Origin: an uncultured virus (IMG/VR IMGVR_UViG_3300035703_000051)
Lineage: Duplodnaviria; Heunggongvirae; Uroviricota; Caudoviricetes
Strand: one strand, 5' to 3'
Length of the DNA: 64,000 nt
IMG/VR virus record: IMGVR_UViG_3300035703_000051
Shown here: in pieces, positions 1 to 64,000 of the stretch
Position numbering within the stretch: the stretch's first letter is position 1
How the letters are laid out: the number at the start of each line of letters is the position of its first letter
Made by a program: the position numbers and the translations under genes
The notes under the pieces: model-generated
Told to the model about the DNA's origin: nothing
What the model saw: only the letters and a program-made list of their open reading frames with translations
The model's database searches: none

Positions 1-130
1 ATAAAGGTCCGCCTGATGGATGGCAACTAGAGGACGGTAGAACCGTTTGCCACGCCTGTTGCGTTGCAGATTTCAGGAAGATCTTGGATAAAACTTTAAG
101 CCAACACCCATCGTAGCCGCTTCCACTTCT

Positions 131-267
131 ATGTCTGAACTTTCGCCCGCCGCCCTAAGCCGCCGAGCTTGAAGGAGCAGGCGCTTGAAGAAGTAGGTGT
201 CTTTGAGGGCATGGGTACATGCAACATTGACATCATCCGCCGCGCTCTTGAATCCCTGCCTGAGTAA
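131..267 (+). pseudogene. Frame-disrupted remnant of a small phage gene
   Basis: ATG131 frame stops after 13 codons (MSELSPAALSRRA). A second frame with no upstream start reads ARRPKPPSLKEQALEE...IIRRALESLPE to TAA267. Confidence 0.4.
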
Positions 268-272
268 TTACC

Positions 273-488
273 ATGACTCATAAGATTGAACCTGTCGAAT
301 TCATCAAACCTGATTTTGCTTACATTTATGCCAAGGTTGCTAGACATGTAGCAGCAGCTTATGCTGTATGCGGTTATGACGAACATGTTCTAGATAAAGA
401 ACTTCGCTTGGCAATGGAAGCCATTGAGTTGTTTGAGAAAACAAGTATGACTATTTACTCTGTTATTCCTAATCCTAAAGAGCACTAG
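273..488 (+). CDS. Hypothetical protein
   Basis: 71-aa ORF in the + strand gene run. Confidence 0.6.
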   Translation: MTHKIEPVEFIKPDFAYIYAKVARHVAAAYAVCGYDEHVLDKELRLAMEAIELFEKTSMTIYSVIPNPKEH

Positions 489-526
489 ATTTACACACCA
501 ATAAATATAAGTTTTACTTATGTATC

Positions 527-554
527 CGTCCTGGGTATGACGTTAAACTGCCTG
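527..554 (+). promoter_or_regulatory. Repeated leader motif copy 1 (predicted H-type pseudoknot)
   Basis: CGTC-CTGGGTAT-GACG-TTAAAC-TGCCTG, about 21 nt before ATG576. Confidence 0.75.
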
Positions 555-575
555 CACTCAACTCAATTCAACACC

Positions 576-1337
576 ATGAAACTCCTCAAGTTTTCCAAAG
601 GCAATGCCAAGCTGCGTGATCGTTTGATCTTCAACATCCCAGCGGGCTACTCATGCCCACACGCTGGTGTCTGCAAGACCATGGCTGATCGTGTCACTGG
701 TGAGATCCGTGACCTACCTCAGCTCACTGGCACACAAGCAGATGAGTATCGCTGCTTTGCTGCCATGGCAGAGACTCGTCCTACCGTACGAGAAGCTCGT
801 TGGCACAACTGGGATTTACTGCGTGAAACCATTCACATGAATGGGAACCAGGCCTTGCTCCTGCGTGATCTAATCGACATGTCACTCCTCATGCACCCCC
901 CAAAGAAACTGGTGCGTGTTCATGAGTCTGGTGACTTTTGGACAGAAAACTACATGAAGGCTTGGATGATGGTGGCCCAAGAGCGGCCCAACCAAAAGTT
1001 TTATGCCTACACCAAGTCTCTTGGCATGTGGCTGAACCTCAAGGACATCATCCCACCAAACTTCTATCTCACCGCATCCTTCGGTGGCACTCTCGACTAT
1101 CTGATCCCTAAGCACACTGACGTATTCAAGCGTATTGCTTATGTGGTCTACACAGAACAAGAAGCTGCAGACCGTGGGCTGGAGATCGATCACGACGACA
1201 GTCACTGCCTTGGTGACAAGTCGTTCGCACTCTTGGTCCATGGGTCCCAGCGTGCTGGGTCAGAAGCCAGTAAAGCCCTAAGCCAACGCAAGAAGGATGG
1301 TGGTTTCACTGGATACAATATCAAGAATAGGAAATGA
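576..1337 (+). CDS. GP88-like phage protein
   Basis: Motifs GNAKL, FNIPAGYSCP..C, CFA, RVHESGDF and YAYTK. Start taken at ATG576 because ATG537 lies inside the repeat motif. Confidence 0.65.
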   Translation: MKLLKFSKGNAKLRDRLIFNIPAGYSCPHAGVCKTMADRVTGEIRDLPQLTGTQADEYRCFAAMAETRPTVREARWHNWDLLRETIHMNGNQALLLRDLIDMSLLMHPPKKLVRVHESGDFWTENYMKAWMMVAQERPNQKFYAYTKSLGMWLNLKDIIPPNFYLTASFGGTLDYLIPKHTDVFKRIAYVVYTEQEAADRGLEIDHDDSHCLGDKSFALLVHGSQRAGSEASKALSQRKKDGGFTGYNIKNRK

Positions 1338-1399
1338 ATCTGTAGAGACTTGCGTTTTAAATGAAATCGGATAGTATGCATCCGTCTTTCATTTGATTC

Positions 1400-1633
1400 A
1401 TGAGTTACGTCATTGCTTGTTGGCGGTGGGGCACACCCCATGCCATCACCGCTAATCAAAAAACCAATAAGTTTGAGTTAATTCCGTTAGATTCAGATGT
1501 AGCTTTAAACAAGATCTTCTCCCACCCATATCGGGCAGGAGCACAGCAGATCTTGACGTGGATTAACAGCAATGACGAAGACCTTGCCTGTAAAGAACTC
1601 TCAATTCAAGATGAGTCCCGCTTCCGCAAATGA
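1400..1633 (+). CDS. Hypothetical protein
   Basis: 77-aa ORF preceded by TTGCGT-N16-TAGTAT and an inverted repeat (1359-1394). Confidence 0.6.
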   Translation: MSYVIACWRWGTPHAITANQKTNKFELIPLDSDVALNKIFSHPYRAGAQQILTWINSNDEDLACKELSIQDESRFRK

Positions 1634-3431
1634 TAAGTATCTAATCTTTGACCTTGAAAGTGATGGCCTGTATGACAAAGTTACAAAAGTTCACTGCATT
1701 GTTATCCATGACATTGCAGCCCAACAAACTTTTGCTTACGGGCCTGATTGCATTGCTGATGCTCTTGCTCATCTGGCAACCGCTGATGTTCTAATCGGCC
1801 ATAACATTTGTTTTTATGACATTCCAGTTCTGCAAAAACTGCATTCATTTGTCTGCAAAACATGCATTATTGACACACTAATTTGCACACGACTCATTTG
1901 GCCCAAGGAAAAACTCTATGACATTGATGTCGAACAATATACGGAGGTTCCACCGAATCTCCGTGGATCCGCATCACTTAAGGCTTGGGGATGGAGATTG
2001 GCCGATCATAAGATCGTCTTTAAAGACTTCTCGGAATACTCTGAGGAGATGCTGGAATACTGCAAGCAAGACGTTGCGGTCACCACAAAACTTTGGAAAC
2101 ACATCAGTGTTCAAAAATATCCTCAACCTGCTCTTAGGTTGGAACATGACTTTGCGTTGGCAATTAACCAACAAATTAGATCAGGTTTTCCTTTCGATAT
2201 GGATGCATGTCTTGATCTCGTGGATGATCTCCGAACAAAGGAAACAGAACTTGAGGCACAGCTAAAAGAAATTTTTCCACCAATCAAACATGAAACAACA
2301 TTTATCCCAAAGGTTAACAACAAGAATCGAGGCTATGTAAAAGGTGAACCGTTTACCAAAGTTCGATATGAAGAATTCAATCCTGGATCTCGTCAGCAGA
2401 TTGCTGATCGACTCCGTGAAAAATACGGATGGACTCCAGAGAAAACAACTGAAAAAGGAAATCCAATCCTTGATGATGAGGTATTAGAAAAGCTTCCATA
2501 TCCAGAAGCTAAACCGTTGGCAGAATATATGTTGCTCAAGAAACGTCTTGGGCAAATTGCAGATGGCAACAATGCATGGCGCAAGCTTTACAACAATGAC
2601 ACTGGTTGTATCCACGGCGACGTTACTACTAACGGTTGCATTACTGGGCGCTGCTCACACCGCTATCCAAATATGGGCCAGGTCCCAGCAGCTTACTCAC
2701 CCTATGGAAAAGAATGTCGAAGTTTGTTCTCTGCTCCTGACGGGTGGAACCTCATTGGTGTTGACGCTAAAGCACTTGAACTACGTTGCCTTGCTGGATA
2801 CCTTGCCCTCTGGGACAATGGAGAATACGCTGCTCTGGTAACAGATGAGAGCGTTGATATTCATGAATACAACCGTCAACAATTTGGTGTAGCAACCAGA
2901 GACATCAGCAAGCGTTTGCTGTATGGAATGTTGTACGGGTGTGGTGCTGTCAAAGCAGGAACCATTATTGATCCGAATGAAAAAGATGAATTTGTTTTGC
3001 GAAAACTAGGAAGAACTGCAATCGATTCATTCATGGATGGTGTACCAGCACTGCGTCAACTCAAAGAAAAACTGGCAAAGAATCTTGTTAAAAACAATTG
3101 TTTGTATGGGTTAGATAAACGTATTCTTTATTGCCGTTCTGACTTCAAAGCATTGAATGTTTTGTTGCAATCAGCTGGTGCCATCATCATGAAACAAGTT
3201 GTTATTAACTTGCACCAGAACACAGAAGAAGCTGGTCTTGTTTATGGGGTTGATTGGATTCAACACGCCATGATTCATGATGAGATTCAGATCAGTTGCA
3301 AGCCACAACATGTGGATTTACTTAAAGAGAATGCACTGAAAGCATTCCCGCAAGCACAGGAGTTCTTTGGGTTCCAGTGCCCCATTGAGGGTGATGCCAA
3401 GGTTGGTAAAACCTGGTACGATACGCACTGA
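1572..3431 (+). CDS. polA: DNA polymerase family A (T7-like) with 3'-5' exonuclease domain
   Basis: ExoI FDLESDG, ExoII GHNICFYD, motif A DAKALELR, motif B KRLLYGMLYG (Tyr at the 762-equivalent position), motif C IHDE. Start may be ATG1611. Confidence 0.95.
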   Translation: MTKTLPVKNSQFKMSPASANDKYLIFDLESDGLYDKVTKVHCIVIHDIAAQQTFAYGPDCIADALAHLATADVLIGHNICFYDIPVLQKLHSFVCKTCIIDTLICTRLIWPKEKLYDIDVEQYTEVPPNLRGSASLKAWGWRLADHKIVFKDFSEYSEEMLEYCKQDVAVTTKLWKHISVQKYPQPALRLEHDFALAINQQIRSGFPFDMDACLDLVDDLRTKETELEAQLKEIFPPIKHETTFIPKVNNKNRGYVKGEPFTKVRYEEFNPGSRQQIADRLREKYGWTPEKTTEKGNPILDDEVLEKLPYPEAKPLAEYMLLKKRLGQIADGNNAWRKLYNNDTGCIHGDVTTNGCITGRCSHRYPNMGQVPAAYSPYGKECRSLFSAPDGWNLIGVDAKALELRCLAGYLALWDNGEYAALVTDESVDIHEYNRQQFGVATRDISKRLLYGMLYGCGAVKAGTIIDPNEKDEFVLRKLGRTAIDSFMDGVPALRQLKEKLAKNLVKNNCLYGLDKRILYCRSDFKALNVLLQSAGAIIMKQVVINLHQNTEEAGLVYGVDWIQHAMIHDEIQISCKPQHVDLLKENALKAFPQAQEFFGFQCPIEGDAKVGKTWYDTH

Positions 3432-3436
3432 TCTCC

Positions 3437-3464
3437 CGTCCTTAGGTATGACGCTAAACTGCCT
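3437..3464 (+). promoter_or_regulatory. Repeated leader motif copy 2
   Basis: CGTC-CTTAGGTAT-GACG-CTAAAC-TGCCT, 21 nt before ATG3486. Confidence 0.75.
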
Positions 3465-3485
3465 TACCACCTTGTTTTACACATC

Positions 3486-4295
3486 ATGAACTTTGTTTGC
3501 GCTTACGCTCAAACCTTGGAGCAGCCAAGGGAAGTATTCGTATCTGAAAACTCAACTGCAATTCGTTGCATCATTGGGTTGCCTGCTGTTGGCAACAAAG
3601 CAGCAACTCATATCGAACTCAACCTGTACGGCAAAAACGCAGAACGTTTTGCTAAAGCACCTAAAGGTGCACACATCTATTTACATGGCGCAACACTGCG
3701 TCATGATCTAGATACCCGTACGCATTCATTGCACGGTGGGAATGTTGCCCCAGCAAGTGATCAATTTCCTCAGTTCAATGATGTGATCTTGACTGGGCGT
3801 TGCGTTAAGGATCTAGATCTCAATGACCCACGGGTGTTCCGTACCACGGAATCTGGTTTGATGATCTGCAATCAAACCATCTCGGTCACAACGGGTAAGA
3901 ACCAGGCTGACCTGTTCAACTTCTTTGCAATGAATAATGCAACAGATCGGTTGAACAACGCTGAGCTGCTTGCCAACATGACACGCAAAGGCGTTGGTAT
4001 TACCATTCGTGGTCGCTTGGTTACCGACACATGGACTGACGCCAATGGTGAACGCAAGTCACAGACAAAGATCCAGCTCAATAAAATGACGTTGGCTCCC
4101 AAGGCAACGGTCAATGAAGCCAAGCCCATCCAACCTCAGACAACACTGAGTGCTGATCGAGACGTTCAACCTTTGTGGAACAGTGCACCATCTCAAGTTT
4201 CTGCTGATCCTTGGAACGTTGCTTCTGGTGGTGGGCTTCCTGATCTTCCTGGTCAGTATGGCCCTGCACCTGACCTAGACGAAGAACCATTCTGA
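3486..4295 (+). CDS. ssb: Single-stranded DNA-binding protein, apparently two OB folds
   Basis: VILTGRCVKD, KGVGITIRGRLVTDTWTDANGERKS and acidic tail DLDEEPF. Confidence 0.8.
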   Translation: MNFVCAYAQTLEQPREVFVSENSTAIRCIIGLPAVGNKAATHIELNLYGKNAERFAKAPKGAHIYLHGATLRHDLDTRTHSLHGGNVAPASDQFPQFNDVILTGRCVKDLDLNDPRVFRTTESGLMICNQTISVTTGKNQADLFNFFAMNNATDRLNNAELLANMTRKGVGITIRGRLVTDTWTDANGERKSQTKIQLNKMTLAPKATVNEAKPIQPQTTLSADRDVQPLWNSAPSQVSADPWNVASGGGLPDLPGQYGPAPDLDEEPF

Positions 4296-4299
4296 TCTA

Positions 4300-4542
4300 A
4301 TGACTCAACCCACACACGATCAATTCACTCTTCTATACGAAGATGAAAACACTAAAGTCCTTCATGAATTCAAAGGATTAGTTGTTGAAGATGTAGTGCA
4401 ACACCTTGTGGATTTTCTCAAGGGCTGCGGCTACATGGAAAGCAGTGTCTTTGAAGCCATGAAGGAAATGTCTGAGATGTATTTCGATGCGTTAAGCACT
4501 GAGAAGTACTTGATGAAATGGGAGAAACCTGATCCAGAATGA
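4300..4542 (+). CDS. Hypothetical protein
   Basis: 80 aa with the VVQHLVDFLKGCGY motif common in small phage proteins. Confidence 0.7.
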   Translation: MTQPTHDQFTLLYEDENTKVLHEFKGLVVEDVVQHLVDFLKGCGYMESSVFEAMKEMSEMYFDALSTEKYLMKWEKPDPE

Positions 4543-4547
4543 AAGCT

Positions 4548-4575
4548 CGTCCTGAGCATGACGTTAAACTGCTTA
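4548..4575 (+). promoter_or_regulatory. Repeated leader motif copy 3
   Basis: CGTC-CTGAGCAT-GACG-TTAAAC-TGCTTA, with compensatory changes relative to the other copies, about 20 nt before ATG4596. Confidence 0.75.
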
Positions 4576-4595
4576 CTCCTGACTACGAACAAACC

Positions 4596-5612
4596 ATGAC
4601 CTCTTCCATGACTACCAAGAAAACTGTTGCGCTTGCTACCAGGGGACTTGACTCCTTCCGGATGTTTCAGTCCAAAGAATTTGTTTCAGGTTATCAAAAC
4701 CTCGTTACCATTCAACCCTTAAATAAATCTAAAGTACGCGGCTGGTTTGTCCGCAAAGCTGATCTTGATACCTGCGGTTGGACTGCAACTGAAGATCAAT
4801 TCACCAAAGGTTCTGTCATCTGGGACTACAAGCAAACTTTTGGTATGGCACCTAATACGTCCATCGAAGAAGGTTTGAACTTTGTTGAACCTCGCTTGCA
4901 AATCTTGCTGCGTTCTCCACTGATGGTTGAAGAAACCACTGGGATGCGCCAGACGATTGGAACCTTTGAGGATCCAGATGTCAAGGTTATGTTTGAGAAC
5001 GACAAGGTTGCATCTGATCTTGCTAACAGCAAAGGTGAGATGTACAAGCGTAAGTACAGTGTGCGCACCAAGTACTTGGTCTACATCCTGACCCAGGACA
5101 ACAAACGTGCTCACAAGATCCCAATGGTGCTGACCCTCAAGGGTCTCAACGGCACCGATGTCTCAGATAAAGTTAAGTTGTACGAAAAAGAAATGTCCAA
5201 GTGCCTGAGCAAAGCACTGGACTCTGAAGTGCCTCTGGCATTTAACGAGAAGTTCTATGCCACCACAGTGTTTGCTCCCGTACTCGCCAATGAGATGCGT
5301 GGTGCCAACAACGTTGAGATCTGCGCCATTGAATCCTTCGAGATTCCTGACTACAGCTCCCAGGAAGACGCAATCGAATCATTGAATCGCCTGTCGATTC
5401 CTGATGAAGATCGTGAATCCACCTGGAAAATGCAGGAGATGTTTGATGACTACATCAACCAGCACTCCCGTCAGGATGCGCAACGTCTTGGTGGTGCCTA
5501 TGGAATCAAAGACGGTGTTGAAATTCTTCCCGTCTCTCGTACCACAGATGCGGTAGAGGTGAAATCCCTGCCCACTCGTGATGAGATCACTGGCGAAGAT
5601 TTATCCTTCTAA
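4596..5612 (+). CDS. Hypothetical protein in replication module
   Basis: Long ORF with an acidic C-terminus ending in Phe. Start taken at ATG4596, downstream of the motif. Confidence 0.75.
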   Translation: MTSSMTTKKTVALATRGLDSFRMFQSKEFVSGYQNLVTIQPLNKSKVRGWFVRKADLDTCGWTATEDQFTKGSVIWDYKQTFGMAPNTSIEEGLNFVEPRLQILLRSPLMVEETTGMRQTIGTFEDPDVKVMFENDKVASDLANSKGEMYKRKYSVRTKYLVYILTQDNKRAHKIPMVLTLKGLNGTDVSDKVKLYEKEMSKCLSKALDSEVPLAFNEKFYATTVFAPVLANEMRGANNVEICAIESFEIPDYSSQEDAIESLNRLSIPDEDRESTWKMQEMFDDYINQHSRQDAQRLGGAYGIKDGVEILPVSRTTDAVEVKSLPTRDEITGEDLSF

Positions 5613-5867
5613 GCCAGGAACTGAGGGATTGGCTACGGCATCTGGTTCAACTGCAACATTGTTGAAGATGAACATGTCTTGAATCAATCCTCTGATCACG
5701 CCTTGTCTGTTAGTGGCGATCTGCGCAAGCAAGGTCGCCATTTCTTTCAAGGTGCTAACTGAGTTACATTCTTCTATTGATCGTTTGATTTTTTCTAACC
5801 AAAACTTATCATCGAGCGTTGGTTCAATTTGGAATTGAGTCAATGGAACGTACTTAATTTCTTCCAT
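5601..5867 (-). CDS. NblA-like protein (divergent)
   Basis: IEPTLDDKFWLEKIKRSIEECNSVSTLKEMATLL...RQGVIRGLI matches the NblA helix-loop-helix pattern L(S/T)LEQxF. Confidence 0.5.
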   Translation of the reverse strand: MEEIKYVPLTQFQIEPTLDDKFWLEKIKRSIEECNSVSTLKEMATLLAQIATNRQGVIRGLIQDMFIFNNVAVEPDAVANPSVPGLEG

Positions 5868-5949
5868 AAGGTATTAAGTTGTTACAAATTATTCTACTTA
5901 ACGTTTTAAACTTGATTCAAACCTTCCATTTTTGTTAAGGATTCAGCAC

Positions 5950-6141
5950 ATGCAACCAGAAGAAAAGGCTGCTATCAAAGCTGCAGGTACCACAGCCTTG
6001 ATTGCTGGTGCCTTTGCTGCTACCATTGCAACGCCTGTGGCCTGGGCTGCAGTCATGCTTGGTGCTTACCGCATGGGCAAATCAGCCTATGAAAAAACCA
6101 AACAGGAGAGAATCCAACAGGATTACTTCAAGAACAACTAA
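5950..6141 (+). CDS. Small Ala-rich hydrophobic protein
   Basis: Hydrophobic stretch TALIAGAFAATIATPVAWAAVMLGAY. Confidence 0.6.
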   Translation: MQPEEKAAIKAAGTTALIAGAFAATIATPVAWAAVMLGAYRMGKSAYEKTKQERIQQDYFKNN

Positions 6142-6153
6142 CTCAACTCAATC

Positions 6154-7098
6154 ATGACTATTCAAACTCAACTCGAACTTAATGCGGCTCAGTCTTGCAT
6201 TTACACCCGTACTAACATACGCCGTGCTTACCAGGATTTTGATGACTCCGAAATTACTGGGATTTATGTGCGAGCTGATGATTGCATCGTGGTGCGTCGC
6301 GATGGTACTGAGCAGACTTATTCACGGCAACTAATTAAAGCTGCCTACAGCACCTACACTCACCGTCTCAAAGATTTCTTTTCCTATCTTGGTCCCAATT
6401 ATCGTGGCCCTAGTGTATGGCATCACAATGCTTACGTTCTTTTTAAGGGCTGGTATTACTCGCACGCACTCGGACATCTGACCTCCAATGCCAAACTCCA
6501 ATCTCACTGGGCAGATAAGTTTATACACGTATCCGACCCAGCAAAAATCACAGCTCTCTTGCAGTCTGACCAAACGGACTTGGGCCATTTGGTTGCACCG
6601 GACGGGCTGCGGCTTCCAAATCGGACGGTTAATCTGGACGGCGAATTGGATGACAATGAAGAACAAAAGCCGGTGTTTGGCGAACCTACATGCTCGTGTG
6701 GGTCGTTTCAACGTCAGTTCAACAACCTATCTTCTTTCCAAGAAGAGATCCAGGGATTTCAACCGTGGTGTATACACCTGACTTGGTTTAACAAGTACAG
6801 GGAATTACTGTGCAAACGCACTGAAGTCCGCAACACTAGTGCCAGTGGTACGCCTGATAAGTGCGTGGCTTGGTGGTATGCACCTCCCTCTGATGCAAAC
6901 AAAGATGGGCGTTTCATGTTGCTTCATACCAAATCAGGTGCTCAAGCTCCGATGACCCATTGGCGTCATTACAAACCAAACGAAGTCTTTACACAAAAAG
7001 ATGCATGGGATCTTTTCTTCAATATGATGGAAGCTGGTTATGTACCGTTTCCGGGTACTGCACTACCACAACTTAAAGCTGTAACCAAGAACCAATGA
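6154..7098 (+). CDS. SWIM zinc-finger protein
   Basis: CSCGSF...WCIHL fits the CxC...CxH pattern. Confidence 0.65.
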   Translation: MTIQTQLELNAAQSCIYTRTNIRRAYQDFDDSEITGIYVRADDCIVVRRDGTEQTYSRQLIKAAYSTYTHRLKDFFSYLGPNYRGPSVWHHNAYVLFKGWYYSHALGHLTSNAKLQSHWADKFIHVSDPAKITALLQSDQTDLGHLVAPDGLRLPNRTVNLDGELDDNEEQKPVFGEPTCSCGSFQRQFNNLSSFQEEIQGFQPWCIHLTWFNKYRELLCKRTEVRNTSASGTPDKCVAWWYAPPSDANKDGRFMLLHTKSGAQAPMTHWRHYKPNEVFTQKDAWDLFFNMMEAGYVPFPGTALPQLKAVTKNQ

Positions 7099-7286
7099 CC
7101 TTTTTAAGTTCAGTCCAAAAATTAAACATTAATTTTATGGAAGAGAAAGATGGTAGCGGCACCATCCACATTAACTGGGATGAAACTGATCCTGATCTCC
7201 AATGGTGGAATGACCTTGGTGAAAACGGTCAAAAATCGTTTATTCTAGATTCACTCCATCGTGTTTTATGTACTGATGTCAATTGA
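7095..7286 (+). CDS. Hypothetical protein
   Basis: ATGA overlap with the upstream stop codon. Confidence 0.6.
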   Translation: MTFLSSVQKLNINFMEEKDGSGTIHINWDETDPDLQWWNDLGENGQKSFILDSLHRVLCTDVN

Positions 7287-7635
7287 CAACTACGGTCTTA
7301 CCAACGAACAGTACAAAGAGTTCTTTAAAGAGAATCTCCGTTTCTCTGCTGAACTTTACCTAGAGACCTGCAATATCCTTAACACCGCTGGTGCTGGGGC
7401 ATTGGACTTCAAAACAATCCTTGATCTGTACCAGGAGGCAGTGTACGTAACCAATGATGATTGCCGTCGTTACCAAAAAGCAAACAACCCTGATGCTTTA
7501 AAAGACAATGATCCTTATGCAATCCTTACTCCCAGTCGGGAAGAACTGATGGAAGAAATCCAATCTGTCAACGCCAAAGTTGAATCACTCACCGACTATG
7601 TCTTGGAGCTAACAAGGGCACTACTAAAGGATTGA
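7276..7635 (+). CDS. Hypothetical protein
   Basis: ORF in the operon with a coiled-coil-like C-terminus. Confidence 0.65.
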   Translation: MSIDNYGLTNEQYKEFFKENLRFSAELYLETCNILNTAGAGALDFKTILDLYQEAVYVTNDDCRRYQKANNPDALKDNDPYAILTPSREELMEEIQSVNAKVESLTDYVLELTRALLKD

Positions 7636-7672
7636 CAAAACTGGTAGACTAGATCTGCTTGCAGGTAAAAGC

Positions 7673-7700
7673 CGTCCTGGGTACGACGCAAAACTGCCTA
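7673..7700 (+). promoter_or_regulatory. Repeated leader motif copy 4
   Basis: CGTC-CTGGGTAC-GACG-CAAAAC-TGCCTA, 18 nt before ATG7719. Confidence 0.75.
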
Positions 7701-7718
7701 CCTACCTCACCTCAACTC

Positions 7719-7832
7719 ATGTTCGAATCTCTTCTGTCCGCCGTGCTTCCGGTGATGAAAGATCTTCTTTGGGCAGCGGCAGGCATGCTGCTGTCCTATG
7801 TTCTCAACAAAGTCCAATCTCAATTCAATTGA
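7719..7832 (+). CDS. 37-aa hydrophobic peptide (not in ORF track)
   Basis: MFESLLSAVLPVMKDLLWAAAGMLLSYVLNKVQSQFN. Fills the gap between the motif and ATG7836. Confidence 0.6.
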   Translation: MFESLLSAVLPVMKDLLWAAAGMLLSYVLNKVQSQFN

Positions 7833-7835
7833 ACA

Positions 7836-8549
7836 ATGACTCAAATTACTCAAACTAAACTGAATAAACTCAACGTCTTTGAGTTGTATAAACACTATGC
7901 TGCTCTCGAACAGTCTCTGCCTCTTCTCACTCCTGAGTCCCAGGACCTGGCCAAGTCCGAATTGGAAACTTGTGCCAACTTACGGTCAGAAAAAATTGAT
8001 CGCATCTATTACGCCATGGCGGCGCATGAAGATGCCTTGGAACGCATCAAAAAAGAAGGAGATCTCATCACGCAAGCCAAGCGTCATCACGAATCCCAAC
8101 TGCGGTCGCTCAAGAATTTGTTAGGCTGGCTTCGGCGTTCTTTGCCATTTGATACCAACAAGATCACTGGCAAGAACTACCAGTTCACACTCATCAAGAA
8201 AAAGGAACTGACGGTTGAAGTCTCAACGGATCCGGAGTTTTGGCACTCTGAAGAAAGAGAACTTTATTGCATTGAAGAAGAAGTCTGCACAACAAAAAGA
8301 GTTGTGCTACGTTCAATGTCAGGAGAAGTTCTATCCGATAGAACAGAACCTTCCATCAAAACCAAAGTCCTCCCGAACCTTGATGCCATACGCAGCGCCT
8401 ATCAAAACGGTCAACAATTACCGAGTGGAGTCAAAGTCACTCAAGAATATGGTGTCCGATCCAAACGAATCTATCTTGAACCCAGAGTGGAACTGGAAGC
8501 ATCCGAGTATCCAGGAGAGCTTCTACCAGAAGATCGATGCACCGAATGA
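7836..8549 (+). CDS. Siphovirus Gp157-like protein
   Basis: Coiled-coil N-terminus EKIDRIYY and C-terminal PNLDAIRSAYQNGQQLPSGVKV. Confidence 0.65.
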   Translation: MTQITQTKLNKLNVFELYKHYAALEQSLPLLTPESQDLAKSELETCANLRSEKIDRIYYAMAAHEDALERIKKEGDLITQAKRHHESQLRSLKNLLGWLRRSLPFDTNKITGKNYQFTLIKKKELTVEVSTDPEFWHSEERELYCIEEEVCTTKRVVLRSMSGEVLSDRTEPSIKTKVLPNLDAIRSAYQNGQQLPSGVKVTQEYGVRSKRIYLEPRVELEASEYPGELLPEDRCTE

Positions 8550-8790
8550 TGCGGAAGATGCACGTATCAAAATGAACTGTCATCAACATGCAGTCAAAGA
8601 CTTTGATCTGCAGATTGAGATGAATGATCTTGAGATGACAATGCTCAAAGATCATGGTGAAATCCTTCCCTATAACGAGGGGCGTGTGGATGAGCTAGAG
8701 CAAAAGAAACTCAAGCTTCTGCTTGGTAAACGGTTTCACCAGAATGCAACTAATGCTTACTGGTATTACCTGGCTAAAGCTGGTAAATAA
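8449..8790 (+). CDS. Hypothetical protein overlapping the upstream gene
   Basis: Frame open from 8215. Start is uncertain; ATG8449 used. Confidence 0.6.
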   Translation: MVSDPNESILNPEWNWKHPSIQESFYQKIDAPNDAEDARIKMNCHQHAVKDFDLQIEMNDLEMTMLKDHGEILPYNEGRVDELEQKKLKLLLGKRFHQNATNAYWYYLAKAGK

Positions 8791-8826
8791 ACTGCAATAC
8801 AATAAATAGATATTGCAGGGAGTTCC

Positions 8827-9090
8827 ATGGGCAATGATCCAGTCTTAAATAAATTAATTGCTGGATTTACTAATGATGGAACTCCTTTATCAGCAACCAT
8901 TGGTTCAAAGATGGAGCATGGTGTTGTCATCTTGACAGCAGCCATGCTTGCTAATGAACATTTGGCATCCTCCATGGATGCAGAAGAAATGGTCGATGCT
9001 GCCATTAACTATTACAATGTCATTCAGCAACGTCTTGGTTACTACCAACAACATCAAACACATTCGTTAGAGCGTTTACTGGAAAGTTGA
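8827..9090 (+). CDS. Hypothetical protein
   Basis: 87 aa with a GGGAG Shine-Dalgarno sequence. Confidence 0.7.
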   Translation: MGNDPVLNKLIAGFTNDGTPLSATIGSKMEHGVVILTAAMLANEHLASSMDAEEMVDAAINYYNVIQQRLGYYQQHQTHSLERLLES

Positions 9091-9126
9091 ATTACTGCTA
9101 AGGTAATTGAGTCTTTATATCCAGAG

Positions 9127-9324
9127 ATGCAAACTGTTCCTGTACCAAAGCTCACGCTTTCTTTTGCTGTTGACATTGAAGTAGAGTACAACTCCTTTGG
9201 TGGCAAAACGCAAGATGAAATTGCTGAGGCGCTCCAAGACGATCTAGATGATTTGCTCTATGAGCTGTCACCTCACGTCAAAGGCGTTTACACTAGCTGC
9301 ACCTCCATTGCATTTAACGACTGA
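9127..9324 (+). CDS. Hypothetical protein
   Basis: 65-aa ORF in the operon. Confidence 0.6.
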   Translation: MQTVPVPKLTLSFAVDIEVEYNSFGGKTQDEIAEALQDDLDDLLYELSPHVKGVYTSCTSIAFND

Positions 9325-9578
9325 TGATGAACTCTGATTACCTTGCCGGCTGGGATGTTAAAGCCGAACAACGCAAGACTGATTTCATGGAGCACATGTA
9401 TCAATGCTCTGGTCGTGCCAACGCAGGTCCTGGTGTTGTAGGTCTGTATACAGGTCTCTGGCAAAAGTTTTGTATGGAAGAAGCGGGACCTTTTGCTCGC
9501 AACAAATACTTTGAAATGCTTGAAGCCGCCAGGCGATTTGAGGAACAACAAGCAAAAGAAGCATCTATTGTTTCTTAA
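9324..9578 (+). CDS. Hypothetical protein
   Basis: Stop/start overlap; DFMEHMYQCSGR...LYTGLWQ motif. Confidence 0.65.
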   Translation: MMNSDYLAGWDVKAEQRKTDFMEHMYQCSGRANAGPGVVGLYTGLWQKFCMEEAGPFARNKYFEMLEAARRFEEQQAKEASIVS

Positions 9579-9625
9579 GCTTTACAATAAATAGACAACC
9601 AATCCCAGGCGCATCACACTGTGGT

Positions 9626-9952
9626 GTGCCTGATTTCATTATGGACTTTACTGACAAACCAATGGAAGCCATTAAAGAATGGCAAGACTGGTATCGCAAA
9701 CACCCCATTGTCTCTGAATCAAACTTCATGACAAGTGTTCCTGAAAACGTTAAAAACATGTGGATACAAAAAGCACAAGAAGGTTTTGCAGACACACTTT
9801 CGGAATATCAATACGAATTATCTGGCAAAGAACTATATAAAGCTTTTTATGCAGCAGCATATGAACACATGGAAAATGCACACAAAGAATACAACAGAAC
9901 AAAAGATCTAGTTGATATGCTGCGCTTTGGCAACTCCACTCAAGAAAAATGA
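9626..9952 (+). CDS. Hypothetical protein
   Basis: 108-aa ORF in the operon; start uncertain. Confidence 0.6.
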   Translation: MPDFIMDFTDKPMEAIKEWQDWYRKHPIVSESNFMTSVPENVKNMWIQKAQEGFADTLSEYQYELSGKELYKAFYAAAYEHMENAHKEYNRTKDLVDMLRFGNSTQEK

Positions 9953-10188
9953 ATCGCAAACGAGAGCCTGATTACCCCAACTACATCTGCCACGTATGTG
10001 GGGAAGCCTATGGTGGATGGTACAAACGTGGTACATACATTGGCCCACCGCATCATTGCGCTACATATCACAACGGAACTTGTGATCTTTGTGGTGATAC
10101 TGATGTCCCTGTCACTGAACCACGAGACTATGGACATCTGCGTGCAAAATGGAAAGGTGAGATAATGAGAAGTAGAGAAAGCAATTAA
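9949..10188 (+). CDS. Small zinc-finger protein
   Basis: CHVCG and CDLCG pairs plus VTEPRDYG. Confidence 0.65.
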   Translation: MNRKREPDYPNYICHVCGEAYGGWYKRGTYIGPPHHCATYHNGTCDLCGDTDVPVTEPRDYGHLRAKWKGEIMRSRESN

Positions 10189-10193
10189 AACTA

Positions 10194-11507
10194 ATGCCTA
10201 CTTATAGAGATCCACTTAAACCAAGTAATAGCTACCCAGTTATTAAAGTCCAAACTTGTAGTGGTCAACCATTAGAAGTAACAACTGCATCTGGTCAATC
10301 TACTTATATTCAACCGGGTGGTGTAGCAGGTGATGCATTTGGTCGCCTGCGTACATCAAACCCATATACCTTATTTGATTCCAGTCATCGTTATTCTGTT
10401 AACGGTCACTGGTCTACATCAACAGGTGTCAGCGGTACTGTTGTCTTCAATGCGGACCAGGGATTGGTTGACCTAAAGATTGGTACTAACTCTGGATCCA
10501 AGGTTTACCGGGAAACTAATCGAGTCTTCTCTTATCAGCCCGGTAAATCCCTGCTGACCATGAGCACCTTTGTGATGGGCTCTGGTCAAACCAACCTACG
10601 TCAGCGGGTTGGATACTTTGGTAGTGGTAACGGTATTTATTTTATGCAGTCGGGTTCAACTTATTCCATTGTTGAACGTTCTTCTGTTAGTGGATCCGTT
10701 ACAGAAAGCATCATTCCTCAGGCAAGTTGGAATGGTGACAAGCTAAATGGTAGTGGTGAATCAGGTTTTAATCTGGACCCCACCAAGTCTCAAATCTTTT
10801 GGTCTGATGTTGAGTGGCTTGGTGTTGGCACCGTTCGTGCAGGTTTTGTCATCAACGGTCAATTCATCGTTGCTCACTCGTTCCATCACGCAAACCTGGT
10901 TCCTGGTACCTACATCACAACGGCATCTCTTCCGTTGCGGTATGAGATTGAAGCCCTTGGCACTCTTTCGTCCAGCGGCAACTTAAAACAAATTTGTTCT
11001 ACTGTTATTTCAGAAGGTGGCTACGAAACCAGGGGTGATTCCAACTCTATTAACTTACCTATTGCAAGTGGACGTGTTTGCACCAACAGTGGTGTGTTCT
11101 ATCCAGTTATTGGTATTCGTTTAAAGTCCACACGTTTAGATGCAATTGCTGTACCTAATGCCATTTCTTTAGTAGGTAACGGTACTAACGCAATCTTTAC
11201 TTGGCGTATCGTTAAAAACGCCACAATCTCTGGTGGCACTTGGACCAGTGCTGGCATTGACTCTCCTGTTGAATACAACCTCAGTGGTGTATCGGTTTCT
11301 GGTGGTCAAGTTATGACTGCTGGCTACTTCACTGCTGATGCACAAAGTCGTCCTGTTGTTGAACTTACAACAGCAGACTTCTTTAAGTTTCAACTGGAAC
11401 GTGATTCATTTACTAATACACCCGCTGAATTAGTACTGCAAGTGGCCGCCAAATCAGACAATGATGTTGTATGGGGTGCACTTGATTGGGAAGAAATCAG
11501 CAAATAA
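10194..11507 (+). CDS. Ser/Gly/Thr-rich beta-structured protein, probably virion-associated
   Basis: DAFGRLRTSNPYTLFDS motif; 437 aa. Confidence 0.6.
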   Translation: MPTYRDPLKPSNSYPVIKVQTCSGQPLEVTTASGQSTYIQPGGVAGDAFGRLRTSNPYTLFDSSHRYSVNGHWSTSTGVSGTVVFNADQGLVDLKIGTNSGSKVYRETNRVFSYQPGKSLLTMSTFVMGSGQTNLRQRVGYFGSGNGIYFMQSGSTYSIVERSSVSGSVTESIIPQASWNGDKLNGSGESGFNLDPTKSQIFWSDVEWLGVGTVRAGFVINGQFIVAHSFHHANLVPGTYITTASLPLRYEIEALGTLSSSGNLKQICSTVISEGGYETRGDSNSINLPIASGRVCTNSGVFYPVIGIRLKSTRLDAIAVPNAISLVGNGTNAIFTWRIVKNATISGGTWTSAGIDSPVEYNLSGVSVSGGQVMTAGYFTADAQSRPVVELTTADFFKFQLERDSFTNTPAELVLQVAAKSDNDVVWGALDWEEISK

Positions 11508-11541
11508 AACACTGATAAACTAAAACTATCGGCTAAACGTC

Positions 11542-12105
11542 ATGTATACTCCCGGTCCTCAGACGCAACAACCACCCCAGATGGGGGTGGAACCACTCAA
11601 TTCTGGGGTGGCTCCAGAGCAGCAAGCCAAACCCAAGGCTCCTGGTAAATCAAAGAATGGTGATGTCGGGGCCTTTATCCAGCAGTGCATCTCTCTCTGT
11701 TCCTACCTCAAGGAACTTCAAACACAATCCCATCTCATTCACCTGAACATTGAAGGTGCAAACTTTCTCGGTCTCCACGGGTTCCTTAAAGGTCAGTACG
11801 AAGCTCATTTGGAACAGTTTGATACGTTGGCCGAATTTATTCGGTCGATGGATTACCTGATGCCCATGTGTGCCAGGGGACTGGCGGATGCTGGCCCTGG
11901 TATCCAGCATGTTACCAGCTACAAGGGCACCGATCAGCTCGCCACGTACTACAAAAATCTGGAAGAGCTGGGCATGAAAAGTAAAAAGCTGGAACCCATT
12001 GCTGCCAAAGTGGGTGCTATTGACATTCAAAACTATATGGCAGAACTATGCGGCCAAGCCTTCAAGGCGGCATGGTTCGTGAAGGCCACGCTAAGAACAA
12101 GCTGA
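11542..12105 (+). CDS. dps: Dps/ferritin-like protein
   Basis: HLIHLNIEGANFLGLHGFLKGQYEAHLEQFDTLAE matches the Dps ferroxidase signature; C-terminal KAAWF. Confidence 0.8.
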   Translation: MYTPGPQTQQPPQMGVEPLNSGVAPEQQAKPKAPGKSKNGDVGAFIQQCISLCSYLKELQTQSHLIHLNIEGANFLGLHGFLKGQYEAHLEQFDTLAEFIRSMDYLMPMCARGLADAGPGIQHVTSYKGTDQLATYYKNLEELGMKSKKLEPIAAKVGAIDIQNYMAELCGQAFKAAWFVKATLRTS

Positions 12106-12176
12106 TCGAGGCACTTGGAATCGAACCAAGGTTACCAGTACCCAAAACTGGGGTGTTGCCACTATACTATGCCTCG
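12106..12176 (-). tRNA. tRNA-Pro(TGG)
   Basis: Acceptor stem CGAGGCA/TGCCTCG, anticodon arm CCAGT-TTTGGGT-ACTGG, T arm CTTGG-TTCGATT-CCAAG. No encoded CCA. Confidence 0.9.
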
Positions 12177-12536
12177 TAAAACATAATGCTCTATTTGATG
12201 GCAATTAGCGCATAAAACCTCGCATTTGCTTATCTCGTTCATTATGACATCCCAGCAGTTTCTTTGAGCCATTTCAGAAATGTTTCCATCCTTTTCTTTG
12301 TTGGTGTGGTGAAACTGCAATGCACGATAATCGTCATAACCACAACGGTTGCATGTTAACGTTTTTTTAAATTCTGTATACTTCTTTACACGTACTCTCC
12401 TTGCTTTATGTTTTTGTTTTGAATAGCAGGTCACACAAAGGTGTCGATAATAGCTTTTGCCTTTTATTTTTCCTGCCAAGGGAAAATTACTAACTAAATC
12501 CTCTTGTTCACACTCTCGGCAGGTGCGTGTTTTCAA
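12162..12536 (-). CDS. HNH endonuclease, putative homing endonuclease
   Basis: CNRCGYDDYRALQFHH...CEVLCANCHQIEH with an N-terminal CxxC pair. Likely TTG start at 12536; stop codon lies inside the tRNA. Confidence 0.85.
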   Translation of the reverse strand: MKTRTCRECEQEDLVSNFPLAGKIKGKSYYRHLCVTCYSKQKHKARRVRVKKYTEFKKTLTCNRCGYDDYRALQFHHTNKEKDGNISEMAQRNCWDVIMNEISKCEVLCANCHQIEHYVLRGIV

Positions 12537-12583
12537 AAGTATTTCTTTTAAATCCCATTTATTATAAATACTTTTATTTAAAA

Positions 12584-12720
12584 ATAGATGGAGCAAGTGT
12601 GATACACCTCAAGGATGTAACAGTGACTTGCCCTCTATCTCAACCAGGAAAGGTAACCCGCAACCAACGGCGGACCTCAGAACTGGCTGACTGCCCCATC
12701 GGAAAGAGAGGGGGAACGGA
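12584..12720 (-). ncRNA. Candidate structured RNA
   Basis: GC-rich intergenic segment after a TATAAT box, with a long hairpin at 12584-12638. Confidence 0.35.
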
Positions 12721-12736
12721 TTTATTATAATAAAAA

Positions 12737-12901
12737 GTTGCCTGAGGTGACCAACCCCAGGACTTTTTCGGTGCTTAAGACACCGGTGCGGATCTCTTTA
12801 TCCGCTTGGCTTGACGTGGGTGTCAAGCGGGTACCCCTCCGTTTAGCCGCAGGAACGCTCCAGCAAACTTGTTTTGGTCAAGGGAGTAAGCTGGTCTCCC
12901 C
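12737..12901 (-). ncRNA. Candidate multi-hairpin ncRNA upstream of the tRNA
   Basis: Four adjacent 5-7 bp hairpins (12741-12828), further 5' stems and a TATGCT -10-like box upstream. Confidence 0.55.
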
Positions 12902-12926
12902 TTCACAGCATAGCAAAAATACAAAG

Positions 12927-13562
12927 TCATGCAACGGATTTTACTTCGTACATGTAATGGTCTGAAGTTTCCAGCTTTCGTTTGTTCTCTACCGAATACA
13001 CCGTCATATCAATCTCATACCCTGGGTTCTGCTTGATTCGGTTAAAGGTCCAAGCGTTGTCGTACCAGATGATTCGGTTGTTGGGATATGCATAGTAATT
13101 GCCACTGTCCATCTTGAAGAGATGGGCGCACTTATGCTCTGGTGTCTCAGAGAAATTGCAATCAGTCACTCCCTTGTTTTCCCATGACCAATCAAGGGTA
13201 AACATGTAGGTACCAAGCGCTTTGTCTCCGTTGGGTTTGATTAACTCTGCCTGAAGACCAGCAAGACGCGCACGTTTTTGCACATCAATATAAGGTGAGA
13301 AACAATCCCAATACATCACATCTTCCAGTGGTTCGATGGGTGCATCAGGCTTCCAGCAGAATGCATGCAGTGGACGCCTGGTCCAATTCACACCATTCTC
13401 AAGGAAGGCTTCAAACAACGGCACACGTTTCTCAATACTGGCAACACAGTGCACATCACACTTAGTTACTTCACCATGGCCTTGGGTGTGATTGTAAAGA
13501 AACTCATTGCGGATATAACAAGACCAGTCGGGCAAATTGTGATTTAAATACGCCACGCACAA
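12927..13562 (-). CDS. Hypothetical phage protein
   Basis: 211 aa; YMFTLDW, PEHKCAH and YAYPNNRI motifs. Confidence 0.75.
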   Translation of the reverse strand: MCVAYLNHNLPDWSCYIRNEFLYNHTQGHGEVTKCDVHCVASIEKRVPLFEAFLENGVNWTRRPLHAFCWKPDAPIEPLEDVMYWDCFSPYIDVQKRARLAGLQAELIKPNGDKALGTYMFTLDWSWENKGVTDCNFSETPEHKCAHLFKMDSGNYYAYPNNRIIWYDNAWTFNRIKQNPGYEIDMTVYSVENKRKLETSDHYMYEVKSVA

Positions 13563-13587
13563 AAAATCCCGGTTGTTATACCGGGAT
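13561..13587 (-). terminator. Rho-independent terminator
   Basis: ATCCCGG-TATAACAA-CCGGGAT followed by a T run on the minus strand. Confidence 0.75.
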
Positions 13588-13589
13588 CA

Positions 13590-13694
13590 TAACTTCCTTC
13601 CCTACTCAAATGTTGTTGAGCACTACGTTCGTAACGTGGAAGGGGTTTCGACTATTACCCCTAGAGCTGTATTGCTCCGTGTGTCAGGATATCA
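13590..13694 (-). ncRNA. Candidate four-hairpin RNA
   Basis: Four adjacent hairpins (13605-13677) ending at the terminator. Confidence 0.45.
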
Positions 13695-13871
13695 CTATTT
13701 TTTCTTAGGTGGTACTGGTTTCTTTGCACCAGGTTTTGCAGCCGGAGCACCCTTCTTTGGTGGAACCGGGGCACCTTTCTTTGGGGGCACTGCATTTCTC
13801 TTACCTTCTGCCGCAGCTTTACCGGCAGGCACCATGCCTTTACCGGGCACGAACTTTTTACCTTCAGCCAT
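13695..13871 (-). CDS. 58-aa Lys/Pro/Ala-rich basic protein (not in ORF track)
   Basis: MAEGKKFVPGKGMVPAGK...VPPKKGAPVPPKKGAPAAKPGAKKPVPPKKK. Confidence 0.75.
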   Translation of the reverse strand: MAEGKKFVPGKGMVPAGKAAAEGKRNAVPPKKGAPVPPKKGAPAAKPGAKKPVPPKKK

Positions 13872-13902
13872 GATTAATAAGATGTCTTAATTGATTATAA
13901 AG

Positions 13903-14103
13903 TCACTTACTTTGCTTGTAACGTCTTGCAGCGCGACCAGCTTTTTTTGCACGCTCAGTGTTAGGAATAAACTGTTTGCCTTGCCTGCTACCAGCTCTTT
14001 TCTTTTGATCAGTCTCCTCACGTTCTTCTTTAGACAGTGAGGACCAGGCTTTCTCTGGAAGGTAACGCTTGGTGTATCCTTTTTGAATTGCTTTATCTGT
14101 CAT
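13903..14103 (-). CDS. Small basic protein
   Basis: TKRYLPEKAWSSLSKEEREETDQKKRAGSRQGKQF. Confidence 0.75.
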   Translation of the reverse strand: MTDKAIQKGYTKRYLPEKAWSSLSKEEREETDQKKRAGSRQGKQFIPNTERAKKAGRAARRYKQSK

Positions 14104-14105
14104 GT

Positions 14106-14276
14106 TTATTTTTTAAATTTGACGATCTGTTGCCATAAACCATTTTTAATGGCTTGGTCTATGGAAACACCCTGGGGCAAAACTTGACTAGCCCAAAAAT
14201 TTTCTTCTAATAAAAAATCTCTTGGGTCGTTACCTGGCCCAGATGTATTCATATAACGTCCAGCAATTTGCATCAT
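14106..14276 (-). CDS. 56-aa hypothetical protein (not in ORF track)
   Basis: MMQIAGRYMN...QQIVKFKK; ATGA overlap with the upstream stop codon. Confidence 0.55.
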   Translation of the reverse strand: MMQIAGRYMNTSGPGNDPRDFLLEENFWASQVLPQGVSIDQAIKNGLWQQIVKFKK

Positions 14277-14584
14277 TTATTCTCCTTGTATTTTTTGGCG
14301 GCTGCTTTAGCTTTGCCGCGTTTTTCATATTCATCCTTAGTCATCCACTTCTCCTTGCCCCACTTCTCCAGGGACTTCTGCTTTTCTCCCTTGCCTCCCT
14401 TATATCCGCCACCTGCCTTCTCGTATTCTTGAGCAACAAGCTGGGCCTTTCTAGCCGAAATAATTAGTTAGCCTTACGGCTACGACCATTCTCCTGGTTT
14501 ACCACCACGGCCTTCACGCATAATTTTGTTTTTGATACGCTCACGCAGGTCTGGTTTTGTGTACTTGCTTTTGTCTTCAGCCAT
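14273..14584 (-). CDS. Basic WSARKAQ-motif (DUF5872-like) protein interrupted by an in-frame 24-nt insert; predicted translational bypass
   Basis: 34 codons MAEDKSKY...GKPGEWS, then TAG CCG TAA GGC TAA CTA ATT ATT TCG, then ARKAQLVAQEYEKAGGGYKGG...KENK. GAGG Shine-Dalgarno upstream. Confidence 0.7.
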
Positions 14585-15320
14585 AACTTCCTCGCTCTTT
14601 AAGATAAGTGACTGCGTTTGTCAATACATCTATATTATCACCAAATAAACCTAGGGCTCTATTGCACTCTTTGCACAGCAAACCCCTGAACTCATTGGTT
14701 TTATGGTTGTGGTCCATGGCTAAAGATTGTTTGTCCTTGGGGGGCTCTTGGCAAATTGCGCATAAACCTTCCTGGATCTCAAAAACAATGTCGTATTGCT
14801 CTTTTGTTATCCCTCTGCGCTCATATTTTTTGTGATTGTTATGTAATAAATCTTGCCCTTGTTTTTTAACTTTTTGATAATGCTCTTTGTTATTGTTTAC
14901 CCATTTGTCCCAACTTAGTTTATTGCAGGCTTTGCATGAAGAATGAAGATACAATTTGCCGTCTTGCTTTCTTCTTCTAAAACAATCCCAATCTAAATAA
15001 TGAGCACATTTAGAACATTGCTTTTGACCGTCTGCTCCGTACAATAAGCTAAATCGACGGTTAACCAAAGATCTGCAATCTTTGCATACGCTGTCTCTTT
15101 TTATATTGCCAGCAGAGTTATACCCTTTGTTCCCAAAATTTTCATACGGCTTTCGGGTTCCGCATTCCCGGCAAAGTTTTTGCATTGGTTGGTTTGTGCT
15201 TTTCTTACGATAGCACAAAATCACCGGCCCGGGCTTGCCGCCCTTAGATCCAGCCATTACACGATCTTTGATACGCTCGCGTAACTCCGGCTTGGAATAT
15301 TTACTATCGTCTTGTGCCAT
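14577..15320 (-). CDS. Endonuclease VII-like homing endonuclease, in frame with a duplicate 31-codon 5' end of the downstream gene
   Basis: QEGLCAICQ...LAMDHNHKTNEFRGLLCKECNRALG plus N-terminal CxxC modules. Own start probably ATG15185. Confidence 0.85.
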   Translation of the reverse strand: MAQDDSKYSKPELRERIKDRVMAGSKGGKPGPVILCYRKKSTNQPMQKLCRECGTRKPYENFGNKGYNSAGNIKRDSVCKDCRSLVNRRFSLLYGADGQKQCSKCAHYLDWDCFRRRKQDGKLYLHSSCKACNKLSWDKWVNNNKEHYQKVKKQGQDLLHNNHKKYERRGITKEQYDIVFEIQEGLCAICQEPPKDKQSLAMDHNHKTNEFRGLLCKECNRALGLFGDNIDVLTNAVTYLKERGSYG

Positions 15321-15342
15321 TTAATTTTTACTTATATCTTTA

Positions 15343-16314
15343 TTATAAGTAACCCTTAATCAACTCCCTAATACCATCTTCAAAATTACGTTGTGCGCTC
15401 CAGCCAAGCTTTTGGATTTTGCTTGGGTTGATGGCGTACTTCAGATCATTGCCGGGACGATCAGTTACATGTTTAATCAACTGGGCGTGAGGCTTGTGCG
15501 ATGGCCTAAGTTCATCCAAGATATTACAGATGGTATAAACAACCTCTACATTGGTGCGCTCTCCATCGCCGCCAATGCAATACTGCTGACCAACCCATCC
15601 TTCTTTCATTACCAAAAGCAAAGCATCAATATGATCTTCTACATGTAACCAATCACGTACATTCTTTCCTTCCCCGTGGATTGTGATCGGCTTGCCCGCC
15701 AACGCATTGGTAATCGTCATGGGAATCAACTTCTCTGGATACTGTCCAGGACCGTAATTATTGCTGCAATTTGTAATGACTGCAGGAAACTTATAGGTGT
15801 TGTGCCAGGCCATCACCAGGTGGTCACTGGCTGCTTTACTGGCTGAATACGGTGAGCGTGGATTGTAAGGTGTTGTTTCAACAAAGAATGCTTCAGTGTC
15901 GTCTGGATGCAATGAACCAAAAACTTCGTCGGTACTAACATGTAAGAATTTAAAACTATCTTCAATACCAAGGCGGCATGCCTCAAGTAAATTAAAAGTT
16001 CCAATAATATTGCTGTAAATAAATTCCTGTGGTGATCGAATGGAGTTATCAACATGGCTTTCAGCAGCCAAATGAAAGATCTTAGATGGTTGAATTGAAA
16101 ATACCCATTCTTGAATCGCGCTTTCATTGGCTAAGTCATACGGCAATAACTGATAACGCCAACGTGCTTGAGGATGTTTAAATATTTCTTGTCCTTCGCT
16201 TGCGTAACTAAGCTTGTCAATGTTGTAAATAAAAGCATCAGTTGTATCAAGCAAACGCTTAATCAAATGACGACCAATAAAGCCGGCTCCGCCGGTAACA
16301 AGAATTTTTTCCAT
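15343..16314 (-). CDS. rfbB: dTDP-glucose 4,6-dehydratase
   Basis: GGAGFIG, HLAAESHVD, STDEVFG and YSASK motifs. Confidence 0.95.
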   Translation of the reverse strand: MEKILVTGGAGFIGRHLIKRLLDTTDAFIYNIDKLSYASEGQEIFKHPQARWRYQLLPYDLANESAIQEWVFSIQPSKIFHLAAESHVDNSIRSPQEFIYSNIIGTFNLLEACRLGIEDSFKFLHVSTDEVFGSLHPDDTEAFFVETTPYNPRSPYSASKAASDHLVMAWHNTYKFPAVITNCSNNYGPGQYPEKLIPMTITNALAGKPITIHGEGKNVRDWLHVEDHIDALLLVMKEGWVGQQYCIGGDGERTNVEVVYTICNILDELRPSHKPHAQLIKHVTDRPGNDLKYAINPSKIQKLGWSAQRNFEDGIRELIKGYL

Positions 16315-16323
16315 CTATACATA

Positions 16324-16869
16324 TTAGTGAAATAAATCGCATTCTTTCAAAGGAGTTCCTTTGGAATCTTTTAAAGAAAGAATTGGTTTTTTGGGGGCGT
16401 CCCAGGTGATTGCAAGGTCTGGATCATTCCAAAGCAAAGTCCGTTCGTGGTCTGGGCTATGTACTTCTGTCATCTTGTACAGAACATCAGCATCGTTCTC
16501 CAGGGTGGAATAACCATGCGCAAAACCTGGCGGGATCCAAACCATGTCGTGGTGGTCACCAGAGAGGTAGACGTTGATCCACTTGCCAAACGTCTTAGAT
16601 GACTTGCGTAAATCCACAATCACATCTTGGATGCGACCATGGATGCAACGCACTAATTTCCCTTGTGCTTTTTCGCCAACCTGGTAATGCAATCCACGCA
16701 CTACCTTAGAGTAAGAAGTAACAAACGAATCCTGTTTAAATTCCAGGCCATCGGTAATTTCTTTGAATTTCTCGATGTGCCAGTGGTCGCTAAAACATCC
16801 GCGAGAATCTTCGTAGCGATCAACAGAAATTAACTTGACCCCTTCCAAGGCAAGTGGTGTGACCTTCAT
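16324..16869 (-). CDS. rfbC: dTDP-4-dehydrorhamnose 3,5-epimerase
   Basis: DSRG, RGLHYQ, QGKLVRC and IPPGFAHG motifs. Frame extends upstream to 16983. Confidence 0.95.
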   Translation of the reverse strand: MKVTPLALEGVKLISVDRYEDSRGCFSDHWHIEKFKEITDGLEFKQDSFVTSYSKVVRGLHYQVGEKAQGKLVRCIHGRIQDVIVDLRKSSKTFGKWINVYLSGDHHDMVWIPPGFAHGYSTLENDADVLYKMTEVHSPDHERTLLWNDPDLAITWDAPKKPILSLKDSKGTPLKECDLFH

Positions 16870-16945
16870 GCGAGGTGCGTAAGGATTAGGAATTTCAGGC
16901 CAAACAGAATACAACTGGTTGATGTACTTGTTCAACCGTGCTTTT

Positions 16946-17152
16946 TCAGCAGCTTTCCTGCGATTTGCTTTGGTTGCGTCCAAATTTTTCCATCAGATCA
17001 TCAACGCATTCTAAAGATTCAAGGCGACAAAGAATATCGGAAATACTATTGATAGTAATCGGATGTTCTGTTCGTGCAGCAAACGCCAAAGCATCACGAA
17101 GATAATTGGTCGCTTGTTCAATCGATTCCTTAACTTGCGTAGACAGTGCCAT
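16946..17152 (-). CDS. Hypothetical protein
   Basis: MALSTQVKESIEQATNYLRDALAFAARTEHP. Confidence 0.7.
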   Translation of the reverse strand: MALSTQVKESIEQATNYLRDALAFAARTEHPITINSISDILCRLESLECVDDLMEKFGRNQSKSQESC

Positions 17153-17218
17153 TTCAGATACTTTGGGTGTTCTAACTATAGGACCAATTAGTAACATGTG
17201 TTTTATTGACGCATGTTA

Positions 17219-18478
17219 TTACTGTAATTTAAATTTGCAACTATAGCCATCACATGTAATTGGTGTGTTTACCATAAATGAATTAATGGTTTCCCCTACA
17301 TAACAAAGGTCATCATATGTAAGAACTGGAGAGGTCCCCAAGAAGAAAACTCGCTTGAGGACTTCATAAGCATTGGGATAATCTTTGGCGTTGCCAAGAT
17401 GACGGTAAGCTGGATGGAGTAATAAATTGCCAGCAAAATAATTGCGCGTTTGGATACCATTGTTTTCCAGGTATTGTTGTAGTGCTTGCTTGACTTTTGG
17501 ATTGTCGCAAACAATCGGTACACCAAACCAAGATGTTTCGGCTGGTAGTTTTTCGCCAATGATCTTAAGTTCGGCTGGATAATCTTGAAAATAATTTACG
17601 ATTGTTGTGTAATTTAAACGTCGAATTGTATGAATCTCCTCAAACTTGCTGAGCTGTACCAAACCAACAGCACCCTGCAAATCAAGGGGCTTGAGGTTGT
17701 AACCAATCTGACTGAACACATACTTGTGATCAACCACGCCGTCGTAATCCGGTAGCCATTGATCAAAACGTTTGCCGCAACTACCATTGATCAATTGGTT
17801 GCAGGCACCTACACAATAACAATCTCGTCCCCACCAGGCAAACTGCCGAGCCAAAGTAATCAACTCGGGAATATTGGATGACACCATCCCACCCTCAAAT
17901 GTAGTGATATGGTGCGCTGGGTAAAAAGAACAAGATGCCGCAACGGCATGCTTGGTCAGGTACTCACCATCCCACTTGGACCCAAGGGAATCGCAGTTGT
18001 CAGCAATGTATTTCAGTGAATGCTTTTCACAGATGTCAAGTAAACGGTCCAGATCGTAACAATTACCCAGCACAGGGCTGCTAAAAACTGCAACTGTTTT
18101 ATCCGTGATGGCATCTTCTACCTGCGAAAGATCCCAATTTAAATCATCCCAGGTGATGTCTACAAACTTTGGGGTCAGCCCATTTTGAATAATTGGGTTG
18201 ATTGTGGTCGGAAAACCAACAACACTGACAATAACCTCAGCTCCATCAGGCCACTCAAAATATTTCTTGAGTGCAGCAATCATCACAAGGTTTGCGGAAC
18301 TACCGCTATTCACCATCAGTGATGACTCAAATCCAAAGTATTTAGAAAAAGCACGCTCAAAACGATCAACATCTTTGCCTGCAGGAAACCAGGCACCCTG
18401 CTCTAGGTTTTTGATAGCTGCTTTAACTTCTTCGCCATCAAAATACGGTCCGGAGTACAGAACTTTCGATGCAGGCAT
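17219..18478 (-). CDS. rfbH: RfbH/DdhC-like NDP-4-keto-6-deoxyhexose 3-dehydrase (DegT family)
   Basis: SGSSAN; SFYPAHHIT with His in place of the PLP lysine; GRDCYC...C iron-sulfur motif. Confidence 0.85.
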   Translation of the reverse strand: MPASKVLYSGPYFDGEEVKAAIKNLEQGAWFPAGKDVDRFERAFSKYFGFESSLMVNSGSSANLVMIAALKKYFEWPDGAEVIVSVVGFPTTINPIIQNGLTPKFVDITWDDLNWDLSQVEDAITDKTVAVFSSPVLGNCYDLDRLLDICEKHSLKYIADNCDSLGSKWDGEYLTKHAVAASCSFYPAHHITTFEGGMVSSNIPELITLARQFAWWGRDCYCVGACNQLINGSCGKRFDQWLPDYDGVVDHKYVFSQIGYNLKPLDLQGAVGLVQLSKFEEIHTIRRLNYTTIVNYFQDYPAELKIIGEKLPAETSWFGVPIVCDNPKVKQALQQYLENNGIQTRNYFAGNLLLHPAYRHLGNAKDYPNAYEVLKRVFFLGTSPVLTYDDLCYVGETINSFMVNTPITCDGYSCKFKLQ

Positions 18479-19269
18479 AAATCGTCTAAGCCTTGATAGA
18501 TGTCAAATATAGGTTCAAAACCAAGATTGTTCAATGATCCACAATCAAGGCTGAAACGTATGGCTTGATTATAAACATGCGGAGGATCAATCCGGTAAAT
18601 ATCTGCTGGATCACCCAATAATTTGTTTGCATATTCCACAGCTTTTAACAGCTCGGTGGCTTTGCCAGTGCCAATGTTGTAAATCGTGTTCAATTCACCA
18701 AGACTACAAACAAGAGCAAGGGCTCTGCAAGTATCCAATATGTGAATGAAGTCACGTGTCACATAGTTCATCACTCTGACTGACTCTTTCTTTTTAAGTC
18801 GATTAATTAAAAAGTGAAGAGCATTACGTTTAGATGTCCCAGAGTCTGAGCCTCCGTATACATTGCCTAACCGCAAAATGCGATAGTCAATCTTAAATTC
18901 TGTACAGTATTCCTTAACAAGTTGCTCTGCTGTGTACTTTGTAATCGAATAAAATCCTCGTGGCTTGCAATCAACAAACTCATGGGGTCGACGATGAATT
19001 GGCCCATACACAAACCAACTACTTACAAAATTAAATTCTTTGACTCCTGCTTCGCGACATGCATCAAGCCGTCGCATCAGCTCCACCAGATTGGTATTAA
19101 CATCAATCAGGGGATCTTCTTTAAATGTGGCATTATCTGTCGTACTGATCAAGTACAACACACGTTTACTGCTGGGGGTAAGCTGATCTCTTGGTATTGA
19201 AAACGACGGAAACAACCCTTGGAAGTATGAGCCAATAATGCCCGTTCCTCCGTACAGACTTAAATCCAT
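18403..19269 (-). CDS. NAD-dependent epimerase/dehydratase
   Basis: GGTGIIG, YSITK and RLGNVYG motifs. Confidence 0.85.
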   Translation of the reverse strand: MDLSLYGGTGIIGSYFQGLFPSFSIPRDQLTPSSKRVLYLISTTDNATFKEDPLIDVNTNLVELMRRLDACREAGVKEFNFVSSWFVYGPIHRRPHEFVDCKPRGFYSITKYTAEQLVKEYCTEFKIDYRILRLGNVYGGSDSGTSKRNALHFLINRLKKKESVRVMNYVTRDFIHILDTCRALALVCSLGELNTIYNIGTGKATELLKAVEYANKLLGDPADIYRIDPPHVYNQAIRFSLDCGSLNNLGFEPIFDIYQGLDDLCLHRKFCTPDRILMAKKLKQLSKT

Positions 19270-19994
19270 CGTTGGCGTTCGCTACGTACAGGATCATAGA
19301 GCCAATAGTCAATGGGCAGATCCATATTAAAAGGTGTCTCGTACTTCTCTTGGGTTGGGGTGCCGCCCCATTTCTCAATGTAATATCTGCAGTTTTCAGC
19401 AAATGTTTTTTGATTTTTTTCTTGAATCTTTGGGTCGTTTTTAAGAGTTGAGCTAACGCGATGCTCGTATTGAAGAGGTAAATACTCCCATTCGAGTCCT
19501 GCCAACTTCATGCGATAACGATGGTCGTTGTCTTCGTAGTAAGCAGGGAAAAAGTTTTCATCTAAATAACCAACTTCATACAAAAGTTCTGGGGTAAATA
19601 TCAGGGATGAATATCCGTTTTGGCTTTCATCACACAAGATCCCAACAAAAGGATCCTTCAAGCGTTTAGCAAGTTTTTTTAACTGCCCCGGTTTGGGGTG
19701 CCAATCAACTGACAAGATGCACCAATAGGGGCAGTCGGTGTTCTGCTTAATGATTTGGTTGATCGACCCAGAGAAACCTACGTTGGTAACGTTGTGAACA
19801 ACTTTAATTTCATTGACATACTTGGATGGTGTATTTTTGATTCCAATGATTGCATTTAAAACATCAGGGTCCCCCTGGGAATTGTCAAGAATAAAGTAAC
19901 GATTAACTGGGTAATCAATACAATCAAATTGATTTATTAGATCATCAGCACCATTCAGGATCATAGTGCCAATCATCTCAATGGGTTTGGTCAT
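19260..19994 (-). CDS. Glycosyltransferase family 2-like
   Basis: NVGFSGSINQ and VGYLDENFFPAYYEDND motifs. Confidence 0.8.
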   Translation of the reverse strand: MTKPIEMIGTMILNGADDLINQFDCIDYPVNRYFILDNSQGDPDVLNAIIGIKNTPSKYVNEIKVVHNVTNVGFSGSINQIIKQNTDCPYWCILSVDWHPKPGQLKKLAKRLKDPFVGILCDESQNGYSSLIFTPELLYEVGYLDENFFPAYYEDNDHRYRMKLAGLEWEYLPLQYEHRVSSTLKNDPKIQEKNQKTFAENCRYYIEKWGGTPTQEKYETPFNMDLPIDYWLYDPVRSERQRWI

Positions 19995-20155
19995 TACAGA
20001 TCGACGCGAATATATTCAATATCTTGCAACTTTAGCTTATCTTCAAACGCATCAGCCTCTGCCGTCTCAATATCGTCAAACACCTTGCCATTAAAGCAAC
20101 CAGTGCGGCAGTCCTCGTCAACGTCGTAGTAAAACCGAGTCAAATTAGTGGACAT
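19994..20155 (-). CDS. 53-aa acidic hypothetical protein (not in ORF track)
   Basis: MSTNLTRFYYDVDED...IRVDL; TAATG coupling to the next gene. Confidence 0.6.
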   Translation of the reverse strand: MSTNLTRFYYDVDEDCRTGCFNGKVFDDIETAEADAFEDKLKLQDIEYIRVDL

Positions 20156-20387
20156 GATGAGCGGTATAAATTAAATTAATGTATTTCCACGTCAAGATAG
20201 ACGTGATTGCAAGCATCGCCAACCTACCGTTCACACGTTCGGCATACCAAAGGAAATCATTGGGGTGCGTGGGTGGTTTCCAAAACTTTAGATCGGGGCA
20301 CTCTTCCAGGATCCATTTCCAAACAACAGAAAAAACCCAGCCAAAACAACTGATGTACCCCTGGATACTCAATAAGATCTTGTTCAT
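20145..20387 (-). CDS. hli: High-light-inducible protein-like
   Basis: AERVNGRLAMLA chlorophyll-binding motif. Confidence 0.75.
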   Translation of the reverse strand: MNKILLSIQGYISCFGWVFSVVWKWILEECPDLKFWKPPTHPNDFLWYAERVNGRLAMLAITSILTWKYINLIYTAHHVH

Positions 20388-20479
20388 CTTGAAGTGTGAA
20401 TGAACAGGTATAAGTCTAAGGACGCTACTGCCAGCATAGCCCCAAGAATCGAAATGATTGCGTATTTAAAATCGTCCAT
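20384..20479 (-). CDS. 31-aa membrane peptide (not in ORF track)
   Basis: MDDFKYAIISILGAMLAVASLDLYLFIHTSR; overlaps both neighbours by stop/start coupling. Confidence 0.5.
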   Translation of the reverse strand: MDDFKYAIISILGAMLAVASLDLYLFIHTSR

Positions 20480-20844
20480 TACTTTTGTAGCACTTCTAAC
20501 TCTTCAACATTAATCATATAACTTGGATCGAGTTCTGCATGTGCAATCAAAGCGTTACAAACATATGCACAATCCAAATAATGTCCAATGGGGTCATTAT
20601 TATAAAATAACTCGGACATCTTTTTGATGTTGCAAAGCACTGGCCGATTGTCGTAGACAGAACACTTACCGTCCACTAACATCTCGCAATTTCCTTCGGC
20701 GTTTGGTTTATAGGGAAATTCTTTGATCAGTGCTCCAATGGAGGTGTTGACATCCACGTTACTATTGAGAACTTTCCCAATAAAACGGCAGCATTGACCA
20801 CATCCGGTACACGGAAAATCGGGTAATTCCATATTCTCATTCAC
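20479..20844 (-). CDS. YkgJ-family cysteine-cluster protein
   Basis: CTGCGQCC...C...CSVYDNRPVLC. Confidence 0.8.
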   Translation of the reverse strand: MNENMELPDFPCTGCGQCCRFIGKVLNSNVDVNTSIGALIKEFPYKPNAEGNCEMLVDGKCSVYDNRPVLCNIKKMSELFYNNDPIGHYLDCAYVCNALIAHAELDPSYMINVEELEVLQK

Positions 20845-20886
20845 TGAATTTAACTGCTACACTATACGCAATATACAAAACCTGCA

Positions 20887-21741
20887 ATGGTTGCTAAACT
20901 GAATACATCAGATCCTTGGATTAAAGCCAAGGATGAGCAACCAGAAGTTATGCGGTCAATTAACAGGACCGCAGCCAGAATTACGCTTAACGGAAAACGT
21001 CACTATACAACTCCGTTACCCACTGGACCTGCGCCGTCCGTAACTACTATCATTAGTGAGACAGCTTCCGAAGCAAACAAACGGAAGCTCGAAATGTGGT
21101 CCAAAGCAAATCCCGGTGTTAAGGAAGCTGCTGCTGAAAGAGGTACCGCCATCCACTACGGCATGGAGTGCTACCTCAAGGGGAACAAGAATCCAGACAT
21201 ACCAACGGATTACGCGGACTTTTGGGCGGGTATGCCTCCGATTCTTGATCAATTTGAAGAGGTCCTTTGGGCAGAGTCTCCTGTACTCGATAAGTTTAAT
21301 TTCACTATTGGTGCTGATGATGTCGCTCGTGTCTGGGGTTGCGATGACGAAGGCAGGGCTTGGGCTGGTGCTCCTGACATTATCGGTGTTGTTAGCAACA
21401 AACTTACGCTGGCGGATTTAAAGACTAGCGTCAAACCATACAGCAGGAAGTGGCCGAAAGATTTGGAGAAGGGGTCCCAGGAGTGGAGGGATCTGCTCGG
21501 TGGTCATCTAAAGTTTAAAAAAACGTGCAAGCAACTCGCTGCGTATGATATCGCTATTGAGCAGACCCTAGGCATGACCGTACAACAGGCGGCAATCCTG
21601 GTATCTACGCCAGTGCGTACTCAAATTTTTAAAATTTCTAGAAAATTTCTTGACTCTTTAAGGGAAGATTGGTACCAGCTGGTCGCTGAGTACTACACTC
21701 AAATCGAAAACTGTGGAGTCTATGATCCCGATCTTATTTAA
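20887..21741 (+). CDS. PD-(D/E)XK exonuclease
   Basis: PSVTTII, RGTAIH, AGAPD, ADLKTS and QLAAY motifs. Confidence 0.85.
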   Translation: MVAKLNTSDPWIKAKDEQPEVMRSINRTAARITLNGKRHYTTPLPTGPAPSVTTIISETASEANKRKLEMWSKANPGVKEAAAERGTAIHYGMECYLKGNKNPDIPTDYADFWAGMPPILDQFEEVLWAESPVLDKFNFTIGADDVARVWGCDDEGRAWAGAPDIIGVVSNKLTLADLKTSVKPYSRKWPKDLEKGSQEWRDLLGGHLKFKKTCKQLAAYDIAIEQTLGMTVQQAAILVSTPVRTQIFKISRKFLDSLREDWYQLVAEYYTQIENCGVYDPDLI

Positions 21742-22006
21742 AGACATCATCCAGGTCATCATCAAATGGTGGAAACGTACTTGGTTTGAAGCAAAACTCA
21801 AAGCTCGTCTCGATATGATTGAACTTGAGAATCGTATTGAGTCCGAGATAGAACGGGAGGAACAAAACAAGCCGATCTATACGGAAAAACTAATCGACCC
21901 TAAGCTTCAGACTGGTGAGTCCCAGAAGCTGGGTGGTGAGATGCGATTAACTGCTCCTTGGTATAGTGATGAGCTACAACCCCCAAAGTCCGATGGAATG
22001 CCGTAA
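21713..22006 (+). CDS. Hypothetical protein
   Basis: 97-aa ORF in the operon. Confidence 0.6.
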   Translation: MESMIPILFKDIIQVIIKWWKRTWFEAKLKARLDMIELENRIESEIEREEQNKPIYTEKLIDPKLQTGESQKLGGEMRLTAPWYSDELQPPKSDGMP

Positions 22007-22151
22007 GCGCCTGGCATGGACCATTGCATGTGAACGCGCAGTTGTAACAAAAGAAGATGCTGTTACTATCTACAACAGATTGATGAACGAATTCAATTCA
22101 ATAGATAAGCGGAATAAGTACAAACAGACTGAGTCCAATAAGTCTCAGTGA
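21966..22151 (+). CDS. Hypothetical protein
   Basis: 61-aa ORF. Confidence 0.5.
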   Translation: MMSYNPQSPMECRKRLAWTIACERAVVTKEDAVTIYNRLMNEFNSIDKRNKYKQTESNKSQ

Positions 22152-22220
22152 TTTAATAAAATCTTGTGGGTCGTCCTGGATTGGTCGCCGTAGGATAAAG
22201 AGACACTCAAATCACCCTCC

Positions 22221-22412
22221 ATGGACATCCACGTTTCTGTGGGTGAGTGGATGCAGACTCTCCAAAGCCTCATGTCAAATGCGGCTGATGGGGATTGTTT
22301 TTGCCTGCCCACCTATATGCATCTTCATGCTTTTCTAATCCTGAAGGAGGACTTCTTTCCCCAGCGAGACTTTAAAGTAACAGTAAAACAGGAAGGGATT
22401 TATGACCAGTAA
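22221..22412 (+). CDS. Hypothetical protein
   Basis: 63-aa ORF overlapping the primase start. Confidence 0.55.
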   Translation: MDIHVSVGEWMQTLQSLMSNAADGDCFCLPTYMHLHAFLILKEDFFPQRDFKVTVKQEGIYDQ

Positions 22413-25035
22413 GAACCAGCAAGCTGTTAAACCGGGCGAAATTCGGCTCGATTACATCCCCATTGACTGGCCTCTTACGCCTCTGGGTGGTAACAAAGAT
22501 CCCTATACGGCTGGTTGGCAAAACAAACCCTTTACTGTCACCGACATTGAAGAGGAAATTATCGGCGGCAAATGTAAGGCAGTTGGATTGCTGTCTGGGC
22601 CTGTCTTTAATCATCCCTTCGGTTTTGTTTGGGTTGATATCGATGGCCCAACCGTCTATGACCTGGTCAAAGGGCTTGCTGATACCAACGAATTCAATGA
22701 GGCATTGCCTCCAACACTGACAATTTGCAGCGGTAAACCTGGGCGTGAGCGGAAATTATACAAGATCGCACGAGAAAAACAAAAGCACTTTGTCCGTAAC
22801 AAGTACGTCTGGCAGGCAGAGGGTAACCTAGAAAAACTGGAGATCCTCTGGTGTAAACACCAGGGTGTGTTGATGGGTCTCCACCCGGAAACCGCTGGTT
22901 ACTACACCGCAGATGGTATGGGATTCGAGTGGATTCCAGAGATCCCCGAATTCCCAGACTGGCTTCTCACTCTCATCATCAATAAAAACGTCAAGCAAGG
23001 GTCGCCTGCAAAAGAAGTTAGCCGTCGTGTTGGTCCAGGGTTTGCCATCAATACCGTCATCGATCTTGAGCGAGATATGAAACTCGCAATCGATGGCATG
23101 TGGGGCATGGGTCCTGATGCTGCCGATGACTACGACACTTGGATCACCATTGGTCAGGTGTTGCACCAGCTGGATGATTCACTGCTCGATCAATGGGATC
23201 AATGGTCCCGGCAATCAGATAAATACAAAGATGGTGAGTGTCACAAACGTTGGCTTTCCTTTAGTAAAGGTGGCGGTCGTGGTCTTGGTACCCTTCTGCA
23301 CATTGCTCAAGAACATGGTTGGAAACCACCTCTTGAACAACAAGATTACAAAGCACTCAATGTCCCCGACGATACCCTTGATCACGTGTCCAAACTCCTA
23401 GAAGAATTAGAAGACGAACTTGGCATCAAGCCAGAAAAACCAGTTGCCGCACCAAAGGTTGAATGGAAAGCAACTGAAATCAAAGTTCAGTCAGGCAATA
23501 AAAAGAAACAAGAGAAGCAAGGCAATCCGTCCTATGACGTGATCGCTGATGTGATGCTGCAACTTTATAAAGATAATCTGCACTTTAGCCAGGCACAAAA
23601 TACATTCTTTATCTACGAATACAAGAGCAAAGGTCTGTGGTCTTCCCTTTCAGATAACGAAATTAAAGGCGACCTGAAGGACAAGCTTGAGAAGGTAAAA
23701 GAAAAACTGTTGCCCAATGGCTACAGCATGAAGATGATCAATGATGTGCTAGAGCAACTCAAGATCAGCACCATCTTTGATGACTGGTACGAAGGCAATG
23801 ATCTCCTGCTCTTCACCAATGGGGTGCTTCACGTCAACACTCGGGAGCTGACTGGTTTCCGCAAAGAGCTTTATATTACGCAACAACTTCCGTATGACTA
23901 CAATCCAGCGGCTGGATGTGAACCAATCATTAAGTGGCTGAAGTCCACGCAAGATCAACACTGGGGTCGGACCCAGGTACTGCGGGCTTGGTTGCGTGCC
24001 GTACTTCTTGGGCACTCGGAAGTTCAGAAGTTTGTTGAGATTGTCGGCCCAGGGAAATCAGGTAAGTCCACTTACTCAAACCTCGCGCATGCGCTGGTTG
24101 GTGATGATAACGCCATGATCTCCTCCCTAGAGCATCTGGAAAAGAATCGTTTTGAAACCGCCAACCTTTATAAGAAGAAGCTCTTGCTCTTCAATGATGT
24201 GGAACGTTATGGCGGATCAGTTTCGGTACTGAAAGCAATCACAGGTCGTGACCTGATTCGTAATGAACGCAAGTTCCAGGCTGGTAGCCAGAAGCCATTC
24301 AAGTTCAATGGCCTGGTTATGATCACCGCCAACGAACCGATCCAAACCACTGATCCAACCTCTGGTTTGGCACGTCGTCGTCTCACTATTCCTTTCGACC
24401 GCCCATTCACTGGTTCATCCGCTGAACAAAAAACACTCATCGATATGGATGACAAAGGCAAACCTTTTGGTGAATTTGCCTCCATGCTCCCAGGGCTTGT
24501 GAACTGGGTGTTGGATATGTCGGAGGCTGAGATGCGGGAATATTTAATGGAGACCAACAAAAAAGTTGAGTTCTTTGCTCGTCACCACCAGGAGCAAATC
24601 CTGAAATCAAATCAAATCATGGATTGGATGAGTCACTGTGTGGTCTTCGATCCAGGTGTATCTAGTGCCATCGGTCTAGCAAAGACCAGTGCAGGTACCA
24701 CCTATATCTATTCCCATTGGGATGAATGGTTGTACGCCAGCTACTGTGAGTTTTCTCGTGGCAGTAACAGCAACATCCTTGGAAGGAGTCGTTTTGAGTC
24801 GCTCGTTATGGACGTATGTGTTCATCAGTTGGGCTTGAATGTCTACAAAATGAAGCAAGCACGTGGCATTCGTGTCAACAACATCGCTGTCCGTGACTCC
24901 AACAAAACTAAATACAGTGACTACCCATCAATTGTTGAAGTGGGTATGGATAAAGAAAAATGGAAAGAGTTTTATGGTGATACATTGTTTAAGAAAACAG
25001 ATGCAAGAATAGAAGAACCGGAATTAATCAGTTGA
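22402..25035 (+). CDS. Primase-helicase (Prim-Pol, PriCT-2, D5-like SF3 helicase)
   Basis: VDIDG; DYDTWITIG...WDQWS; Walker A GPGKSGKST; ITANE and ARRR motifs. Confidence 0.9.
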   Translation: MTSKNQQAVKPGEIRLDYIPIDWPLTPLGGNKDPYTAGWQNKPFTVTDIEEEIIGGKCKAVGLLSGPVFNHPFGFVWVDIDGPTVYDLVKGLADTNEFNEALPPTLTICSGKPGRERKLYKIAREKQKHFVRNKYVWQAEGNLEKLEILWCKHQGVLMGLHPETAGYYTADGMGFEWIPEIPEFPDWLLTLIINKNVKQGSPAKEVSRRVGPGFAINTVIDLERDMKLAIDGMWGMGPDAADDYDTWITIGQVLHQLDDSLLDQWDQWSRQSDKYKDGECHKRWLSFSKGGGRGLGTLLHIAQEHGWKPPLEQQDYKALNVPDDTLDHVSKLLEELEDELGIKPEKPVAAPKVEWKATEIKVQSGNKKKQEKQGNPSYDVIADVMLQLYKDNLHFSQAQNTFFIYEYKSKGLWSSLSDNEIKGDLKDKLEKVKEKLLPNGYSMKMINDVLEQLKISTIFDDWYEGNDLLLFTNGVLHVNTRELTGFRKELYITQQLPYDYNPAAGCEPIIKWLKSTQDQHWGRTQVLRAWLRAVLLGHSEVQKFVEIVGPGKSGKSTYSNLAHALVGDDNAMISSLEHLEKNRFETANLYKKKLLLFNDVERYGGSVSVLKAITGRDLIRNERKFQAGSQKPFKFNGLVMITANEPIQTTDPTSGLARRRLTIPFDRPFTGSSAEQKTLIDMDDKGKPFGEFASMLPGLVNWVLDMSEAEMREYLMETNKKVEFFARHHQEQILKSNQIMDWMSHCVVFDPGVSSAIGLAKTSAGTTYIYSHWDEWLYASYCEFSRGSNSNILGRSRFESLVMDVCVHQLGLNVYKMKQARGIRVNNIAVRDSNKTKYSDYPSIVEVGMDKEKWKEFYGDTLFKKTDARIEEPELIS

Positions 25036-25391
25036 GTAACGGTCGCCACCTCATCCTTGATCTCTACGACTGCGATAAACAGTTGCTAGATAACTATGAC
25101 GCTCTCCAAGAGCTGATGCAGGTGGCATTGCAGATGTCCAACGCACGCATCTTGCGGATCATTGGCGAAAAGTTCAAGCCGCAAGGTGTAACACTCTTGG
25201 CATTACTGGCTGAATCACACTGCTCAATCCACACATGGCCTGAGATTGGCTACGCGGCTGTCGATCTCTACACCTGTGGTGATACAACTAATTCGCACAA
25301 AGCAGCAGAATTTTTAAAGTACAAACTCAAAGCAAAAACATCAGAAGAGAAAGAGTTAGTACGTTCAACAACTCCAACAAAATCTGTATAG
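25032..25391 (+). CDS. speD: S-adenosylmethionine decarboxylase proenzyme
   Basis: GRHLILDLYDC, F.PQGVT, LLAESHCSIHTWPE (E/S cleavage site) and DLYTCG. Confidence 0.9.
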   Translation: MSNGRHLILDLYDCDKQLLDNYDALQELMQVALQMSNARILRIIGEKFKPQGVTLLALLAESHCSIHTWPEIGYAAVDLYTCGDTTNSHKAAEFLKYKLKAKTSEEKELVRSTTPTKSV

Positions 25392-25413
25392 TATTGTCAG
25401 TCAATTAATTGAG

Positions 25414-26676
25414 ATGACTGACAACAAACCTAAACTTTTGTGGATTGGCGATATTGTTGCCACCACTGGTTTTGCTCGTGTTACTGAAAACGTACTGAGC
25501 CGACTGAAAGATAAATACGAAATCCATGTGCTGGGTTGCAACTGGCATGGTGATTACACCCCGCTCCAGGAGGAATACTTCATGTATCCAGCCTCCAATC
25601 GGTTCCAGCAGGCACCCTTTGGAGAAGATCGGATTCGTGAAATCGTTGAACGTATCCATCCTGATGTGATCTTTACGATCAACGACAGCTGGATCATTAA
25701 TGAACAATGGCGGCGCATTGCTGATCTGCGTGATCAACTTAAGTTCAAGTTCGTGGGTTACTACCCCATGGATTCGTATGAGTGGTATGGCGCACTCATT
25801 GATACATTAAATGATTGGGACGCTGCCATCTGTTACACCGAATTTGGTGCACATGAAACCATCAATGCTGGTGCCAAGGTGCCAATCACGGTTATTCCTC
25901 ATGGCATGACACCCAAGCAGTTCTATCCCGTTGACAAGAAAAAAGCACGCAAGGAGCTGGGCCTGAACCCAGATGACTTCATTGTCTTCAACGGCAACCG
26001 CAACCAGTTCCGTAAACGGATTGACATCACGATCAGTGCCTTTGCCAAGTTTGCTGTTGATCGTCCAGATGCCAAGCTTTATCTCCACATGGGAATGAAG
26101 GACCAGGGCTGGGATGTGATGCCGTTATTTGCACGAGAAATGACGCGCCAAGGGCTTGACCCCAACAACCGCATCATCATGACCACTCCCCATGAACACC
26201 CGCCATCGGTACCTGTGGAGATGCTCAACACCATCTACAACGTTGCTGATGTGGGCGTCAACACCTGCAAAGGAGAAGGCTGGGGTCTTGTCAACTTCGA
26301 GCATGCTGCCTGCCGTGTGGCCCAGGTGGTGCCCGATCACACCTCCTGCAAAGAGATCTTTGATGGCACTGGGGAGCTGATCCGTTCCCTTCACGCTGAT
26401 GTCGATACCAACTTCGGTCGCATCATGCCCTGCCCTGACGACAATCACCTTGCCCAGATCCTTGGTGACCTCTACGACAACCGTGACAAGCTCGACCAGG
26501 TGGCCCAGGCCTGTTATGACCGTGTAACGGATACCTGCTTCGATTGGGAGACGGTGGCAGGTCAGTTTGATGACACCTTCCAGGAGGTGCTGGCTAAGAA
26601 GGAGGAGGAAGCTCCACGCATCGTCAAACCAAAGGTAAAGGGTAAGGGCAAGAAAAAAGAAACAGTTGCCGTCTGA
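25414..26676 (+). CDS. Glycosyltransferase family 4 (GT-B fold)
   Basis: TGFARV, NRNQFRKRID and GEGWGLVNFE motifs. Confidence 0.85.
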   Translation: MTDNKPKLLWIGDIVATTGFARVTENVLSRLKDKYEIHVLGCNWHGDYTPLQEEYFMYPASNRFQQAPFGEDRIREIVERIHPDVIFTINDSWIINEQWRRIADLRDQLKFKFVGYYPMDSYEWYGALIDTLNDWDAAICYTEFGAHETINAGAKVPITVIPHGMTPKQFYPVDKKKARKELGLNPDDFIVFNGNRNQFRKRIDITISAFAKFAVDRPDAKLYLHMGMKDQGWDVMPLFAREMTRQGLDPNNRIIMTTPHEHPPSVPVEMLNTIYNVADVGVNTCKGEGWGLVNFEHAACRVAQVVPDHTSCKEIFDGTGELIRSLHADVDTNFGRIMPCPDDNHLAQILGDLYDNRDKLDQVAQACYDRVTDTCFDWETVAGQFDDTFQEVLAKKEEEAPRIVKPKVKGKGKKKETVAV

Positions 26677-26699
26677 TCGGTAGACAATTTAAAGATTGG

Positions 26700-26723
26700 A
26701 CCCCTGCTTCGGCGGGGGTTTTT
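26700..26723 (+). terminator. Rho-independent terminator
   Basis: ACCCCTGC-TTCG-GCGGGGGT-TTTT. Confidence 0.85.
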
Positions 26724-26781
26724 GTTTGTGGTGATACCAAGAGCTGGAGGGATGTGCAGAGATTGTGAGAATGAGATGCAG

Positions 26782-26975
26782 AAAAACAGAGAATAAGGGC
26801 CGCGCATACTCTAGAGCTAGCAGATGACATTGTTGAAAATGGTGTAATGTTGAAAAGTTGGGCGGGGAAAGTAAAGAGAAATAAAACACGTACACTGTTT
26901 GACAGCGGCGTCATCCGCTGGAGATATAAGAAAAAACATACCTATTCTCTGTTTTTATGTCACATTCTCTGTTTT
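26782..26975. repeat. Non-coding inverted/direct repeat cluster, candidate replication origin
   Basis: 14-bp perfect inverted repeat at 26782-26795 / 26943-26956, a third ATTCTCTGTTTT at 26964, and TGTTGAAAA twice. Confidence 0.5.
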
Positions 26976-27007
26976 GCTGCTACTCTGATCCTCATTCGCA
27001 TTTCCTT

Positions 27008-27331
27008 ATGGGCTCTCGCCACACCCCTCTACCTCCCCTCTGGAGGCTGGAAGAACTGCTTGCTTTATCGGACCAGTACCCAAGTGGTCTGGAGCACAAG
27101 ACTGCCCGTGGTCAGCGCAAGAGGGGGGACCAGGCTGGCCGTCTCAACCGAAGCAACTCCTTCTATTTGGTGAGCGTGGACAACCAGCGGTACCTGGCGC
27201 ATCGCATTGTGTATCTCATGCGACACAAAAAACCCATCGAGGGGTATGACATTGTTCATGCTGATACCAACAAAACAAAAGACAATCGCCTGGAGCTGAT
27301 TGCCGTCCCTGTCAGCAACCGTTTCTCTTGA
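27008..27331 (+). CDS. HNH-like protein, degenerate
   Basis: YLAHRIVY...DIVHADTNKTKDNRLEL. Confidence 0.6.
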   Translation: MGSRHTPLPPLWRLEELLALSDQYPSGLEHKTARGQRKRGDQAGRLNRSNSFYLVSVDNQRYLAHRIVYLMRHKKPIEGYDIVHADTNKTKDNRLELIAVPVSNRFS

Positions 27332-27332
27332 T

Positions 27333-27995
27333 ATGGCAAATTTCTACCGCAATCTCAAGCAATCCCTGGAGGAGACGGGCTTTAGATACGTTCCAAACAT
27401 TGAGTCACTCTCTGATGCGGTGCTGGAAAAGCATGGCTATTACAGGGGTTTTGTTTGCCCTCACAACCACCACATCCGAGATTCCAAGACGCATTGGTGT
27501 TATTTCTGCGTCAAGAAGATCCTGTCTAATGTCTGTGGTTTTGATCTGAACTATCTGAATCTGGAATACAAAATTAAATATGGAAAGCTCTGGTCAAAAA
27601 TTGAGATTAAAGATGTTGATGAATGTTGGCCGCTCAGGCATAGCAGTCGGTATAGTCCCAAGCGCGTCTGTTTTCCTTCCTATCGATCTTCTTACAGTCA
27701 CCAAAAAGCAGAAAATGTAACTGCTCATAAAGCAATCTATCAATGCGCCTGGGGGGATATCGGATCAATGGTTGTCACCAGACTTTGCGGCAATCCCTTG
27801 TGCTGCAATCCCTTACATCTGATCTCCAGCTGGAATCGTTTGTTCCCGCCCAATACCATCTCGCCATTTGAAACAACATTTGTGGCTGAAAAGCTTATGG
27901 TGTATGGGGCAAATCAAGACAATCTAATTTTGATGGAACGAGACTTTAAACGCACTATTTCGCATCCTTTAGAGCACAAAGAAACGGAGGAGTAA
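27333..27995 (+). CDS. Zn-binding HNH-like protein
   Basis: DECWP, AHKAIY and VVTRLCGNPLCCNPLHL motifs. Confidence 0.65.
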   Translation: MANFYRNLKQSLEETGFRYVPNIESLSDAVLEKHGYYRGFVCPHNHHIRDSKTHWCYFCVKKILSNVCGFDLNYLNLEYKIKYGKLWSKIEIKDVDECWPLRHSSRYSPKRVCFPSYRSSYSHQKAENVTAHKAIYQCAWGDIGSMVVTRLCGNPLCCNPLHLISSWNRLFPPNTISPFETTFVAEKLMVYGANQDNLILMERDFKRTISHPLEHKETEE

Positions 27996-28018
27996 AATAT
28001 TAAATAAAAACCAAGATA

Positions 28019-28762
28019 ATGCGCGTATCTCAATCTCAACGACAAAGAACACAAGACGATCCTCTAGTTGTTGGAACGTTTTCTCAACTGTCAATTCGAA
28101 ATCTGAGAGGATCTCTTGGTCCTAAAAACCAAGTTGTTGGTCGTGCTGATACGCGTTACACATCCAATGGTGGTTTTGGTGGAGGTACTTACAATCACTG
28201 GTTTCAATTCAATATCACATCTCCGGCTTGGATCATTGTGGCTAAAGGTGGTCCCAGGCCTAAATATATTCAGGTTTCTGTTTATGATTTGAATTTTACT
28301 CCTATTCAGGCGCGAGCAATCTTTGATCAAGATAGTATTTCAAATCAAATAAATGGCTCAACAGTTCATCCATATACCGGTCATGTCATGGCCGCCGGTT
28401 CAGATTTCTACAACAATTTTGATCCGGCCCGTTTTGATGAGGGTAACAACCTTTACTTCCCATTAGAAACTGGATCTTATTTGTTGTGTGTATCTACAAC
28501 ACGCAATGAACCACTAGATTATGAAGTTGCCGTTGTCATTGAATTCCCAACAACAAACTTTGATATATTGCTAGAAGACTATTCTTATTTATTATATGAA
28601 GACACAGATGAAAGTTATGTAGTTGCAGACATCACAGAAAATTTTGCGTCCAATGATTTACACTCTCATTCTCTTTCTGAATGGGATGAAGCATGGAGAC
28701 GTGAACATCCACAAGATAAACCTTTTCCGGCTGTTTTAGTTCCTTTAGCGACGCAACCATGA
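28019..28762 (+). CDS. Hypothetical protein
   Basis: 247-aa beta-rich ORF. Confidence 0.7.
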   Translation: MRVSQSQRQRTQDDPLVVGTFSQLSIRNLRGSLGPKNQVVGRADTRYTSNGGFGGGTYNHWFQFNITSPAWIIVAKGGPRPKYIQVSVYDLNFTPIQARAIFDQDSISNQINGSTVHPYTGHVMAAGSDFYNNFDPARFDEGNNLYFPLETGSYLLCVSTTRNEPLDYEVAVVIEFPTTNFDILLEDYSYLLYEDTDESYVVADITENFASNDLHSHSLSEWDEAWRREHPQDKPFPAVLVPLATQP

Positions 28763-28887
28763 ACCTTGTCAATCTGTTTAAACAAGCCTTAAAAATTACT
28801 ACAAAAACACATAACCCAACTCACGCATTCGCGCTATATTGCAAAAATAATCCAAGCGCAAGTGCGTGCAAGATCTATGACTTATAG
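28759..28887 (+). CDS. 42-aa CP12-like peptide (not in ORF track)
   Basis: C-terminus FALYCKNNPSASACKIYDL; ATGA overlap with the upstream stop codon. Confidence 0.6.
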   Translation: MNLVNLFKQALKITTKTHNPTHAFALYCKNNPSASACKIYDL

Positions 28888-29359
28888 ACCCAAGCGTCGC
28901 ATTAAATGTTTTATTTTAAAAACAGAACAAAACCAGTGGGTTGCAATTACTGCAAAACCTTGGGTGTACGTTGACAAAACCTGCGTTTGGCTTGTTGTTC
29001 TTGGTGTCAGTAAATCACGGCGTCAACTCAGTGACTGGTTCCATAGTCGCAATACAAAACGTGCACGGAAATTAAAGCACTCAATGTCTGGTAACTCAGG
29101 TACTAAACCTTTGACCTGGGCATTTACAAAACTAAAAGACCTTCAAGACCATATCCCTTGGTATGACGGGCTTTGGTTCTGGTTTGATGCTGTTGAAAAG
29201 GATAAACAGCGCCGTGTTTACATGAAATGGTTCCAACGTAAAGGCGCAGTTGATTGGAAATACATGGAGGACTCTGACTCTTTTTATTACTTTAAAGATC
29301 CAGCGGTAGAATACAGAAAACTCCTGGAGAGCTATGACTCACTTGAATCAGTATCTTGA
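28877..29359 (+). CDS. Hypothetical protein
   Basis: Basic, Trp-rich ORF. Confidence 0.6.
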   Translation: MTYRPKRRIKCFILKTEQNQWVAITAKPWVYVDKTCVWLVVLGVSKSRRQLSDWFHSRNTKRARKLKHSMSGNSGTKPLTWAFTKLKDLQDHIPWYDGLWFWFDAVEKDKQRRVYMKWFQRKGAVDWKYMEDSDSFYYFKDPAVEYRKLLESYDSLESVS

Positions 29360-29498
29360 AGTTGCATTGGCTATTCATGCAGCAGCATCTGCCATCTGTG
29401 CTTTAACTCCAACGCCAAAAGATGATGCTGCCGTCCGTAAACTGTACCGTTTAATTGAAATTTGCGGTCTTGTTATTGGTCGTGCTAAGGAGCGTTGA
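29334..29498 (+). CDS. 54-aa hydrophobic protein, possible holin-like (not in ORF track)
   Basis: ALAIHAAASAICALTPTPKDD; GGAGAG Shine-Dalgarno. Confidence 0.6.
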   Translation: MTHLNQYLEVALAIHAAASAICALTPTPKDDAAVRKLYRLIEICGLVIGRAKER

Positions 29499-29660
29499 TT
29501 AATTAGGTAACGCCTGAAACCAAAAACAGACGCCACCTTCTTTTTCAACCCAATCTCTTGTTGCGTACGCTTCTGCTTTTGGAAGTGTTACGCATTTTTT
29601 TTCATTGCGAACTTCCCAGCAGATGTTGACACGTATCTGCGGTTCTTTATATTTCTTCAC
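29499..29660 (-). CDS. Hypothetical protein
   Basis: Probable GTG start immediately after the endolysin stop codon. Confidence 0.5.
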   Translation of the reverse strand: MKKYKEPQIRVNICWEVRNEKKCVTLPKAEAYATRDWVEKEGGVCFWFQALPN

Positions 29661-29661
29661 T

Positions 29662-30684
29662 TTAGTAGTCCCAGCGGACGCGCGGCTTCCCTTCCCTGAT
29701 GCCAACATGTACAAAACCTTTTGGAGCACCGTATCCTAAGCTGTACGGCCAGGTTTTGTCACACCAATCTTGTACTGTATAGACATCAACTCCTAGTATG
29801 TAAAAATCAATAGCTCCCTTGGAAGGAGCATTGTAAGTGTGTTCACTGTTTTTAGCACCGCCTACTTTTGTATTAATGGGCTCAGGACGTGAAGCACTAG
29901 TGATAATAATTGGTTTGTTACCAAATTGTTTTCTGACGCGTTCCAGAAATAAACAAATTTCTTTTGCTGTGTCGCATTGGTATTGTTTTGTAAAACGTCT
30001 TGCTTCTTGATTAAGAGTCAGTTCGCCATATGTAATGTTGGGTGTTACTTTATAGGTAAAAGGACTCCAGGGGGTAAAGTTATTGCTATGCGGATTAAGG
30101 TCATCCTTCTCTCCAATGTTTTGGAGCTGACGATCCATGATTTGAATTAATTTTATACTGTAATCTGGATCTGTAGCATATCCTTCTTTAACTAATAAAC
30201 GTGCGCATTCATTTCTACTAACCGCACGATTAACTCCTTTAAAACGGCCAAAGTCTTTGTACCAGCGTTCAACTAGGTATGAAACACATGTATAAAGATC
30301 TGGAAAATCAATAAAACCAGCTTTGATTGTGATCCATTTACCGTTGATAAATTCTTGAGTGTCAACAGTGCTGCCTGATCCCTTCAATCCAAAGAAGTTG
30401 TTCTTACCTGAGGTGTGCTTACCCCATCCCGATTCAAGAGCCCATTGAGCAGCGACGCATTCAGGGAATTTTGCACCGGCCGCCTTTGCCGCAGCAAGAA
30501 CACCCTCCCATGTATTGGAAAAAGATTCTTTTGCGGTCTGATGCTGCTCTTCATTTTTACGATAACGAAGAGCAAAACCGTTGATTTGCTCCGGTGTTAA
30601 TTCCCCTTGGAGCCAGTCCCAGGCTTCGTTTTGATGCTTGAGTCCCTTGTGATGCTCAGCTGCATCACGTAGTTGTATTGTCAT
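29662..30684 (-). CDS. Endolysin: glucosaminidase (GH73-like) plus M15 peptidase
   Basis: AQWALESGWG, NNFFGLK and GYATDPDY; SASR...SEH...AIDF...FVHVG. Confidence 0.9.
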   Translation of the reverse strand: MTIQLRDAAEHHKGLKHQNEAWDWLQGELTPEQINGFALRYRKNEEQHQTAKESFSNTWEGVLAAAKAAGAKFPECVAAQWALESGWGKHTSGKNNFFGLKGSGSTVDTQEFINGKWITIKAGFIDFPDLYTCVSYLVERWYKDFGRFKGVNRAVSRNECARLLVKEGYATDPDYSIKLIQIMDRQLQNIGEKDDLNPHSNNFTPWSPFTYKVTPNITYGELTLNQEARRFTKQYQCDTAKEICLFLERVRKQFGNKPIIITSASRPEPINTKVGGAKNSEHTYNAPSKGAIDFYILGVDVYTVQDWCDKTWPYSLGYGAPKGFVHVGIREGKPRVRWDY

Positions 30685-30724
30685 TCTATTTTTTATCCTT
30701 ATGGTTTTATTTTAACGCGTCTGC

Positions 30725-33208
30725 TCACACTAAAGAGTATTGGTTTATTCCCTGAGGTGAAGTTGTACCACAGATGTATAGATAATTACCGTAATCATTA
30801 AAGGCTAAGCCAGTCGAAGTTCCTTCTTGTATAGCAATATTAAATGATTTACTGTCGTAAGAAGCAGTGCTTATGTCCCATGCCGTGGAACAAGAGTATT
30901 GGTAAACAGAATCATTTGAAGAACCTACAATATAAAGCTTAGTACCATCGTCTTTAAAAAATAATCCATTTGGACTTGTCTCTTGGCTAGCAATACTAAA
31001 TGACTTGCTGTCATAAGAAGCAGTGCTTACATCCCATGCGGTAGAACACGAGTATTGATAGACTGTTCTATTTGAAAAACTTATAATATAAAATTTAGCG
31101 CCGTCTGATTTAAAAAATAATCCAAATGGATTTGTGTCCTGTGCGTTAACACTAAATGATTTAGAGTCATAAGAAGCGGTACTCACATCCCATGCCGTAG
31201 AACATGAGTACTGATAAACAGTGTCGTTTGTATTTCCTAAAACATAAAGTTTGGTGCCATCAGATTTAAAAGATAATCCAGTTGGAGATGTATCTTGTCC
31301 TGCAACACGAGCACGTGCATAAGCACCGCTTGACGTGTAATTAAAACTTGCAGTTGTTATATCCCAAGGAATAGAACATGTGTACTGATAAACAGCATCT
31401 CCCGTTGAACCCACAAAATAAAGCTTGGTTCCATCGGAGCTAAATGTTAAATCAGTAGGATTTGTGTCTTGTAAGTTAATCGGAAACAACTTAGCACCAA
31501 ACCCAGCATTCACCACGTCCCAGGCTAGGGGTAGATCGTATTGATAAACGGTGTCGTTTGTGGAGCCTACAACATAAAGCCGGCTTCCATTATCTTTAAA
31601 AAATAATCCAAGTGGATCTGTATCTTGTGTTGTAACACTAAATGATCTGCTGTCATAAAATGCAGTGCTTACATCCCACGCAGTAGAACATGAGTATTGA
31701 TAAACTGTATCGTTTGTACCCCCAATAATATAAAACTTAGTCCCATCTGATTTAAAAAATAATCCATTTGGGTTTGTGTCTTGCGTTGTAACACTAAATG
31801 ATTTAGTGTCATAAGACGCAGTACTTACATCCCATGCGGTAGAACAGGAGTATTGATAAACTGTGTCGTTTGTATTACCCGTAATATAAAATTTAGTACC
31901 ATCTGATTTAAAAACTATTCCGGATGGAGTTGGTTCTTGTCCAGCAACACTAAATGACTTACTATCGTACGAGGCAGTGCTTACATCCCATGCTGTAGAA
32001 CATGAGTATTGATACACAGTATCATTTGCAGTTCCTACAACATAAAACTTAGTACCATCATCTTTGAAAAATAATCCGGTTGGACTTGCTTCTTGGCCGC
32101 CAACACTGAATGATTTACTATCGTAAGAAGCAGTACTTACATCCCATGCAGTAGAACATGAGTATTGATACACAGTATCATTTGTAGTGCCTACAATGTA
32201 AAATTTAGTACCATCATCTTTAAACTGTATCTCTGTTGACGCTGCTTCTTGTCCACCCACATAAAACGTACCGCCCGCCCCGTTATTAGTGCTAACATCC
32301 CAGGCGGTAGATAAACTAAACTCAACTACAGAACTTATAGTTTGACCAACAACATAAAGTTTAGTTCCATCTGATTTAAAACATAAACCATGTGCAGTTG
32401 TTTCTAAAGCGGCAATACGACAAAGTTTCGTATCGTAAGATCCGGTACTAATATCCCATGCTGTAGAGCAGGAGTACTGATAAACAGCATCATTTACAGT
32501 GCCTACAATATAAAACTTAGTACCGTCAGATTTGAAAAATAATCCAGTTGCCAATGTTTCTTGACTAGACACAAGAAAAGATTTAGTGTCATAAGATGCA
32601 GTACTAATATCCCATGCCGTGGAACACGAGTATTGATAAATCCTATTATTAGCTCCACCCACAATATAAAACTTAGTACCATCTGATTTGAAAAATAAAC
32701 CACGGGGAGTTGTATCTTGTCCAAAGACACTAAATGACTTATTGTCATAAAAAGCAGTACTAATATCCCATGCGGTAGAGCATGTGTACTGATATATTGT
32801 TGTATTTGTTTGTCCTATTACGTAGAATTTTGTGCCATCGTCTTTAAAAAATAAACCATTTGGAGTTCCATCTTGTGTTGCAACACTAAATGATTTATTG
32901 TCATAAGAAGCAGTACTTACATCCCATGCAGTAGAGCACGAGTATTGATACACAGTATCGTTTGTAAGTTCTACAATATAAAATTTAGTGCCATCATTAT
33001 TAAACTGTACATCAGTAACATTTGCTGTATTTAATCCAACTGTCCACTTTTTATTTAGGTAATATCCATTATTCACTTCCCAGGGTTGCCCGGTCCACTG
33101 GGAATCTCTTACTGACTGCCCCTGGTCATAAATCTCCCATACTCCTGTTTTGCTTGCAGGAACTGCCCCGTAACCAGAGGGTTTTTTACCGATGTAATTA
33201 CCTTTCAT
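30725..33208 (-). CDS. Tandem-repeat (about 51 aa) beta-propeller-like tail/receptor-binding protein
   Basis: Repeated unit GLFFKSDGTKFYIVG..NDTVYQYSCSTAWDVSTASYDSKSFSV. Confidence 0.75.
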   Translation of the reverse strand: MKGNYIGKKPSGYGAVPASKTGVWEIYDQGQSVRDSQWTGQPWEVNNGYYLNKKWTVGLNTANVTDVQFNNDGTKFYIVELTNDTVYQYSCSTAWDVSTASYDNKSFSVATQDGTPNGLFFKDDGTKFYVIGQTNTTIYQYTCSTAWDISTAFYDNKSFSVFGQDTTPRGLFFKSDGTKFYIVGGANNRIYQYSCSTAWDISTASYDTKSFLVSSQETLATGLFFKSDGTKFYIVGTVNDAVYQYSCSTAWDISTGSYDTKLCRIAALETTAHGLCFKSDGTKLYVVGQTISSVVEFSLSTAWDVSTNNGAGGTFYVGGQEAASTEIQFKDDGTKFYIVGTTNDTVYQYSCSTAWDVSTASYDSKSFSVGGQEASPTGLFFKDDGTKFYVVGTANDTVYQYSCSTAWDVSTASYDSKSFSVAGQEPTPSGIVFKSDGTKFYITGNTNDTVYQYSCSTAWDVSTASYDTKSFSVTTQDTNPNGLFFKSDGTKFYIIGGTNDTVYQYSCSTAWDVSTAFYDSRSFSVTTQDTDPLGLFFKDNGSRLYVVGSTNDTVYQYDLPLAWDVVNAGFGAKLFPINLQDTNPTDLTFSSDGTKLYFVGSTGDAVYQYTCSIPWDITTASFNYTSSGAYARARVAGQDTSPTGLSFKSDGTKLYVLGNTNDTVYQYSCSTAWDVSTASYDSKSFSVNAQDTNPFGLFFKSDGAKFYIISFSNRTVYQYSCSTAWDVSTASYDSKSFSIASQETSPNGLFFKDDGTKLYIVGSSNDSVYQYSCSTAWDISTASYDSKSFNIAIQEGTSTGLAFNDYGNYLYICGTTSPQGINQYSLV

Positions 33209-33229
33209 TTTAGACTGTACCCTATGTAT

Positions 33230-36200
33230 TTATTGTAATAGAACTGAGTACTGATAGATGGTATCTGTACTGTCTCCTAACACGTAAAAGGAAGTTCCGT
33301 CAGATTTAAATTGAACATCTGTAGGACTTGTATCTTGGGTCGATATGCTATAGAGAACACCATCGTAAGAAGCAGTACTTACATCCCATGCGGTAACGCA
33401 AGAATACTGAAAAACAGAATCGCTTCCTTGTCCTACAATATAAAACTTGGTGCCATCATCTTTAAAAAATACTGCTTGTGGCGTTACTTCTTGTGCATTC
33501 ACACTGAATAACTTACTTTCATAAAATGCAGTACTAATATCCCATGCCGTAGAGCATGAGTATTGATATACTGTATCGTTTGAGATGCCTACAATATAAA
33601 ATTTAGTGCCATCAGGTTTAAAAAACAATGCTCGGATGTTTGTTTCTTGTGCGGTAATATTGAATGACTTGCTGTCATACGCTCCGGTGCTTACATCCCA
33701 GGCTGTAGAACATGAATACTGATAGATCGTTCTATTAGAACCACCAGCGATATAAAACTTAGTACCGTCTGGTTTAAAAAATAATCCATTTGGATCAGCA
33801 TCTTGTGCGGCAACCGTAAATGACTTGTTGTCGTAAATTCCTGCACCTATATCCCAAGCAGTGGAGCAGGAGTATTGGAAAATCGTGTCATACACAGTAC
33901 CTACAACATAGAACTTAGTTCCATCTGATTTAAAAAATAATCCAGTTGGAGTTGGTTCCTCTGTTACCACTCTAAAAAACTTACTGTCATAAAAAGGAGA
34001 TTGAACTTCCCACGCAGCAACAGTTGAGTATTGATAAACCGTATCGTTTGTTTGTCCTACAATATAGAACTTAGCACCATCTGATTTAAAAAATAATCCG
34101 TTTGGAGTTGTTTCTTGCGAAGCAACGCTAAACAATCTAGCATCATATGATGCGGTACCTACATCCCATGCAGCGGCACATGAGTATTGGAAAATCGTGT
34201 CATACACAGTACCTACAACATAGAACTTAGTTCCATCTGATTTAAAAAATAATCCAGTTGGAGTTGGTTCCTCTGTTACCACTCTAAAAAACTTACTGTC
34301 ATATGACGCAGTGCTAATATCCCATGCTGTTGCACAGGAGTATTGCTGCACTCTGCCTCCAGCTGAACCTACAATGTAAAACTTAGCGCCATCTGATTTA
34401 AAAAATAAACCCAGTGGAGTTAGTTCTTGTGTAGCAACACTAAAGAACTTGTTGTCATATGACGCAGTACTTACATCCCATGCCGTAGAACACGAGTATT
34501 GATAGACCGTATCGTTTGTGTTACCTACAACATAAAACTTGGTTCCATCTGATTTAAAAAATAATCCATGTGGATTTGATTCTTGTGCATTAATACTAAA
34601 TGACTTTGTGTCATAAGAAGCAGTACTTACATCCCATGCTGTAGAACAAGAATATTGATAGATAGTATCAGTGCCCCCACCTATAATATAAAACTTAGTG
34701 CCATCATCTTTAAACTGTATTTCTGTTGGGCCTGTGTCTTGTGTTGCAACACTAAATGATTTACTGTCATACGTAGAAGTAGCATTCATTTCCCATGCAG
34801 TGGTGCATGAGTATTGGTAGATAGTATCTAGATTGCTACCGCTGATATAAAATTTTGTTCCATCTGATTTAAAAGAAATACCCGTGAGTGTTTCGGCGCT
34901 TAATTGTACACTTACACTAAATACTTTACTTGCGTAAGAAGCTGTGCTTACATCCCATGCTGTGCTGACCGTATATTGATAAACCGCTCTGCTATTTGAT
35001 CCTAATATGTAAAGAATTGTTCCATCTGATTTAAAAAATAATGCCTGTGGAATCGTGTCTTGTGCAGCAACACTAAATGATTTACTGTCGTAAGATGCAG
35101 TGCTTACGTCCCAAGCTGTAGAGCAAGAATATTGATAGACAGTATTATTACTGTCTCCTACAATATAAAATTTAGTACCATCTGGTTTGAAGAATAAACC
35201 TACGGGAGTCGTGTCCTGTGTAACAACACTAAATGATTTACTAGCATAAGAAGCAGTACTTACATCCCATGCTGTAGAACAAGAGTATTGATATACCGTA
35301 TCGGTCGAGGAACCTACAACATAAAATGCAGTCCCATCTGATTTAAAAAATAATCCTTGTGAGATTGCTTCTTGACCACCAATATAAAAAGACTTGCTGT
35401 CAAAAGATCCAGTACTAACGTCCCAGGCGGTAGAGCAAGAGTATTGATAAACAGTATCGTTTACATTACCCACAATATAGAACTTAGTGCCGTCATCATT
35501 GAATTGGATATCTTGTGGAGTAGTTTCTTGTCCTGCTCCAACGTAAAAAGCTTTACCACCATAAGACGCAGTGCTGACATCCCAAGCTGTGGAACAAGAG
35601 TATTGAAAAACAATATCATTTGTAGTGCCTACAATATAAAATACAGTTCCATCTGATTTAAAAAATAGTCCTTGTGGACTTGTTTCCTGTGTAACAACAC
35701 TAAATGATTTACTGTCATAAGATGCAGTGCTTACATCCCATGCTGTAGAACAAGAATATTGATAAACCGTATCGCTAATTTGTCCTACAACGTAAAACTT
35801 AGTGCCATCTGATTTAAAAAACAATCCAGTTGGTTGTGATTCTTGTGTATTAACATTAAATTGTTTACTGTCATAAGATGCAGTACTTACATCCCATGCG
35901 GTAGAACAAGAGTATTGAAAAACCCTATCAGACGCAGTTCCTAAAACATAAAATTGAGTACCATCTGATTTGAAAAATAATGCATTTGGAGCACTCTCTT
36001 GTCCAAAGACATTAAATGACTTATTGTCATAGGAAGCAGTACTAACGTCCCATGCAATAGAACAAGAATATTGATAAATATTATTATTGGTATCTCCTAA
36101 AACATAAAATTGAGTGCCATCTGATTTAAAAAATAATGCAGTTGTAGTCGTATCTTGATTGCCAACGTAAAAAGATTTACCCGAATATGACGCAGTGTTT

Positions 36201-36490
36201 ACATCCCATGCAGTGGCGCAAGTGTATTGATAAATTATTCTTTTTGTTGCTCCCATAATATAAAACTTAGTGCCATCATCATTGAATTGCACATCAAACG
36301 GACTGCTATCTCCCGGAACAATGGCAAAAGACTTTGTTTGGTTGCTACCAGAAACAGACCAAGGGCTCGGCCACTTGCCATCGATCTGACGATCTGTGAT
36401 CTGACCAAGCTTCCACATGCCTGACCACTGACTGCCAGTACGAGCTGGACGCGCACCAGCGTAACCTGCCTCGAAAGTCTCTAATGCCAT
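33230..36490 (-). CDS. Tandem-repeat beta-propeller-like tail protein, paralog of the downstream gene
   Basis: Same repeat unit, roughly 20 copies. Confidence 0.75.
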   Translation of the reverse strand: MALETFEAGYAGARPARTGSQWSGMWKLGQITDRQIDGKWPSPWSVSGSNQTKSFAIVPGDSSPFDVQFNDDGTKFYIMGATKRIIYQYTCATAWDVNTASYSGKSFYVGNQDTTTTALFFKSDGTQFYVLGDTNNNIYQYSCSIAWDVSTASYDNKSFNVFGQESAPNALFFKSDGTQFYVLGTASDRVFQYSCSTAWDVSTASYDSKQFNVNTQESQPTGLFFKSDGTKFYVVGQISDTVYQYSCSTAWDVSTASYDSKSFSVVTQETSPQGLFFKSDGTVFYIVGTTNDIVFQYSCSTAWDVSTASYGGKAFYVGAGQETTPQDIQFNDDGTKFYIVGNVNDTVYQYSCSTAWDVSTGSFDSKSFYIGGQEAISQGLFFKSDGTAFYVVGSSTDTVYQYSCSTAWDVSTASYASKSFSVVTQDTTPVGLFFKPDGTKFYIVGDSNNTVYQYSCSTAWDVSTASYDSKSFSVAAQDTIPQALFFKSDGTILYILGSNSRAVYQYTVSTAWDVSTASYASKVFSVSVQLSAETLTGISFKSDGTKFYISGSNLDTIYQYSCTTAWEMNATSTYDSKSFSVATQDTGPTEIQFKDDGTKFYIIGGGTDTIYQYSCSTAWDVSTASYDTKSFSINAQESNPHGLFFKSDGTKFYVVGNTNDTVYQYSCSTAWDVSTASYDNKFFSVATQELTPLGLFFKSDGAKFYIVGSAGGRVQQYSCATAWDISTASYDSKFFRVVTEEPTPTGLFFKSDGTKFYVVGTVYDTIFQYSCAAAWDVGTASYDARLFSVASQETTPNGLFFKSDGAKFYIVGQTNDTVYQYSTVAAWEVQSPFYDSKFFRVVTEEPTPTGLFFKSDGTKFYVVGTVYDTIFQYSCSTAWDIGAGIYDNKSFTVAAQDADPNGLFFKPDGTKFYIAGGSNRTIYQYSCSTAWDVSTGAYDSKSFNITAQETNIRALFFKPDGTKFYIVGISNDTVYQYSCSTAWDISTAFYESKLFSVNAQEVTPQAVFFKDDGTKFYIVGQGSDSVFQYSCVTAWDVSTASYDGVLYSISTQDTSPTDVQFKSDGTSFYVLGDSTDTIYQYSVLLQ
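33870..34303. repeat. Perfect 122-bp direct duplication
   Basis: 33870-33991 is identical to 34182-34303 (offset 312 nt). Confidence 0.85.
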
Positions 36491-36497
36491 TGTTGAA

Positions 36498-36833
36498 TCA
36501 GGTGATTTCTAAAACAGAAGTAACGACGTTGATGCCACTGGCTACACTCGATGTAGCCCTAAGCTTCTGACCTGAGGTTAACACAACTTTATTTGGAATT
36601 AGTTCCAGGGTTGCGTAACCGGGTACTGCAATTGTTTTAGCGATTGTTGCAACAACTGTGTTTGCACTATCCGTTAAATCAACACTGTAATTAACACTCA
36701 CAGTGCCAGTAACGTTCGCTGCAAGAGAGGATAAAACAACAGCCCTTGCACCAGAGCTGGTAGGTGCTTGATAAATATCCGTTGTAGAAACAGTGGTTAA
36801 CTTAACACCACTATTTGTAAATGTTTCTGCCAT
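36498..36833 (-). CDS. Small tail-associated protein
   Basis: Beta-rich 111 aa ending in SVLEIT, located in the tail cluster. Confidence 0.65.
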   Translation of the reverse strand: MAETFTNSGVKLTTVSTTDIYQAPTSSGARAVVLSSLAANVTGTVSVNYSVDLTDSANTVVATIAKTIAVPGYATLELIPNKVVLTSGQKLRATSSVASGINVVTSVLEIT

Positions 36834-36859
36834 AGCCTTGGGTTTCCTTGTTTTTTATT

Positions 36860-37219
36860 TTAGCACTTACTGAGTGCAATATAAAAAGCTGTCGTTAATC
36901 CAACCGACTGATTTGCAACCCAGGAAGTAGATCCACTTGCGTCGGTTGTTAAATAATAACCAGAAGTACCTACTGATGGTGGAAATGAAAACAAACCATA
37001 GGGTCTTACATCTCCAGAGCCACTGATGACGGTTACATTTCCACTGGTTTTGTAAGCCGCTCCAGAGATAACTCCTGTTGTTGTAATGTTTTTTGTAACT
37101 GGATTAATTGTTCCAGTTGTTGCATTATAAGTTGCTACGTCAACGATTCCAGACAACTCAAGCGTTGTATCCGCCGCGTTATTCGTGAAAACAATAGTGT
37201 CAATTTTTAGTGTCGTCAT
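36860..37219 (-). CDS. Short tail-fibre-like protein
   Basis: Shares YKTSGNVTVISGSGDVRPYGLFSFP with its neighbour. Confidence 0.65.
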   Translation of the reverse strand: MTTLKIDTIVFTNNAADTTLELSGIVDVATYNATTGTINPVTKNITTTGVISGAAYKTSGNVTVISGSGDVRPYGLFSFPPSVGTSGYYLTTDASGSTSWVANQSVGLTTAFYIALSKC

Positions 37220-37220
37220 A

Positions 37221-37574
37221 TCAATTAATTGCTACTGCTTTGCCTAACGAAATAAATGCACTTGTATCAAATGCAGACCAGCTCGTTGTGCCATCGCCGT
37301 TTGTTACTAAGTAATAACCTGAGGTACCAACGGAGGCTGGGAAGGAGAATAAACCATAGGGCCTTACATCTCCAGAGCCACTGATGACCGTTACGTTCCC
37401 GCTTGTTTTATAGACAGCTCCAGAGATAATCCCTGTGGTCGAAATATTCTTAGTTCCTGGATCAACAATGCCAGCAGTAATAGCAGCGACGGCAATACCA
37501 GAAACAGAAGACGTTACTTCCCCTGTAGGCGTTGTATAAGCTAATGTGTCTGCTTTAGCTGTTCCGTATGCCAT
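37221..37574 (-). CDS. Short tail-fibre-like protein (paralog)
   Basis: Same shared core; GTSGYYLVTNGDGTTSW. Confidence 0.65.
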   Translation of the reverse strand: MAYGTAKADTLAYTTPTGEVTSSVSGIAVAAITAGIVDPGTKNISTTGIISGAVYKTSGNVTVISGSGDVRPYGLFSFPASVGTSGYYLVTNGDGTTSWSAFDTSAFISLGKAVAIN

Positions 37575-37598
37575 GGTATTTTTATTTCCTATTCTAAC

Positions 37599-39887
37599 TT
37601 AAACAATACGCCAGTAAGAACCACTTGGAATCGTAACAACAATACCAGATGCAACTTCCACTGGTCCTGCCGAAAGCCCGTTGTAGCCTGTATCTAAAAC
37701 AATACTACTGGCGATGACGGCTTTATTCTGGAAGATTAAAGATTTAACTGAGCCACCAAAGAAGCCATAACCACTGACCTCAATGTTTCCAGTTGTTGTT
37801 TGTGTAAAGTTTGCAACCGTGAAGTTACCAGTGGTGGCCGTAACAGTTACAGCTTCGATCAAAGTACCTGTAATGTAGGTACCAGAAACTCGATCTGTAA
37901 ATGTACCACTTACTCCAGTTAACGTTCCAAAAACACCTGTATTGCCTGTTACAAGAGCACCTGAAATCCTGGGACTATCAACACGAGTTGTCCCCGTAAT
38001 ATATGCAATTGTTGCTTCTTGTCCAACAATGCTTTCACCTGAGAGTTCTGTTGTAAAACAACCGCTAACACCTTCAACAAGACCAAAACGTCCCGATACA
38101 CCGGTAACGATTTGACCTGAAATCTGTGTCGTAAAGACACCAGATACACCTGTAACAGCCGTTGCCTGGATCGTGTTTCCAGTGATCAGGGCACCCGATA
38201 CCTGCGTTGTGAAGATACCGGATACGCCTGTGACACTGGTGAACTGACCAGCGTTACCTGTAACAACAGCACCAGATACACGATCCGTAAAGATACCGCT
38301 AACGCCGGTGATTCGAGTAAAGGAACCCGTCGCACCGGTTACGGTTGCACCTGAAATCTGAGAAGTAAAGACTCCCGATACACCTGTAACCTCTGTAAAT
38401 CTCCCCGTGTTTCCGGTTACGACAGAACCAGAAACAACACCAAAAATACCAGTGACAAAATTACCGGTCGTTGCGTTGACGGTGTTGCCGGTGATTGTTG
38501 CGCCACTCAACGTGGAAGTAAACGTTCCGGTCGCCGCCGTAATTGTTGTGAATAAACCAGAAGCACCAGTAATCGTTACGCCTGAAATACTGGTTAAACC
38601 GTAGATTTCATTACCGGTCAGGACACCAAAAGTGCCGGTAATTCCGGTAACGGTGCCACCAGATATCGTGCCGCTAACCGTAAAGCCAGACGAAATAGTA
38701 CCGTTGCCACTGACGACAAGATTTCCACCCGCAACAATGTTGCCAGTAGTATCAATCGTCGGAATTGAAATAGTATTTGTAAAGACACCCGTCAGTGCTT
38801 CAATTCTTTGGAATAAACCACTGACACCAGTGATTGTTTGTCCAGAAACCCGAGACGTAAATACGCCGGTTGTTCCTGTAATGGACGTAAACTGGCCAAC
38901 GCCTCCTGTTATAACAGCACCGGAAACAGCACTGGTGAATACACCTGAAACACCCGTAATAACAGTTGCGTTAACGGATGTTCCTGTAATCGCACTACCC
39001 GATAACTGAGTAGTGAATGTACCAAGGCTACCAGTGAGATTGGTAAAAGCACCCGTGGCACCAGTAACGGTTGTACCTGAAACACGCGTCGTAAAGGTGC
39101 CAGAAACACCCGTAAGATTCGCAAATAAGCCGGTGGCTCCTGTAACGGTTAAACCGGAGACGCTGGTGGTGAAGGTACCAGAAACGCCAGTGAGATTGGA
39201 AAATAAACCCGTAGCTCCGGTAACCGTTAGACCTGAGACTTGTGTTGTAAAGACGCCGCTAATTCCAGTAATGGTCGAAGCACGTACCGTATTACCTGTT
39301 ACGACAGCACCTGAAGCTTGAGTCGTAAAGACTCCGTTAACACCCGTGACATTTGTTCCACTAAAACTGGAGAAAAGTCCAGTAGCGCCTGTGATTGTTT
39401 GACCGGTTAGCGATTGAAATTGTCCTGTTGTTCCAGTAATTGTTGTACCACTAATCCTTGTGAAATTACCAGTACCAACAGTTTCTGTACCAGCGATTAA
39501 TGTGGTGAAATTACCAGTTACAGAATTAACGTTAACCGCTTGAAAGGTTTGACCTGTAAACGTAGTGCCACTGGTTAAAGCGTTAAATGTTGCACCACTA
39601 TTAACAACAAGATACGAAAAAGTTCCGGTGTTGGTTACGGTGATATTTGCTGGCGTAAAATCACCACTAACAGTAAGATTGCCTCCAACTGTTAAGTTGC
39701 CTGCTATCGTTCCACCCGTCAGCTGCAGGTAATAATCATTAAAATATTGCTTAGTGCTTGCAAATGTAAATTTTTTATTCTTTAGCCCAGGATCAACTTC
39801 GGCTACATCAACGACCATTAAAAGATCATCGTCGTTGATGGACGACGATGAAATTGCTGGTAATTCAGATATACGCCTGTTGGCCAC
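37599..39887 (-). CDS. Tail fibre protein
   Basis: N-terminal RRISELP; long Thr/Gly repeats (TGVSGVFTTQVSG); C-terminal GLSAGPV...TIPSGSYWRIV. Confidence 0.8.
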   Translation of the reverse strand: MANRRISELPAISSSSINDDDLLMVVDVAEVDPGLKNKKFTFASTKQYFNDYYLQLTGGTIAGNLTVGGNLTVSGDFTPANITVTNTGTFSYLVVNSGATFNALTSGTTFTGQTFQAVNVNSVTGNFTTLIAGTETVGTGNFTRISGTTITGTTGQFQSLTGQTITGATGLFSSFSGTNVTGVNGVFTTQASGAVVTGNTVRASTITGISGVFTTQVSGLTVTGATGLFSNLTGVSGTFTTSVSGLTVTGATGLFANLTGVSGTFTTRVSGTTVTGATGAFTNLTGSLGTFTTQLSGSAITGTSVNATVITGVSGVFTSAVSGAVITGGVGQFTSITGTTGVFTSRVSGQTITGVSGLFQRIEALTGVFTNTISIPTIDTTGNIVAGGNLVVSGNGTISSGFTVSGTISGGTVTGITGTFGVLTGNEIYGLTSISGVTITGASGLFTTITAATGTFTSTLSGATITGNTVNATTGNFVTGIFGVVSGSVVTGNTGRFTEVTGVSGVFTSQISGATVTGATGSFTRITGVSGIFTDRVSGAVVTGNAGQFTSVTGVSGIFTTQVSGALITGNTIQATAVTGVSGVFTTQISGQIVTGVSGRFGLVEGVSGCFTTELSGESIVGQEATIAYITGTTRVDSPRISGALVTGNTGVFGTLTGVSGTFTDRVSGTYITGTLIEAVTVTATTGNFTVANFTQTTTGNIEVSGYGFFGGSVKSLIFQNKAVIASSIVLDTGYNGLSAGPVEVASGIVVTIPSGSYWRIV

Positions 39888-39936
39888 CTATTAAACCACA
39901 ATTCCTATAATCTAAATTATAGGAGATCTGTGTTTA

Positions 39937-40311
39937 TTACTTCATCTTGATTTCAATCTGCGGCAACCGATCTGCGGCAAATTTTACAAGACTTGGAACT
40001 CCATAAACAATTCCACAGGAGATTGCAAAAACAACAATAAGCTCGGCAACAGTTAGGTTTCTGCGCAAATAAATAATCTTAGGTGGTGTCGGTTGTGGCA
40101 ACGGACGCGAAGGGGCAACCAACTGCTCCGGGGGTTGAGTAGGTACTTGGGCGGGCATGCCCTTGCTTACTAAAAACTGTTGGATGGCAAGTTCACGGGC
40201 CTTGGCCTTCATGGCCTCAACGTCTGGGTAAGCAGGGGGAACCATCTCCTGTTGTTCCATATTCTGTTGAGGAATTGGAGGTTGACTGATCGGAATTTCG
40301 TTTTCCATCAT
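39937..40311 (-). CDS. Membrane-anchored hypothetical protein
   Basis: Pro/Gln-rich with one C-terminal hydrophobic segment. Confidence 0.65.
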   Translation of the reverse strand: MMENEIPISQPPIPQQNMEQQEMVPPAYPDVEAMKAKARELAIQQFLVSKGMPAQVPTQPPEQLVAPSRPLPQPTPPKIIYLRRNLTVAELIVVFAISCGIVYGVPSLVKFAADRLPQIEIKMK

Positions 40312-40362
40312 CTAGCAAAAACTTTGTTTATACATTAGCATTTCTGAAAAAGAAACGCATCA

Positions 40363-40773
40363 ATGGCAACGTTTGGTATCAGGAAAGGATTGGAGGACGT
40401 TGCGCATGAACTCAAGGGTATTCGTAATATTCTTGCATCCATGTGGCATAGTCGTTATCAAAACGGAGAAGCAGACCTGTTAAATCCTGAGGCTTTTGCT
40501 GACGAGTACATCTCAACAGAAGAATGTGGCAGGCGTCTTGGCATCTCCGATCAAACTGTGCGAAATTGGATTACACTTGGAAGGCATAACCCTAAAAAAG
40601 GATGGGTTGAAGGAATCCACTATGTAAATGTCAGTCCAGATCCAGGGAAAAAAGCAGTGATCCGAATTCCCTGGAATCATCTGGTTCAGTCTTTTGCAAA
40701 AAATAAAAAAACTGAAAGCACTGACCTACATAAAGGACCTTTATATCGAAGCTTGAATGGGAACAACCAATAA
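40363..40773 (+). CDS. HTH DNA-binding protein
   Basis: YISTEECGRRLGISDQTVRNWI and WVEGIHY. Confidence 0.75.
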   Translation: MATFGIRKGLEDVAHELKGIRNILASMWHSRYQNGEADLLNPEAFADEYISTEECGRRLGISDQTVRNWITLGRHNPKKGWVEGIHYVNVSPDPGKKAVIRIPWNHLVQSFAKNKKTESTDLHKGPLYRSLNGNNQ

Positions 40774-41231
40774 TGGGACATCGTTTTAAAGGGATTGATA
40801 TTTATGCCGTCAATCTTGAAAACTATTCTGAGCTTTTACCAATGTCATTGGCAGAGCAAGTAGAAACTTTCCTGCCTCCAGAGGGCTCTTTCGATACTGG
40901 TTGTTTAATCAGATATCTAGAAAACATAAAAAACTATGAAGAAGAAGACGAAAATTCAAACATGACGTTAGCAAATCGTTTGCGTTTAGCTTTCAAGGAT
41001 CTGGTGCCAGATACGATCTGCGGTAAATTCCCGTTAGCGGAACTGCCCCTTAAAAGACGACTGCGTTGTGTGGCTGAATACTTAATTCGCTCTGGAGAAT
41101 TTGACAAATTAAAAGACGAACGGGGTAAGCTCATTAAAAAACGTGGTAATTTAGGCAAAATGGTCGTCATCTACCAACCGTTACCTAAGCTGCTGGAATC
41201 ATTAACACGTCAAGGATTGATTGAAAAATGA
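40773..41231 (+). CDS. Hypothetical protein
   Basis: TAATG coupling; 152 aa. Confidence 0.7.
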   Translation: MGHRFKGIDIYAVNLENYSELLPMSLAEQVETFLPPEGSFDTGCLIRYLENIKNYEEEDENSNMTLANRLRLAFKDLVPDTICGKFPLAELPLKRRLRCVAEYLIRSGEFDKLKDERGKLIKKRGNLGKMVVIYQPLPKLLESLTRQGLIEK

Positions 41232-41617
41232 ACCGCCGAGAAAAGCTGATTAATTCTGTGTTGGGTCCAGAAATGAACAAGACTAGCGCCAGGATGCTCA
41301 ATGCAACCATCAAGCTGGTACTTGGTGACATGGGGCAACACTACTGCAAAATGTGGGAAGCGGAAGGGCCTGGTGTCATGGTCTTCCAACCTGAAGACAA
41401 AGAACGTTCTATGTTTTTTTGGACACTGGAAGAAATCCACTCAGCACAAGAAAAATGTGAAGATCAAAATAACGGTGATTTAGCTGAAACATTCAGGCGG
41501 ATTTTGGAAGCTGCACAGAAAATCGATCCTATAGAAAAAGCGGGGTATGTCATCAATGACAAAGATGGCATCCGTTATTTAGAAATTGATTACAACAAAG
41601 CATCAGAAAAGAAATGA
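41228..41617 (+). CDS. Hypothetical protein
   Basis: ATGA coupling; 129 aa. Confidence 0.7.
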   Translation: MNRREKLINSVLGPEMNKTSARMLNATIKLVLGDMGQHYCKMWEAEGPGVMVFQPEDKERSMFFWTLEEIHSAQEKCEDQNNGDLAETFRRILEAAQKIDPIEKAGYVINDKDGIRYLEIDYNKASEKK

Positions 41618-42201
41618 GCATTACTTCTCCTGGGTATAAAAAAGAAGATCTCGAGCTGATCACCAATTATGATTTGGTGTCTGCAGCTCATGCTTTACTG
41701 GATGGGATCCAGCTGGATGTAGCTAGCTCAATCACTGCAAATACGTTTGTAGAAGCAGAGCATTTTTATACGCCAACGGAGGATGGGTTAAATAATCAAC
41801 AGTGGTTTGGTCGTGTGTATCTCTTTCCTCCCAGTGGTGCGTATTTTTGGGAAGCCAAAAACGAACGATGGAAAATGACGCGAGCAACATCTAAAACCTT
41901 GCGCTCATCTCATGCTGTTTGGTTTGAGAAGCTGTATAAATCTTGGCTTTCTGGAGAAATTGAGCAAGGGTTGTATTTTTCAAATTGCCCCGATATGTTC
42001 AGGTATGACCAAAGGATCTTTGACTTTCCAATCTGCATTCTAAAAACAGCGCCCACTTTAAAAAAAAATACGAGCACTGGCGTAACTATTCACAAAACTT
42101 GTACTTCATTTTTGGTTTACCTGCAGCCCCAGGATCGAGTCGCAGATGCGACAGAACGATTTATCGACATCTACTCAGAAAAAGGTCGCATTCTCATTTG
42201 A
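41614..42201 (+). CDS. Phage N6-adenine methyltransferase-like protein with altered catalytic motif
   Basis: LDVASS..AN...FYT..EDGL..QWFGRVYL, then FPPS where NPPY is expected. Confidence 0.65.
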   Translation: MSITSPGYKKEDLELITNYDLVSAAHALLDGIQLDVASSITANTFVEAEHFYTPTEDGLNNQQWFGRVYLFPPSGAYFWEAKNERWKMTRATSKTLRSSHAVWFEKLYKSWLSGEIEQGLYFSNCPDMFRYDQRIFDFPICILKTAPTLKKNTSTGVTIHKTCTSFLVYLQPQDRVADATERFIDIYSEKGRILI

Positions 42202-42233
42202 ATTCGGTATAGTGATATCGATTGAGTTGTGTC

Positions 42234-42821
42234 ATGAGCGTATTAGCTGACTGGGAAATCCGAGAACTGGCTGAAAAAAAGGGGATGATTAAACCCTTTG
42301 TAGACCACTTGGTCAGCAAAGAGAATGATCGCAAACTTCTCAGTTACGGTCTAAGCTCATATGGTTATGACATCCGGCTTTCTCCAGAACAATGCTTAAT
42401 CTTTGGTAAGGTACAGGCCGGAGATTGTGATCCAAAAAACTTTGATCCCGACATCTTGAAACCAGCAGACTTGCTGGAGGATGAACGGGGGCAATATTTC
42501 TTGCTGCCTCCATATGGCTATTGCCTAGGCGTCGCGCAAGAACGTCTCAAGCTCCCTGGCGACGTAACGGTTGTTGCTGTTGGTAAATCAACGTATGCTC
42601 GTTCTGGCATCTTGGTGAATATCACGCCAGCTGAGAGTGGATGGGAAGGTTACCTGACGCTTGAAATCAGCAATTGCACCGGACTCTTCAATCGAATTTA
42701 TGCCAATGAAGGGATCACCCAGCTGTTGTTCTATCGCGGTAATCCTTGCGAGGTAACGTACCAAGACCGAAAGGGTAAGTACCAAAACCAAGAAAGAGAA
42801 GTTGTTTTCTCTCGTGCTTAA
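42234..42821 (+). CDS. dcd: dCTP deaminase
   Basis: SYGLSSYGYDIR, GKSTYARSG, GWEGYLTLE and GKYQNQ motifs. Confidence 0.95.
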   Translation: MSVLADWEIRELAEKKGMIKPFVDHLVSKENDRKLLSYGLSSYGYDIRLSPEQCLIFGKVQAGDCDPKNFDPDILKPADLLEDERGQYFLLPPYGYCLGVAQERLKLPGDVTVVAVGKSTYARSGILVNITPAESGWEGYLTLEISNCTGLFNRIYANEGITQLLFYRGNPCEVTYQDRKGKYQNQEREVVFSRA

Positions 42822-43195
42822 CCAAAAGGCTTGCCAAATTGCCCTTGAGGTTTGTTGGCATAGTTAGTTCCGCCTCCCCGACCAAAGCGTTCGCCTAGGT
42901 TGGGGATAACAGTTCCTCCCATGTCTAGAGAACTACGTGGTGTTTTTCCTTTAATCTGTGGATCTGCAATATCAGAACGCTGTTTGTACGCCGCAGCACT
43001 TTTTGCTGCTTTTGTAAAACGAGCAACACGTTCTTGCTGGTTATTAATTTCAGCAACAGAACTTCTTTCTTCTGGATCTAGACGACGTAAGTCTGTATCG
43101 TACGCCTGTTCGGGACGAAGATCTGATACCTCAGCACCAGAGGTTCCTCCGGACCTTTGTCCCGTTTCGTATAAAGGACTGTATATGCTTGCCAT
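42818..43195 (-). CDS. Hypothetical protein
   Basis: 125 aa with a -10-like TACAAT upstream. Confidence 0.6.
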   Translation of the reverse strand: MASIYSPLYETGQRSGGTSGAEVSDLRPEQAYDTDLRRLDPEERSSVAEINNQQERVARFTKAAKSAAAYKQRSDIADPQIKGKTPRSSLDMGGTVIPNLGERFGRGGGTNYANKPQGQFGKPFG

Positions 43196-43221
43196 GATAA
43201 TATTGTAAATGAGATAACTTT

Positions 43222-43575
43222 ATGTCTATATCAATGCATACTGCAGCTGGTTTCTTAGATAGCTTTGTACAAGATGAGCTGAAATGCCGTTGTTTAACGG
43301 AACAAGATTTTGGCGCTCCTCTCGATAACGAGGAAAATGATGTACCCTTATATGATATGTATAACCGAGGTTTGGTTGCATGCGAGCAAGGACTGGAGCG
43401 GAATCCATTGAATCTCGAGGGGCAACGTCCTGGAACGACTGGTTTGATCCCATCGATGGAACAGGGCTTAGCAATGGGGGCATCACCAAAGCCGAAAACA
43501 CTGGTGCTGGAATTGGAAGGACCGGAAGAGGAAGAGAAGATTCTGTCAGCCAAGCGGCGGGGCTTGATGCGTTGA
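43222..43575 (+). CDS. Hypothetical protein
   Basis: 117-aa ORF. Confidence 0.6.
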   Translation: MSISMHTAAGFLDSFVQDELKCRCLTEQDFGAPLDNEENDVPLYDMYNRGLVACEQGLERNPLNLEGQRPGTTGLIPSMEQGLAMGASPKPKTLVLELEGPEEEEKILSAKRRGLMR

Positions 43576-43862
43576 ATGAATGTAAGGATGGTGTATGCCC
43601 TGTGCCCTGGGCAGTAAAGGAAGAAACTCCGGTAGTTGTGCCAGATACAGTCAACCATCCCTCTCATTACACCGATGGGGGCATCGAATGCATCGAAGCA
43701 ATCGAGGCGGCTTTAACCAACGAAGAATTCCGTGGTTACTGCAAGGGAAACTGCATGAAGTATATTTGGCGTGAAAAGCATAAAGGCGGGACAGAATCAC
43801 TGAAGAAAGCACAGTGGTACCTGGATCGATTAATTCAACTTGACGAAGCTCAAAACGGTTGA
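43380..43862 (+). CDS. DUF3310-like protein
   Basis: DTVNHPSHYTDGGIECIEAI...GNCMKYIWR..HKGG.ESLKKAQWYL. Start uncertain (ATG43380 or TTG43572). Confidence 0.8.
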   Translation: MRARTGAESIESRGATSWNDWFDPIDGTGLSNGGITKAENTGAGIGRTGRGREDSVSQAAGLDALNECKDGVCPVPWAVKEETPVVVPDTVNHPSHYTDGGIECIEAIEAALTNEEFRGYCKGNCMKYIWREKHKGGTESLKKAQWYLDRLIQLDEAQNG

Positions 43863-44146
43863 AGCTCGTCGTCATCGTCCTCGTCGTCGCACACAAATGC
43901 GGCGGCGAGTTCTGCTAGTTCCAGATCAGTAGGGATATCGAAGTCAATGGAGATATTTTCATCAGCCAAGATGTCTTTAATCGCAAACCACTCCATCAGG
44001 CGCTGGTGATAGAGATTGAGCAGTGCAGCATATAGCTGTTCCCATGTCATCTCTTGAGCTTCTAACTCAGCTCTACGCATGGAGAACTGAAGTTCGAGAG
44101 GAAGCTCAAACTGCCGCGATTCCACCGACTTTTCCATGGCATCCAC
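43850..44146 (-). CDS. nblA: NblA-like phycobilisome degradation protein
   Basis: ELPLELQFSMRRAELEAQEMTWEQLYAALLNLYHQRL, followed by an acidic tail. Confidence 0.7.
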   Translation of the reverse strand: MDAMEKSVESRQFELPLELQFSMRRAELEAQEMTWEQLYAALLNLYHQRLMEWFAIKDILADENISIDFDIPTDLELAELAAAFVCDDEDDDDELQPF

Positions 44147-44164
44147 GATTTCTATTAGTTTATT

Positions 44165-44827
44165 CTACGACCACGCATTAATCAATCTGTCTTGGTCCAG
44201 GAGGTCATCAATCCAGCTGGTGCGATCCAAATTAAAAGAATTTGCAAAGGATGTAAGAACATACGGATTGATCAGGGTTTCCAGCTCTTTGATGGCATCA
44301 ATCTCCTGCTGGGAGCCAGTGTAGTTCCTAAATGCCTTCAGAAGGATGTTGGGAGAGCATTCCTGGATTGGGTTGATGTCGTACAGGAAAAGACTGATCT
44401 CTTCCTTGCGACGGTTCAAGAGGCCTCCTGTGGCATTGCCCTCATGGTCAAAGATCCACTTCATCATGCAATCGATAACTGCTGACCATTCTTCATTTTC
44501 AATGTCATCCAAGATCTCGCTGTAACGAAATGGTTCCCAGCCAATGGAGTGAATAAAAGAAAGTAATGCCTGGTTCATGTGGCAGTCAAGCTTTACATTC
44601 TCTTTTTCCAAGAGAGAATCAATGACTTCTAACTCATGGAGCAGATACTCCAGTGCTTTCTGCTCTGTGCAGCAGTGGTTCTTAAGTACAGGACTTCCGT
44701 CTGGATAATACTGACTACCAAAACCAAAAGTAAAAGGCGCACCTCCGGTCGTAGGATCGGGGTACGCCTTCTCGTTAAAGCCTTCGTATTTACGAATTAA
44801 CTCAACGGCAGAACGATAATCCTTCAT
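44165..44827 (-). CDS. Phage lysozyme (GH24-like)
   Basis: IRKYEGFNEKAYPD...TFGFG, ALLSF and GLLNRRKEE motifs. Confidence 0.8.
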   Translation of the reverse strand: MKDYRSAVELIRKYEGFNEKAYPDPTTGGAPFTFGFGSQYYPDGSPVLKNHCCTEQKALEYLLHELEVIDSLLEKENVKLDCHMNQALLSFIHSIGWEPFRYSEILDDIENEEWSAVIDCMMKWIFDHEGNATGGLLNRRKEEISLFLYDINPIQECSPNILLKAFRNYTGSQQEIDAIKELETLINPYVLTSFANSFNLDRTSWIDDLLDQDRLINAWS

Positions 44828-44862
44828 GGAGATATTTAACAATATCTCCAATCATACATAAA

Positions 44863-44988
44863 TTATTTACCTTGACCACGGGACAATTTACGTCCGTGAT
44901 TTGCTTTGGAATGTTTTCCATCGCCCTGTCTGGTTAGCTTTGGCTTGGACTCAAGTTTGATGGATGCACTTGATTTGGGTTTTGCCAT
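44863..44988 (-). CDS. 41-aa basic protein (not in ORF track)
   Basis: MAKPKSS...KLTRQGDGKHSK...SRGQGK. Confidence 0.65.
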   Translation of the reverse strand: MAKPKSSASIKLESKPKLTRQGDGKHSKANHGRKLSRGQGK

Positions 44989-45043
44989 GCTGGTAAAAAG
45001 TCAGCCCATGCAGCTTAGCGGAAAAATCACCATTTGGCCTTAT

Positions 45044-45343
45044 CTACCACTTAACGCGATGCGACCAATATCTAGCAGACATGATGTTAGGATTTGCATC
45101 TTGAGCATTATGCCTCGCGTAATAAGACCGCTTCCGTGCTTTATCTTTTTCTGTTTTGGGGTGCTTGCCTGCACCTTCTACACCTTGCTGACCGAAACGA
45201 ATGATCTTTTCTTCCCCATCTTTACATGCTTTTACAACATGTGATTTGGTTGGGTGGCTGGGAGTTTTCCTTGCTTTATTACATGCCATCTTGTCTTTAG
45301 CAAGCTTGGCGGCAGATGCAGCTTTTTTTCTTTTGTCTGACAT
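45044..45343 (-). CDS. Small basic protein
   Basis: KSHVVKAC...IIRFGQQG...SYYARH...SARYWS. Confidence 0.75.
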   Translation of the reverse strand: MSDKRKKAASAAKLAKDKMACNKARKTPSHPTKSHVVKACKDGEEKIIRFGQQGVEGAGKHPKTEKDKARKRSYYARHNAQDANPNIMSARYWSHRVKW

Positions 45344-48300
45344 TAACTAAACCCTTTAAACAGAGAAGTAAAATCTTTCAAGAAAGAAGTGGCTGCTGCA
45401 CTTTTTTGAGGCAACTCTTTTTCTTCGTCTTCAAATATTTTAAAATAAGAAGATTGAGAAGCAGCTGCTTGTTCTTGCTCTTGTTCTTTGTCTTTAAGGA
45501 AAGCGGCGCCGCCAAGACTGGTATCATCTTCAAATAAACCACTAAGGCCACTGAAAGCCTGGAAAGGATTCTCCATATCACCAAAAGCAGATTCCAATCC
45601 TTTTTCAGATGTGATTTTACTGATCACCTGTTGCTCTGTTCTATCTACATCTGGGAAAAACTCAGTGTAAAATTCATCTTCGCTTCCCCCATAACCTGCA
45701 TTTTTAAACACATCATATAAAACAGTTCTTTCTCCCTCTACTTTTTTTACATCAGTAGGCCGTTCAATGTAAGTTACGCCTAATGTTTTTTGATTTAATT
45801 CTTCTTCATTTTCATTTAAATACTTAATGCTTTCTCGAATATTTTTTGCTTCTTCCGTTCTTAATTGATCAACTAAATATTGTTTTACTTGTTCTACTGT
45901 GGCGTCTTGTCCTTCTAATCCAATTGATTTAAGTACTTTTTCCCACTCTTCCTTGTTGTCTTCTGGGCTAACAGAACTTAATATTGCATCCGCAAATTCT
46001 TCTGGCGTTACGAACTTCATAAAGCCAGCTCCACCATAAAATTCTCGACGAGCAGCCATATCAACGCCAAAGTCTTTAATTTTTTGCTGCAGTTCGTCAT
46101 ACGGCAAAATATCTTGCGCGGGATCCAGTAATAAAGAATTACCTGTTGCTGGATCTTTTACAGAGCCAGTGCTTCCTTTCGCCTGGTAATGTAATTTGGC
46201 AAATACTCTTGGATCTGTTTTATAAGTTCCTTCGTAACCATAGCGATAAGCTTCCAAAGCCCAGTTAATACCGTCTTCTCCAACTATTCCTGCTTTGGCT
46301 TTTTCAAAATCTTCTGCAATCAAATCTTTCTGGTATTGATACTGTTTCAACTTTTCTGCACCAACTTGTTTTGTATTGTTAGTTACAGGGTCAAGATAAA
46401 AAGTTGGATCAAATTTTGACAGCGCCCTTTCCGATGACTGCATTAAATCCAAGAAAGTTTTTGCCCTTAAGTCAGCAATTTGCTTAAGTTTGTTAATTGT
46501 TGTTTGGGACTGAAAAACGTTTTGTTCGTTTTCTTTTACATCTAAATAACTAATAAATTCATCCATTGATTTAGATTGATCAAAGCGTGGTTTAAGGTAA
46601 CCATCAACAAAATCTTTGACAAATGCTTTGTTTGCATCTTGATCAAGATGAAACATAATTTTTTTAAAGTCTTCTGCATTATTAACATCTAATGTTCTAG
46701 TTTCATCTTTGTATTTTTCCGCAATCTCCAAATAAATTGGTTTAGCTAAAGTTTTATCTTTGTTATAAGCTTCTATTTCTTCTTTTGCTGTTTCTTGTAA
46801 TTTATTTAGTTCTTCAGTACTAAATACTTTGCCTTCCAGTTGATAATCATCATATTTTTTTAGTAAAGTTTCATCAAACCATTTCTGCCAATTGTAAATT
46901 GTAGAGTTAGAAGTAACACCAGTCAAACTACCCAACTCACTTTCTAGTCCTTTTTGATAAGATTTTGTATCCCCAGTTAAACCAAGAATCCCACCAATAC
47001 CACTATCTCCGATAATTGAATTAGCAAGTGTGCTATTAATATTCATGATTTCACTGTACCCAGGCAGCTGGGACAAGAGCGTTAAACTTGCTTCTTGTTG
47101 TTTAGCTTTCTTTAGCTCATCAATACTTAACTTTAATAAATCTTGGGCCATTGATCCAAGTTGCTTTTCTCGCCTTGCATCCTCTCCTGAAAGGGTACCG
47201 GCGAAAGTTCTTTCTAGGATTGTGTTGATATCTGCTTGATTAATCAAATTACCTTCTGAGTCATATTGAGGAGCAGCCATAACAAGACTTTGTTTGCCTG
47301 TTTCATCTGTAGTAATTCCAAGAACTTGATCTCTGTACAGTTGTTTTTCATAATCAGTAAGTTTTTCTTCGTATTTATATGGTGCAGTACTTGATTCTTC
47401 AACTGGAGAGTTTCCACGCTCACCCGCAGCTTTACCTTGCGTTGTGTAATGCCAATGTAAATAACTATCTTTTGTATATCTTTTTGTGATATCTAAATTA
47501 GGTATTGCCAAACCTCCTAAAGAGAGTGATGACTGTGCTGCATTCCAGTCCTGCAAAGCTTTTTGTCCACCCTTTGTAGAGCCTCCATAATAATTTGCAT
47601 TAAAACCTCCAACTGGTGGTTGGGCACCCTGTGTAATTGCGTCCCAAGGATTAATTCTTGTTGTGTAAGAGGCTTCAATAATATCTTTTCCATTGTTTTT
47701 AATAAAATCTTTTAACTCGGTAGAATCTAAAGTATTTTTAACGCTATCTATTAAACTAGAATAATTACCAGAACTGGCATTGTTAATGCTATTTACTAAA
47801 CTAGTGTAATTATTTAAAGCGCCGGCACCAATAAGATTTGAATTGGCAATATAAGCACTGCCATTATTATTAACAGCTATTTTTGCGCCCGGCAAAATAC
47901 GATCTTCATTTTTTCCAAAATTTGTCCAATGCTCAGCGCCCCAAGCTTCTTTTGTTTTGCTGAATTCTACAGGTACTTCGCGACCCTCTTGTTTTCCATG
48001 GTTTTCCCAATGTGTTTTCCCCCATTCTGCTTTTGTCTGACTAAAACTCATAGGCATATATCGCCCTTCTTTGTTCCCATGAATATCCCAATGTGATTTT
48101 CCCCATTCTTCTTTTGTTATCGAATCTGTGGGACGTTTTTTATCCCATGAAGAGGATGAAAGACCGCTATTCCACGCCCAAACAAGATCCGGGTTGCTAT
48201 CTACATAACTGCTGTAATCAGGTTTGCCGGTTTCTTGATAATAAGCAGAAGCAAGATCGTAATACTTATTAACATAAGAGTCGTAGTTAAACACACCAGA

Positions 48301-48366
48301 TGCTTTATATGCATTGGCTAAATCACTGTAATTATCAACATAATCTGTAAAAACTCCCATCAGCAA
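45343..48366 (-). CDS. Large virion/ejection-like protein
   Basis: 1007 aa with N-terminal YxxxxxDL and HWxxxGxxEGR repeats. Confidence 0.65.
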   Translation of the reverse strand: MLMGVFTDYVDNYSDLANAYKASGVFNYDSYVNKYYDLASAYYQETGKPDYSSYVDSNPDLVWAWNSGLSSSSWDKKRPTDSITKEEWGKSHWDIHGNKEGRYMPMSFSQTKAEWGKTHWENHGKQEGREVPVEFSKTKEAWGAEHWTNFGKNEDRILPGAKIAVNNNGSAYIANSNLIGAGALNNYTSLVNSINNASSGNYSSLIDSVKNTLDSTELKDFIKNNGKDIIEASYTTRINPWDAITQGAQPPVGGFNANYYGGSTKGGQKALQDWNAAQSSLSLGGLAIPNLDITKRYTKDSYLHWHYTTQGKAAGERGNSPVEESSTAPYKYEEKLTDYEKQLYRDQVLGITTDETGKQSLVMAAPQYDSEGNLINQADINTILERTFAGTLSGEDARREKQLGSMAQDLLKLSIDELKKAKQQEASLTLLSQLPGYSEIMNINSTLANSIIGDSGIGGILGLTGDTKSYQKGLESELGSLTGVTSNSTIYNWQKWFDETLLKKYDDYQLEGKVFSTEELNKLQETAKEEIEAYNKDKTLAKPIYLEIAEKYKDETRTLDVNNAEDFKKIMFHLDQDANKAFVKDFVDGYLKPRFDQSKSMDEFISYLDVKENEQNVFQSQTTINKLKQIADLRAKTFLDLMQSSERALSKFDPTFYLDPVTNNTKQVGAEKLKQYQYQKDLIAEDFEKAKAGIVGEDGINWALEAYRYGYEGTYKTDPRVFAKLHYQAKGSTGSVKDPATGNSLLLDPAQDILPYDELQQKIKDFGVDMAARREFYGGAGFMKFVTPEEFADAILSSVSPEDNKEEWEKVLKSIGLEGQDATVEQVKQYLVDQLRTEEAKNIRESIKYLNENEEELNQKTLGVTYIERPTDVKKVEGERTVLYDVFKNAGYGGSEDEFYTEFFPDVDRTEQQVISKITSEKGLESAFGDMENPFQAFSGLSGLFEDDTSLGGAAFLKDKEQEQEQAAASQSSYFKIFEDEEKELPQKSAAATSFLKDFTSLFKGFS

Positions 48367-48698
48367 TCACCAAAAATAAATACGGATTCTTGTTTGACCC
48401 AGCTTTCAATCCTACCAAGAGTTTCAATAGAAAAAAAGGATTGTTTTTCAAACCAATTTTTCATATCTTCTGATCCTTTATGGGCATTACAACGACGACA
48501 ACATGGGATTAAATTGTGTCGATTGGAAGAACCGGACTTAAACCTAGGTACAATATGGTCCAGGCTTGTCGCTGCCTCTCCGCAATATCCGCACTTATGA
48601 CCCCAGGCTTCATATATACTTTCTCTAAACCGTTTTTTTGCAAGTTTTGGTGTTAATTCAACTAGCAGGGCGAGAGGCTCGTGCTCGTTGCAAAACAT
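48360..48698 (-). CDS. HNH endonuclease
   Basis: CGYCG...LDHIVPRFKSG...NLIPCCRRCNAHKG. Confidence 0.9.
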   Translation of the reverse strand: MFCNEHEPLALLVELTPKLAKKRFRESIYEAWGHKCGYCGEAATSLDHIVPRFKSGSSNRHNLIPCCRRCNAHKGSEDMKNWFEKQSFFSIETLGRIESWVKQESVFIFGDC

Positions 48699-48782
48699 GC
48701 TATTTAATTGCCGTTAATTTATTTTAATTTCCCCACACATTTTCTATAACTAAACAAACAGATAAAATTTTAATTAAGGCTC

Positions 48783-48810
48783 TTGACACCCCCTTGACGC
48801 CAGATAAGGT
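48783..48810 (+). promoter_or_regulatory. Sigma70-like promoter
   Basis: TTGACA-N16-TAAGGT upstream of ATG48835. Confidence 0.5.
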
Positions 48811-48834
48811 ATATGAGTAACCAACGCCACTTCA

Positions 48835-49053
48835 ATGGCTAAGCATCCAGGTTGGGTCTCGGCCCAACAAGCAGAAGAGCTCTTGGGCATTGACCGCAAG
48901 ACTCTATTCAAGTACCGCGACGACGGCACTCTTAAGCTTGGACCGCACTTTGCAGCTTTTCCTGAGACGCGCTCCAGGGATGGCTATCGTTGGAATGTAA
49001 AGGCTGTCAGGACACACCTGCAAAAACAGGGTATGCTGACTTCACTCGCTTAG
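48835..49053 (+). CDS. Excisionase/MerR-like HTH protein
   Basis: WVSAQQAEELLGIDRKTLFKYRDDG. Confidence 0.7.
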   Translation: MAKHPGWVSAQQAEELLGIDRKTLFKYRDDGTLKLGPHFAAFPETRSRDGYRWNVKAVRTHLQKQGMLTSLA

Positions 49054-49429
49054 GTTGCCTATAGTGATTTTTACGGAGTTTATGAGCAAGGACTAAGTCA
49101 GTAATGTTGAGTTCAACATTCTGAAAAGCCATTGCTTCATAAAGGGATGAAGAAAGGGACTGTAAACAGCTCTGCAGATTGCGGGGCTGTTTTTCTTTTA
49201 GATCAAACAAGAAAACCCACTGTGGATGTAGTGGGCGGACAAGTCGCTTTTTGCCAGGGACAGACAATGAGTCATCTGGTCCCCAGTCAAATTTGCATAG
49301 CTCCTCTGGCTTTAAGCCGTAAGTTGCAACCATGGCATAGAGCCACGCTACGTCTTTAGTTTTTTTGCTGGATGTCAAGCGGAAATACTCATCCACGATC
49401 CGCTGATCCAGGGGCGGTTGGTGAGTCAT
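49007..49429 (-). CDS. Truncated tyrosine-recombinase-like protein
   Basis: WLYAMVATYGLKPEEL and RLVRPLHPQWVFLFDL resemble the cyanobacterial integrase core; no HxLR/Tyr box seen. Confidence 0.5.
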   Translation of the reverse strand: MTHQPPLDQRIVDEYFRLTSSKKTKDVAWLYAMVATYGLKPEELCKFDWGPDDSLSVPGKKRLVRPLHPQWVFLFDLKEKQPRNLQSCLQSLSSSLYEAMAFQNVELNITDLVLAHKLRKNHYRQPKRVKSAYPVFAGVS

Positions 49430-49539
49430 ATCAGTATGAGCTTAGTACCCGCACCATATCTAACGATGGGGACTGCTCGCAAGGGGTAAAGGAATCCTTA
49501 ATAAGTCTCGTGGGACTTAATATAAGTATACATTATCAA

Positions 49540-51069
49540 TCACGGATTGTAAGACACACCATTTTTATCAAACATTGTAAAACCTTGCATAAGAATAAAT
49601 TGAGTCGGAACATTAAATAACTTTTGCATCATTGGCATCATCATTGGTGATTGACAGTTATAGGGAGGAACATCCATTTGAGATAAAGAAGATCGATTTA
49701 AGTTGGCAGCTTGAAATTCTTGCTGTTCGTTTTCAGTTTGATCAACAATCCGTTGTTCCCACGCAGCCATGCTTCCAATGCCAACAGGAAAATCAGATGG
49801 TTCCGGTGGAAACGTCCCATCTGCAAACTTAAGTGCATAGATGTGTTTGCAGTATCTCAACTCATCAAGCAATGGTTCCCAATTATCCGTTAACGATGTG
49901 ATAACACCTTGTTCACTGCTGTAGTCCTCATAAGACGGAAGGCCGTCTGGCGTTGTGCCAGGGATGGCAGGTGTGATGGTTTTTCTTGTATAGGTCGCAC
50001 CAAAATCCCTGAAGACACCTGGGTTGTCTCGTGTCGCTCCAGGATCAACAACAGATGAAGTAACATCAGATGGAAGCGTATATCCACTTGGGGCATACAC
50101 CTGCATCTGTCGATTGACTGTGGCCCTGGTCATTGCACTGTTGTTTAAAGCACCTGCCAATGTGGTTTTTTCGTAACGACCAGGCTTAATGGATGATGCA
50201 CCACTACGTGGATAAAGTTTTTTAATGGGTTTATCAATGTCTCGCATAAACGCGTAATCACGATGCGTAAAATCTTGACACGAGCAACAAAACCTGGCAC
50301 CTGTGATTAAAAACCTACCAACGGTAAAAGGCTGTGGCGCTGGTGAAATATATTCTTTATCTGGAGTATTCTGAACTGAACCCGATTTACGTAACGTTAA
50401 AATACCTGTGAATGGATTAGTAGAAACTAAAACTGCCTGTGTGTAACCATATCGTTTTTGATTTTGCGGGTTAATTGTGTCTCGATCAATAATGTCACCG
50501 TTAACTGTAATGACACGATCTTCCAGGATTTCACTGTCTAATGGAGTCAAACCTCCAGGTATTCCTGGAACAGCAACATAAAACGGTGGAGGTAAAGGGT
50601 TGCTCGAACTCCAGTTACCTGCAAGTTTTACATACCAATACTGAGAATCTTCTGTGATTGATTCAATAAACAGTTTTTGACTGGTGCTTGGATCTGTTAG
50701 TTTATCGCTACGCATTGATCCGGCATAACGCCAGCCAGCCCAATGCATTCCCATCTCTTTATTCTTGGTTGGAAATCCTACAAAAGTCCCAGAAACAATT
50801 GGAGCAGGATTTGTTACTGAACTTGGAGTTCCAGAAGGAACAGGGATTTGATATTGAAATGGGTAGTTATAGCCGTTGTCGTAGAAGGTAGCAGTAGCAA
50901 GTTCATAGCCACGCCTCCACCTTGTCCACGCTGATTCACGATTAACTGAATACAAAGAGTCAGGGACTGATCCTTTAGAAAATTCAGTCGTTATTGGTTT
51001 AATAGGGCGCGGATCAAAATGCGCCCCTTTTACAAAATTACCAAAAGAGTTCCCACTCTTTTTGGCCAT
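49540..51069 (-). CDS. Hypothetical protein with split SWIM-like motif
   Basis: CCSCQDF...YCKHIYA. Confidence 0.65.
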   Translation of the reverse strand: MAKKSGNSFGNFVKGAHFDPRPIKPITTEFSKGSVPDSLYSVNRESAWTRWRRGYELATATFYDNGYNYPFQYQIPVPSGTPSSVTNPAPIVSGTFVGFPTKNKEMGMHWAGWRYAGSMRSDKLTDPSTSQKLFIESITEDSQYWYVKLAGNWSSSNPLPPPFYVAVPGIPGGLTPLDSEILEDRVITVNGDIIDRDTINPQNQKRYGYTQAVLVSTNPFTGILTLRKSGSVQNTPDKEYISPAPQPFTVGRFLITGARFCCSCQDFTHRDYAFMRDIDKPIKKLYPRSGASSIKPGRYEKTTLAGALNNSAMTRATVNRQMQVYAPSGYTLPSDVTSSVVDPGATRDNPGVFRDFGATYTRKTITPAIPGTTPDGLPSYEDYSSEQGVITSLTDNWEPLLDELRYCKHIYALKFADGTFPPEPSDFPVGIGSMAAWEQRIVDQTENEQQEFQAANLNRSSLSQMDVPPYNCQSPMMMPMMQKLFNVPTQFILMQGFTMFDKNGVSYNP

Positions 51070-51071
51070 GA

Positions 51072-51851
51072 TTAGAAGAAACCGCCTTGGGCAGTTACAT
51101 GAACACCAGGAGTATATCCAGAGATATTAGCGGCATCTGGGAAAACACCAACATAAATACGATCACCACGCTCCAAGTAGATTCCTTTGTTGCGTAATGG
51201 AGCACTTGGTCCAAGACCATTGGTATTGCCCGCCTGTACAACAGGAGCCGCAAGTTGTGGCATCACGTCAGAGCAATCAACAGTTCCACTATTTGCTGGA
51301 ACAGTTTTTGCAAAAAGTAACCGGTAATCACCAGAGCCAGGGATGGGTGTAGTTGTACCGCGAGTCTGATAGAAAACAAAAGTTACAGCAGGTTGATATC
51401 CATAGGCAACACCGTTGTAGCTGAAGCCACTAGAAGTACCACCTGAATAAATAAGAGAAGTATTAACACCTGTAAGTGTCGTGGCGCCGGTATAAGTGTA
51501 ATAACCATAGCCGCTCATTGCTGCAGTTCCTAAGACCCCAGTGGCAGCAATGAACACAATCTGACCACTGCTAAGAGATATAACAGTGCCAGAAGTTGAC
51601 GCGTTAACCGTGTAATCCGGAGACCGGTAAAAATCATTACGTGCAATGGTAATCGAATCAACAACGCCACCATTGTTGTTGTCTTCGCTTAATTCCGCAT
51701 CCATATCAACCAGGATGGACGGTGCTTGTCCACCCTGGACGAACAAGGTATTAGATGTGGCGCTACCCACTGTCTGCGTCGTGACTCGAACAGCGTCGAA
51801 TAACGGGCGATCAACCAGCAGCGGCTGTTTGTTGGTACTAGTCGAAGACAA
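51072..51851 (-). CDS. Putative structural protein
   Basis: Ser/Thr/Gly-rich, located in the virion module. Confidence 0.6.
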   Translation of the reverse strand: MSSTSTNKQPLLVDRPLFDAVRVTTQTVGSATSNTLFVQGGQAPSILVDMDAELSEDNNNGGVVDSITIARNDFYRSPDYTVNASTSGTVISLSSGQIVFIAATGVLGTAAMSGYGYYTYTGATTLTGVNTSLIYSGGTSSGFSYNGVAYGYQPAVTFVFYQTRGTTTPIPGSGDYRLLFAKTVPANSGTVDCSDVMPQLAAPVVQAGNTNGLGPSAPLRNKGIYLERGDRIYVGVFPDAANISGYTPGVHVTAQGGFF

Positions 51852-51880
51852 TGTTCTATACCTTATTTTTTATTTATTTA

Positions 51881-52555
51881 TTATAATCCTGGCAATCGAG
51901 CACTGCCAGTTAATGCTGATAGATAGGGCGATATAGGGGTTAGCGTTTGAGCAGAAAACACATCACGCTGTACAGGAGACATATCCCTCATTGCAGCTTG
52001 CAGAAGTGGGCTCTGCAACGCTGGAGAATTTAAAAGCAATTCTCCAGTAAAGGCGGCGAGTAGATCTTGTGGATCAATAAGAGATTTAGATGCCGTTTGC
52101 TGAGGTGCTTGATCAAGCGTACCAAGCTTTTCATAAATTGCCCTGGCTGCTTTCTGGCGAGCTTCCGTTTTAGGAATACCTGCACGCTCGTAATCAGTGA
52201 CAAAACGCCGAGCTGCTTCTTCTGGAGAGACAGCACCACGCAAGGATTGTCCAGCAGCTTTCTCTGGCCCTTGCAGCTCATGAATAATGAAATCAGCTTG
52301 TAAATTAATGTCGCCAGGATCTTTTCCTTTTTGCTTGGCGTACTTGATTAACGCATCTTGGCGACCACCCGTCCATTGAGGAACACCAAATCCACCCTTT
52401 CCCAAGGGGGGTCCAACTATTCCGCCCTCATTAATACGAGGATTGAAGCCAGATTCAAGCTGAAAGTTACCAAGAGCACCTGCAATCTGGCCGCGTGTAT
52501 ACCCAGCCGCCTGCATGCGTTTTGCGATAATAAGAGCGTTGGGATCTAACGACAT
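51881..52555 (-). CDS. Phage tail lysozyme-domain protein
   Basis: AGALGNFQLESG, GFGVPQWTGGR, QADFIIHEL and YERAG motifs. Confidence 0.8.
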   Translation of the reverse strand: MSLDPNALIIAKRMQAAGYTRGQIAGALGNFQLESGFNPRINEGGIVGPPLGKGGFGVPQWTGGRQDALIKYAKQKGKDPGDINLQADFIIHELQGPEKAAGQSLRGAVSPEEAARRFVTDYERAGIPKTEARQKAARAIYEKLGTLDQAPQQTASKSLIDPQDLLAAFTGELLLNSPALQSPLLQAAMRDMSPVQRDVFSAQTLTPISPYLSALTGSARLPGL

Positions 52556-52568
52556 GGCTTCATTGGTT

Positions 52569-52685
52569 TTATTCTCCTACCCAATTTGAACTTGCCTTGA
52601 GACCAGGAACAAAAACGGTTTGAAGCGCCAGGGTTGTAGCCAGGTACGCAAGGGTGCGTTTAACAAAATTAGGGCAGAGAATCAT
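52569..52685 (-). CDS. 38-aa peptide (not in ORF track)
   Basis: MILCPNFVKRTLAYLATTLALQTVFVPGLKASSNWVGE. Confidence 0.45.
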   Translation of the reverse strand: MILCPNFVKRTLAYLATTLALQTVFVPGLKASSNWVGE

Positions 52686-52771
52686 TGGTTTAAAGCAACA
52701 ACGCTGGCCTCCATGAATCAAAGATTCGTATCCAGCTGGTTGGACTTACATGCCAAGCAATGCCAAGGGTA

Positions 52772-53518
52772 TCACTTACTTGCTTGCTGAAGAAGCTTCT
52801 TCTTCATTTCTTCAATTTTGTCAGGTGTTAATCCATAGGCAGCAGGATCATATCCCGTCTCCAAAGTTGCACGAGTACCGAGATCGCCTACCTGGTAAGG
52901 AACAGCGCCTGGTGCTACAGGGATAGGTGCAGCCGTCTTTTGCATCTCCGCAACTTGGCCAGGTGCCATGCCAGACTGATACCCAAACATACGATCCATA
53001 AGAGGATTAAAACTGCCTACGGCACCCCCCGTTTGCCCCATGGGGGTGGTGCCGTATTTCTGACGCCAGATCTGCATACCGATGTCTTCTGCAGACTGCA
53101 CTTGCTCTGGTGTTGCACCAGGAGCCACAGCCTTGAGACGAGCAGCCTCGTAACGCTGGAGTTCAGGATCTTGTGCTGTTAACTGCGCAATACGAGATGT
53201 TTCTGCAGCTTGTGCACGTTCCTGGGGAGTCCCACCAATAGGATTAAGCCTCGCAGAATAATCTGTGTTGGCGCCTGGAATATCACGACCTGTTTGGTAT
53301 TCTTGGAAACGACGTGCACGCTCACCTGCGCCAGAATAATCAGGACGCATGAACTGTGGGTTCACAACAGGACGTGTTTGAATTGGAGAGGCAATACCCC
53401 GCGTCCCGATATTATTTCGATTTAAAAAATTAGTGGCATTTTGCAGAACGTTTCCCGCTGCACCACCAAGTTGACCCAACGTAAAACGATTCAAGTAATC
53501 ATAAAGATTATCAGCCAT
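52772..53518 (-). CDS. Hypothetical virion-module protein
   Basis: GGAGG Shine-Dalgarno before ATG53518; Ala/Gln/Gly-rich. Confidence 0.65.
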   Translation of the reverse strand: MADNLYDYLNRFTLGQLGGAAGNVLQNATNFLNRNNIGTRGIASPIQTRPVVNPQFMRPDYSGAGERARRFQEYQTGRDIPGANTDYSARLNPIGGTPQERAQAAETSRIAQLTAQDPELQRYEAARLKAVAPGATPEQVQSAEDIGMQIWRQKYGTTPMGQTGGAVGSFNPLMDRMFGYQSGMAPGQVAEMQKTAAPIPVAPGAVPYQVGDLGTRATLETGYDPAAYGLTPDKIEEMKKKLLQQASK

Positions 53519-53520
53519 GA

Positions 53521-53565
53521 TTACCTCCAAACCTCATATAAATAAAGACGAGAACCAACAGCAGT
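53521..53565 (-). pseudogene. Displaced duplicate of the 3' end of gene 54135-54596
   Basis: Reads TAVGSRLYLYEVWR-stop, versus VSVGTRLYLHELWR-stop in the intact gene. Confidence 0.8.
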
Positions 53566-53575
53566 TAGCTTTATA

Positions 53576-54091
53576 TTAGTTTGATTCTAAATCAAGACAC
53601 GCAAATTCTTTGTAAAAAAGCCTCTGTGCTTCTAGCGCCGCTTTTCTAGCGTCTTCTTCGGTTTCAAAATTACCCACTGTAATGCGTGTTCCCTCTGAGG
53701 TAACGCGTACCCGATAAAGCCCGTTGTCTTTTCTTTTGGTATAACCAACAAAAATTTTGTTGTGATTATTTTCTGTTTCACTAGCAAGTCTTAAATTCTC
53801 CCATCGATTATCCTGTGGATTTCTGTTTTTATGTTCAACCAACAAAGAACCTGGATCAACACCTGTCATTAAAAGCCATGCAATCCGGCTAATGTAATAG
53901 CTTTTGCCTTTGTGTTTTATGATCCATGTTTTACGTCTCGCTGGTCCACCAAGAGATCCTATCGGTTTACCAACCTTTCCTTTGTCCGCGTTGCAGCGCG
54001 ACTTTATCAAGAACAAATCACCCGTTTCTGGCGAGTATTTATAATATTCTTTCAGTTCTTCAACGGCAGGTAATGGACATGGGGCAACCAT
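53576..54091 (-). CDS. HNH homing endonuclease with AP2-like C-terminal domain
   Basis: YSPETG, SRIAWLL, VEHKNRNPQDNRWENLR and VGNFETEEDA motifs. Confidence 0.85.
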   Translation of the reverse strand: MVAPCPLPAVEELKEYYKYSPETGDLFLIKSRCNADKGKVGKPIGSLGGPARRKTWIIKHKGKSYYISRIAWLLMTGVDPGSLLVEHKNRNPQDNRWENLRLASETENNHNKIFVGYTKRKDNGLYRVRVTSEGTRITVGNFETEEDARKAALEAQRLFYKEFACLDLESN

Positions 54092-54134
54092 CGGATTGAT
54101 GCGTGTATCAATATCCTATCATACGCGGATCAAC

Positions 54135-54596
54135 TTATCTCCACAGCTCGTGCAAGTATAAGCGGGTGCCCACTGAAACATCGGCGGGACCAGGTAATGA
54201 CTGGATAAATTCAGCACCAGAGCGTTCGTAACGATACCTAGCCTGGAACGGATCCTTGTAGTTCGGGACGTAAAGGATGTTTGCTAAACGGTTGGTTTCG
54301 TAGAGATAAATCTCATCCCAAACCTTAAGAGCCTCTTTGGCATTGCTAGAGCGGATCGTACGATCCACGTCACCAGCAATACTTTCAAGGCGAGTAGAAG
54401 GAGAGGTGGCAACCTCGGTCTTCTTCTCTGCCGTATCACAACGACCAATCTGAATAATGATCTTGTCGTAGAAATACGAATCTGGGACCGTATTCATGGC
54501 TTCTTCCAGACGGGCGTAATCACCCGCTGGCACGGAAACCGTGAAATAGCCCAGATGATACCGGACCCTGCTTTTGTCGAAATCAGACAGCTGCAC
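54135..54596 (-). CDS. Virion-module protein, possible head-tail adaptor
   Basis: DKSRVRYHLGY; positioned after the capsid genes. Confidence 0.6.
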   Translation of the reverse strand: MQLSDFDKSRVRYHLGYFTVSVPAGDYARLEEAMNTVPDSYFYDKIIIQIGRCDTAEKKTEVATSPSTRLESIAGDVDRTIRSSNAKEALKVWDEIYLYETNRLANILYVPNYKDPFQARYRYERSGAEFIQSLPGPADVSVGTRLYLHELWR

Positions 54597-54633
54597 AGTC
54601 TATTTCCGTTATGTTATCAATTATAAACGCTAG

Positions 54634-55257
54634 TTATCCGTAGATAATCTCATCTAAAGGACCGGTAGCTGCCTGTGCCAATAAAGAAGATGAGCGTCTT
54701 GGAGACATTGCATTAGCAAGCAATGATTGAGTTAATGTTTCTTGTAATGTTTTCTTCTTTGGTTGCATTGCATTAAGTAAAGCACCAAATAAAGAAGCGG
54801 TCTCATTTAATGTATTAACAGATCCGGGATTCTCAGAAGACACTGGTTGCGTTGCCGTTGGCATTACATCTGTTAATTTCCCTTCTGGTGTTTTATATCG
54901 ACCGGTGGCAAGCCACTCAAGTTGCTGGTCTGTTAAATATTTTTTGCCTTGAAGTGCCAGGTGCACATGTGTATCGTGCCCTGGGTCTCCAGGTCCTAAT
55001 GCCTCGTTAAATGCTCCTAACTGTTTGGCACGCCAACTTAATTCACCTGTACGTTGCTTCCACGAAATCGGCTTACCTCCTGCGTAAGCAGGAGCAACAT
55101 CTGAGCGCCAGTCGGTAACATCAATTGCCAATCCTTTTGGATGGTAACCAGTAGGAGAATGTCCCCCTCCAACACCACCAAAGGCGGGGTTTTCACCTAC
55201 ACGTAAACCAAAACGCTGCAGATATTTACCTATATCAACAATTGATCTTTCAGCCAT
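54634..55257 (-). CDS. M15-like zinc peptidase-domain protein
   Basis: GGHSPTGYHPKGLAIDV and HDTHVH motifs. Confidence 0.65.
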   Translation of the reverse strand: MAERSIVDIGKYLQRFGLRVGENPAFGGVGGGHSPTGYHPKGLAIDVTDWRSDVAPAYAGGKPISWKQRTGELSWRAKQLGAFNEALGPGDPGHDTHVHLALQGKKYLTDQQLEWLATGRYKTPEGKLTDVMPTATQPVSSENPGSVNTLNETASLFGALLNAMQPKKKTLQETLTQSLLANAMSPRRSSSLLAQAATGPLDEIIYG

Positions 55258-55284
55258 CTTATGTTTTATTTTTATTGTAAAACG

Positions 55285-55308
55285 AAAAAACCCCTGGTTT
55301 CCCAGGGG
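55285..55308 (-). terminator. Rho-independent terminator
   Basis: CCCCTGG-GAAA-CCAGGGG-TTTTTT. Confidence 0.85.
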
Positions 55309-55327
55309 ATATGGTATAGAAGCCTAG

Positions 55328-55756
55328 TTAAACACGGACCAGGTCTGCTGCAAAAACAGCATCCCAATCGACTCTTTTGATTTGTCGCAGCTGCTCAAGA
55401 TTGTTAAATTTTTCACCCGATAGTGACATCTGAAGATCTTTAATCTCCCGAGCTGTCTTCAAACCGATACCTTTAATATGATCAGCGATCATCTGCGCAG
55501 TAGCGCCGTTGATATTCAACCTGTTATCTGGCGGAAAAGTCCGAGGCTCTTCCTGCGCAGCTTTATCTTTTACTTGAAGAGTTTTTACTTTTTTGGTAGC
55601 CTCTTCATCAGGTGTTAATTCAGTTTTGTAAGCGGTATAAAGGCGACCGTCCTGATCTTCGACCATGAACCAATCGCCATTATCCCACTCGCTTACAATC
55701 TTGACTCGTGCACCTGTTTTTTTGTGCTGATAAAGCATTGCCGCAGTAGCTGACAT
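55328..55756 (-). CDS. Helix-hairpin-helix DNA-binding protein
   Basis: LNINGATAQMI..IKGIGLKTAREI...FNNLEQL. Confidence 0.75.
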   Translation of the reverse strand: MSATAAMLYQHKKTGARVKIVSEWDNGDWFMVEDQDGRLYTAYKTELTPDEEATKKVKTLQVKDKAAQEEPRTFPPDNRLNINGATAQMIADHIKGIGLKTAREIKDLQMSLSGEKFNNLEQLRQIKRVDWDAVFAADLVRV

Positions 55757-55791
55757 AAGACCAGTGTATTACTGGTCTTAGTTTAACCTAA

Positions 55792-56589
55792 TCAGCTGAC
55801 AGTACGACCGAGAAGATACTCATCCATGTCCTCATATGCAGGAGCATCATCGGGCTGGATGTAGCACACTTCAACAAACAGATAGCCGGTACGACCTGCA
55901 GCAGAATCTGCATCAGAGATGTAGATACCACCGGAAGTGCTGGTATCGTTAGCAGCACCCTTGGCGAACACTTTCAGAGTTACTGCACCAGTGTTGGTGT
56001 AGTACAGAGTGCCACCAGACACACCAGCAGCACCAGTAGCGGTGATGAAGGGATTGGTACCAAAGGCTTGGCTACCACCAGCGAAATAAATCTTGGTAGC
56101 GGCGTCGCCGGAAGTGGTAGAAGTCAGGTTGGCCTGGATAGGACCTTCGCCCACGCCAGAAGCAGCAGTAGGACCGCTGGAATCGCGACCGAACGAGATC
56201 ACGTTACCGGTAGCGGCATACACACCGCTAGCGGCACGGCCATCACCCCAGCCAGAACCAACGGAAACAGCAGCGCGATACACGTAGATCGGCTGAGTGC
56301 TGCTACCAGAGATCACCATGCCGGTGATGTCGGGGCGAGTATCGTCTTGGCGGTAAGGAGACGGAACAATTACGTTGCCAGTCACCAGGGGTGCACCAGA
56401 GGTCTGGGTCACCGCCACATAACCACGCTGCTGGAAGTAACGATAACCAGGAACTGCCAGGACAGAAGTAGGGCCGCCCTTAGAAGAATCGTTAGTACCG
56501 TTATCGTTGGTATCAATATTCTTGTACCAACCGTTCAGAGCTTCTACCCAGTTACCGGGGTAGATTTTTTTCGAAGATAAATAGGACAT
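55792..56589 (-). CDS. Putative capsid-associated structural protein
   Basis: Directly follows the major capsid gene; beta-rich. Confidence 0.6.
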   Translation of the reverse strand: MSYLSSKKIYPGNWVEALNGWYKNIDTNDNGTNDSSKGGPTSVLAVPGYRYFQQRGYVAVTQTSGAPLVTGNVIVPSPYRQDDTRPDITGMVISGSSTQPIYVYRAAVSVGSGWGDGRAASGVYAATGNVISFGRDSSGPTAASGVGEGPIQANLTSTTSGDAATKIYFAGGSQAFGTNPFITATGAAGVSGGTLYYTNTGAVTLKVFAKGAANDTSTSGGIYISDADSAAGRTGYLFVEVCYIQPDDAPAYEDMDEYLLGRTVS

Positions 56590-56622
56590 TTATTTTTCCC
56601 GTTGTTTTAAAACTAAGAATTA

Positions 56623-57786
56623 TCAGATGCTGCCGTCATCAGACAGGAAGCTGAATGCGGTGGTCACGAAGTCCTTGTTCAGGATCTCGAAGCCAGCGTA
56701 CAGTTGCCAAATCAGGATGATGAAGCGGCTGAAGTCGTCGTTGTTGTTGATCAGCACCTGAGCGTTCGGGCCGCCAATACCAACACCGATCGACTGAGGA
56801 CCAAAGAAGTAACCTTGGGCAACTTCTTGGCTGCTGTAGGAAGGCGAATCAGTGAAGCTTGCGCTCACGTTCTTGGTCGGGAAGTTGGTCGACTCGAAGA
56901 ACTTCACACCTTCAAACTGGACGCCAGTAGGCATCACAGGCTCACCAGCCAGGAAATAACCCTGGCCAGCTTGGGGACCCATGTAGAAGCTGGCGTTGTT
57001 AGGCATCATGGGGTTGCCCATGTACATGCCTTGACCAGGATTACCAGCGTAGCGAGCGATCTCACGGAAGTCTGGGTCACGACGCAGGTGCATCATGAAG
57101 GTAGGATCGCAGATGCAACGATACAGACCATCAGCGAAGGTCGGCACATTACGCTTACGCAGATCCTTCACCACTTCCAGCAGGTCGGTACGAACCTGGA
57201 ACTGCTGCACTTGAGCGGCATACTCAGCGGTGGTGTAAGCGATACGACCGGACGAATCCTTGGTCTTACCACCAGCGAAGTAGTAACCACCCTGGGTGCT
57301 AGAAGCGGCACCATTGGCTTCGGCTTTGGCGAGTTCATCAATGAACACGCGGTCACGCCAACGGCGATAGTCGTCAAGCAGCGTCAGGCTACCGATCGAC
57401 TGGTGGAACATGTTGAGGTTACCGGTGTCCAGCAGAAGACGCTGGGCGGTAATCAGGGTTTCACGCGCAATCTTGAAGGTCGAAGGTTGAGTTGGATCGC
57501 CCGGATCTGCAGGACCGGTATATTCCTTCAGCACAACAAGCACCTTCTCTTTGGTGATGTTGCGGCTGTTGGCAGTACCGATGGTCTGGTCAGCGATACG
57601 CTCACGGCTGTCCTTCGTACCAGGAGTACCCCAGAACTTGTAGCGATCTAACTGAACAGTTTGACCAGGCTGACGAGTAAAGTCGTGAACGACCACGGGC
57701 TCGACTGCCATTTCTGCGATATACGCAGGGTGGGGACGGTAAAGTTCCGCACCCAGAATCTTTGGAAAGTCGTTATCAATGAACAC
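56623..57786 (-). CDS. Major capsid protein
   Basis: 387 aa after the scaffold gene; PGQTVQLDRY, GVKFFEST and DDFSRF motifs; strong codon bias; GGAGG Shine-Dalgarno. Confidence 0.85.
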   Translation of the reverse strand: MFIDNDFPKILGAELYRPHPAYIAEMAVEPVVVHDFTRQPGQTVQLDRYKFWGTPGTKDSRERIADQTIGTANSRNITKEKVLVVLKEYTGPADPGDPTQPSTFKIARETLITAQRLLLDTGNLNMFHQSIGSLTLLDDYRRWRDRVFIDELAKAEANGAASSTQGGYYFAGGKTKDSSGRIAYTTAEYAAQVQQFQVRTDLLEVVKDLRKRNVPTFADGLYRCICDPTFMMHLRRDPDFREIARYAGNPGQGMYMGNPMMPNNASFYMGPQAGQGYFLAGEPVMPTGVQFEGVKFFESTNFPTKNVSASFTDSPSYSSQEVAQGYFFGPQSIGVGIGGPNAQVLINNNDDFSRFIILIWQLYAGFEILNKDFVTTAFSFLSDDGSI

Positions 57787-57895
57787 TTTGTTTTATCCTC
57801 CAGTGTCGCAGGAAGTGTTTTTATCGGGTGAAAGATTCAGACATTAATATGTCTTATCTAACACAAATTTTAGCAGCCGGTAATTTATTTATTTA

Positions 57896-58444
57896 TTACA
57901 CGTACTGCATAGTTGTTGCGTATGGAGTTACACCATACTTAGCGCTTGCCGTATTGCTAGATCCAGGGGATTCCGGATCAATGGACATACCTTGTTGGAA
58001 TCCTGGAACGCCAGCGGCACCAGGGATGGCACCAAGTGCTACACCACCGAGACCAGCAGCCAATGCAGAAGCTGGTACTAAACCAACAGCAGCAGCTTTG
58101 CCTAACCCTCGCTGGAATCCTTGTTGAGAAGGAATCGGAACACCAACAGATTTATCAATTAAACCGAGAATTGCGTTTTGGCGCTTAGAGCCTTCTGGCA
58201 TATTTACCGCAGACTCAAGCAATGACCTTTCTGCAGCAACTTTACCTTCTTTACCTGCTTTCAATAGGCTAGGGGCATATTTACCGGCAAGGGCACGTGC
58301 ACCAAGTAAACCAGCTGCTCCACCAAGGCCACCGGCTGCTGCAGCAAGTGCGGCAGATCCTGGATCTTCACCTTGAGAAAGGGCGTACCCACCCGTGGCT
58401 AAACCAGCGGCAATGGGCACACCGTATTTAAGAGCGCCACGCAT
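57896..58444 (-). CDS. Gly/Ala-rich hydrophobic protein
   Basis: Several hydrophobic segments. Confidence 0.65.
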   Translation of the reverse strand: MRGALKYGVPIAAGLATGGYALSQGEDPGSAALAAAAGGLGGAAGLLGARALAGKYAPSLLKAGKEGKVAAERSLLESAVNMPEGSKRQNAILGLIDKSVGVPIPSQQGFQRGLGKAAAVGLVPASALAAGLGGVALGAIPGAAGVPGFQQGMSIDPESPGSSNTASAKYGVTPYATTMQYV

Positions 58445-58448
58445 GGCA

Positions 58449-59405
58449 TCACTCCATCACAAACAGTTTGTTTGCAACAACTTGAGGCTGAGCTTGGTTC
58501 AGAAGACGCCAGGCTTGTGCCGGATCTACATCCATTTGCTGCTTGAAGCTGCCCCAGAAGTTCTCAGGCTGTTGGGGAGCAGAAGCTGCAGGGGGTGCAG
58601 GGAAGTTGCCATATGCAGCTTGAGCGGGAGCAGTGGGATAACCACGGGTCTCCAGCTGAGCTTCATTTTCATACACAGGGTATGGACCTTCTGGACCAAA
58701 GAACCTCAGAGTGTAATCACTCAGAACGTCGGGGTTGGTCAGGATCTCGTTGTAAGCCAGATTCTCGGTATGCTCATTGACTGCAAATTTTGCATAACCT
58801 TGAATAAGGTTTTGTGCTTGATGCCCCCAGGCAACAGCACTATCCAGCATTCCTTCCAGGTTTAGAGCGTACTGGTTTAGAAGGGCCGGAGCTTCCACCC
58901 CGAACGCGTCGATCACCTGACGGCTTTCCTGGCTCAGACCCAGGTAATCCGCGATTTGCTCCAAGGAGGGATTCGAGGAAGTTTGGGAAGAGCTGGGCGA
59001 TGAGGCCTGGTTGGTTGACCAAGTCTGCGCTGCCGAGTTCGGCGTAGGCTGGGCGCTGGGAAGTCCGTAATTGGCCGGGGTATACGCTGTCGTCGGAGCT
59101 GATGGTTGCCCCAGGAACGGGGATTGAACTGGTGCGCTCAGCAGGTTCACCACCTTGTTGAACGCCGATTCCCATGGATTGCCCGTCTGGGCCTCCGGTT
59201 GGGATTGGGGGACGTACTGAGTAGGGGCGGATTGGTAACTGATATTCTGCTGAGGTGTCGCTGCCTGGTAACCCTGGACTGCTGCTTGGTACGCCACCGG
59301 AGCCGCTTGGTAATTGCTTGGTGCCGGCGCCACGTAGCTGCTCGGAGCCACCGCCGCTTGTACGGGGCTCGTCTGTGGGATCGATTGGACGGTAGCGTCC
59401 TGCAT
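58449..59405 (-). CDS. Putative scaffolding protein
   Basis: Gln/Ala/Pro-rich; lies between portal and capsid; AGGAG Shine-Dalgarno. Confidence 0.65.
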   Translation of the reverse strand: MQDATVQSIPQTSPVQAAVAPSSYVAPAPSNYQAAPVAYQAAVQGYQAATPQQNISYQSAPTQYVPQSQPEAQTGNPWESAFNKVVNLLSAPVQSPFLGQPSAPTTAYTPANYGLPSAQPTPNSAAQTWSTNQASSPSSSQTSSNPSLEQIADYLGLSQESRQVIDAFGVEAPALLNQYALNLEGMLDSAVAWGHQAQNLIQGYAKFAVNEHTENLAYNEILTNPDVLSDYTLRFFGPEGPYPVYENEAQLETRGYPTAPAQAAYGNFPAPPAASAPQQPENFWGSFKQQMDVDPAQAWRLLNQAQPQVVANKLFVME

Positions 59406-61155
59406 AACTCATCTCCTTTTGTAAGGCTTCTAAAGTTCGATACAGATATGGCGTTAAATCCAATCTTGGATCCGCAGCCATCGGAAGATCCGGTGCTTGC
59501 GGGTGAGGAGTCTGCATCATGCCCCCCACTAGTTTTGCGAATGCAGAGTAAGCACCCTGCAACTCGTTCACCATCCTGAATGGGAACCCAGATAACATCT
59601 CGGCTCGTTCCTCATCCGTCTTAGACGGAAAGAGGTATTTCAGTGCTTCAATGCTATCAACACCTAATTCCTGAAGATTTCGAACAACAATTGAGTTATT
59701 CAAAATGTCTTGTGTGGAATCTTCGTATACGGGTCCCAGCCATCTCCAAAGCATGGTGACATCACCATCTGGAATTAAACCTTGAACACCGGGAGGTATT
59801 TGTTGTGCCTCCACGCATGCAACCATAAGTTGTTTAATTTGGTCATTGTATTGTTTTAAAGCTTCTTCATATGCACCCACTTCATCTGCAGGTGCTCCTT
59901 TTGCTGGAGAAACTGGCTTTTCAATTTTTGCTGCCTGAGCAAGACTATCTTTAAAAAGCTGTTCTTCTTGATAAATAATTAATTCAAGGCAACGACAAAT
60001 ACCATGGGTGTAAATAGCATTTGCTTTTTTCTTGGATGTGGCGGATACACGTCCAAATAACGATTTGTATTCTGTTGCTGTTACGCCAGCGGAAATAGAT
60101 AATTCATCAACACCGCCAAGAGCTGTACGAATCTCTTCTCGGTACTGACGAGCAAATGCGTTTTGATCTCCAGTAATGGCATCCGGGACAATGTAACCAA
60201 CTCGGTCATTTGGTTCCAGGTTTGCAATGATGCGCGGCACGCGGAGTTGACCATCTACACCACGCATGATGGGATCTGCTTTAAATCTGGATTGACTTAA
60301 AGCACCAAGACCAGTAAAGCCTGAGTTTGCAGCAATGGAAGGACGTTGAACAGATGTATCACCACCTGCTTCCATCAAATCACTCTTGGGACGCGAAGAG
60401 AGAAGGGTTGGATTACCAAAGAACTGTACGTTCTTGCGCATGGTGCGAACCATCTCGTCATGAATGACGATGTGATTGGCCATGCCATCAAATTCACCTA
60501 CACCTTCGTTAGAAAATCCTTTTGGATTATTGAAGATCTCAACGCAGGGAATAAAACCAAGTGTATTTTTAAATGTTTTTGTTTTGCCAAGGGCTGAATA
60601 ATTGGTTGTCTCAAACGAAAGTTCACCTTCCGAATGAGTTTCCTCAATGGTGTCTGATTTAATTGCTAAACGGATATAGCGTTTTGCACCTTGCTCAAAT
60701 GCCGCGCCACCTGCCCCAAGAGTGGCAAGATTAATGCCATCTGTAGCACCAAAGCCTTTGCGTACTTTATAGCTATAGATGATCACCACTTCATCCAGCT
60801 CACCATCAACGTTATAAAACGAGCGATACTCGTGGGCACGGAAGTAGTAGAGACGATAACTAAACTTAGTAGGACGAATGTAAAACAGGCCTTTACCGTC
60901 GCAAAGAAAATATTCCCAAATTGAATCAAGCCTTGTGTCAAGCTTGTTATATTTCAGGACGCGGTCAATAAAATCCTTACGTTGATTACCAAAGTTATCC
61001 TGAGACGGGAAAAACTCAACTCCCTGGCGAATACCAAAGAGTTTCATCTGTGCAATATGAGATGCAATGATGCCCGTATCAACGGTCATTGACCCATCTT
61101 TTTCAAGATAGGAATCGACCATCTCTTTGAGACGATACTTGGCATCCATTGACAT
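58840..61155 (-). CDS. Portal protein with long C-terminal extension overlapping the scaffold gene
   Basis: NTLGFIPCVEIFN motif; position between terminase and scaffold. Confidence 0.75.
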   Translation of the reverse strand: MSMDAKYRLKEMVDSYLEKDGSMTVDTGIIASHIAQMKLFGIRQGVEFFPSQDNFGNQRKDFIDRVLKYNKLDTRLDSIWEYFLCDGKGLFYIRPTKFSYRLYYFRAHEYRSFYNVDGELDEVVIIYSYKVRKGFGATDGINLATLGAGGAAFEQGAKRYIRLAIKSDTIEETHSEGELSFETTNYSALGKTKTFKNTLGFIPCVEIFNNPKGFSNEGVGEFDGMANHIVIHDEMVRTMRKNVQFFGNPTLLSSRPKSDLMEAGGDTSVQRPSIAANSGFTGLGALSQSRFKADPIMRGVDGQLRVPRIIANLEPNDRVGYIVPDAITGDQNAFARQYREEIRTALGGVDELSISAGVTATEYKSLFGRVSATSKKKANAIYTHGICRCLELIIYQEEQLFKDSLAQAAKIEKPVSPAKGAPADEVGAYEEALKQYNDQIKQLMVACVEAQQIPPGVQGLIPDGDVTMLWRWLGPVYEDSTQDILNNSIVVRNLQELGVDSIEALKYLFPSKTDEERAEMLSGFPFRMVNELQGAYSAFAKLVGGMMQTPHPQAPDLPMAADPRLDLTPYLYRTLEALQKEMSYAGRYRPIDPTDEPRTSGGGSEQLRGAGTKQLPSGSGGVPSSSPGLPGSDTSAEYQLPIRPYSVRPPIPTGGPDGQSMGIGVQQGGEPAERTSSIPVPGATISSDDSVYPGQLRTSQRPAYAELGSADLVNQPGLIAQLFPNFLESLLGANRGLPGSEPGKPSGDRRVRGGSSGPSKPVRSKPGRNAG

Positions 61156-61188
61156 GAGTTATCTCTCTTTTAGTTTTATGATAACAGA

Positions 61189-61683
61189 TTACGAAACTTG
61201 TTTTCCAACAAAACCTGGGGGGATCCCTTGGGTCATAATTTGAGGAGAGATGAAATTATTGTGCATTTGCGGGAATGCCCTATTCCTGTACTGTTCCATA
61301 AGCGCGTCTCGGTCTAGCTGATCGCCAACTTCATCAGGAATCACCGGCATGCTCGAATAATCCCCTTGGGCTGGGCCCATGTTAATGGTATCCCCTTGAA
61401 GCGGCACTGACTGTGTAAGTAAACCACCCATATTCCCAATGGCTCCGGGGAAACCACCAAACATTGCTTGACGAAATCTCACATCAATAGCGCCCTCGCG
61501 TCCAGGCTCATTTTGGGGAAATACGCGAATAGGATCAGGAATCCGTTGGCGGTCAGAGGAGCCTGGTCGATATTGCTCCTGAATTGTTTTGTAACCACCA
61601 CCGCCACCGAATGGTAGATTTACACCTGCAAATAAACCATTACCTGGTGCGCCAGGGGAATTACGTTGGCCGTCGTAACGCAT
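61189..61683 (-). CDS. Hypothetical protein
   Basis: Gly/Pro-rich, 164 aa. Confidence 0.6.
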   Translation of the reverse strand: MRYDGQRNSPGAPGNGLFAGVNLPFGGGGGYKTIQEQYRPGSSDRQRIPDPIRVFPQNEPGREGAIDVRFRQAMFGGFPGAIGNMGGLLTQSVPLQGDTINMGPAQGDYSSMPVIPDEVGDQLDRDALMEQYRNRAFPQMHNNFISPQIMTQGIPPGFVGKQVS

Positions 61684-61707
61684 CTTTATCTTACTTTTTT
61701 ATTTATT

Positions 61708-61893
61708 CTACTCTTCTATTACTTCATACCCAGACGCGTCATGTACTTTAGATAAAACAATACCTTCGCCTTTAACATCCCAGTTCAAGATATCTCCTTC
61801 TTGCCAACCAAGGTCTTCAATTACTTCATCTGGAAACGTGATGTAAAGTTCTCCGTTTTCGTCTTCTTCGACCTCAAGAATGTAGCTGCTCAT
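61708..61893 (-). CDS. AbrB/MazE-like small protein
   Basis: GELYITFPDEVIEDLGWQEGDILNW. Confidence 0.75.
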   Translation of the reverse strand: MSSYILEVEEDENGELYITFPDEVIEDLGWQEGDILNWDVKGEGIVLSKVHDASGYEVIEE

Positions 61894-62183
61894 TTGGACA
61901 AAAGCTTTTCCATAAGCTTATCAAGCTTATTGTTGATTTCGCGAAAATTATCGTGCATTTCTTGAATTTCCCTTAAGAAGTCAACCTTAAGAACGTACTC
62001 CATGGGCATGCGATTGATTTGGTCTTCCAAGATGTCGATCCTACGTTTTTGAGAATTTGTGTAATCAAAAGCGTGTTGGATGCGCTCTTGCTGTCTATCT
62101 AATATTTTATTGGCGACCCAGGAGCCGCCTGTAACAGCTGATACGATTGCAGTTAAACCAATCGCAAAATATTCTGGACCCAC
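61890..62183 (-). CDS. Membrane-anchored coiled-coil protein
   Basis: N-terminal hydrophobic segment; YVLKVDF...INNKLDKL. Confidence 0.7.
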   Translation of the reverse strand: MGPEYFAIGLTAIVSAVTGGSWVANKILDRQQERIQHAFDYTNSQKRRIDILEDQINRMPMEYVLKVDFLREIQEMHDNFREINNKLDKLMEKLLSK

Positions 62184-62212
62184 TGGATTACATGTTTTTT
62201 ACTATTCTAAAT

Positions 62213-63739
62213 TTAGTAATCAAGTTGTAAATTACCTTTTTTCATTAACCCATTTACTAACCAAACCAAAGCATCAACACAGTCATCGTGCCCACTAACT
62301 CCAAAGTTTGTTAGTTCTTCAAACATGGCAGTGAAATTACGATAACGATTAAAGATAATCTTGCGATCTTCAAACATACCCATAATGCCACGGAATCGAG
62401 CCAATTTATCAGCGCGGAATCCTTTGACGGGATGCCAAAGAATGTTATACAGACCTTCATTATTTAAACAAATTCGTTTGAAATCAGCCTCCAGGGATGC
62501 CTGGTACTGAACAGCTTCTGACCATACGTCACACGTGGAGAATGTCGGGAAGTAATTACCGTTGTCATCTTTGCCAATAATGGACCAATCATTCATCAGT
62601 TCTTTAAGAGCATCTAGTTTTTCAAGGTTACCCATGACGCGCATGCGCCGATAGTCAATGATGTGAATTCGATCTTCAATGCGGCCACCGAGAACAAATA
62701 CGGTGTAATCGTTTTTCTCTTTTGTACCAGCAGACAAGTCGACCCCAATCCCTAACGTGTCAAATTCTGTTGCGATTTCTGCTTTGACAATCAGCTCAGG
62801 CGCAAGCGATAGCTCGTTTTGCCTGATGATTTTATTCATGTACTGGAAAGAAAAAGCAATCGGTGCTTGCCGTTTCTTTTCCTTCAAATAATCCAATGAC
62901 CACATCTCCGGCCAATACGACACTTCTTCTCCGGTTTTAGGATCAGTATTAATTGCTGACAGTACAATCTGAGACCAATTATTTTGTGTATTAAAGGTAG
63001 TTGCATGAATGTCGTCATGCCTGAAGCGTGTACCAAGACAGATGGCACGTGCACCTTCAAACATCGTTGGTGCAATCACCGCGTTCCAGTTTTCTTGCAT
63101 CTGCTTACGGATGTCAGGATTTGCGATATCCGCAGCCGACTTAATGGCGTCATCAATCATCACAAGATGAGAACGCTTGGAGGTCACCGAACCTTTAAGG
63201 CCTGCAGCGCAAAGCGTGAATTGTTCTTCACCAGTGGTATCAATACCAGCGAATTTATGGTCGATAGACCAGTACTCGTTACTGGTTACGTTCTTTAAAA
63301 GACGTACTGTTGGGAAAACTTCTTGATATCGTTTGCTTTCAATGATGCGTTTAATAGTTGCTGATTTAGAGCGAGCAATATCAACGGTATAAGAGAGATA
63401 AAGAATCTGTAATGGAAGCTTGGCAGCAGTATGGATACCAATTGCCCAAGCAGTCAAAAGACCCAAAACTGTACTCTTGGCAGATCCTCGTGGAGCAAGG
63501 AGATCGATATTTGGACCAGCAATTTTGATTAAACAGGAACTATCTTCGTTTGTAACAAAATGACGATGCCAATCCTTGTGGTGCTCAGCCGGAGGTTTAT
63601 CTGCAACGTATTCACAAAAGAAAGCAAAATCTTCCCTTGCTTTTTGAAGAAGTTCTAAGTTACGTGGCTTCTTAATTTGTTGATTTTGCGCTGCAGCTTT
63701 AGCGTTGCGGCGATGCGCAAGATAAAGATAAGAAGGCAC
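62213..63739 (-). CDS. terL: Terminase large subunit
   Basis: APRGSAKST, MIDD, GTRFRHDD, IGVDLS and HDDCVDA motifs. Confidence 0.92.
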   Translation of the reverse strand: MPSYLYLAHRRNAKAAAQNQQIKKPRNLELLQKAREDFAFFCEYVADKPPAEHHKDWHRHFVTNEDSSCLIKIAGPNIDLLAPRGSAKSTVLGLLTAWAIGIHTAAKLPLQILYLSYTVDIARSKSATIKRIIESKRYQEVFPTVRLLKNVTSNEYWSIDHKFAGIDTTGEEQFTLCAAGLKGSVTSKRSHLVMIDDAIKSAADIANPDIRKQMQENWNAVIAPTMFEGARAICLGTRFRHDDIHATTFNTQNNWSQIVLSAINTDPKTGEEVSYWPEMWSLDYLKEKKRQAPIAFSFQYMNKIIRQNELSLAPELIVKAEIATEFDTLGIGVDLSAGTKEKNDYTVFVLGGRIEDRIHIIDYRRMRVMGNLEKLDALKELMNDWSIIGKDDNGNYFPTFSTCDVWSEAVQYQASLEADFKRICLNNEGLYNILWHPVKGFRADKLARFRGIMGMFEDRKIIFNRYRNFTAMFEELTNFGVSGHDDCVDALVWLVNGLMKKGNLQLDY

Positions 63740-63768
63740 AATAAATAAGCAGTTAATAAAATACTAAC

Positions 63769-63909
63769 TTATTTTTGTTTTTTAGTTTTTTGGTATTGAC
63801 GAGCTTTTTCTAATGCTGCTTTTCTTTTTTCTTTGTCTGTAACTTTATCGTCACCCGTATCTCTTGATTTGAAATGTGCCAAAATCTCTGGCGGCATTTT
63901 ATTAGACAT
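63769..63909 (-). CDS. 46-aa basic protein (not in ORF track)
   Basis: MSNKMPPEILAHFKSRD...KAALEKARQYQKTKKQK. Confidence 0.55.
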   Translation of the reverse strand: MSNKMPPEILAHFKSRDTGDDKVTDKEKRKAALEKARQYQKTKKQK

Positions 63910-64000
63910 TTTGGTTTGGTAATACAGTTTTATTATTAAAGCCCGCTAGTTGAATCTCTTTTGCTCCAGCAACATTTTGAGCCGGTTGGTTAATAGAACG

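What the first reader, a model, noticed from the sequence alone, without database searches (positions are those of the whole stretch)
527..7700. Four-copy covarying H-type pseudoknot about 20 nt upstream of early/replication genes
Seen: CGTC-[loop]-GACG-YWAAAC-[tail] at 527, 3437, 4548 and 7673. CGTC pairs with GACG in every copy. The loop pairs with the tail in every copy: TGGGTA/TGCCTG, AGGTA/TGCCT, TGAGCA/TGCTTA, TGGGTA/TGCCTA. Copy 3 has compensatory changes and several pairs are G-U, which points to RNA rather than a DNA operator. Each copy is followed by 18-21 mostly C/A/T nucleotides with no Shine-Dalgarno, then an ATG (576, 3486 SSB, 4596, 7719). Inference: a phage regulon element such as a translation enhancer, an exonuclease-blocking cap, a ligand sensor or a protein-loading site. 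The T4 gene 32 autoregulatory pseudoknot is a known analogy. I do not recognise the family.
Basis: partly seen in the sequence, partly recalled or inferred. Interest (0 to 1): 0.8.

Follow-up and report, generated by a model that had tools for sequence, protein, structure and literature searches.

The report
Widespread 28-base RNA knot between genes
The four repeats are real copies of a tiny, strongly conserved RNA pseudoknot that sits between genes in many phages and bacteria, is not catalogued in Rfam, and probably acts as a fixed structural boundary in multi-gene messenger RNAs.

Summary
The window holds exactly four copies (527, 3437, 4548, 7673, + strand) of a 28-nt element: NGUC-C-UGRGYA-W-GACN-NNAAAC-UGCYYA. 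Both helices of the proposed H-type pseudoknot covary. This holds in the relative S-EIVl, in over 200 IMG/VR contigs, in named phages of Staphylococcus, Lactobacillus, Geobacillus, Nostoc and Synechococcus, in roseophages and crAss-like phages, and in chromosomes of many bacterial phyla. Stem 1 occurs as GUC/GAC or GAC/GUC; non-complementary combinations gave 1/116 and 1/120 family-like hits, against 109/128 and 92/123. No Rfam 15 family matches.

Upstream ORFs stop no closer than about 5 nt before the knot and pile up at exactly 5 nt. That is the reach of a terminating ribosome, so the element works as RNA inside polycistronic transcripts. tRNA genes, the DUF2800 RNA and hammerhead-like cores follow it within 0-37 nt.

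Function is inferred, not shown. My best reading is a self-contained boundary element that shields the neighbouring RNA segment from decay. This resembles the 28-nt T4 gene 32 leader knot, which has the same architecture but a different sequence. Rivals are a promoter, a protein or ribosome site, a processing signal or ribozyme, and a sensor. It is not a phage-specific regulon element.

The parts
527..554 (+). Pseudoknot copy 1: S1 527-530/539-542, L1 C531, S2 532-537/549-554, L3 543-548. It is the first element of the + strand gene block.
   Evidence: 39.9 bits, E 4e-8
555..578 (+). G-free 21-nt spacer and the ATG (576) of the GP88-family gene (PF17338)
3429..3431 (+). TGA stop of the family A DNA polymerase gene, 5 nt before knot copy 2
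3437..3465 (+). Pseudoknot copy 2 (loop one base longer)
   Evidence: 24.7 bits, E 3e-4
3466..3488 (+). 20-nt spacer and the ATG (3486) of the SSB gene (PF00436)
4540..4542 (+). TGA stop of the 80-aa ORF, 5 nt before knot copy 3
4548..4575 (+). Pseudoknot copy 3 (S2 UGAGCA/UGCUUA, compensatory relative to copies 1 and 4)
   Evidence: 42.8 bits, E 7e-9
4576..4598 (+). 20-nt spacer and the ATG (4596) of the DUF5895 gene
7673..7700 (+). Pseudoknot copy 4
   Evidence: 34.7 bits, E 9e-7
7701..7721 (+). G-free 18-nt spacer and the ATG (7719) of a 37-aa ORF that precedes the Gp157-like gene

Best explanation
Each copy is transcribed as part of the polycistronic + strand mRNA and folds on its own into a 28-nt H-type pseudoknot. 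The knot has stem 1 of 4 bp and a 1-nt loop (invariant C) that crosses the deep groove of a 6-bp stem 2. One junction base is bulged, and a 6-nt loop ends in an invariant AAAC that lies along stem 1. The element belongs to a very large RNA family, not catalogued in Rfam, that phages and bacteria place between cistrons. It sits as close to the preceding stop codon as a terminating ribosome allows, and just ahead of the next ribosome-binding region, tRNA or structured RNA. I propose that it is a protein-independent boundary element. On this view it is a compact block that stops exonucleases, or 5'-end-dependent endonuclease entry, arriving from the neighbouring segment. The flanking RNA would then get its own defined end and lifetime: here the mRNAs for GP88, SSB, DUF5895 and the next block, and in other phages the scaffold/capsid mRNAs. 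Shown: the element exists, both helices covary, it acts on the sense strand, it is intergenic, the 5-nt stop-codon limit holds, and it is widely distributed. Inferred: the tertiary contacts, any nuclease resistance, and which side is protected. My odds are about 0.9 that it is a functional sense-strand RNA pseudoknot and about 0.4 that the boundary/stabiliser mechanism is the main function.
For: Structure. On 96 distinct instances 92.9% of cells pair, against 85.4% in shuffles (0/500 reach it). Pair 11-29 is AU 63, GC 29, GU 2, other 2; pair 10-30 is GC 41, AU 18, GU 15. On 145 instances 92.2% pair against 80.2%, with covariation 0.383 against 0.183.
Stem 1 middle pair. In IMG/VR, GUCC..GAC gave 109/128 family-like hits and GACC..GUC 92/123. 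The non-complementary controls gave 1/116 and 1/120. A pattern that left both positions free found 119 complementary and 4 non-complementary cases in bacterial genomes.
Sense-strand RNA. G.U-type cells number 109 and A.C-type cells 21.
Ribosome-scale spacing. A stop triplet lies exactly 5 nt upstream in 64/223 instances, against about 14 at other offsets. Among 53 real upstream ORFs of at least 60 codons, none ends 0-3 nt away, 1 ends at 4 nt, 13 at 5 nt, and 3, 3, 4 and 6 at 6-9 nt. The same peak (26/113) appears in the independent genome set. Window copies 2 and 3 and two S-EIVl copies have the 5-nt spacer.
Transcribed context. In five bacterial genomes a sigma70-type promoter, a Shine-Dalgarno sequence and a conserved short ORF lie upstream and read into the knot.
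Autonomy. The flanks are G-poor, 13% against 23%. Tandem knots occur in 4 loci. The knot abuts tRNAs, DUF2800 RNA and hammerhead cores.
Precedent. The T4 gene 32 leader knot has the same 28-nt architecture. According to passages of PMC3014915, it begins 4 nt downstream of the RNase E cut that creates the most stable T4 mRNA.
Against: I found no RNA data of any kind for this phage; no RNA holder was listed.
Nested folding of the four copies gives only -2.8 to -3.4 kcal/mol, no better than shuffles. Any unusual stability therefore rests on untested tertiary contacts.
The outer pairs are often unpaired: 4-19 in 38/145 and 9-31 in 53/145.
In 21/123 bacterial genome hits a conserved upstream ORF ends inside the knot, so ribosomes must melt it there. 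That fits a regulatory device better than a passive block.
tRNA and DUF2800 RNA starts lie 0-11 nt after the tail. This is where a transcript would start if NAAACU were a -10 box.
The direction of protection (5' or 3') cannot be told. When a tRNA or a hammerhead follows, the knot ends up on the 3' end of the upstream fragment.
Confidence: 0.4

Rival explanations
1. DNA promoter. NAAACT (columns 21-26) would be a -10 box for the host RNA polymerase, and GTCC...GAC would be a site for an activator. Transcripts would start about 7 nt after T26, so the knot would not be in the RNA it controls.
For: A22 and T26 (the -11 and -7 positions of such a box) are invariant. tRNA genes start 1-11 nt after the tail in 12 of the 14 downstream rows (two further loci at 32 nt), which puts them 7-17 nt after T26. 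The Rfam DUF2800 RNA starts 6 nt after T26 in 2 loci. A terminator-like hairpin lies just upstream in 14/334 instances, against 5/334 in the control. S. aureus phage records annotate a BPROM 'promoter' over the element. The downstream genes in the window lack a Shine-Dalgarno sequence, as short-leader mRNAs might.
Against: A double-stranded promoter does not explain two interleaved covarying helices or the excess of G.U over A.C. No -35 element or TG extension is conserved, and the upstream profile is at most 0.2 bit. C at -8 is invariant, which is unusual for a -10 box. The consensus scan finds no promoter at any window copy. The sharp 5-nt limit for upstream stop codons is a ribosome-scale feature. 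In bacteria a canonical promoter plus a translated short ORF lie upstream of the knot. The BPROM annotation is a software prediction.
Confidence: 0.12
2. Binding site for a protein or for the ribosome. It would be a translational operator or enhancer like the T4 gene 32 leader. SSB, another phage or host protein, or the 30S subunit would dock on the knot and then spread over or load onto the adjoining unstructured G-poor spacer, setting translation of the downstream gene.
For: The architecture matches the gene 32 knot, and a single-stranded stretch reaches the start codon. In the window and in S-EIVl the knot-to-AUG distance is constant at 18-23 nt in 8 of 8 copies. One copy precedes the SSB gene. 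In the broader set many start codons lie 14-35 nt after the tail. Invariant single-stranded bases (C8, AAAC) could be contacts.
Against: The element also precedes tRNA genes, the DUF2800 RNA and hammerhead cores, which are not translated. Spacing to the start codon is broad outside this lineage, from 5 to 170 nt. Hosts span many phyla and no shared phage protein is evident. Single chromosomal copies in bacteria argue against a phage-encoded partner.
Confidence: 0.15
3. RNA processing signal. The knot would be either a tRNA-acceptor-like mimic cut by RNase P or RNase Z ('punctuation'), or a very small self-cleaving or otherwise catalytic RNA. Either way it would separate polycistronic transcripts into units.
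For: The knot stands beside tRNA genes on either side. Hammerhead cores lie 24-37 nt downstream in 4 loci, with a weak HH9 hit. A GIR1-like match starts inside one copy. Phages are known to use minimal ribozymes next to tRNAs (passages of PMC10879173). Pistol ribozymes also have a short hairpin whose loop forms a 6-bp pseudoknot, and they occur near phage genes in Firmicutes (passages of PMC4604425). Invariant C8 and C25 could be catalytic.
Against: No Rfam ribozyme model matches the element. It lacks pistol P2/P3 and the HDV-like P3/L3/P1.1. No CCA-like tail is conserved after stem 2. Distances to tRNAs vary from 1 to 11 nt, so no fixed cleavage junction is visible. At 28 nt it is smaller than any known natural self-cleaver (recalled).
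Confidence: 0.15
4. Ligand-sensing riboswitch aptamer of the preQ1-I size class, whose folding would respond to a small molecule or ion.
For: Size and topology resemble the smallest riboswitch aptamers (recalled). Thirteen invariant bases include unpaired C8, AAAC and C25. Tandem copies exist. In some bacteria the element lies in the leader of an Rrf2 regulator / hybrid-cluster-protein operon.
Against: No Rfam riboswitch matches. Downstream genes are unrelated to each other: scaffold, SSB, primase, nuclease, endolysin, PstS-like and tRNAs. No expression platform is conserved: a T-run follows the tail in only 28/334 instances, and the tail does not cover the Shine-Dalgarno sequence or the start codon. 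L2 is a single variable base, which leaves no obvious pocket.
Confidence: 0.05

Closest known systems
Autoregulatory leader pseudoknot of T4/T2 gene 32 mRNA
   Same: It is an H-type knot of 28 nt with a 4-bp stem 1, a single-nucleotide loop 1 spanning a 6-7-bp stem 2, 0-1 junction base and a 5-6-nt loop 3. This is read from the T4 sequence; the coaxial two-helix NMR model is cited in PMC3014915. It lies in the 5' leader of a phage gene inside polycistronic transcripts and is followed by an unstructured stretch up to the start codon. The stable mRNA begins 4 nt before the knot after RNase E cleavage.
   Different: There is no sequence similarity; the covariance model does not score the T4 leader. 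The gene 32 knot is tied to one gene and one protein (gp32). This family precedes many unrelated genes, tRNAs and ncRNAs in many phyla. The spacer here is 18-21 nt and C/A-rich, not about 40 nt and A/U-rich.
Compact triple-helical frameshifter pseudoknots of luteovirids (BWYV type; recalled, not tested)
   Same: The size is about 28 nt. A cytosine in loop 1 faces a G-C pair of stem 2. An A-rich loop ending in AAAC lies along the minor groove of stem 1. The knot is placed 5-8 nt downstream of the codon in the ribosomal A site.
   Different: Here the upstream codon is a stop codon, not a slippery heptamer, and the element is intergenic. No extended frame follows consistently.
Exoribonuclease-resistant RNAs (xrRNAs) of flaviviruses and plant viruses (recalled)
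   Same: They are small pseudoknotted folds with conserved tertiary-contact bases. They are often in tandem, lie in intergenic or untranslated regions, and define the 5' end of a stable downstream RNA.
   Different: No Rfam xrRNA family matches. No ring topology is demonstrated. Bacterial 5'-3' exonuclease resistance has not been tested.
preQ1-I riboswitch aptamer (RF00522)
   Same: It is an H-type knot of about 30 nt with an A-rich 3' loop (recalled).
   Different: There is no Rfam hit. It has a longer stem 2 and a one-base L2, it is not associated with queuosine genes, and it has no expression platform.
Pistol self-cleaving ribozyme (RF02679)
   Same: It has a short P1 hairpin whose loop forms a 6-bp pseudoknot. 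It is common near phage genes in Firmicutes and in metagenomes (PMC4604425).
   Different: P2, P3 and the GU cleavage junction are absent here, and the Rfam model does not match.
DUF2800 RNA motif (RF02960)
   Same: It is a phage-associated structured RNA. In 4 loci it starts right after the tail of the knot: directly in L017 and L053, and within a few nt in L525 and L526.
   Different: It is a separate RNA of about 158 nt whose Rfam model does not include the knot. Most knots have no DUF2800 RNA behind them.

Membership tests
T4-type gene 32 autoregulatory pseudoknot | H-type fold with 1-nt loop 1 over a 6-7-bp stem 2, a short stem 1 and a 5-7-nt loop 3 | tested here: met
   Alignment A3 with its pair counts, compared with the T4 leader read
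T4-type gene 32 autoregulatory pseudoknot | Sequence homology to the T-even leader | tested here: not met
   Model R1 gives no hit on the T4 gene 32 leader; the best hit elsewhere scores 6 bits at E 1.1
T4-type gene 32 autoregulatory pseudoknot | Specific to the SSB gene leader, followed by an A/U-rich (UUAAA-repeat) operator | tested here: not met
   Only 1 of 4 window copies precedes the SSB gene. The spacers are C/A-rich. Elsewhere the element precedes scaffold genes, tRNAs and others.
T4-type gene 32 autoregulatory pseudoknot | Bound by the phage SSB, which represses translation | not testable with these tools
   Needs binding and translation assays
Any Rfam 15 family (riboswitches, ribozymes, xrRNAs, leaders) | Covariance-model match | tested here: not met
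   No match overlaps the knot in window 1-12000 (E up to 1), in 20 + 20 short loci (E up to 10 and 1), in 20 long loci or in 5 bacterial loci. The one overlap is a sub-threshold GIR1 alignment in L173.
Pistol ribozyme | P1 loop pseudoknot plus P2, P3 and a fixed GU junction | tested here: not met
   Only the P1-pseudoknot part has a counterpart. The downstream sequence is not conserved and RF02679 gives no hit.
HDV-like / theta ribozymes | Nested double pseudoknot with P3/L3, P1.1 and a catalytic C in J4/2 | tested here: not met
   A single base stands where P3 would be (alignment A3), and there is no Rfam hit
Sigma-70-type promoter | -35 and -10 hexamers 16-18 bp apart (or a TG-extended -10) | tested here: not met
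   No site at any copy. No conserved -35 or TG. Only NAAACT resembles a -10 box.
-1 frameshift / readthrough stimulator pseudoknot | Slippery heptamer or leaky stop 5-8 nt upstream, and an extended frame downstream | tested here: not met
   No slippery site upstream of copies 2 and 3. Of 75 long-flank instances only 9 ORFs read into or through the knot, several of them in tRNA regions.
Exoribonuclease-resistant RNA | Halts a processive exonuclease and leaves a defined end | not testable with these tools
   No RNA runs were listed. Needs enzyme assays or end mapping.

The most novel reading that the evidence does not exclude
This 28-nt knot would be a universal, protein-independent punctuation mark of bacterial and phage polycistronic RNA. 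In effect it would be a bacterial counterpart of viral xrRNAs, or a new minimal processing RNA. Its invariant C8/AAAC/C25 triplex core would stall exonucleases or ribosome-coupled decay, or direct cleavage, and so set the ends and lifetimes of the neighbouring mRNAs and tRNAs across most bacterial phyla.
Probability: 0.25. Interest if true: 0.9.

Novelty: new variant of a known kind. Interest (0 to 1): 0.78.

Why it matters
If the reading holds, one of the smallest and most widespread structured RNA elements of phages and bacteria has so far escaped cataloguing. It has 13 invariant bases in 28 nt. It occurs in phages of Firmicutes, Cyanobacteria, Bacteroidota and Alphaproteobacteria, and as single chromosomal copies in Omnitrophota, Desulfobacterota, Planctomycetota, Patescibacteria and others.

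It would give a concrete, testable handle on an old question: how expression levels are set for individual genes within long phage operons, for example scaffold and capsid against portal, or SSB against polymerase.

It would also provide a compact, portable part for synthetic operons, as an insulator or stabiliser.

The sharp 5-nt stop-codon limit is a natural in vivo read-out of the ribosome's footprint at termination.

Tried and rejected
- Rfam: six searches, at gathering-free E-value thresholds, gave no family for the element.
- Literature: string searches for six motif words returned only unrelated primers. Keyword searches found no description of the element. The 10,006 candidate viral RNAs of PMC10690425 could include part of it. 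I read only passages of that paper and not its supplementary tables.
- Earlier findings of this scan: no look-alike by sequence.
- RNA evidence: no RNA holder was listed for window 300-8000.
- Whole genome: none is held for the window.
- Promoter scan of window 1-9000: nothing at the copies.
- Coding explanation: rejected. The reading frames differ between copies, and tRNAs and ncRNAs follow some copies. Only one bacterial subfamily has an ORF running into the knot.
- Mini-ORF starting at the AUG formed by A14-U15-G16: it ends overlapping the main start codon at window copies 2 and 3 and at S-EIVl copy 2, and is in frame at copy 1 of both phages. The relation is not general: 61/139 with the AUG against 56/171 without it.
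- Sigma-54, ECF and an alternative -35/-10 reading (loop as -35): considered by eye against the profiles and rejected for wrong spacing or lack of conservation.
- Thermodynamics: nested folding cannot evaluate the knot and gives z-scores near 0.
- Rows dropped: A2 and A3 use only instances without loop insertions (16 of 112 were dropped between A1 and A2). A3 is a sample of 145 out of 172 distinct 28-nt cores. 'Family-like' means a loop matching Y-N(1-2)-R-G-Y-A-N(1-2).
Full report
**1. The observation**

Reading the four sites shows the same element each time. It runs N-GUC-C-[UGRGYA]-W-GAC-N-NNAAAC-[UGCYYN] and begins at 527, 3437, 4548 and 7673 on the + strand. Copy 2 has one extra loop base.
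- The 27-nt consensus finds three copies at up to 3 mismatches, with none expected in 100 shuffles. The core GACGNWAAACTGC is exact in all four.
- The ATGs at 576, 3486, 4596 and 7719 open genes for a GP88-family protein, an SSB, a DUF5895 protein and a 37-aa ORF.
- The spacers are 21, 20, 20 and 18 nt, nearly free of G, and lack a Shine-Dalgarno sequence.
- The window is a cyanophage related to Synechococcus phage S-EIVl: 71% identity over 60% of bases 1-8000.
- A covariance model, R1, was built from 145 instances with stem 2 as pairs. With filters off it finds only these four copies in the 64 kb, at E 7e-9 to 3e-4; the next hit has E 1.4.

**2. The structure is real**

S-EIVl carries orthologous copies before the same genes. 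Its whole genome holds six strong copies and one weak one, all on the gene strand. Its copies already change the outer stem 1 pair (C-G, U-A, A-U) and stem 2.

Of these, 109 have the family's loop. Stem 2 is fully complementary in 66 and 5/6 complementary in 34. When tails are shuffled, the expected numbers are 30 and 46.

Pair counts:

| Measure | 96 instances | 145 instances |
|---|---|---|
| Cells paired, observed / shuffled | 92.9% / 85.4% (0 of 500 shuffles reach it) | 92.2% / 80.2% |
| Covariation score, observed / shuffled | 0.306 / 0.171 | 0.383 / 0.183 |
| Pair 11-29 | AU 63, GC 29, GU 2, other 2 | AU 107, GC 35, GU 2, other 1 |
| Pair 10-30 | GC 41, AU 18, GU 15, CG 3, UA 2, other 17 | GC 71, AU 32, GU 17, CG 4, UA 1, other 20 |
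| Pair 13-27 | CG 60, UG 35, other 1 | CG 92, UG 52, other 1 |

Sliding the partners by 1-3 columns drops pairing to 23-48%.

Named Firmicutes phages showed stem 1 flipped to GAC/GUC. I therefore scanned all four combinations of the middle pair:

| Stem 1 pattern | Complementary? | Family-like hits |
|---|---|---|
| GTCC..GAC | yes | 109/128 |
| GACC..GTC | yes | 92/123 |
| GTCC..GTC | no | 1/116 |
| GACC..GAC | no | 1/120 |

 A pattern that leaves both middle positions free found 76 + 43 complementary and 2 + 2 non-complementary cases in bacterial genomes.

G.U-type cells outnumber A.C-type cells by 109 to 21. The folding strand is therefore the sense strand, and RNA is the natural carrier.

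Two interleaved helices with different centres cannot be a protein palindrome.

Caveats:
- The scans fix GTCC/GAC/AAACTGC, so the invariance of those bases is partly imposed.
- A2 and A3 exclude instances with loop insertions.
- Nested-only folding energies are unremarkable, -2.8 to -3.4 kcal/mol with z near 0. The evidence is comparative, not thermodynamic.

**3. Where the element occurs**

blastn with two instances finds it in intergenic DNA of many named phages:
- 88 Staphylococcus phage records, including phages 80, 52A, 88, 92, X2, phiETA, phiMR11, phiNM4 and B166;
- Lactobacillus phages KC5a, phig1e, Lj771 and phi jlb1;
- Geobacillus phage D6E, Anoxybacillus A403 and Bacillus megaterium phages;
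- Nostoc NMeng1 and Acaryochloris A-HIS1;
- T4-like cyanophages S-SM2, S-H35 and S-RIM4;
- roseophages (SIO1 group, Lentibacter, Celeribacter) and crAss-like cr7_1 and cr124_1.

Hits in enterobacterial phages are short matches inside genes.

In KC5a, SAP3, D6E and B166 the single copy lies between the portal, protease or minor head gene and the scaffold plus major capsid genes. Of 40 downstream ORFs sampled from IMG/VR, 6 are scaffold proteins. The rest are varied: nuclease, Toprim primase, Mom, DUF932, DUF5131, CHAP endolysin, a PstS-like protein and a tombusvirus-like coat protein.

The hits lie in Firmicutes, Cyanobacteria, Omnitrophota, Patescibacteria, Planctomycetota, Desulfobacterota, Chloroflexota, Bacteroidota, Actinomycetota, a Phytoplasma, a few Proteobacteria and two archaeal MAGs. 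Five such genomes hold exactly one copy each.

**4. Positional rules**

(a) Upstream stop codons.
- A stop triplet lies exactly 5 nt before the first paired base in 64 of 223 distinct instances. Other offsets have about 14.
- Taking only real upstream ORFs of at least 60 codons (53 of 75 long-flank instances): none ends 0-3 nt before the knot, one ends at 4 nt, thirteen at 5 nt, and 3, 3, 4 and 6 at 6-9 nt.
- The genome set repeats the peak, 26 of 113.
- Window copies 2 and 3 and S-EIVl copies 1 and 4 have the 5-nt spacer.
- Five nucleotides is the stretch of mRNA between the A-site codon and the entrance of the ribosomal mRNA channel. This is established knowledge of ribosome footprints and frameshift-site spacing, recalled here. 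The knot therefore sits as close as it can without being unwound by the terminating ribosome.
- This places the element in RNA that is co-transcribed with the upstream gene.

(b) Location. Of 75 long-flank instances, 52 have the ORF stop upstream, 14 have no nearby ORF, and 9 have an ORF running into the knot. Several of those 9 are spurious ORFs in tRNA regions.

(c) Flanks. G makes up 13% of the 5 nt before and the 12 nt after the knot, against 23% farther away.

(d) Downstream.
- Start codons often lie 14-35 nt after the tail, but the range is wide.
- In this phage lineage the distance is constant at 18-23 nt in 8 of 8 copies.
- tRNA genes begin 1-11 nt after the tail in 12 of the 14 loci with a tRNA gene just downstream (four of these share one sequence; two further loci have one at 32 nt). 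Two loci have a tRNA 12 nt upstream.
- The Rfam DUF2800 RNA begins right after the tail in four loci: directly in L017 and L053, and within a few nt in L525 and L526.
- Hammerhead cores (CUGAUGAG...CGAAA) lie 24-37 nt downstream in four loci, one with a weak HH9 hit.
- In one 2.4-kb contig a sub-threshold GIR1 match (28.8 bits, E 4e-4) starts inside the knot.
- Four loci have tandem knots 5-47 nt apart.
- A terminator-like hairpin ends just upstream in 14 of 334 instances, against 5 of 334 in the control. A T-run follows the tail in 28 of 334.

**5. Bacterial chromosomal context**

In Omnitrophota, Desulfobacterota and Planctomycetota genomes the single copy lies in the leader of an Rrf2-family regulator gene, which in the annotated locus L614 is followed by hydroxylamine reductase (hybrid cluster protein). 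Upstream lie, in three of the five loci, a TTGACA-17-TATCAT promoter with a palindrome, and in all five a Shine-Dalgarno sequence and a conserved ORF of 22-27 codons (...RPVAHCKEGCS...). That ORF ends inside the knot, at UGA or UAA codons formed by the knot's own sequence. Where one was identified (three of the five loci), the regulator's start codon follows 7-33 nt after the tail.

21 of 123 genome hits have this short ORF. Here the knot is certainly transcribed, and it is melted by ribosomes. This argues against a promoter and shows that the module can also be used in a regulatory way.

**6. How it most likely works**

The geometry is that of classical compact H-type knots:
- a 4-bp stem 1;
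- one-nucleotide loop 1, an invariant C;
- a 6-bp stem 2 with purines always on the 5' strand and an invariant G12-C28 pair;
- one bulged junction base;
- a 6-nt loop 3 ending in invariant AAAC.

By analogy (recalled, untested), C8 lies in the deep groove of stem 2 and the adenines lie in the minor groove of stem 1.

The closest documented case is the T4 gene 32 leader. Read from the T4 sequence, it is also 28 nt, with S1 of 4 bp, L1 of 1 nt, S2 of 7 bp, L2 of 0 nt and L3 of 5 nt. According to passages of PMC3014915:
- the knot lies 67 nt before the start codon;
- RNase E cuts all gene 32 transcripts at -71;
- the upstream part is degraded;
- the remaining mRNA is the most stable of T4;
- gp32 uses the knot to nucleate repression.

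R1 does not match the T4 leader. The two are twins in architecture, not in sequence.

I therefore commit to a boundary or stabiliser function: a self-contained block between cistrons that defines and protects the end of the adjoining RNA. I give this about 0.4. The positional rules, the G-poor flanks, the tandem copies and the placement before highly expressed genes all fit it.

Its weak points are:
- there are no RNA data;
- the predicted stability is modest;
- the protected side is unclear;
- the bacterial short-ORF arrangement is better explained by regulation.

**7. Rivals**

- Promoter (0.12). NAAACT resembles a -10 box. tRNA and DUF2800 RNA starts fall where such a promoter would initiate. 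The reading cannot explain the covariation, the G.U excess, the missing -35, the 5-nt rule, or the promoter plus translated ORF upstream in bacteria.
- Protein or ribosome site (0.15). It fits the constant spacing in this lineage and the gene 32 precedent. It does not fit the tRNA and ncRNA contexts or the phylum-wide spread.
- Processing signal or minimal ribozyme (0.15). The company of tRNAs, hammerheads and a GIR1-like element suggests it, as does the precedent of theta ribozymes (PMC10879173, passages) and the pistol-like P1/pseudoknot (PMC4604425, passages). No ribozyme model matches and no fixed junction is seen.
- Riboswitch (0.05). The downstream genes share no pathway and there is no expression platform.

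**8. Novelty**

No Rfam 15 family covers the element. Searches of the held literature by motif string and by keywords found no description. The large candidate list of PMC10690425 could contain part of it, but its supplements were not examined.

Earlier notes of this scan describe other, unrelated pseudoknotted leaders in phages. They agree in spirit but are not evidence.

I class the element as a new variant of a known kind, namely leader or intercistronic pseudoknots. Its breadth and extreme compactness are unusual.

Noticed in passing
L173:969-1219 (- strand), IMG/VR contig of 2371 nt: The knot is followed directly by a sub-threshold match to the GIR1 lariat-capping ribozyme (28.8 bits, E 3.7e-4, five conserved blocks including AUCCCAUACA). 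It lies upstream of an ORF with a tombusvirus-like coat S domain (PF00729, E 7e-24). The upstream 287-aa ORF has no Pfam match.
   Followed up: partly
L614-L618 (G001-G005) and 21 of 123 genome-contig hits: A conserved ORF of 22-27 codons (...M(L/I)(R/P)(P/R)xAHCxxGC...) with its own Shine-Dalgarno sequence ends inside the knot. In three of the five loci a sigma70-type promoter plus palindrome lies upstream. It sits upstream of an Rrf2-family regulator, followed in L614 by the hybrid-cluster-protein gene, in Omnitrophota, Desulfobacterota, Planctomycetota and Chloroflexota. The peptide matches no NCBIfam model.
   Followed up: partly
L017:178-324, L053:178-324, L525:1-101, L526:1-117: The Rfam DUF2800 RNA (RF02960) begins right after the knot's tail (directly in L017 and L053). 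The Rfam model may therefore lack a 5' pseudoknot domain that some members carry.
   Followed up: no
L509, L565, L143, L164 (24-37 nt after the knot): Hammerhead ribozyme cores (CUGAUGAG-stem-CGAAA) follow the knot. In L565 the predicted cleavage site would lie about 7 nt after the tail. Only L565 gives a weak Rfam HH9 hit (E 0.17).
   Followed up: partly
window 537-578, 3448-3489, 4558-4599; L001 copies 1 and 2: A14-U15-G16 at the helix junction forms an AUG. The mini-ORF it opens (MTLNC...) ends in a TGA or TAA that overlaps the main start codon (ATGA / TAATG) at window copies 2 and 3 and at S-EIVl copy 2. It is in frame with the gene at copy 1 of both phages. The relation is not significant across the whole family (61/139 against 56/171).
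   Followed up: yes
L537, L550, L605 (gaps of 5-10 nt), L088 (gap of 47 nt), L159 (three copies before three small ORFs): Tandem or serial knots. In L088 the two neighbouring copies carry the two opposite stem 1 versions.
   Followed up: no
L493:1506-1542 (Staphylococcus phage B166; also B236, phiJB, B122): Deposited annotation calls the element a 'promoter' on the basis of a BPROM prediction. The loop would be the -35 and a TATTAT after the tail the -10.
   Followed up: partly
window 11542-12105, 15343-18478, 25414-26676: The phage encodes a ferritin-like protein, a GDP-mannose 4,6-dehydratase-like enzyme, a DegT-type aminotransferase and a group 1 glycosyltransferase. These may serve sugar modification of the host surface or of phage components.
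   Followed up: no
L175 (IMG/VR contig, tRNA array): A knot sits in a cyanophage-like tRNA cluster that also holds a near-threshold manA RNA match (51.5 bits against a gathering score of 55.2).
   Followed up: no

What the first reader, a model, noticed from the sequence alone, without database searches (positions are those of the whole stretch)
14273..15320. Mobile cassette: endonuclease VII-type gene, replacement 5' gene end and bypass insert
Seen: the nuclease ORF begins MAQDDSKYSKPELRERIKDRVMAGSKGGKPG, and the next gene begins MAEDKSKYTKPDLRERIKNKIMREGRGGKPGEWS. The first copy breaks at GKPG, three codons before the position where the second copy carries the 24-nt insert. Inference: the cassette invaded at this site, orphaned the original 5' end and supplied a diverged 5' end, and the insert immunises the target. 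Known parallel: T4 mobA and the gene 60 bypass sequence form a mobile cassette. Here both the nuclease family and the target gene differ, suggesting an independent instance.
Basis: partly seen in the sequence, partly recalled or inferred. Interest (0 to 1): 0.85.

Follow-up and report, generated by a model that had tools for sequence, protein, structure and literature searches.

The report
Homing nuclease cassette with ribosome-hop gap
A selfish nuclease gene has inserted into a small conserved gene of a cyanophage-like virus and left 24 untranslatable bases that ribosomes most likely hop over, which would be the first such element outside the phage T4 topoisomerase gene.

Summary
On the minus strand the window holds, in order:
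- an orphaned 5' end of a small DUF5872-like gene
- an endonuclease VII-family gene
- a diverged replacement 5' end of 34 codons
- a 24-nt stretch with three in-frame stops
- the rest of the gene

Related contigs show a mobile cassette. Near-identical phages differ only by its presence. The nuclease lies directly upstream in 9 of 9 gap-bearing loci and 0 of 71 empty loci. Every nuclease-anchored locus with downstream DNA carries the gap (38 of 38 and 57 of 57).

Across 82 unique alleles the gap is 20 to 30 nt long, and 24 of them shift the frame. It always starts with take-off codon UCG followed by UAG. Eighty have a UAGCC-tetraloop-GGCUA hairpin. An AU-rich spacer follows, and the gap ends at a UCN landing codon. 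Both gene halves stay open in all 82 alleles, including those whose nuclease has decayed.

Only peptidyl-tRNA re-pairing explains all of this, that is, translational bypassing as in T4 gene 60. It has not been shown at the bench. The nuclease family, target gene, host group and gap size all differ from the known MobA/topoisomerase cassettes. The hairpin stem has the same sequence as T4's.

Earlier notes of this scan reported endonuclease-linked micro-gaps on other DNA, but not this element.

The parts
15228..15320 (-). Orphaned original 5' end of the target gene (31 codons). In this window it is fused in frame to the nuclease ORF.
   Evidence: It matches the 5' ends of empty alleles and shares 20 of 31 residues with the replacement copy. 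In 21 of 22 relatives with a recognisable orphan it ends GQ-stop.
15186..15227 (-). 5' edge of the cassette, the leader of the nuclease gene. It is read through as a linker in this window only.
   Evidence: Homology to the empty-site relative L004 stops here. A one-base difference from relatives removes the orphan's stop codon.
14577..15185 (-). Endonuclease VII-family homing-type nuclease, 202 codons plus the stop.
   Evidence: PF02945, E = 2.5e-22. phrog_2633 endonuclease VII, E = 4.3e-33. The DHNH...RGLLC..CN motif and the Cys pairs are invariant in 9 relatives down to 50% identity. An uninterrupted 202-codon ORF is present in 61 alleles.
14483..14584 (-). Cassette-borne replacement 5' end of the target gene (34 codons). 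Its ATG overlaps the nuclease ORF by 8 nt. The last codon, TCG (14485-14483), is the proposed take-off codon.
   Evidence: The piece is intact in 82 of 82 unique alleles. dN/dS is 0.15 at dS of about 1.06.
14459..14482 (-). 24-nt coding gap. It comprises the UAG stop (14482-14480), the hairpin UAGCC-GUAA-GGCUA (14482-14469) and an AU-rich spacer (14468-14459).
   Evidence: There are 29 gap variants of 20 to 30 nt in 82 unique alleles. Hairpin diversity is 0.061, against 0.415 and 0.538 at third codon positions.
14456..14458 (-). Proposed landing codon TCG (Ser), matched to the take-off codon.
   Evidence: The landing codon is TCG in 78, TCT in 3 and TCA in 1 of 82 alleles. The same Ser in 71 empty loci uses six codons: TCT 22, AGT 15, TCA 12, TCG 9, AGC 8, TCC 3. 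Two further loci read GGG there.
14273..14455 (-). Remainder of the target gene (60 codons plus the stop). It is a DUF5872-like small basic protein.
   Evidence: phrog_17747 positions 45-63. DUF5872 matches below the cut-off, at 21 to 22 bits against 27.5, for full-length empty alleles. The piece is open for at least 47 codons in 82 of 82 alleles.

Best explanation
This is a homing-endonuclease cassette sitting inside a small conserved phage gene. The gene it interrupts is most likely still expressed, because ribosomes hop over a short coding gap.

What the cassette carries:
- an endonuclease VII-family nuclease gene
- its own diverged copy of the first 34 codons of the target gene, with a start codon that overlaps the end of the nuclease gene
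- a 20 to 30-nt untranslatable insert, 24 nt in this window

Inferred homing cycle:
1. The nuclease cuts cassette-free alleles near the conserved G-Q-W-S-A-R-K site.
2. Repair copies the cassette in.
3. The recipient's own 5' end is left behind as an orphan.
4. The insert, together with the Q-to-E change, spoils the site in carriers.

Inferred translation of the interrupted gene:
1. The ribosome reaches UCG (Ser34) in the P site with UAG in the A site.
2. The hairpin UAGCC-GNRA-GGCUA, which starts at that UAG, hinders termination.
3. Peptidyl-tRNA-Ser lets go of the mRNA and the mRNA slides through.
4. The tRNA re-pairs at the first UCN after an AU-rich, UC-free spacer.
5. Decoding resumes at the Ala codon, giving one protein with a single Ser at the joint.

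Shown here: the anatomy, the mobility signatures, the co-occurrence of nuclease and gap, the conservation pattern, and frame-independence. Inferred: the cleavage specificity, the immunity role of the gap, and the hop itself.
For: - Anatomy.
- Presence/absence pair with almost identical flanks and edge-clustered differences.
- Nuclease directly upstream in 9 of 9 gap loci and 0 of 71 empty loci. Seventy of the 71 have at least 900 nt of upstream DNA.
- Searches anchored on the nuclease, which are blind to the gap, found it in 38 of 38 viral loci and 57 of 57 metagenome loci with downstream DNA. Eleven of the 68 metagenome loci had none.
- In 82 unique alleles, take-off is UCG and the next codon UAG in 82. 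Landing is UCG in 78, UCU in 3 and UCA in 1.
- Gap lengths are 20 (3), 21 (28), 23 (1), 24 (29), 25 (11), 26 (8), 29 (1) and 30 (1). In 24 of the 82 the downstream part lies in another frame.
- Both halves are nevertheless open in 82 of 82.
- No UC dinucleotide occurs inside any of the 29 gap variants.
- The hairpin is far more conserved than synonymous sites of the same cassette: diversity 0.061 against 0.415. Variation is confined to the N and R positions of GNRA.
- The cassette-borne 5' part is under purifying selection, dN/dS 0.15.
- The Ser codon is free to vary in empty alleles.
- The gap and both halves persist where the nuclease is reduced to a remnant (7) or gone (2), out of 36 unique alleles with 1.3 kb of upstream DNA.
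- T4 gene 60 has the same UAG + CC-tetraloop-GG + CUA stem after its take-off codon and the same AUUAUU before landing.
- A 696-nt contig from an RNA library is colinear across the gap.
Against: - There is no protein, ribosome or cleavage data.
- The stem is invariant, so it has no compensatory changes: 0 of 9 predicted pairs.
- The hairpin's stability is only modestly unusual. The z-score is -2.0 for 33 nt, with 9 of 200 shuffles as good, and -0.84 for 80 nt.
- Two of 82 alleles lack the hairpin.
- No Shine-Dalgarno-like triplet lies 5 to 7 nt before the landing codon, as it does in T4. The only AGG is inside the hairpin, 9 to 19 nt upstream (from the gap lists).
- Diversity in the downstream half could partly reflect repeated homing into fresh alleles rather than selection on interrupted ones.
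- Some alleles were retrieved with a pattern that fixes the take-off region.
- The RNA evidence is a contig from a library that may contain DNA.
Confidence: 0.7

Rival explanations
1. The gap is removed from the RNA by an unknown excision-ligation or editing step, and translation is then ordinary.
For: Removing the stretch from one UCG to the next would restore the frame for every gap length. A conserved hairpin could be a processing signal.
Against: No Rfam family matches. No intron class this small is known in bacteria or phages (general knowledge). Excision would not need a stop codon right after the take-off codon, a UC-free spacer, or landing codons confined to UCN. An RNA-library contig keeps the gap without any joint, which is weak evidence.
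Confidence: 0.08
2. The target gene is simply broken by the cassette. Either only the 34-residue peptide is made, or the downstream part is made separately or not at all. The halves look intact because the cassette keeps moving into fresh alleles.
For: Homing is recent in some pairs. Cassette and flank identities are decoupled. One decayed copy, L207, exists. The AlphaFold model of the intact protein is of low confidence, pLDDT 60, so it does not show that the halves must be joined.
Against: Both halves are open in 82 of 82 alleles. That includes 9 alleles whose nuclease has decayed or been deleted and can no longer home. The cassette-borne half has dN/dS 0.15 at dS of about 1. No conserved start codon precedes the downstream half. 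In the 25-nt class, stops lie directly before the landing codon in its frame. Breakage alone would not conserve matched UCG/UCN codons, the UAG and the hairpin.
Confidence: 0.12
3. The insert is an intrinsic transcription terminator or attenuator placed inside the gene.
For: The consensus scan flags 14482-14469 plus its tail as terminator-like.
Against: Two such sites were found in the region where shuffles give 2.1. The stem is only 5 bp long. In most variants the tail is A-rich rather than U-rich, for example the 21-, 25- and 26-nt classes. A terminator would not explain the matched codons or the intact downstream half.
Confidence: 0.04

Closest known systems
Phage T4 MobA / gene 60 bypass cassette. 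Sources: Manning & Atkins, bioRxiv 10.1101/2022.08.31.505936, of which I read the Results and one Discussion section and searched passages; Bonocora et al. 2011, known only as cited there.
   Same: - A homing nuclease gene is followed, with an 8-nt out-of-frame overlap, by an element-encoded 5' end of the downstream gene.
- That 5' end repeats the target's own sequence in diverged form.
- A coding gap follows, with matched take-off and landing codons, UAG right after take-off, a tetraloop hairpin and an AU-rich 3' part.
- The nuclease is lost in some lineages while the gap is kept.
- The stem UAGCC/GGCUA and the AUUAUU before landing are identical to T4.
   Different: - The target is a ~94-residue DUF5872-like gene, not the topoisomerase II large subunit.
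- The nuclease is PF02945 endonuclease VII-type, not MobA, GIY-YIG or VSR.
- The hosts are cyanophage-like freshwater phages, not Myoviridae of gamma-proteobacteria.
- The gap is 20 to 30 nt rather than mostly about 50.
- The codon pair is Ser UCG, not Gly or Asp.
- The hairpin starts at the stop codon and does not include the take-off codon, except for 1 bp in the 25/26-nt class.
- There is no mini-SD 5 to 7 nt before landing.
- The gene's own 5' end is duplicated and orphaned, rather than the gene being split into two functional subunits.
Byp elements of Magnusiomyces capitatus mitochondria (Lang et al. 2014 and Nosek et al. 2015, known only as cited in the preprint).
   Same: Short, mobile, untranslated inserts inside protein genes, with matched take-off and landing codons and a poorly decodable codon after take-off.
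   Different: They are mitochondrial and number dozens per genome. They are not linked to a nuclease gene. The A-site codon is an unassigned sense codon rather than UAG.
Free-standing endonuclease VII / HNH homing endonuclease genes of phages, for example the distant homologues L120-L128 found here.
   Same: The same nuclease fold family, and presence/absence polymorphism between related phages.
   Different: They sit between genes and carry no replacement gene end or coding gap.

Membership tests
MobA / gene 60 bypass element (Manning & Atkins 2022) | Inserted in the topoisomerase II large-subunit gene at the Toprim site | tested here: not met
   The target is a DUF5872-like 94-residue gene. 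The preprint states that the elements are exclusively in Topo2L.
MobA / gene 60 bypass element (Manning & Atkins 2022) | Nuclease of the MobA HNH type, or its GIY-YIG / VSR replacements | tested here: not met
   The window nuclease hits PF02945. The T4 MobA piece hits PF01844/HNH only.
Programmed translational bypassing (works-like test) | Matched take-off and landing codons read by one tRNA | tested here: met
   UCG to UCG in 78, to UCU in 3 and to UCA in 1 of 82 alleles. That a single tRNA-Ser reads all three codons is assumed, not tested.
Programmed translational bypassing (works-like test) | Stop or hungry codon immediately after the take-off codon | tested here: met
   UAG in 82 of 82 alleles. 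The nuclease-anchored sets give 38 of 38 and 57 of 57.
Programmed translational bypassing (works-like test) | Stable stem-loop at the take-off site | tested here: inconclusive
   A 5-bp stem with a GNRA or UUAG loop is present in 80 of 82 alleles and is strongly conserved. It shows no covariation and only a modest z-score.
Programmed translational bypassing (works-like test) | Frame restored only by skipping the gap, for every gap length | tested here: met
   Eight gap lengths occur, and 24 of 82 alleles are not multiples of 3. Both halves are open in 82 of 82.
Programmed translational bypassing (works-like test) | A joined protein is actually made | not testable with these tools
   No proteomic data are available. 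Only an RNA-library contig that keeps the gap.
Endonuclease VII family (Pfam PF02945) | Domain match above the curated cut-off, with the His-Me finger motif | tested here: met
   79 bits against a cut-off of 23.6. D158-H159-N160-H161 ... N175 are invariant.
Homing endonuclease gene | Presence/absence at one site in otherwise near-identical genomes, and spread across diverged alleles | tested here: met
   L041 against L042. Cassettes 99.7 to 99.9% identical sit beside flanks 75 to 79% identical, and the reverse pattern also occurs.
Homing endonuclease gene | Site-specific cleavage of the empty allele and resistance of the carrier | not testable with these tools
   This needs purified enzyme or mixed infections.
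DUF5872 (Pfam PF19197), the target gene | Match above the gathering score | tested here: not met
   21.4 to 22 bits against a cut-off of 27.5 for full-length empty alleles. The gene is called DUF5872-like only.

The most novel reading that the evidence does not exclude
Translational bypassing is not a one-off of the T4-type topoisomerase gene. It would be a portable solution used by unrelated homing nucleases. On this reading the cyanophage cassette carries a minimal natural bypass signal: UCG-UAG, a 14-nt hairpin whose stem is the same as T4's, a 6 to 16-nt AU-rich UC-free spacer, and UCN. That signal would work on cyanobacterial-type ribosomes without the mini-SD. It would also be evolutionarily related to the gene 60 module, having moved between nuclease families and phage lineages.
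Probability: 0.4. Interest if true: 0.92.

Novelty: new variant of a known kind. Interest (0 to 1): 0.85.

Why it matters
Gene 60 bypassing was a single case for more than 30 years. Its only known relatives all lie in the same topoisomerase gene (preprint).

A second cassette, with another nuclease family, another target gene, another host group and a much shorter gap, would do three things:
- It would show that the pairing of a homing nuclease with a ribosome hop is a recurring evolutionary solution.
- It would give 29 natural gap variants of 20 to 30 nt, a ready-made mutational series for asking which signals are really needed.
- It would make the question of origin testable, since common descent and convergence of the UAGCC/GGCUA hairpin predict different things.

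It also warns annotators that short split ORFs next to nuclease genes may be one gene.

Tried and rejected
- **Stop-codon readthrough or another genetic code.** Rejected: there are three in-frame stops, and 24 of 82 gaps shift the frame.
- **Internal start for the downstream half.** The ATG inside the GAATGG before take-off is in frame only for gaps of 20, 23, 26 or 29 nt. In the window and in the 26-nt class it runs into a stop. No conserved start exists.
- **Same hairpin in other genes.** Thirty-two were this element. The other 88 were ordinary coding sequence, or hairpins after genes such as L401 behind a capsid gene. None was convincing.
- **Distant endonuclease VII homologues.** The six examined (L120, L121, L123, L126, L127, L128; L124 and L125 were not looked at) are free-standing genes without a gap.
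- **Rfam.** No match.
- **NCBIfam.** No match for either protein.
- **AlphaFold model of an empty allele.** pLDDT 60, not used, and no fold search was run.
- **Whole-genome searches.** No genome is held for this window. Within the window the hairpin motif occurs only at the gap.
- **RNA runs.** Only two runs held a small share of the words, 0.10 and 0.08. They are contigs, so they say nothing about transcript level or rare spliced forms.
- **Cultured carriers.** None. The best nuclease match among 50,697 phage records is below 37% identity.
- **Global alignment of the window to L004.** It misplaced the large gap downstream. Only its upstream part was used.
- **Wrong strand.** One fold (L134) was given on the wrong strand and is ignored.
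- **Script offset.** One search used a wrong offset and was redone.

Full report
**1. What is in the window**

The window is phage DNA. PHROG matches include DNA polymerase, primase, large terminase, major head protein and virion proteins. The nearest cultured relative at the DNA level is Synechococcus phage S-EIVl, and the match is weak.

On the minus strand between 15320 and 14273 lie these features, in order:
- a 247-codon ORF (15320-14577)
- a 34-codon ORF (14584-14483) whose ATG overlaps the first ORF by 8 nt
- 24 nt (14482-14459) with TAG, TAA and TAA in frame
- a further 61 open codons, from TCG at 14458-14456 to the stop at 14275-14273

Residues 167-241 of the long ORF match Pfam Endonuclease_7 (E = 2.5e-22) and PHROG endonuclease VII families. 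Its first 31 residues are 65% identical to the start of the 34-codon ORF (E = 3e-15).

The two short pieces are consecutive parts of one family. phrog_17747 aligns positions 16-44 to the first piece and positions 45-63 to the second, so only one Ser is expected at the joint. Intact relatives are 93-96-residue proteins that match DUF5872 below its cut-off.

**2. Relatives with and without the cassette**

*Search by the downstream half.* This search of viral contigs confirmed 573 relatives, of which the best 80 were kept.
- Nine of the 80 carry an interruption at the same place. The other 71 read straight through ...G-Q-W-S-A-R-K....
- All nine interrupted loci, and none of the 71 empty ones, have the nuclease gene directly upstream. 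Seventy of the 71 have at least 900 nt of upstream DNA.
- L041 (interrupted) and L042 (empty) have almost identical flanks: 4 mismatches in roughly 560 aligned upstream bases, and none beyond about 75 nt downstream. The cassette begins after ...CAG TG of the recipient gene and ends at the second TCG. The few further differences cluster within about 15 nt upstream and about 75 nt downstream, as a co-conversion tract would.

*Searches anchored on the nuclease.* These are blind to the gap.
- In viral contigs the search returned 47 loci. All 38 close relatives with downstream DNA have the gap. One locus ends inside the nuclease gene. Eight are distant homologues; the six I examined are free-standing genes elsewhere without a gap.
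- In metagenome contigs the search returned 68 loci. All 57 with usable downstream DNA have the gap.

*Decoupling of cassette and flank.* Some cassettes are 99.7 to 99.9% identical over 703 nt beside flanks only 75 to 79% identical. The reverse also occurs, with cassettes 78 to 81% identical beside flanks 95 to 97% identical. These come from 1,830 pairs of 61 alleles. This is the signature of an element moving among diverged alleles.

*The orphaned 5' end.* Of the 22 relatives with a recognisable orphan, 21 end it ...G-Q-stop (18 read ...P-G-Q, 3 read ...A-G-Q) and one, L192, has it disrupted. The nuclease starts about 40 nt further on at its own ATG. Only this window has a one-base difference that fuses the two. 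Some contigs have no orphan at all, for example L051.

**3. The gap**

Merging all sets gives 82 unique alleles and 29 different gaps.

Gap lengths:

| Length (nt) | 20 | 21 | 23 | 24 | 25 | 26 | 29 | 30 |
|---|---|---|---|---|---|---|---|---|
| Alleles | 3 | 28 | 1 | 29 | 11 | 8 | 1 | 1 |

In 24 alleles the downstream half lies in a different frame from the upstream half. Even so, the 34-codon part and at least 47 downstream codons are open in all 82.

Conserved features of the gap:
- The codon before the gap is always TCG, and the next codon is always TAG.
- The codon after the gap is TCG (78), TCT (3) or TCA (1).
- In empty alleles the same Ser uses six codons: TCT 22, AGT 15, TCA 12, TCG 9, AGC 8, TCC 3. 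Two further loci read GGG there (71 loci).
- Eighty of the 82 alleles have TAGCC-tetraloop-GGCTA starting at the TAG.
- The loops are GTAA 48, GTGA 24, GGGA 3, GAAA 2, GCAA 1, GAGA 1 and TTAG 1. All but TTAG fit GNRA.
- The spacer is 86% A+T and contains no TC dinucleotide in any variant. Shuffled spacers avoid TC with mean probability 0.67 each. The variants are related, so this is only suggestive.

Conservation relative to neutral sites:
- Hairpin diversity is 0.061. Third codon positions give 0.415 in the cassette-borne 34 codons and 0.538 downstream (43 viral alleles).
- Part of that allele set was retrieved with a pattern that fixes the first four hairpin bases. The nuclease-anchored sets show the same picture.
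- The cassette-borne 34 codons have dN/dS of 0.15 at dS of about 1.06.

Persistence without the nuclease. Among 36 unique viral alleles with 1.3 kb of upstream DNA:

| State of the nuclease | Alleles |
|---|---|
| Complete | 27 |
| Reduced to a C-terminal remnant | 7 |
| Cleanly absent | 2 |

All of them keep the gap and both open halves. One copy, L207, is visibly decayed.

**4. Mechanism**

Readthrough, an altered genetic code, and a separate start for the downstream half each fail for part of the gap classes (see Tried and rejected). Every variant is explained by one event that takes the ribosome from the first UCG to the next UCN, whatever the frame.

The other features are those defined for T4 gene 60 and its relatives (preprint Results):
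- UAG in the A site
- a hairpin starting at that UAG
- no cognate codon in between
- an AU-rich approach to the landing codon

I therefore propose peptidyl-tRNA-Ser take-off, sliding of the mRNA, and re-pairing.

The T4 record itself reads GGA-TAGCC-TTCG-GGCTA...ATTATT-GGA. The window reads TCG-TAGCC-GTAA-GGCTA...ATTATT-TCG. The stem and the last six gap bases are identical.

Weak points:
- The stem never varies, so there is no covariation: 0 of 9 pairs. RNAalifold also proposes an outer GUCG/CGGC helix joining the take-off and landing sites, and that helix is equally invariant.
- Folding energy is only modestly better than shuffles.
- There is no SD-like triplet at the T4 spacing.
- The cassette-specific residues of the nascent peptide are only suggestive. 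These are Glu instead of Gln at position -2, and no Asp at position -15. The pattern-based part of the data also forces the Glu.

An RNA-library contig (run X2, 696 nt, 72 differences, no gaps) runs colinearly through the gap. This argues weakly against RNA excision.

That the nuclease cuts empty alleles at the G-Q-W-S site, and that the gap protects carriers, is inferred from the position of the cassette edge, 4 nt before the gap, and from the T4 precedent as described in the preprint.

**5. Comparison and novelty**

The only described bypass cassettes in phages are the MobA-type elements. The preprint states that they occur exclusively in the topoisomerase II large-subunit gene of Myoviridae, with MobA, GIY-YIG or VSR nucleases.

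Four full-text searches found no report of a bypass element in cyanophages or in this gene. The library lacks most subscription journals.

The present element fails two defining features of the MobA family, the target gene and the nuclease type, but it works like that family. Whether its hairpin is homologous to T4's or convergent cannot be decided here. With a UAG-initiated 5-bp stem closed by two G-C pairs, identity by chance is roughly 1 in 4 to 1 in 16 by my estimate.

Earlier AI notes of this scan describe endonuclease-linked micro-gaps of 4 to 9 nt in other phages. I did not check them. No note covers this element.

**6. Verdict**

| Claim | Confidence |
|---|---|
| Observation | Confirmed |
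| Mobile-cassette interpretation | Supported, about 0.9 |
| Translational bypassing of the gap | Best explanation, about 0.7, untested at the bench |
| Immunity function of the gap | Inferred only |

This is a new variant of a known kind and of high interest to the recoding and mobile-element fields.

Noticed in passing
window 12106-12596 (-): An HNH endonuclease ORF (12162-12596; phrog_2255, E = 6.5e-28) overlaps at its 3' end the tRNA-Pro(UGG) gene at 12106-12176. It is a second free-standing nuclease gene, about 1.7 kb downstream of the cassette.
   Followed up: no
window 14106-14276 (-): A 56-codon ORF lies between the target gene and the next gene. It is absent from the empty-site relative L004, where the next gene follows directly.
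   Followed up: no
L055, about 25 nt upstream of its match start at 4001: An empty allele has one extra base just before the Q-W-S site, which puts its 5' part out of frame. This may be a sequencing error or a scar at the presumed cleavage site.
   Followed up: no
L207:1200-1500: This is the one decayed gap-bearing copy. It has indels in the 34-codon part, a mutated hairpin, no landing Ser codon and no nuclease upstream, while the downstream half is still open.
   Followed up: partly
L133:1290-1345 (= L106): The G+C hairpin is replaced by AU-rich sequence. The remaining TAGCT can pair with GGCTA at the landing site, enclosing the whole gap. The window's landing site also reads GGCTA.
   Followed up: partly
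L047, L053, L064, 1.1-1.9 kb downstream of the target gene: Another endonuclease VII-like ORF (33 to 44% identity) sits at a second site in these contigs.
   Followed up: no
L049, L057, L060 and similar; window 13903-14103 (-): In some relatives the target gene continues into sequence that forms a separate 66-codon ORF in the window. The family therefore exists in fused and split forms.
   Followed up: no
KJ410740 (S-EIVl) 15196-15429: The cultured phage carries an empty allele. Its annotation starts at an internal Met, so the match spans two annotated hypothetical proteins.
   Followed up: partly

Follow-up and report, generated by a model that had tools for sequence, protein, structure and literature searches.

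A candidate translational bypass element carried by a homing-endonuclease cassette in a DUF5872-family phage gene

To our knowledge, programmed translational bypass in bacteria and phages is so far represented by one element family, consisting of gene 60 of phage T4 and its relatives in topoisomerase genes. As annotated in the T4 record, the gap of gene 60 opens directly after a GGA codon with the sequence TAGCC-TTCG-GGCTA and ends with ATTATT in front of the landing codon GGA. Gene-60-type gaps have been reported from dozens of phages and are, in the survey by Manning & Atkins (bioRxiv 10.1101/2022.08.31.505936), all located in the gene of the large topoisomerase II subunit of myoviruses. According to this preprint (bioRxiv 10.1101/2022.08.31.505936), they sit in a MobA element which re-supplies the displaced codons in recoded form and is inserted at Asp45/Gly46 of the large subunit; their lengths range from 20 to 50 nt, mostly about 50, GNRA loops are found in some clades and a mini Shine-Dalgarno sequence (GAG, GGG, GGA or AGG) is positioned 5–7 nt 5′ of the landing codon. 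The MobA nuclease is sometimes lost or replaced, and Bonocora et al. 2011 PNAS is cited there for a gap that shields its carrier from MobA. A second type of bypassed insert, the byp elements of Magnusiomyces capitatus mitochondria (Lang et al. 2014, via bioRxiv 10.1101/2022.08.31.505936), is described as 27–55 nt long and present in dozens per genome.

Here we analyse a locus in a stretch of 64,000 nucleotides from an uncultured virus (IMG/VR IMGVR_UViG_3300035703_000051), referred to as the window at its full length, where a short phage gene is interrupted by a stop-containing gap between two identical serine codons. The original prediction, made from the DNA letters, had read this gap as a miniature ribosome hop resembling T4 gene 60. 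Its statement that the T4 gap begins with UAGCC-tetraloop-GGCUA and ends with AUUAUU is confirmed by the T4 record, and every computable check it named favours the bypass reading, which we treat as a candidate hop based on comparative evidence. A programmed translational bypass carried by a homing-endonuclease cassette is, in our judgement, probably the best explanation of the locus. No account of such a hop cassette was found in a full-text literature search.

The interrupted gene and the endonuclease cassette

The window is a fragment of a phage genome and encodes, among others, DNA polymerase, primase, terminase and head proteins. The sole cultured relative found, Synechococcus phage S-EIV1, is 75% identical to it at the amino-acid level over a structural protein of 771 aa. 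The corresponding locus of S-EIV1, reached via a blastn match, has a 94-aa gene that lacks the gap and encodes the serine by AGT; a tblastn search of cultured phages with the 60-aa downstream part gave no match. The earlier assignment to a cyanophage is plausible in the light of S-EIV1 as the only cultured relative, but unproven. Among the matches in genome contigs, two of six are the DUF5872-family gene and lie on contigs of 2.7–2.9 kb in Bacteroidota MAGs; these contigs, both of which carry the gap, are probably binned phage fragments and thus provide no reliable host information. A phage-borne tRNA-Ser that might account for the use of UCG is absent from the window, the sole tRNA gene of which is a tRNA-Pro.

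The affected gene belongs to a well-populated family. Its read-through translation, with X at the stops, matches phrog_17747 in a profile search (E 5.6e-14), and residues 7–62 align to positions 17–63 of phrog_17747 with exactly nine extra residues across the gap. The match of the read-through to DUF5872 (PF19197) is weak (17.4 bits; Pfam gathering cut-off 27.5), and PF19197 appears in the precomputed annotation of most close uninterrupted homologues. In a large protein collection 1006 homologues were found, the best 120 of which are almost all uninterrupted and 93–95 aa long; GQWSAR is present at the gap site in all of these best 120, and an alignment of 27 of them revealed G31 to R36 to be invariant. 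The features of the window locus, all on the minus strand, are the following:

15228..15320, minus strand: native 5′ remnant, codons 1–31, MAQDDSKYSKPELRERIKDRVMAGSKGGKPG; matches phrog_17747 at residues 7–31 and supplies the native start
14577..15320, minus strand: 247-aa ORF with the HNH homing endonuclease (PF02945, E 2.5e-22; phrog_2633 endonuclease VII, 4.3e-33)
about 14822–14598, minus strand: Endonuclease_7 domain (PF02945), residues 167–241 of the 247-aa ORF
14483..14584, minus strand: first part of the interrupted gene, cassette-borne recoded codons 1–34, MAEDKSKYTKPDLRERIKNKIMREGRGGKPGEWS; ATG at 14584, ends with the take-off codon
14483..14485, minus strand: putative take-off codon TCG (Ser34), in the context GAA TGG TCG
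14459..14482, minus strand: coding gap of 24 nt, TAGCCGTAAGGCTAACTAATTATT, between the two TCG codons
14482–14480, minus strand: TAG stop opening the gap, directly 3′ of the take-off TCG
14482–14469, minus strand: hairpin TAGCC-GTAA-GGCTA, the first 14 nt of the gap
14468–14459, minus strand: gap tail ACTAATTATT, 3′ of the hairpin, composed of the letters A, T and C only
14456..14458, minus strand: putative landing codon TCG, followed by GCT AGA AAG; cassette-borne, not native
14273..14455, minus strand: native downstream part, A35 to K94 (codons 14455–14276) and TGA (14275–14273); DUF5872 residues 22–70

Translated in frame, the locus yields 34 residues, then stop-P-stop-G-stop-LII and finally a 60-residue open frame, so that three stops of the incoming frame fall inside the 24-nt gap. 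Joining of the 34 and 60 codons results in a protein of 94 aa, compared with 93–95 aa in uninterrupted relatives. The sequence and its in-frame translation bear out the noted TCG/TCG pair, the stop and the two coding parts of 34 and 60 codons, and likewise the 5-bp hairpin with a GNRA loop. This hairpin, with GTAA as loop, is the predicted minimum-free-energy structure in the window, with a local z-score of only −1.68. The dinucleotide TC does not occur in the window gap ahead of the landing codon.

In the 5′ to 3′ direction the locus is composed of native codons 1–31/32, the HNH gene, recoded codons 1–34, a gap of 20–30 nt, TCG and native codons 35–94. The Endonuclease-VII-type HNH gene, the recoded codons 1–34, the gap and the landing TCG constitute the cassette. 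The recoded codons are preceded by their own ribosome-binding site, and their ATG overlaps the stop of the nuclease ORF. Between the two N-terminal copies of the window, the nucleotide identity amounts to about 61%. In the window the native remnant and the endonuclease ORF form one continuous frame, which is a minority form among the relatives; in locus L011 and similar relatives the native copy is a separate leader ORF of 32 codons ending with TGA. The true start of the nuclease is likely the conserved ATG at 15185 (MQKLCRECG, 202 aa, as in L011). A start at a GTG overlapping the leader TGA was rejected, as L011 has a stop separating this GTG from the conserved ATG. The original prediction lacked the key context, namely the membership of the gap in a homing-endonuclease cassette.

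Mobility, variation and selection across alleles

A locus survey based on protein-based retrieval covered 80 related viral contigs and the window. The gap is present in 30 loci (29 of the 80 contigs and the window) and absent in 51. A nuclease gene or a remnant of it lies upstream in all 30 gap-bearing loci, 24 of them with the full gene, one with a gene cut by the contig end and five with its last 19–28 codons only; in the 51 gap-free loci, no nuclease adjoins the gene. Three pairs of near-isogenic phages, in each of which one partner lacks the cassette (L001/L045, L003/L039 and L011/L022), allowed both junctions to be mapped, the left one inside the Trp33 codon and the right one at or just past the second TCG. 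In the pair L011/L022, the sequence past the landing codon is essentially identical apart from a handful of scattered differences, and the position of the landing codon is occupied by TCG in the carrier L011 and by AGT in its cassette-free twin L022. In 40 distinct gap-free alleles, the native serine codon at this site is AGT (12), TCT (12), AGC (7), TCG (4), TCA (4) or TCC (1). The AGT of the twin and the scarcity of native TCG, found in only 4 of 40 gap-free alleles, indicate that the landing TCG was brought along by the cassette, matched to the take-off codon. Cassette-free alleles, in which 14449 to 15227 are skipped, were also detected in contigs of the independent DNA run X5, and in some alleles flanking sequence has been co-converted, visible as GCT AGA AAA past the landing codon. 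The aligned alleles place a mobile element of roughly 770 nt in the invariant GQWS/AR motif of a 94-aa phage gene. An assembly or sequencing artefact, which the original prediction had named as a caveat, has a negligible probability, given that the gap or close variants of it are present in 29 of the 80 related viral contigs, in 40 of 45 matches of the scan described below, in two MAG contigs and in contigs of independent sequencing runs; these many independent contigs exclude it.

The variability of the gap was assessed by a hairpin-independent scan of a viral metagenome collection with the pattern Pro-Gly-Glu-Trp-TCG-TAG, which required nothing on the 3′ side. It delivered 45 matches, 40 of which are the DUF5872-family gene. 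The take-off TCG followed by TAG is found in 40 of 40 alleles by virtue of the pattern, which required TCG-TAG, and also in 30 of 30 of the protein-based set. The landing codon is TCG in 37 of the 40 alleles, TCT in two and lost in one; in the protein-based set the TCG/TCG pair is matched in 29 of 30, L055 landing on TCT. Of the 40 alleles, 38 have the hairpin TAGCC-GNRA-GGCTA, with the tetraloops GTAA (21), GTGA (13), GCAA (2) and GGGA (2). Gap lengths are 20 nt (2 alleles), 21 (14), 24 (20), 26 (2) and 30 (1), the remaining allele being decayed. Additional alleles with gaps of 26 and 30 nt were obtained together with extended flanking sequence. A degenerate stem occurs in two alleles, one with both parts open (L038/L243) and one (L279) with a lost landing codon and a damaged N-terminal part. 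Fifteen gap variants were pooled over the scans, and two more, a GGGA form of 20 nt and another form of 26 nt, came only from the hairpin-independent scan. A TC dinucleotide is found in none of the 15 variants, and the stretch between hairpin and landing codon is free of G in 14 of them, one 26-nt variant ending with TGA. In an allele set partly retrieved with hairpin-containing patterns, diversity is 0.34 at third positions of the cassette-borne codons versus 0–0.12 at hairpin positions, the variable loop position (0.47) being set apart. This contrast and the constant TCG+TAG speak against a chance resemblance. The hairpin is the minimum-free-energy structure in four of five variants folded, with modest local z-scores of −0.4 to −2.1.

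Deviating versions of the signals were sought as well. None of 47 matches with a TCA, TCC or TCT take-off codon in the PGEWS context, none of 28 matches with a take-off codon lacking the final G in front of the same hairpin, and none of eight matches to stem variants in the metagenome collection is the DUF5872-family gene. As take-off codon and stem never vary in these searches, they establish conservation of the matched codons and the stem, and neither covariation nor compensatory changes were found. The hairpin itself also occurs elsewhere, with at least 120 matches, and among the 120 matches listed 32 are the DUF5872-family gene; the other 88 listed were rejected as candidates, being coding sequence in other frames or intergenic sites devoid of flanking open frames.

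These variants bear directly on the routes by which the two parts might be joined, or kept separate. In principle a hop could be replaced by readthrough of the stops or their reassignment, by one or two frameshifts, or by excision of the insert at the RNA stage, and a window gap that is a multiple of three as well as the stop reassignment known from some phages are compatible with such a route. However, two to four stops stand in the incoming frame of every gap variant, and a length of 20 or 26 nt is not divisible by three. Where a 21-nt gap has a GTGA loop, both TAG and TGA occur in it, joined by TAA in every such variant except one, such that no reassignment rescues these variants; in the 26-nt variants the incoming frame and the landing frame are each closed by stops within the gap, so that a single frameshift fails. 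Removal at the RNA level, which the original prediction had listed among its checks, is disfavoured by a 696-nt metatranscriptomic contig that covers 14268–14943 and retains the insert with no indel, although it could derive from contaminating DNA. RNA run X19 covers only 14488–14664 and adjacent pieces and thereby neither spans the gap nor speaks against it. An Rfam search of 14200–15400 produced no match at E up to 1, and we know of no self-splicing intron of so small a size. Altogether, we consider this group of routes very improbable. The element was originally described as in-frame, which holds for the 24-nt gap of the window and fails for relatives with frame-changing gaps of 20 and 26 nt.

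A split or truncated gene would require no joining at all: translation would end at the UAG, and the peptide of 34 aa, a C-terminal fragment started on its own at a near-cognate codon such as AUU or AUA, or both, would suffice, or a single piece would be enough. In 11 of 15 gap variants an in-frame ATT or ATA follows the last stop ahead of the landing codon, and a divergent clade has an ATG six codons past the landing codon; either could serve this purpose. The AlphaFold model of a gap-free homologue (mean pLDDT only 64) shows separate helices, with the gap site where a loop ends just ahead of helix 35–47, and a loop at the junction would be compatible with two chains; the converse argument, that both parts must belong to one chain, was dropped because a mean pLDDT of 64 is too weak to carry it. 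On the other hand, none of the 15 variants offers an ATG, GTG or TTG past the last stop and ahead of the landing codon, and four variants, including all gaps of 26 and 30 nt, lack even a near-cognate start. Moreover, the residues Ala-Arg-Lys-Ala-Gln past the landing codon are kept in gapped alleles through at least nine synonymous codon combinations, the break falls within the invariant GQWSAR motif of the family, and a second TCG supplied by the cassette would be needless. A split gene therefore appears unlikely to us.

Selection was analysed separately for the two parts of the gene. In 22 distinct gap-bearing alleles, the 30 cassette-borne codons analysed show a pS of 0.49 and a pN/pS of 0.07. 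The 50 downstream codons have a pN/pS of 0.147 in the 22 gap-bearing alleles versus 0.097 in 39 gap-free alleles; the downstream part of gap-bearing alleles is under purifying selection. In every allele whose gap of 20 or 26 nt changes the frame, the landing TCG sets a frame in which the downstream part is both open and conserved. For four long-gap alleles the downstream pN/pS is 0.06–0.21, with differences mostly at third positions of the landing frame, e.g. 3/2/22. Decay of the downstream part in insert-bearing relatives, which had been named as evidence against a hop, is not observed, the downstream part being intact in 30 of 30 loci of the protein-based set and both sides open in all 32 distinct alleles of a second set. 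L202 and L205 have no trace of the nuclease and share a 26-nt gap identical at 26 of 26 positions. Their pS is 0.29 and 0.30 for the cassette-derived and the native part, respectively, and these equal values imply that both alleles diverged after gaining the gap; nevertheless, both parts are still open and the C-terminal part has a pN/pS of 0.21.

These data also weigh against mere damage by a selfish element, which would have inactivated a dispensable gene, the hairpin acting as terminator or attenuator or representing a junction scar and the conservation stemming from repeated homing into intact alleles. The hairpin and its tail form the sole terminator-like site flagged by a loose scan of 14000–15500, a single match being no more than shuffled sequence yields (mean 1.8). 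The allele L279 is visibly decaying, and the downstream diversity could partly be older than the insertion if the alleles into which the cassette homed had diverged beforehand. However, pure disruption would not keep 34 recoded codons in register and under such strong purifying selection, nor does it conform with the nuclease-free alleles L202 and L205, which diverged with an unchanged gap, or with 32 of 32 alleles open on both sides. In addition, the T-rich tail is missing from the 21-nt variants and the RNA-library contig passes through the hairpin. We rate damage as unlikely, slightly more so than a split gene.

Proposed mechanism and its implications

For the favoured bypass reading we propose the following scenario. 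Having read the 34 recoded codons, the ribosome would pause, its P site holding peptidyl-tRNA-Ser paired to UCG and its A site facing UAG. The stop codon is part of the UAGCC-GNRA-GGCUA hairpin, which might hinder the release factor and promote take-off, upon which the mRNA would slide past a tail composed of A, U and C only and free of UC dinucleotides. The tRNA would then re-pair with the first UCG and decoding would restart at Ala35, leading to the 94-aa protein. The peptidyl-tRNA-Ser would thus be carried over 20–30 nt of G-free sequence to the first UCG available. In the restored gene the gap would split the target of the nuclease and might render the carrier immune with an unchanged protein sequence; we infer this self-immunity from the position of the gap exactly at the insertion point (W33/S34) and from the analogy to MobA.

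On a more general level, hop gaps may be a module through which unrelated homing endonucleases, whether they share it or arrived at it separately, render their carriers immune with no change of the protein. The cassette described here would then be an independent, near-minimal version, in which a stop in a 5-bp GNRA hairpin, a G-free tail and a duplicated UCG are enough for an efficient hop of 20–30 nt unaided by a Shine-Dalgarno guide. We put forward this generalization tentatively, as a possibility somewhat short of an even bet. A second system, differing in gene, phage group, nuclease family and tRNA, would show hopping to be a more general way for selfish DNA to break a nuclease target and spare the protein. 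The alleles provide a natural mutational series of about 15 gap variants of 20–30 nt, with four GNRA loops and both frame-keeping and frame-changing lengths, and the gene of 94 aa offers a test bed for the minimal take-off, sliding and landing signals, for the need of a Shine-Dalgarno sequence in short hops and for the role of the nascent peptide. Gene callers split or truncate genes of this kind; a homing nuclease followed by a short recoded 5′ copy, a stop in a hairpin and a repeated codon may serve as a search signature for further cases.

Comparison with known systems

The closest counterpart is T4 gene 60 with MobA. Both systems share matched take-off and landing codons, a UAG directly past the take-off codon and a stop-containing hairpin with the identical TAGCC/GGCTA stem and a stable tetraloop, and the window gap also ends with ATTATT. 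In both, the gap is located just 3′ of an HNH-type homing endonuclease and the displaced codons are re-supplied in recoded form. Gene-60-type gaps in general also have an AU-rich 3′ portion with no premature landing triplet; the preprint reports frame-keeping as well as frame-changing gaps, presence/absence in near-identical phages and lineages in which the nuclease was lost and the gap kept. The original prediction had regarded the element as new and much shorter; shortness as such is no novelty, as the 2022 preprint describes a gene-60-type gap of 20 nt.

The differences are nonetheless substantial. The target is a 94-aa DUF5872 protein instead of topoisomerase II, and the cassette is carried by freshwater phages resembling S-EIV1 rather than by T4-like myoviruses. 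The nuclease carries PF02945 (Endonuclease_7) with a C-terminal motif, whereas the T4 MobA fragment is assigned to PF01844 (HNH); BLASTP of the window nuclease against T4 gp60.1, the decayed MobA of T4 and the only MobA compared, gave a non-significant E of 0.37. The codons flanking the gap are Ser UCG rather than Gly or Asp codons, and gap lengths are 20–30 nt versus mostly about 50 nt in the gene-60-type gaps. A mini Shine-Dalgarno sequence 5–7 nt before the landing codon is missing, the nearest AGG or GAGG being 10–19 nt upstream and inside the hairpin. Finally, in contrast to T4 gene 60, the insertion does not produce two working half-genes; the full N-terminus is re-supplied and a remnant of 31/32 codons stays behind upstream.

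The byp elements resemble the gap as short mobile inserts in coding sequence that are bypassed between matched codons. They are, however, mitochondrial, have an unassigned sense codon instead of a stop past the take-off codon and are described in the preprint passage with no linked endonuclease gene. Free-standing phage HNH homing genes of the endonuclease VII type have in common with the cassette the Endonuclease_7 domain, a conserved coding site as target, presence/absence polymorphism and co-conversion of the flanks in some alleles; unlike the cassette, they reside between genes or split one, and neither re-supply codons nor leave a coding gap.

The T4-like stem may reflect common descent or convergence. 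Few other sequences are available to a stem that has to start with UAG and to close a tetraloop by two G:C pairs. Judged from its sequence organization, the cassette would work like T4 gene 60 and MobA but falls outside that family.

The native remnant and the endonuclease reading frame

In the window, the 31 native codons stranded upstream of the nuclease gene by insertion of the cassette are joined in frame to the endonuclease itself (15180-15320, minus strand), giving one ORF of 247 amino acids. This fusion results from a single additional base at the junction, together with CAA at the position of the TAA of L011, a related viral locus. In L011 (2266-3008) the leader ORF is separate and comprises 32 codons, and the nuclease of 202 amino acids starts from an ATG (MQKLCRECG). 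In tblastn searches, an unbroken match over residues 1-247 was limited to the window and two related loci, L004 and L055.

Several relatives carry a second, distantly related endonuclease-VII-like sequence ca. 1.2-2 kb downstream of the DUF5872 gene, which is 33-44% identical to the window nuclease and present in cassette-bearing and cassette-free relatives alike.

Second endonuclease-VII-like sequences in related loci
L010: 4282-4752
L024/L025: 4767-5159
L013: 4850-5197
L078: 4255-4725
L043: 4798-5031

Cassette-borne codons, a possible alternative helix and an apparently decayed allele

The cassette-borne N-terminal part is distinguished by Glu at codon 32 (GEWS) in every cassette copy, compared to Gln (GQWS) in 120 of 120 uninterrupted homologues (the best 120 of 1006), and by REGR in the main-clade copies instead of AGSK in native genes. 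These residues may reflect a role of the nascent peptide, target-site avoidance or simple descent.

Within 14452-14482 (minus strand), UAGCCG, consisting of the 5′ arm of the gap hairpin and the next base, also shows full complementarity to the CGGCUA of the landing site (UCG GCU AGA). On the basis of this complementarity, a predicted alternative helix of 6 bp would loop out the entire gap. The helix is restricted to those alleles in which GCT AGA follows the landing codon (14 of 30), and AGA is unusual at that position among native alleles.

The gap-bearing allele L279 appears decayed: the 3′ arm of its hairpin has mutated to GGCCA, it no longer has the landing TCG, and frame damage affects the N-terminal part (…MREWPWIGKPGEWS). 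Its downstream part remains open in another frame.

Genomic neighbourhood and the S-EIV1 homologue

The cassette is adjoined by a run of sugar-nucleotide genes, encoding a nucleotide-sugar epimerase, a dTDP-4-dehydrorhamnose 3,5-epimerase, an aminotransferase and a glycosyltransferase. No tRNA-Ser gene is encoded within the window, and a single tRNA-Pro gene is found.

15343-18478, minus strand: sugar-nucleotide genes
25414-26676, plus strand: sugar-nucleotide genes
12106-12176, minus strand: tRNA-Pro (anticodon TGG)

The deposited annotation of the gap-free gene of the cultured Synechococcus phage S-EIV1 (L234 1378-1662; KJ410740 15196-15480) begins at an internal codon and yields 73 amino acids; an ATG 63 nt upstream of the annotated start opens an ORF of 94 amino acids, which corresponds to the family length.
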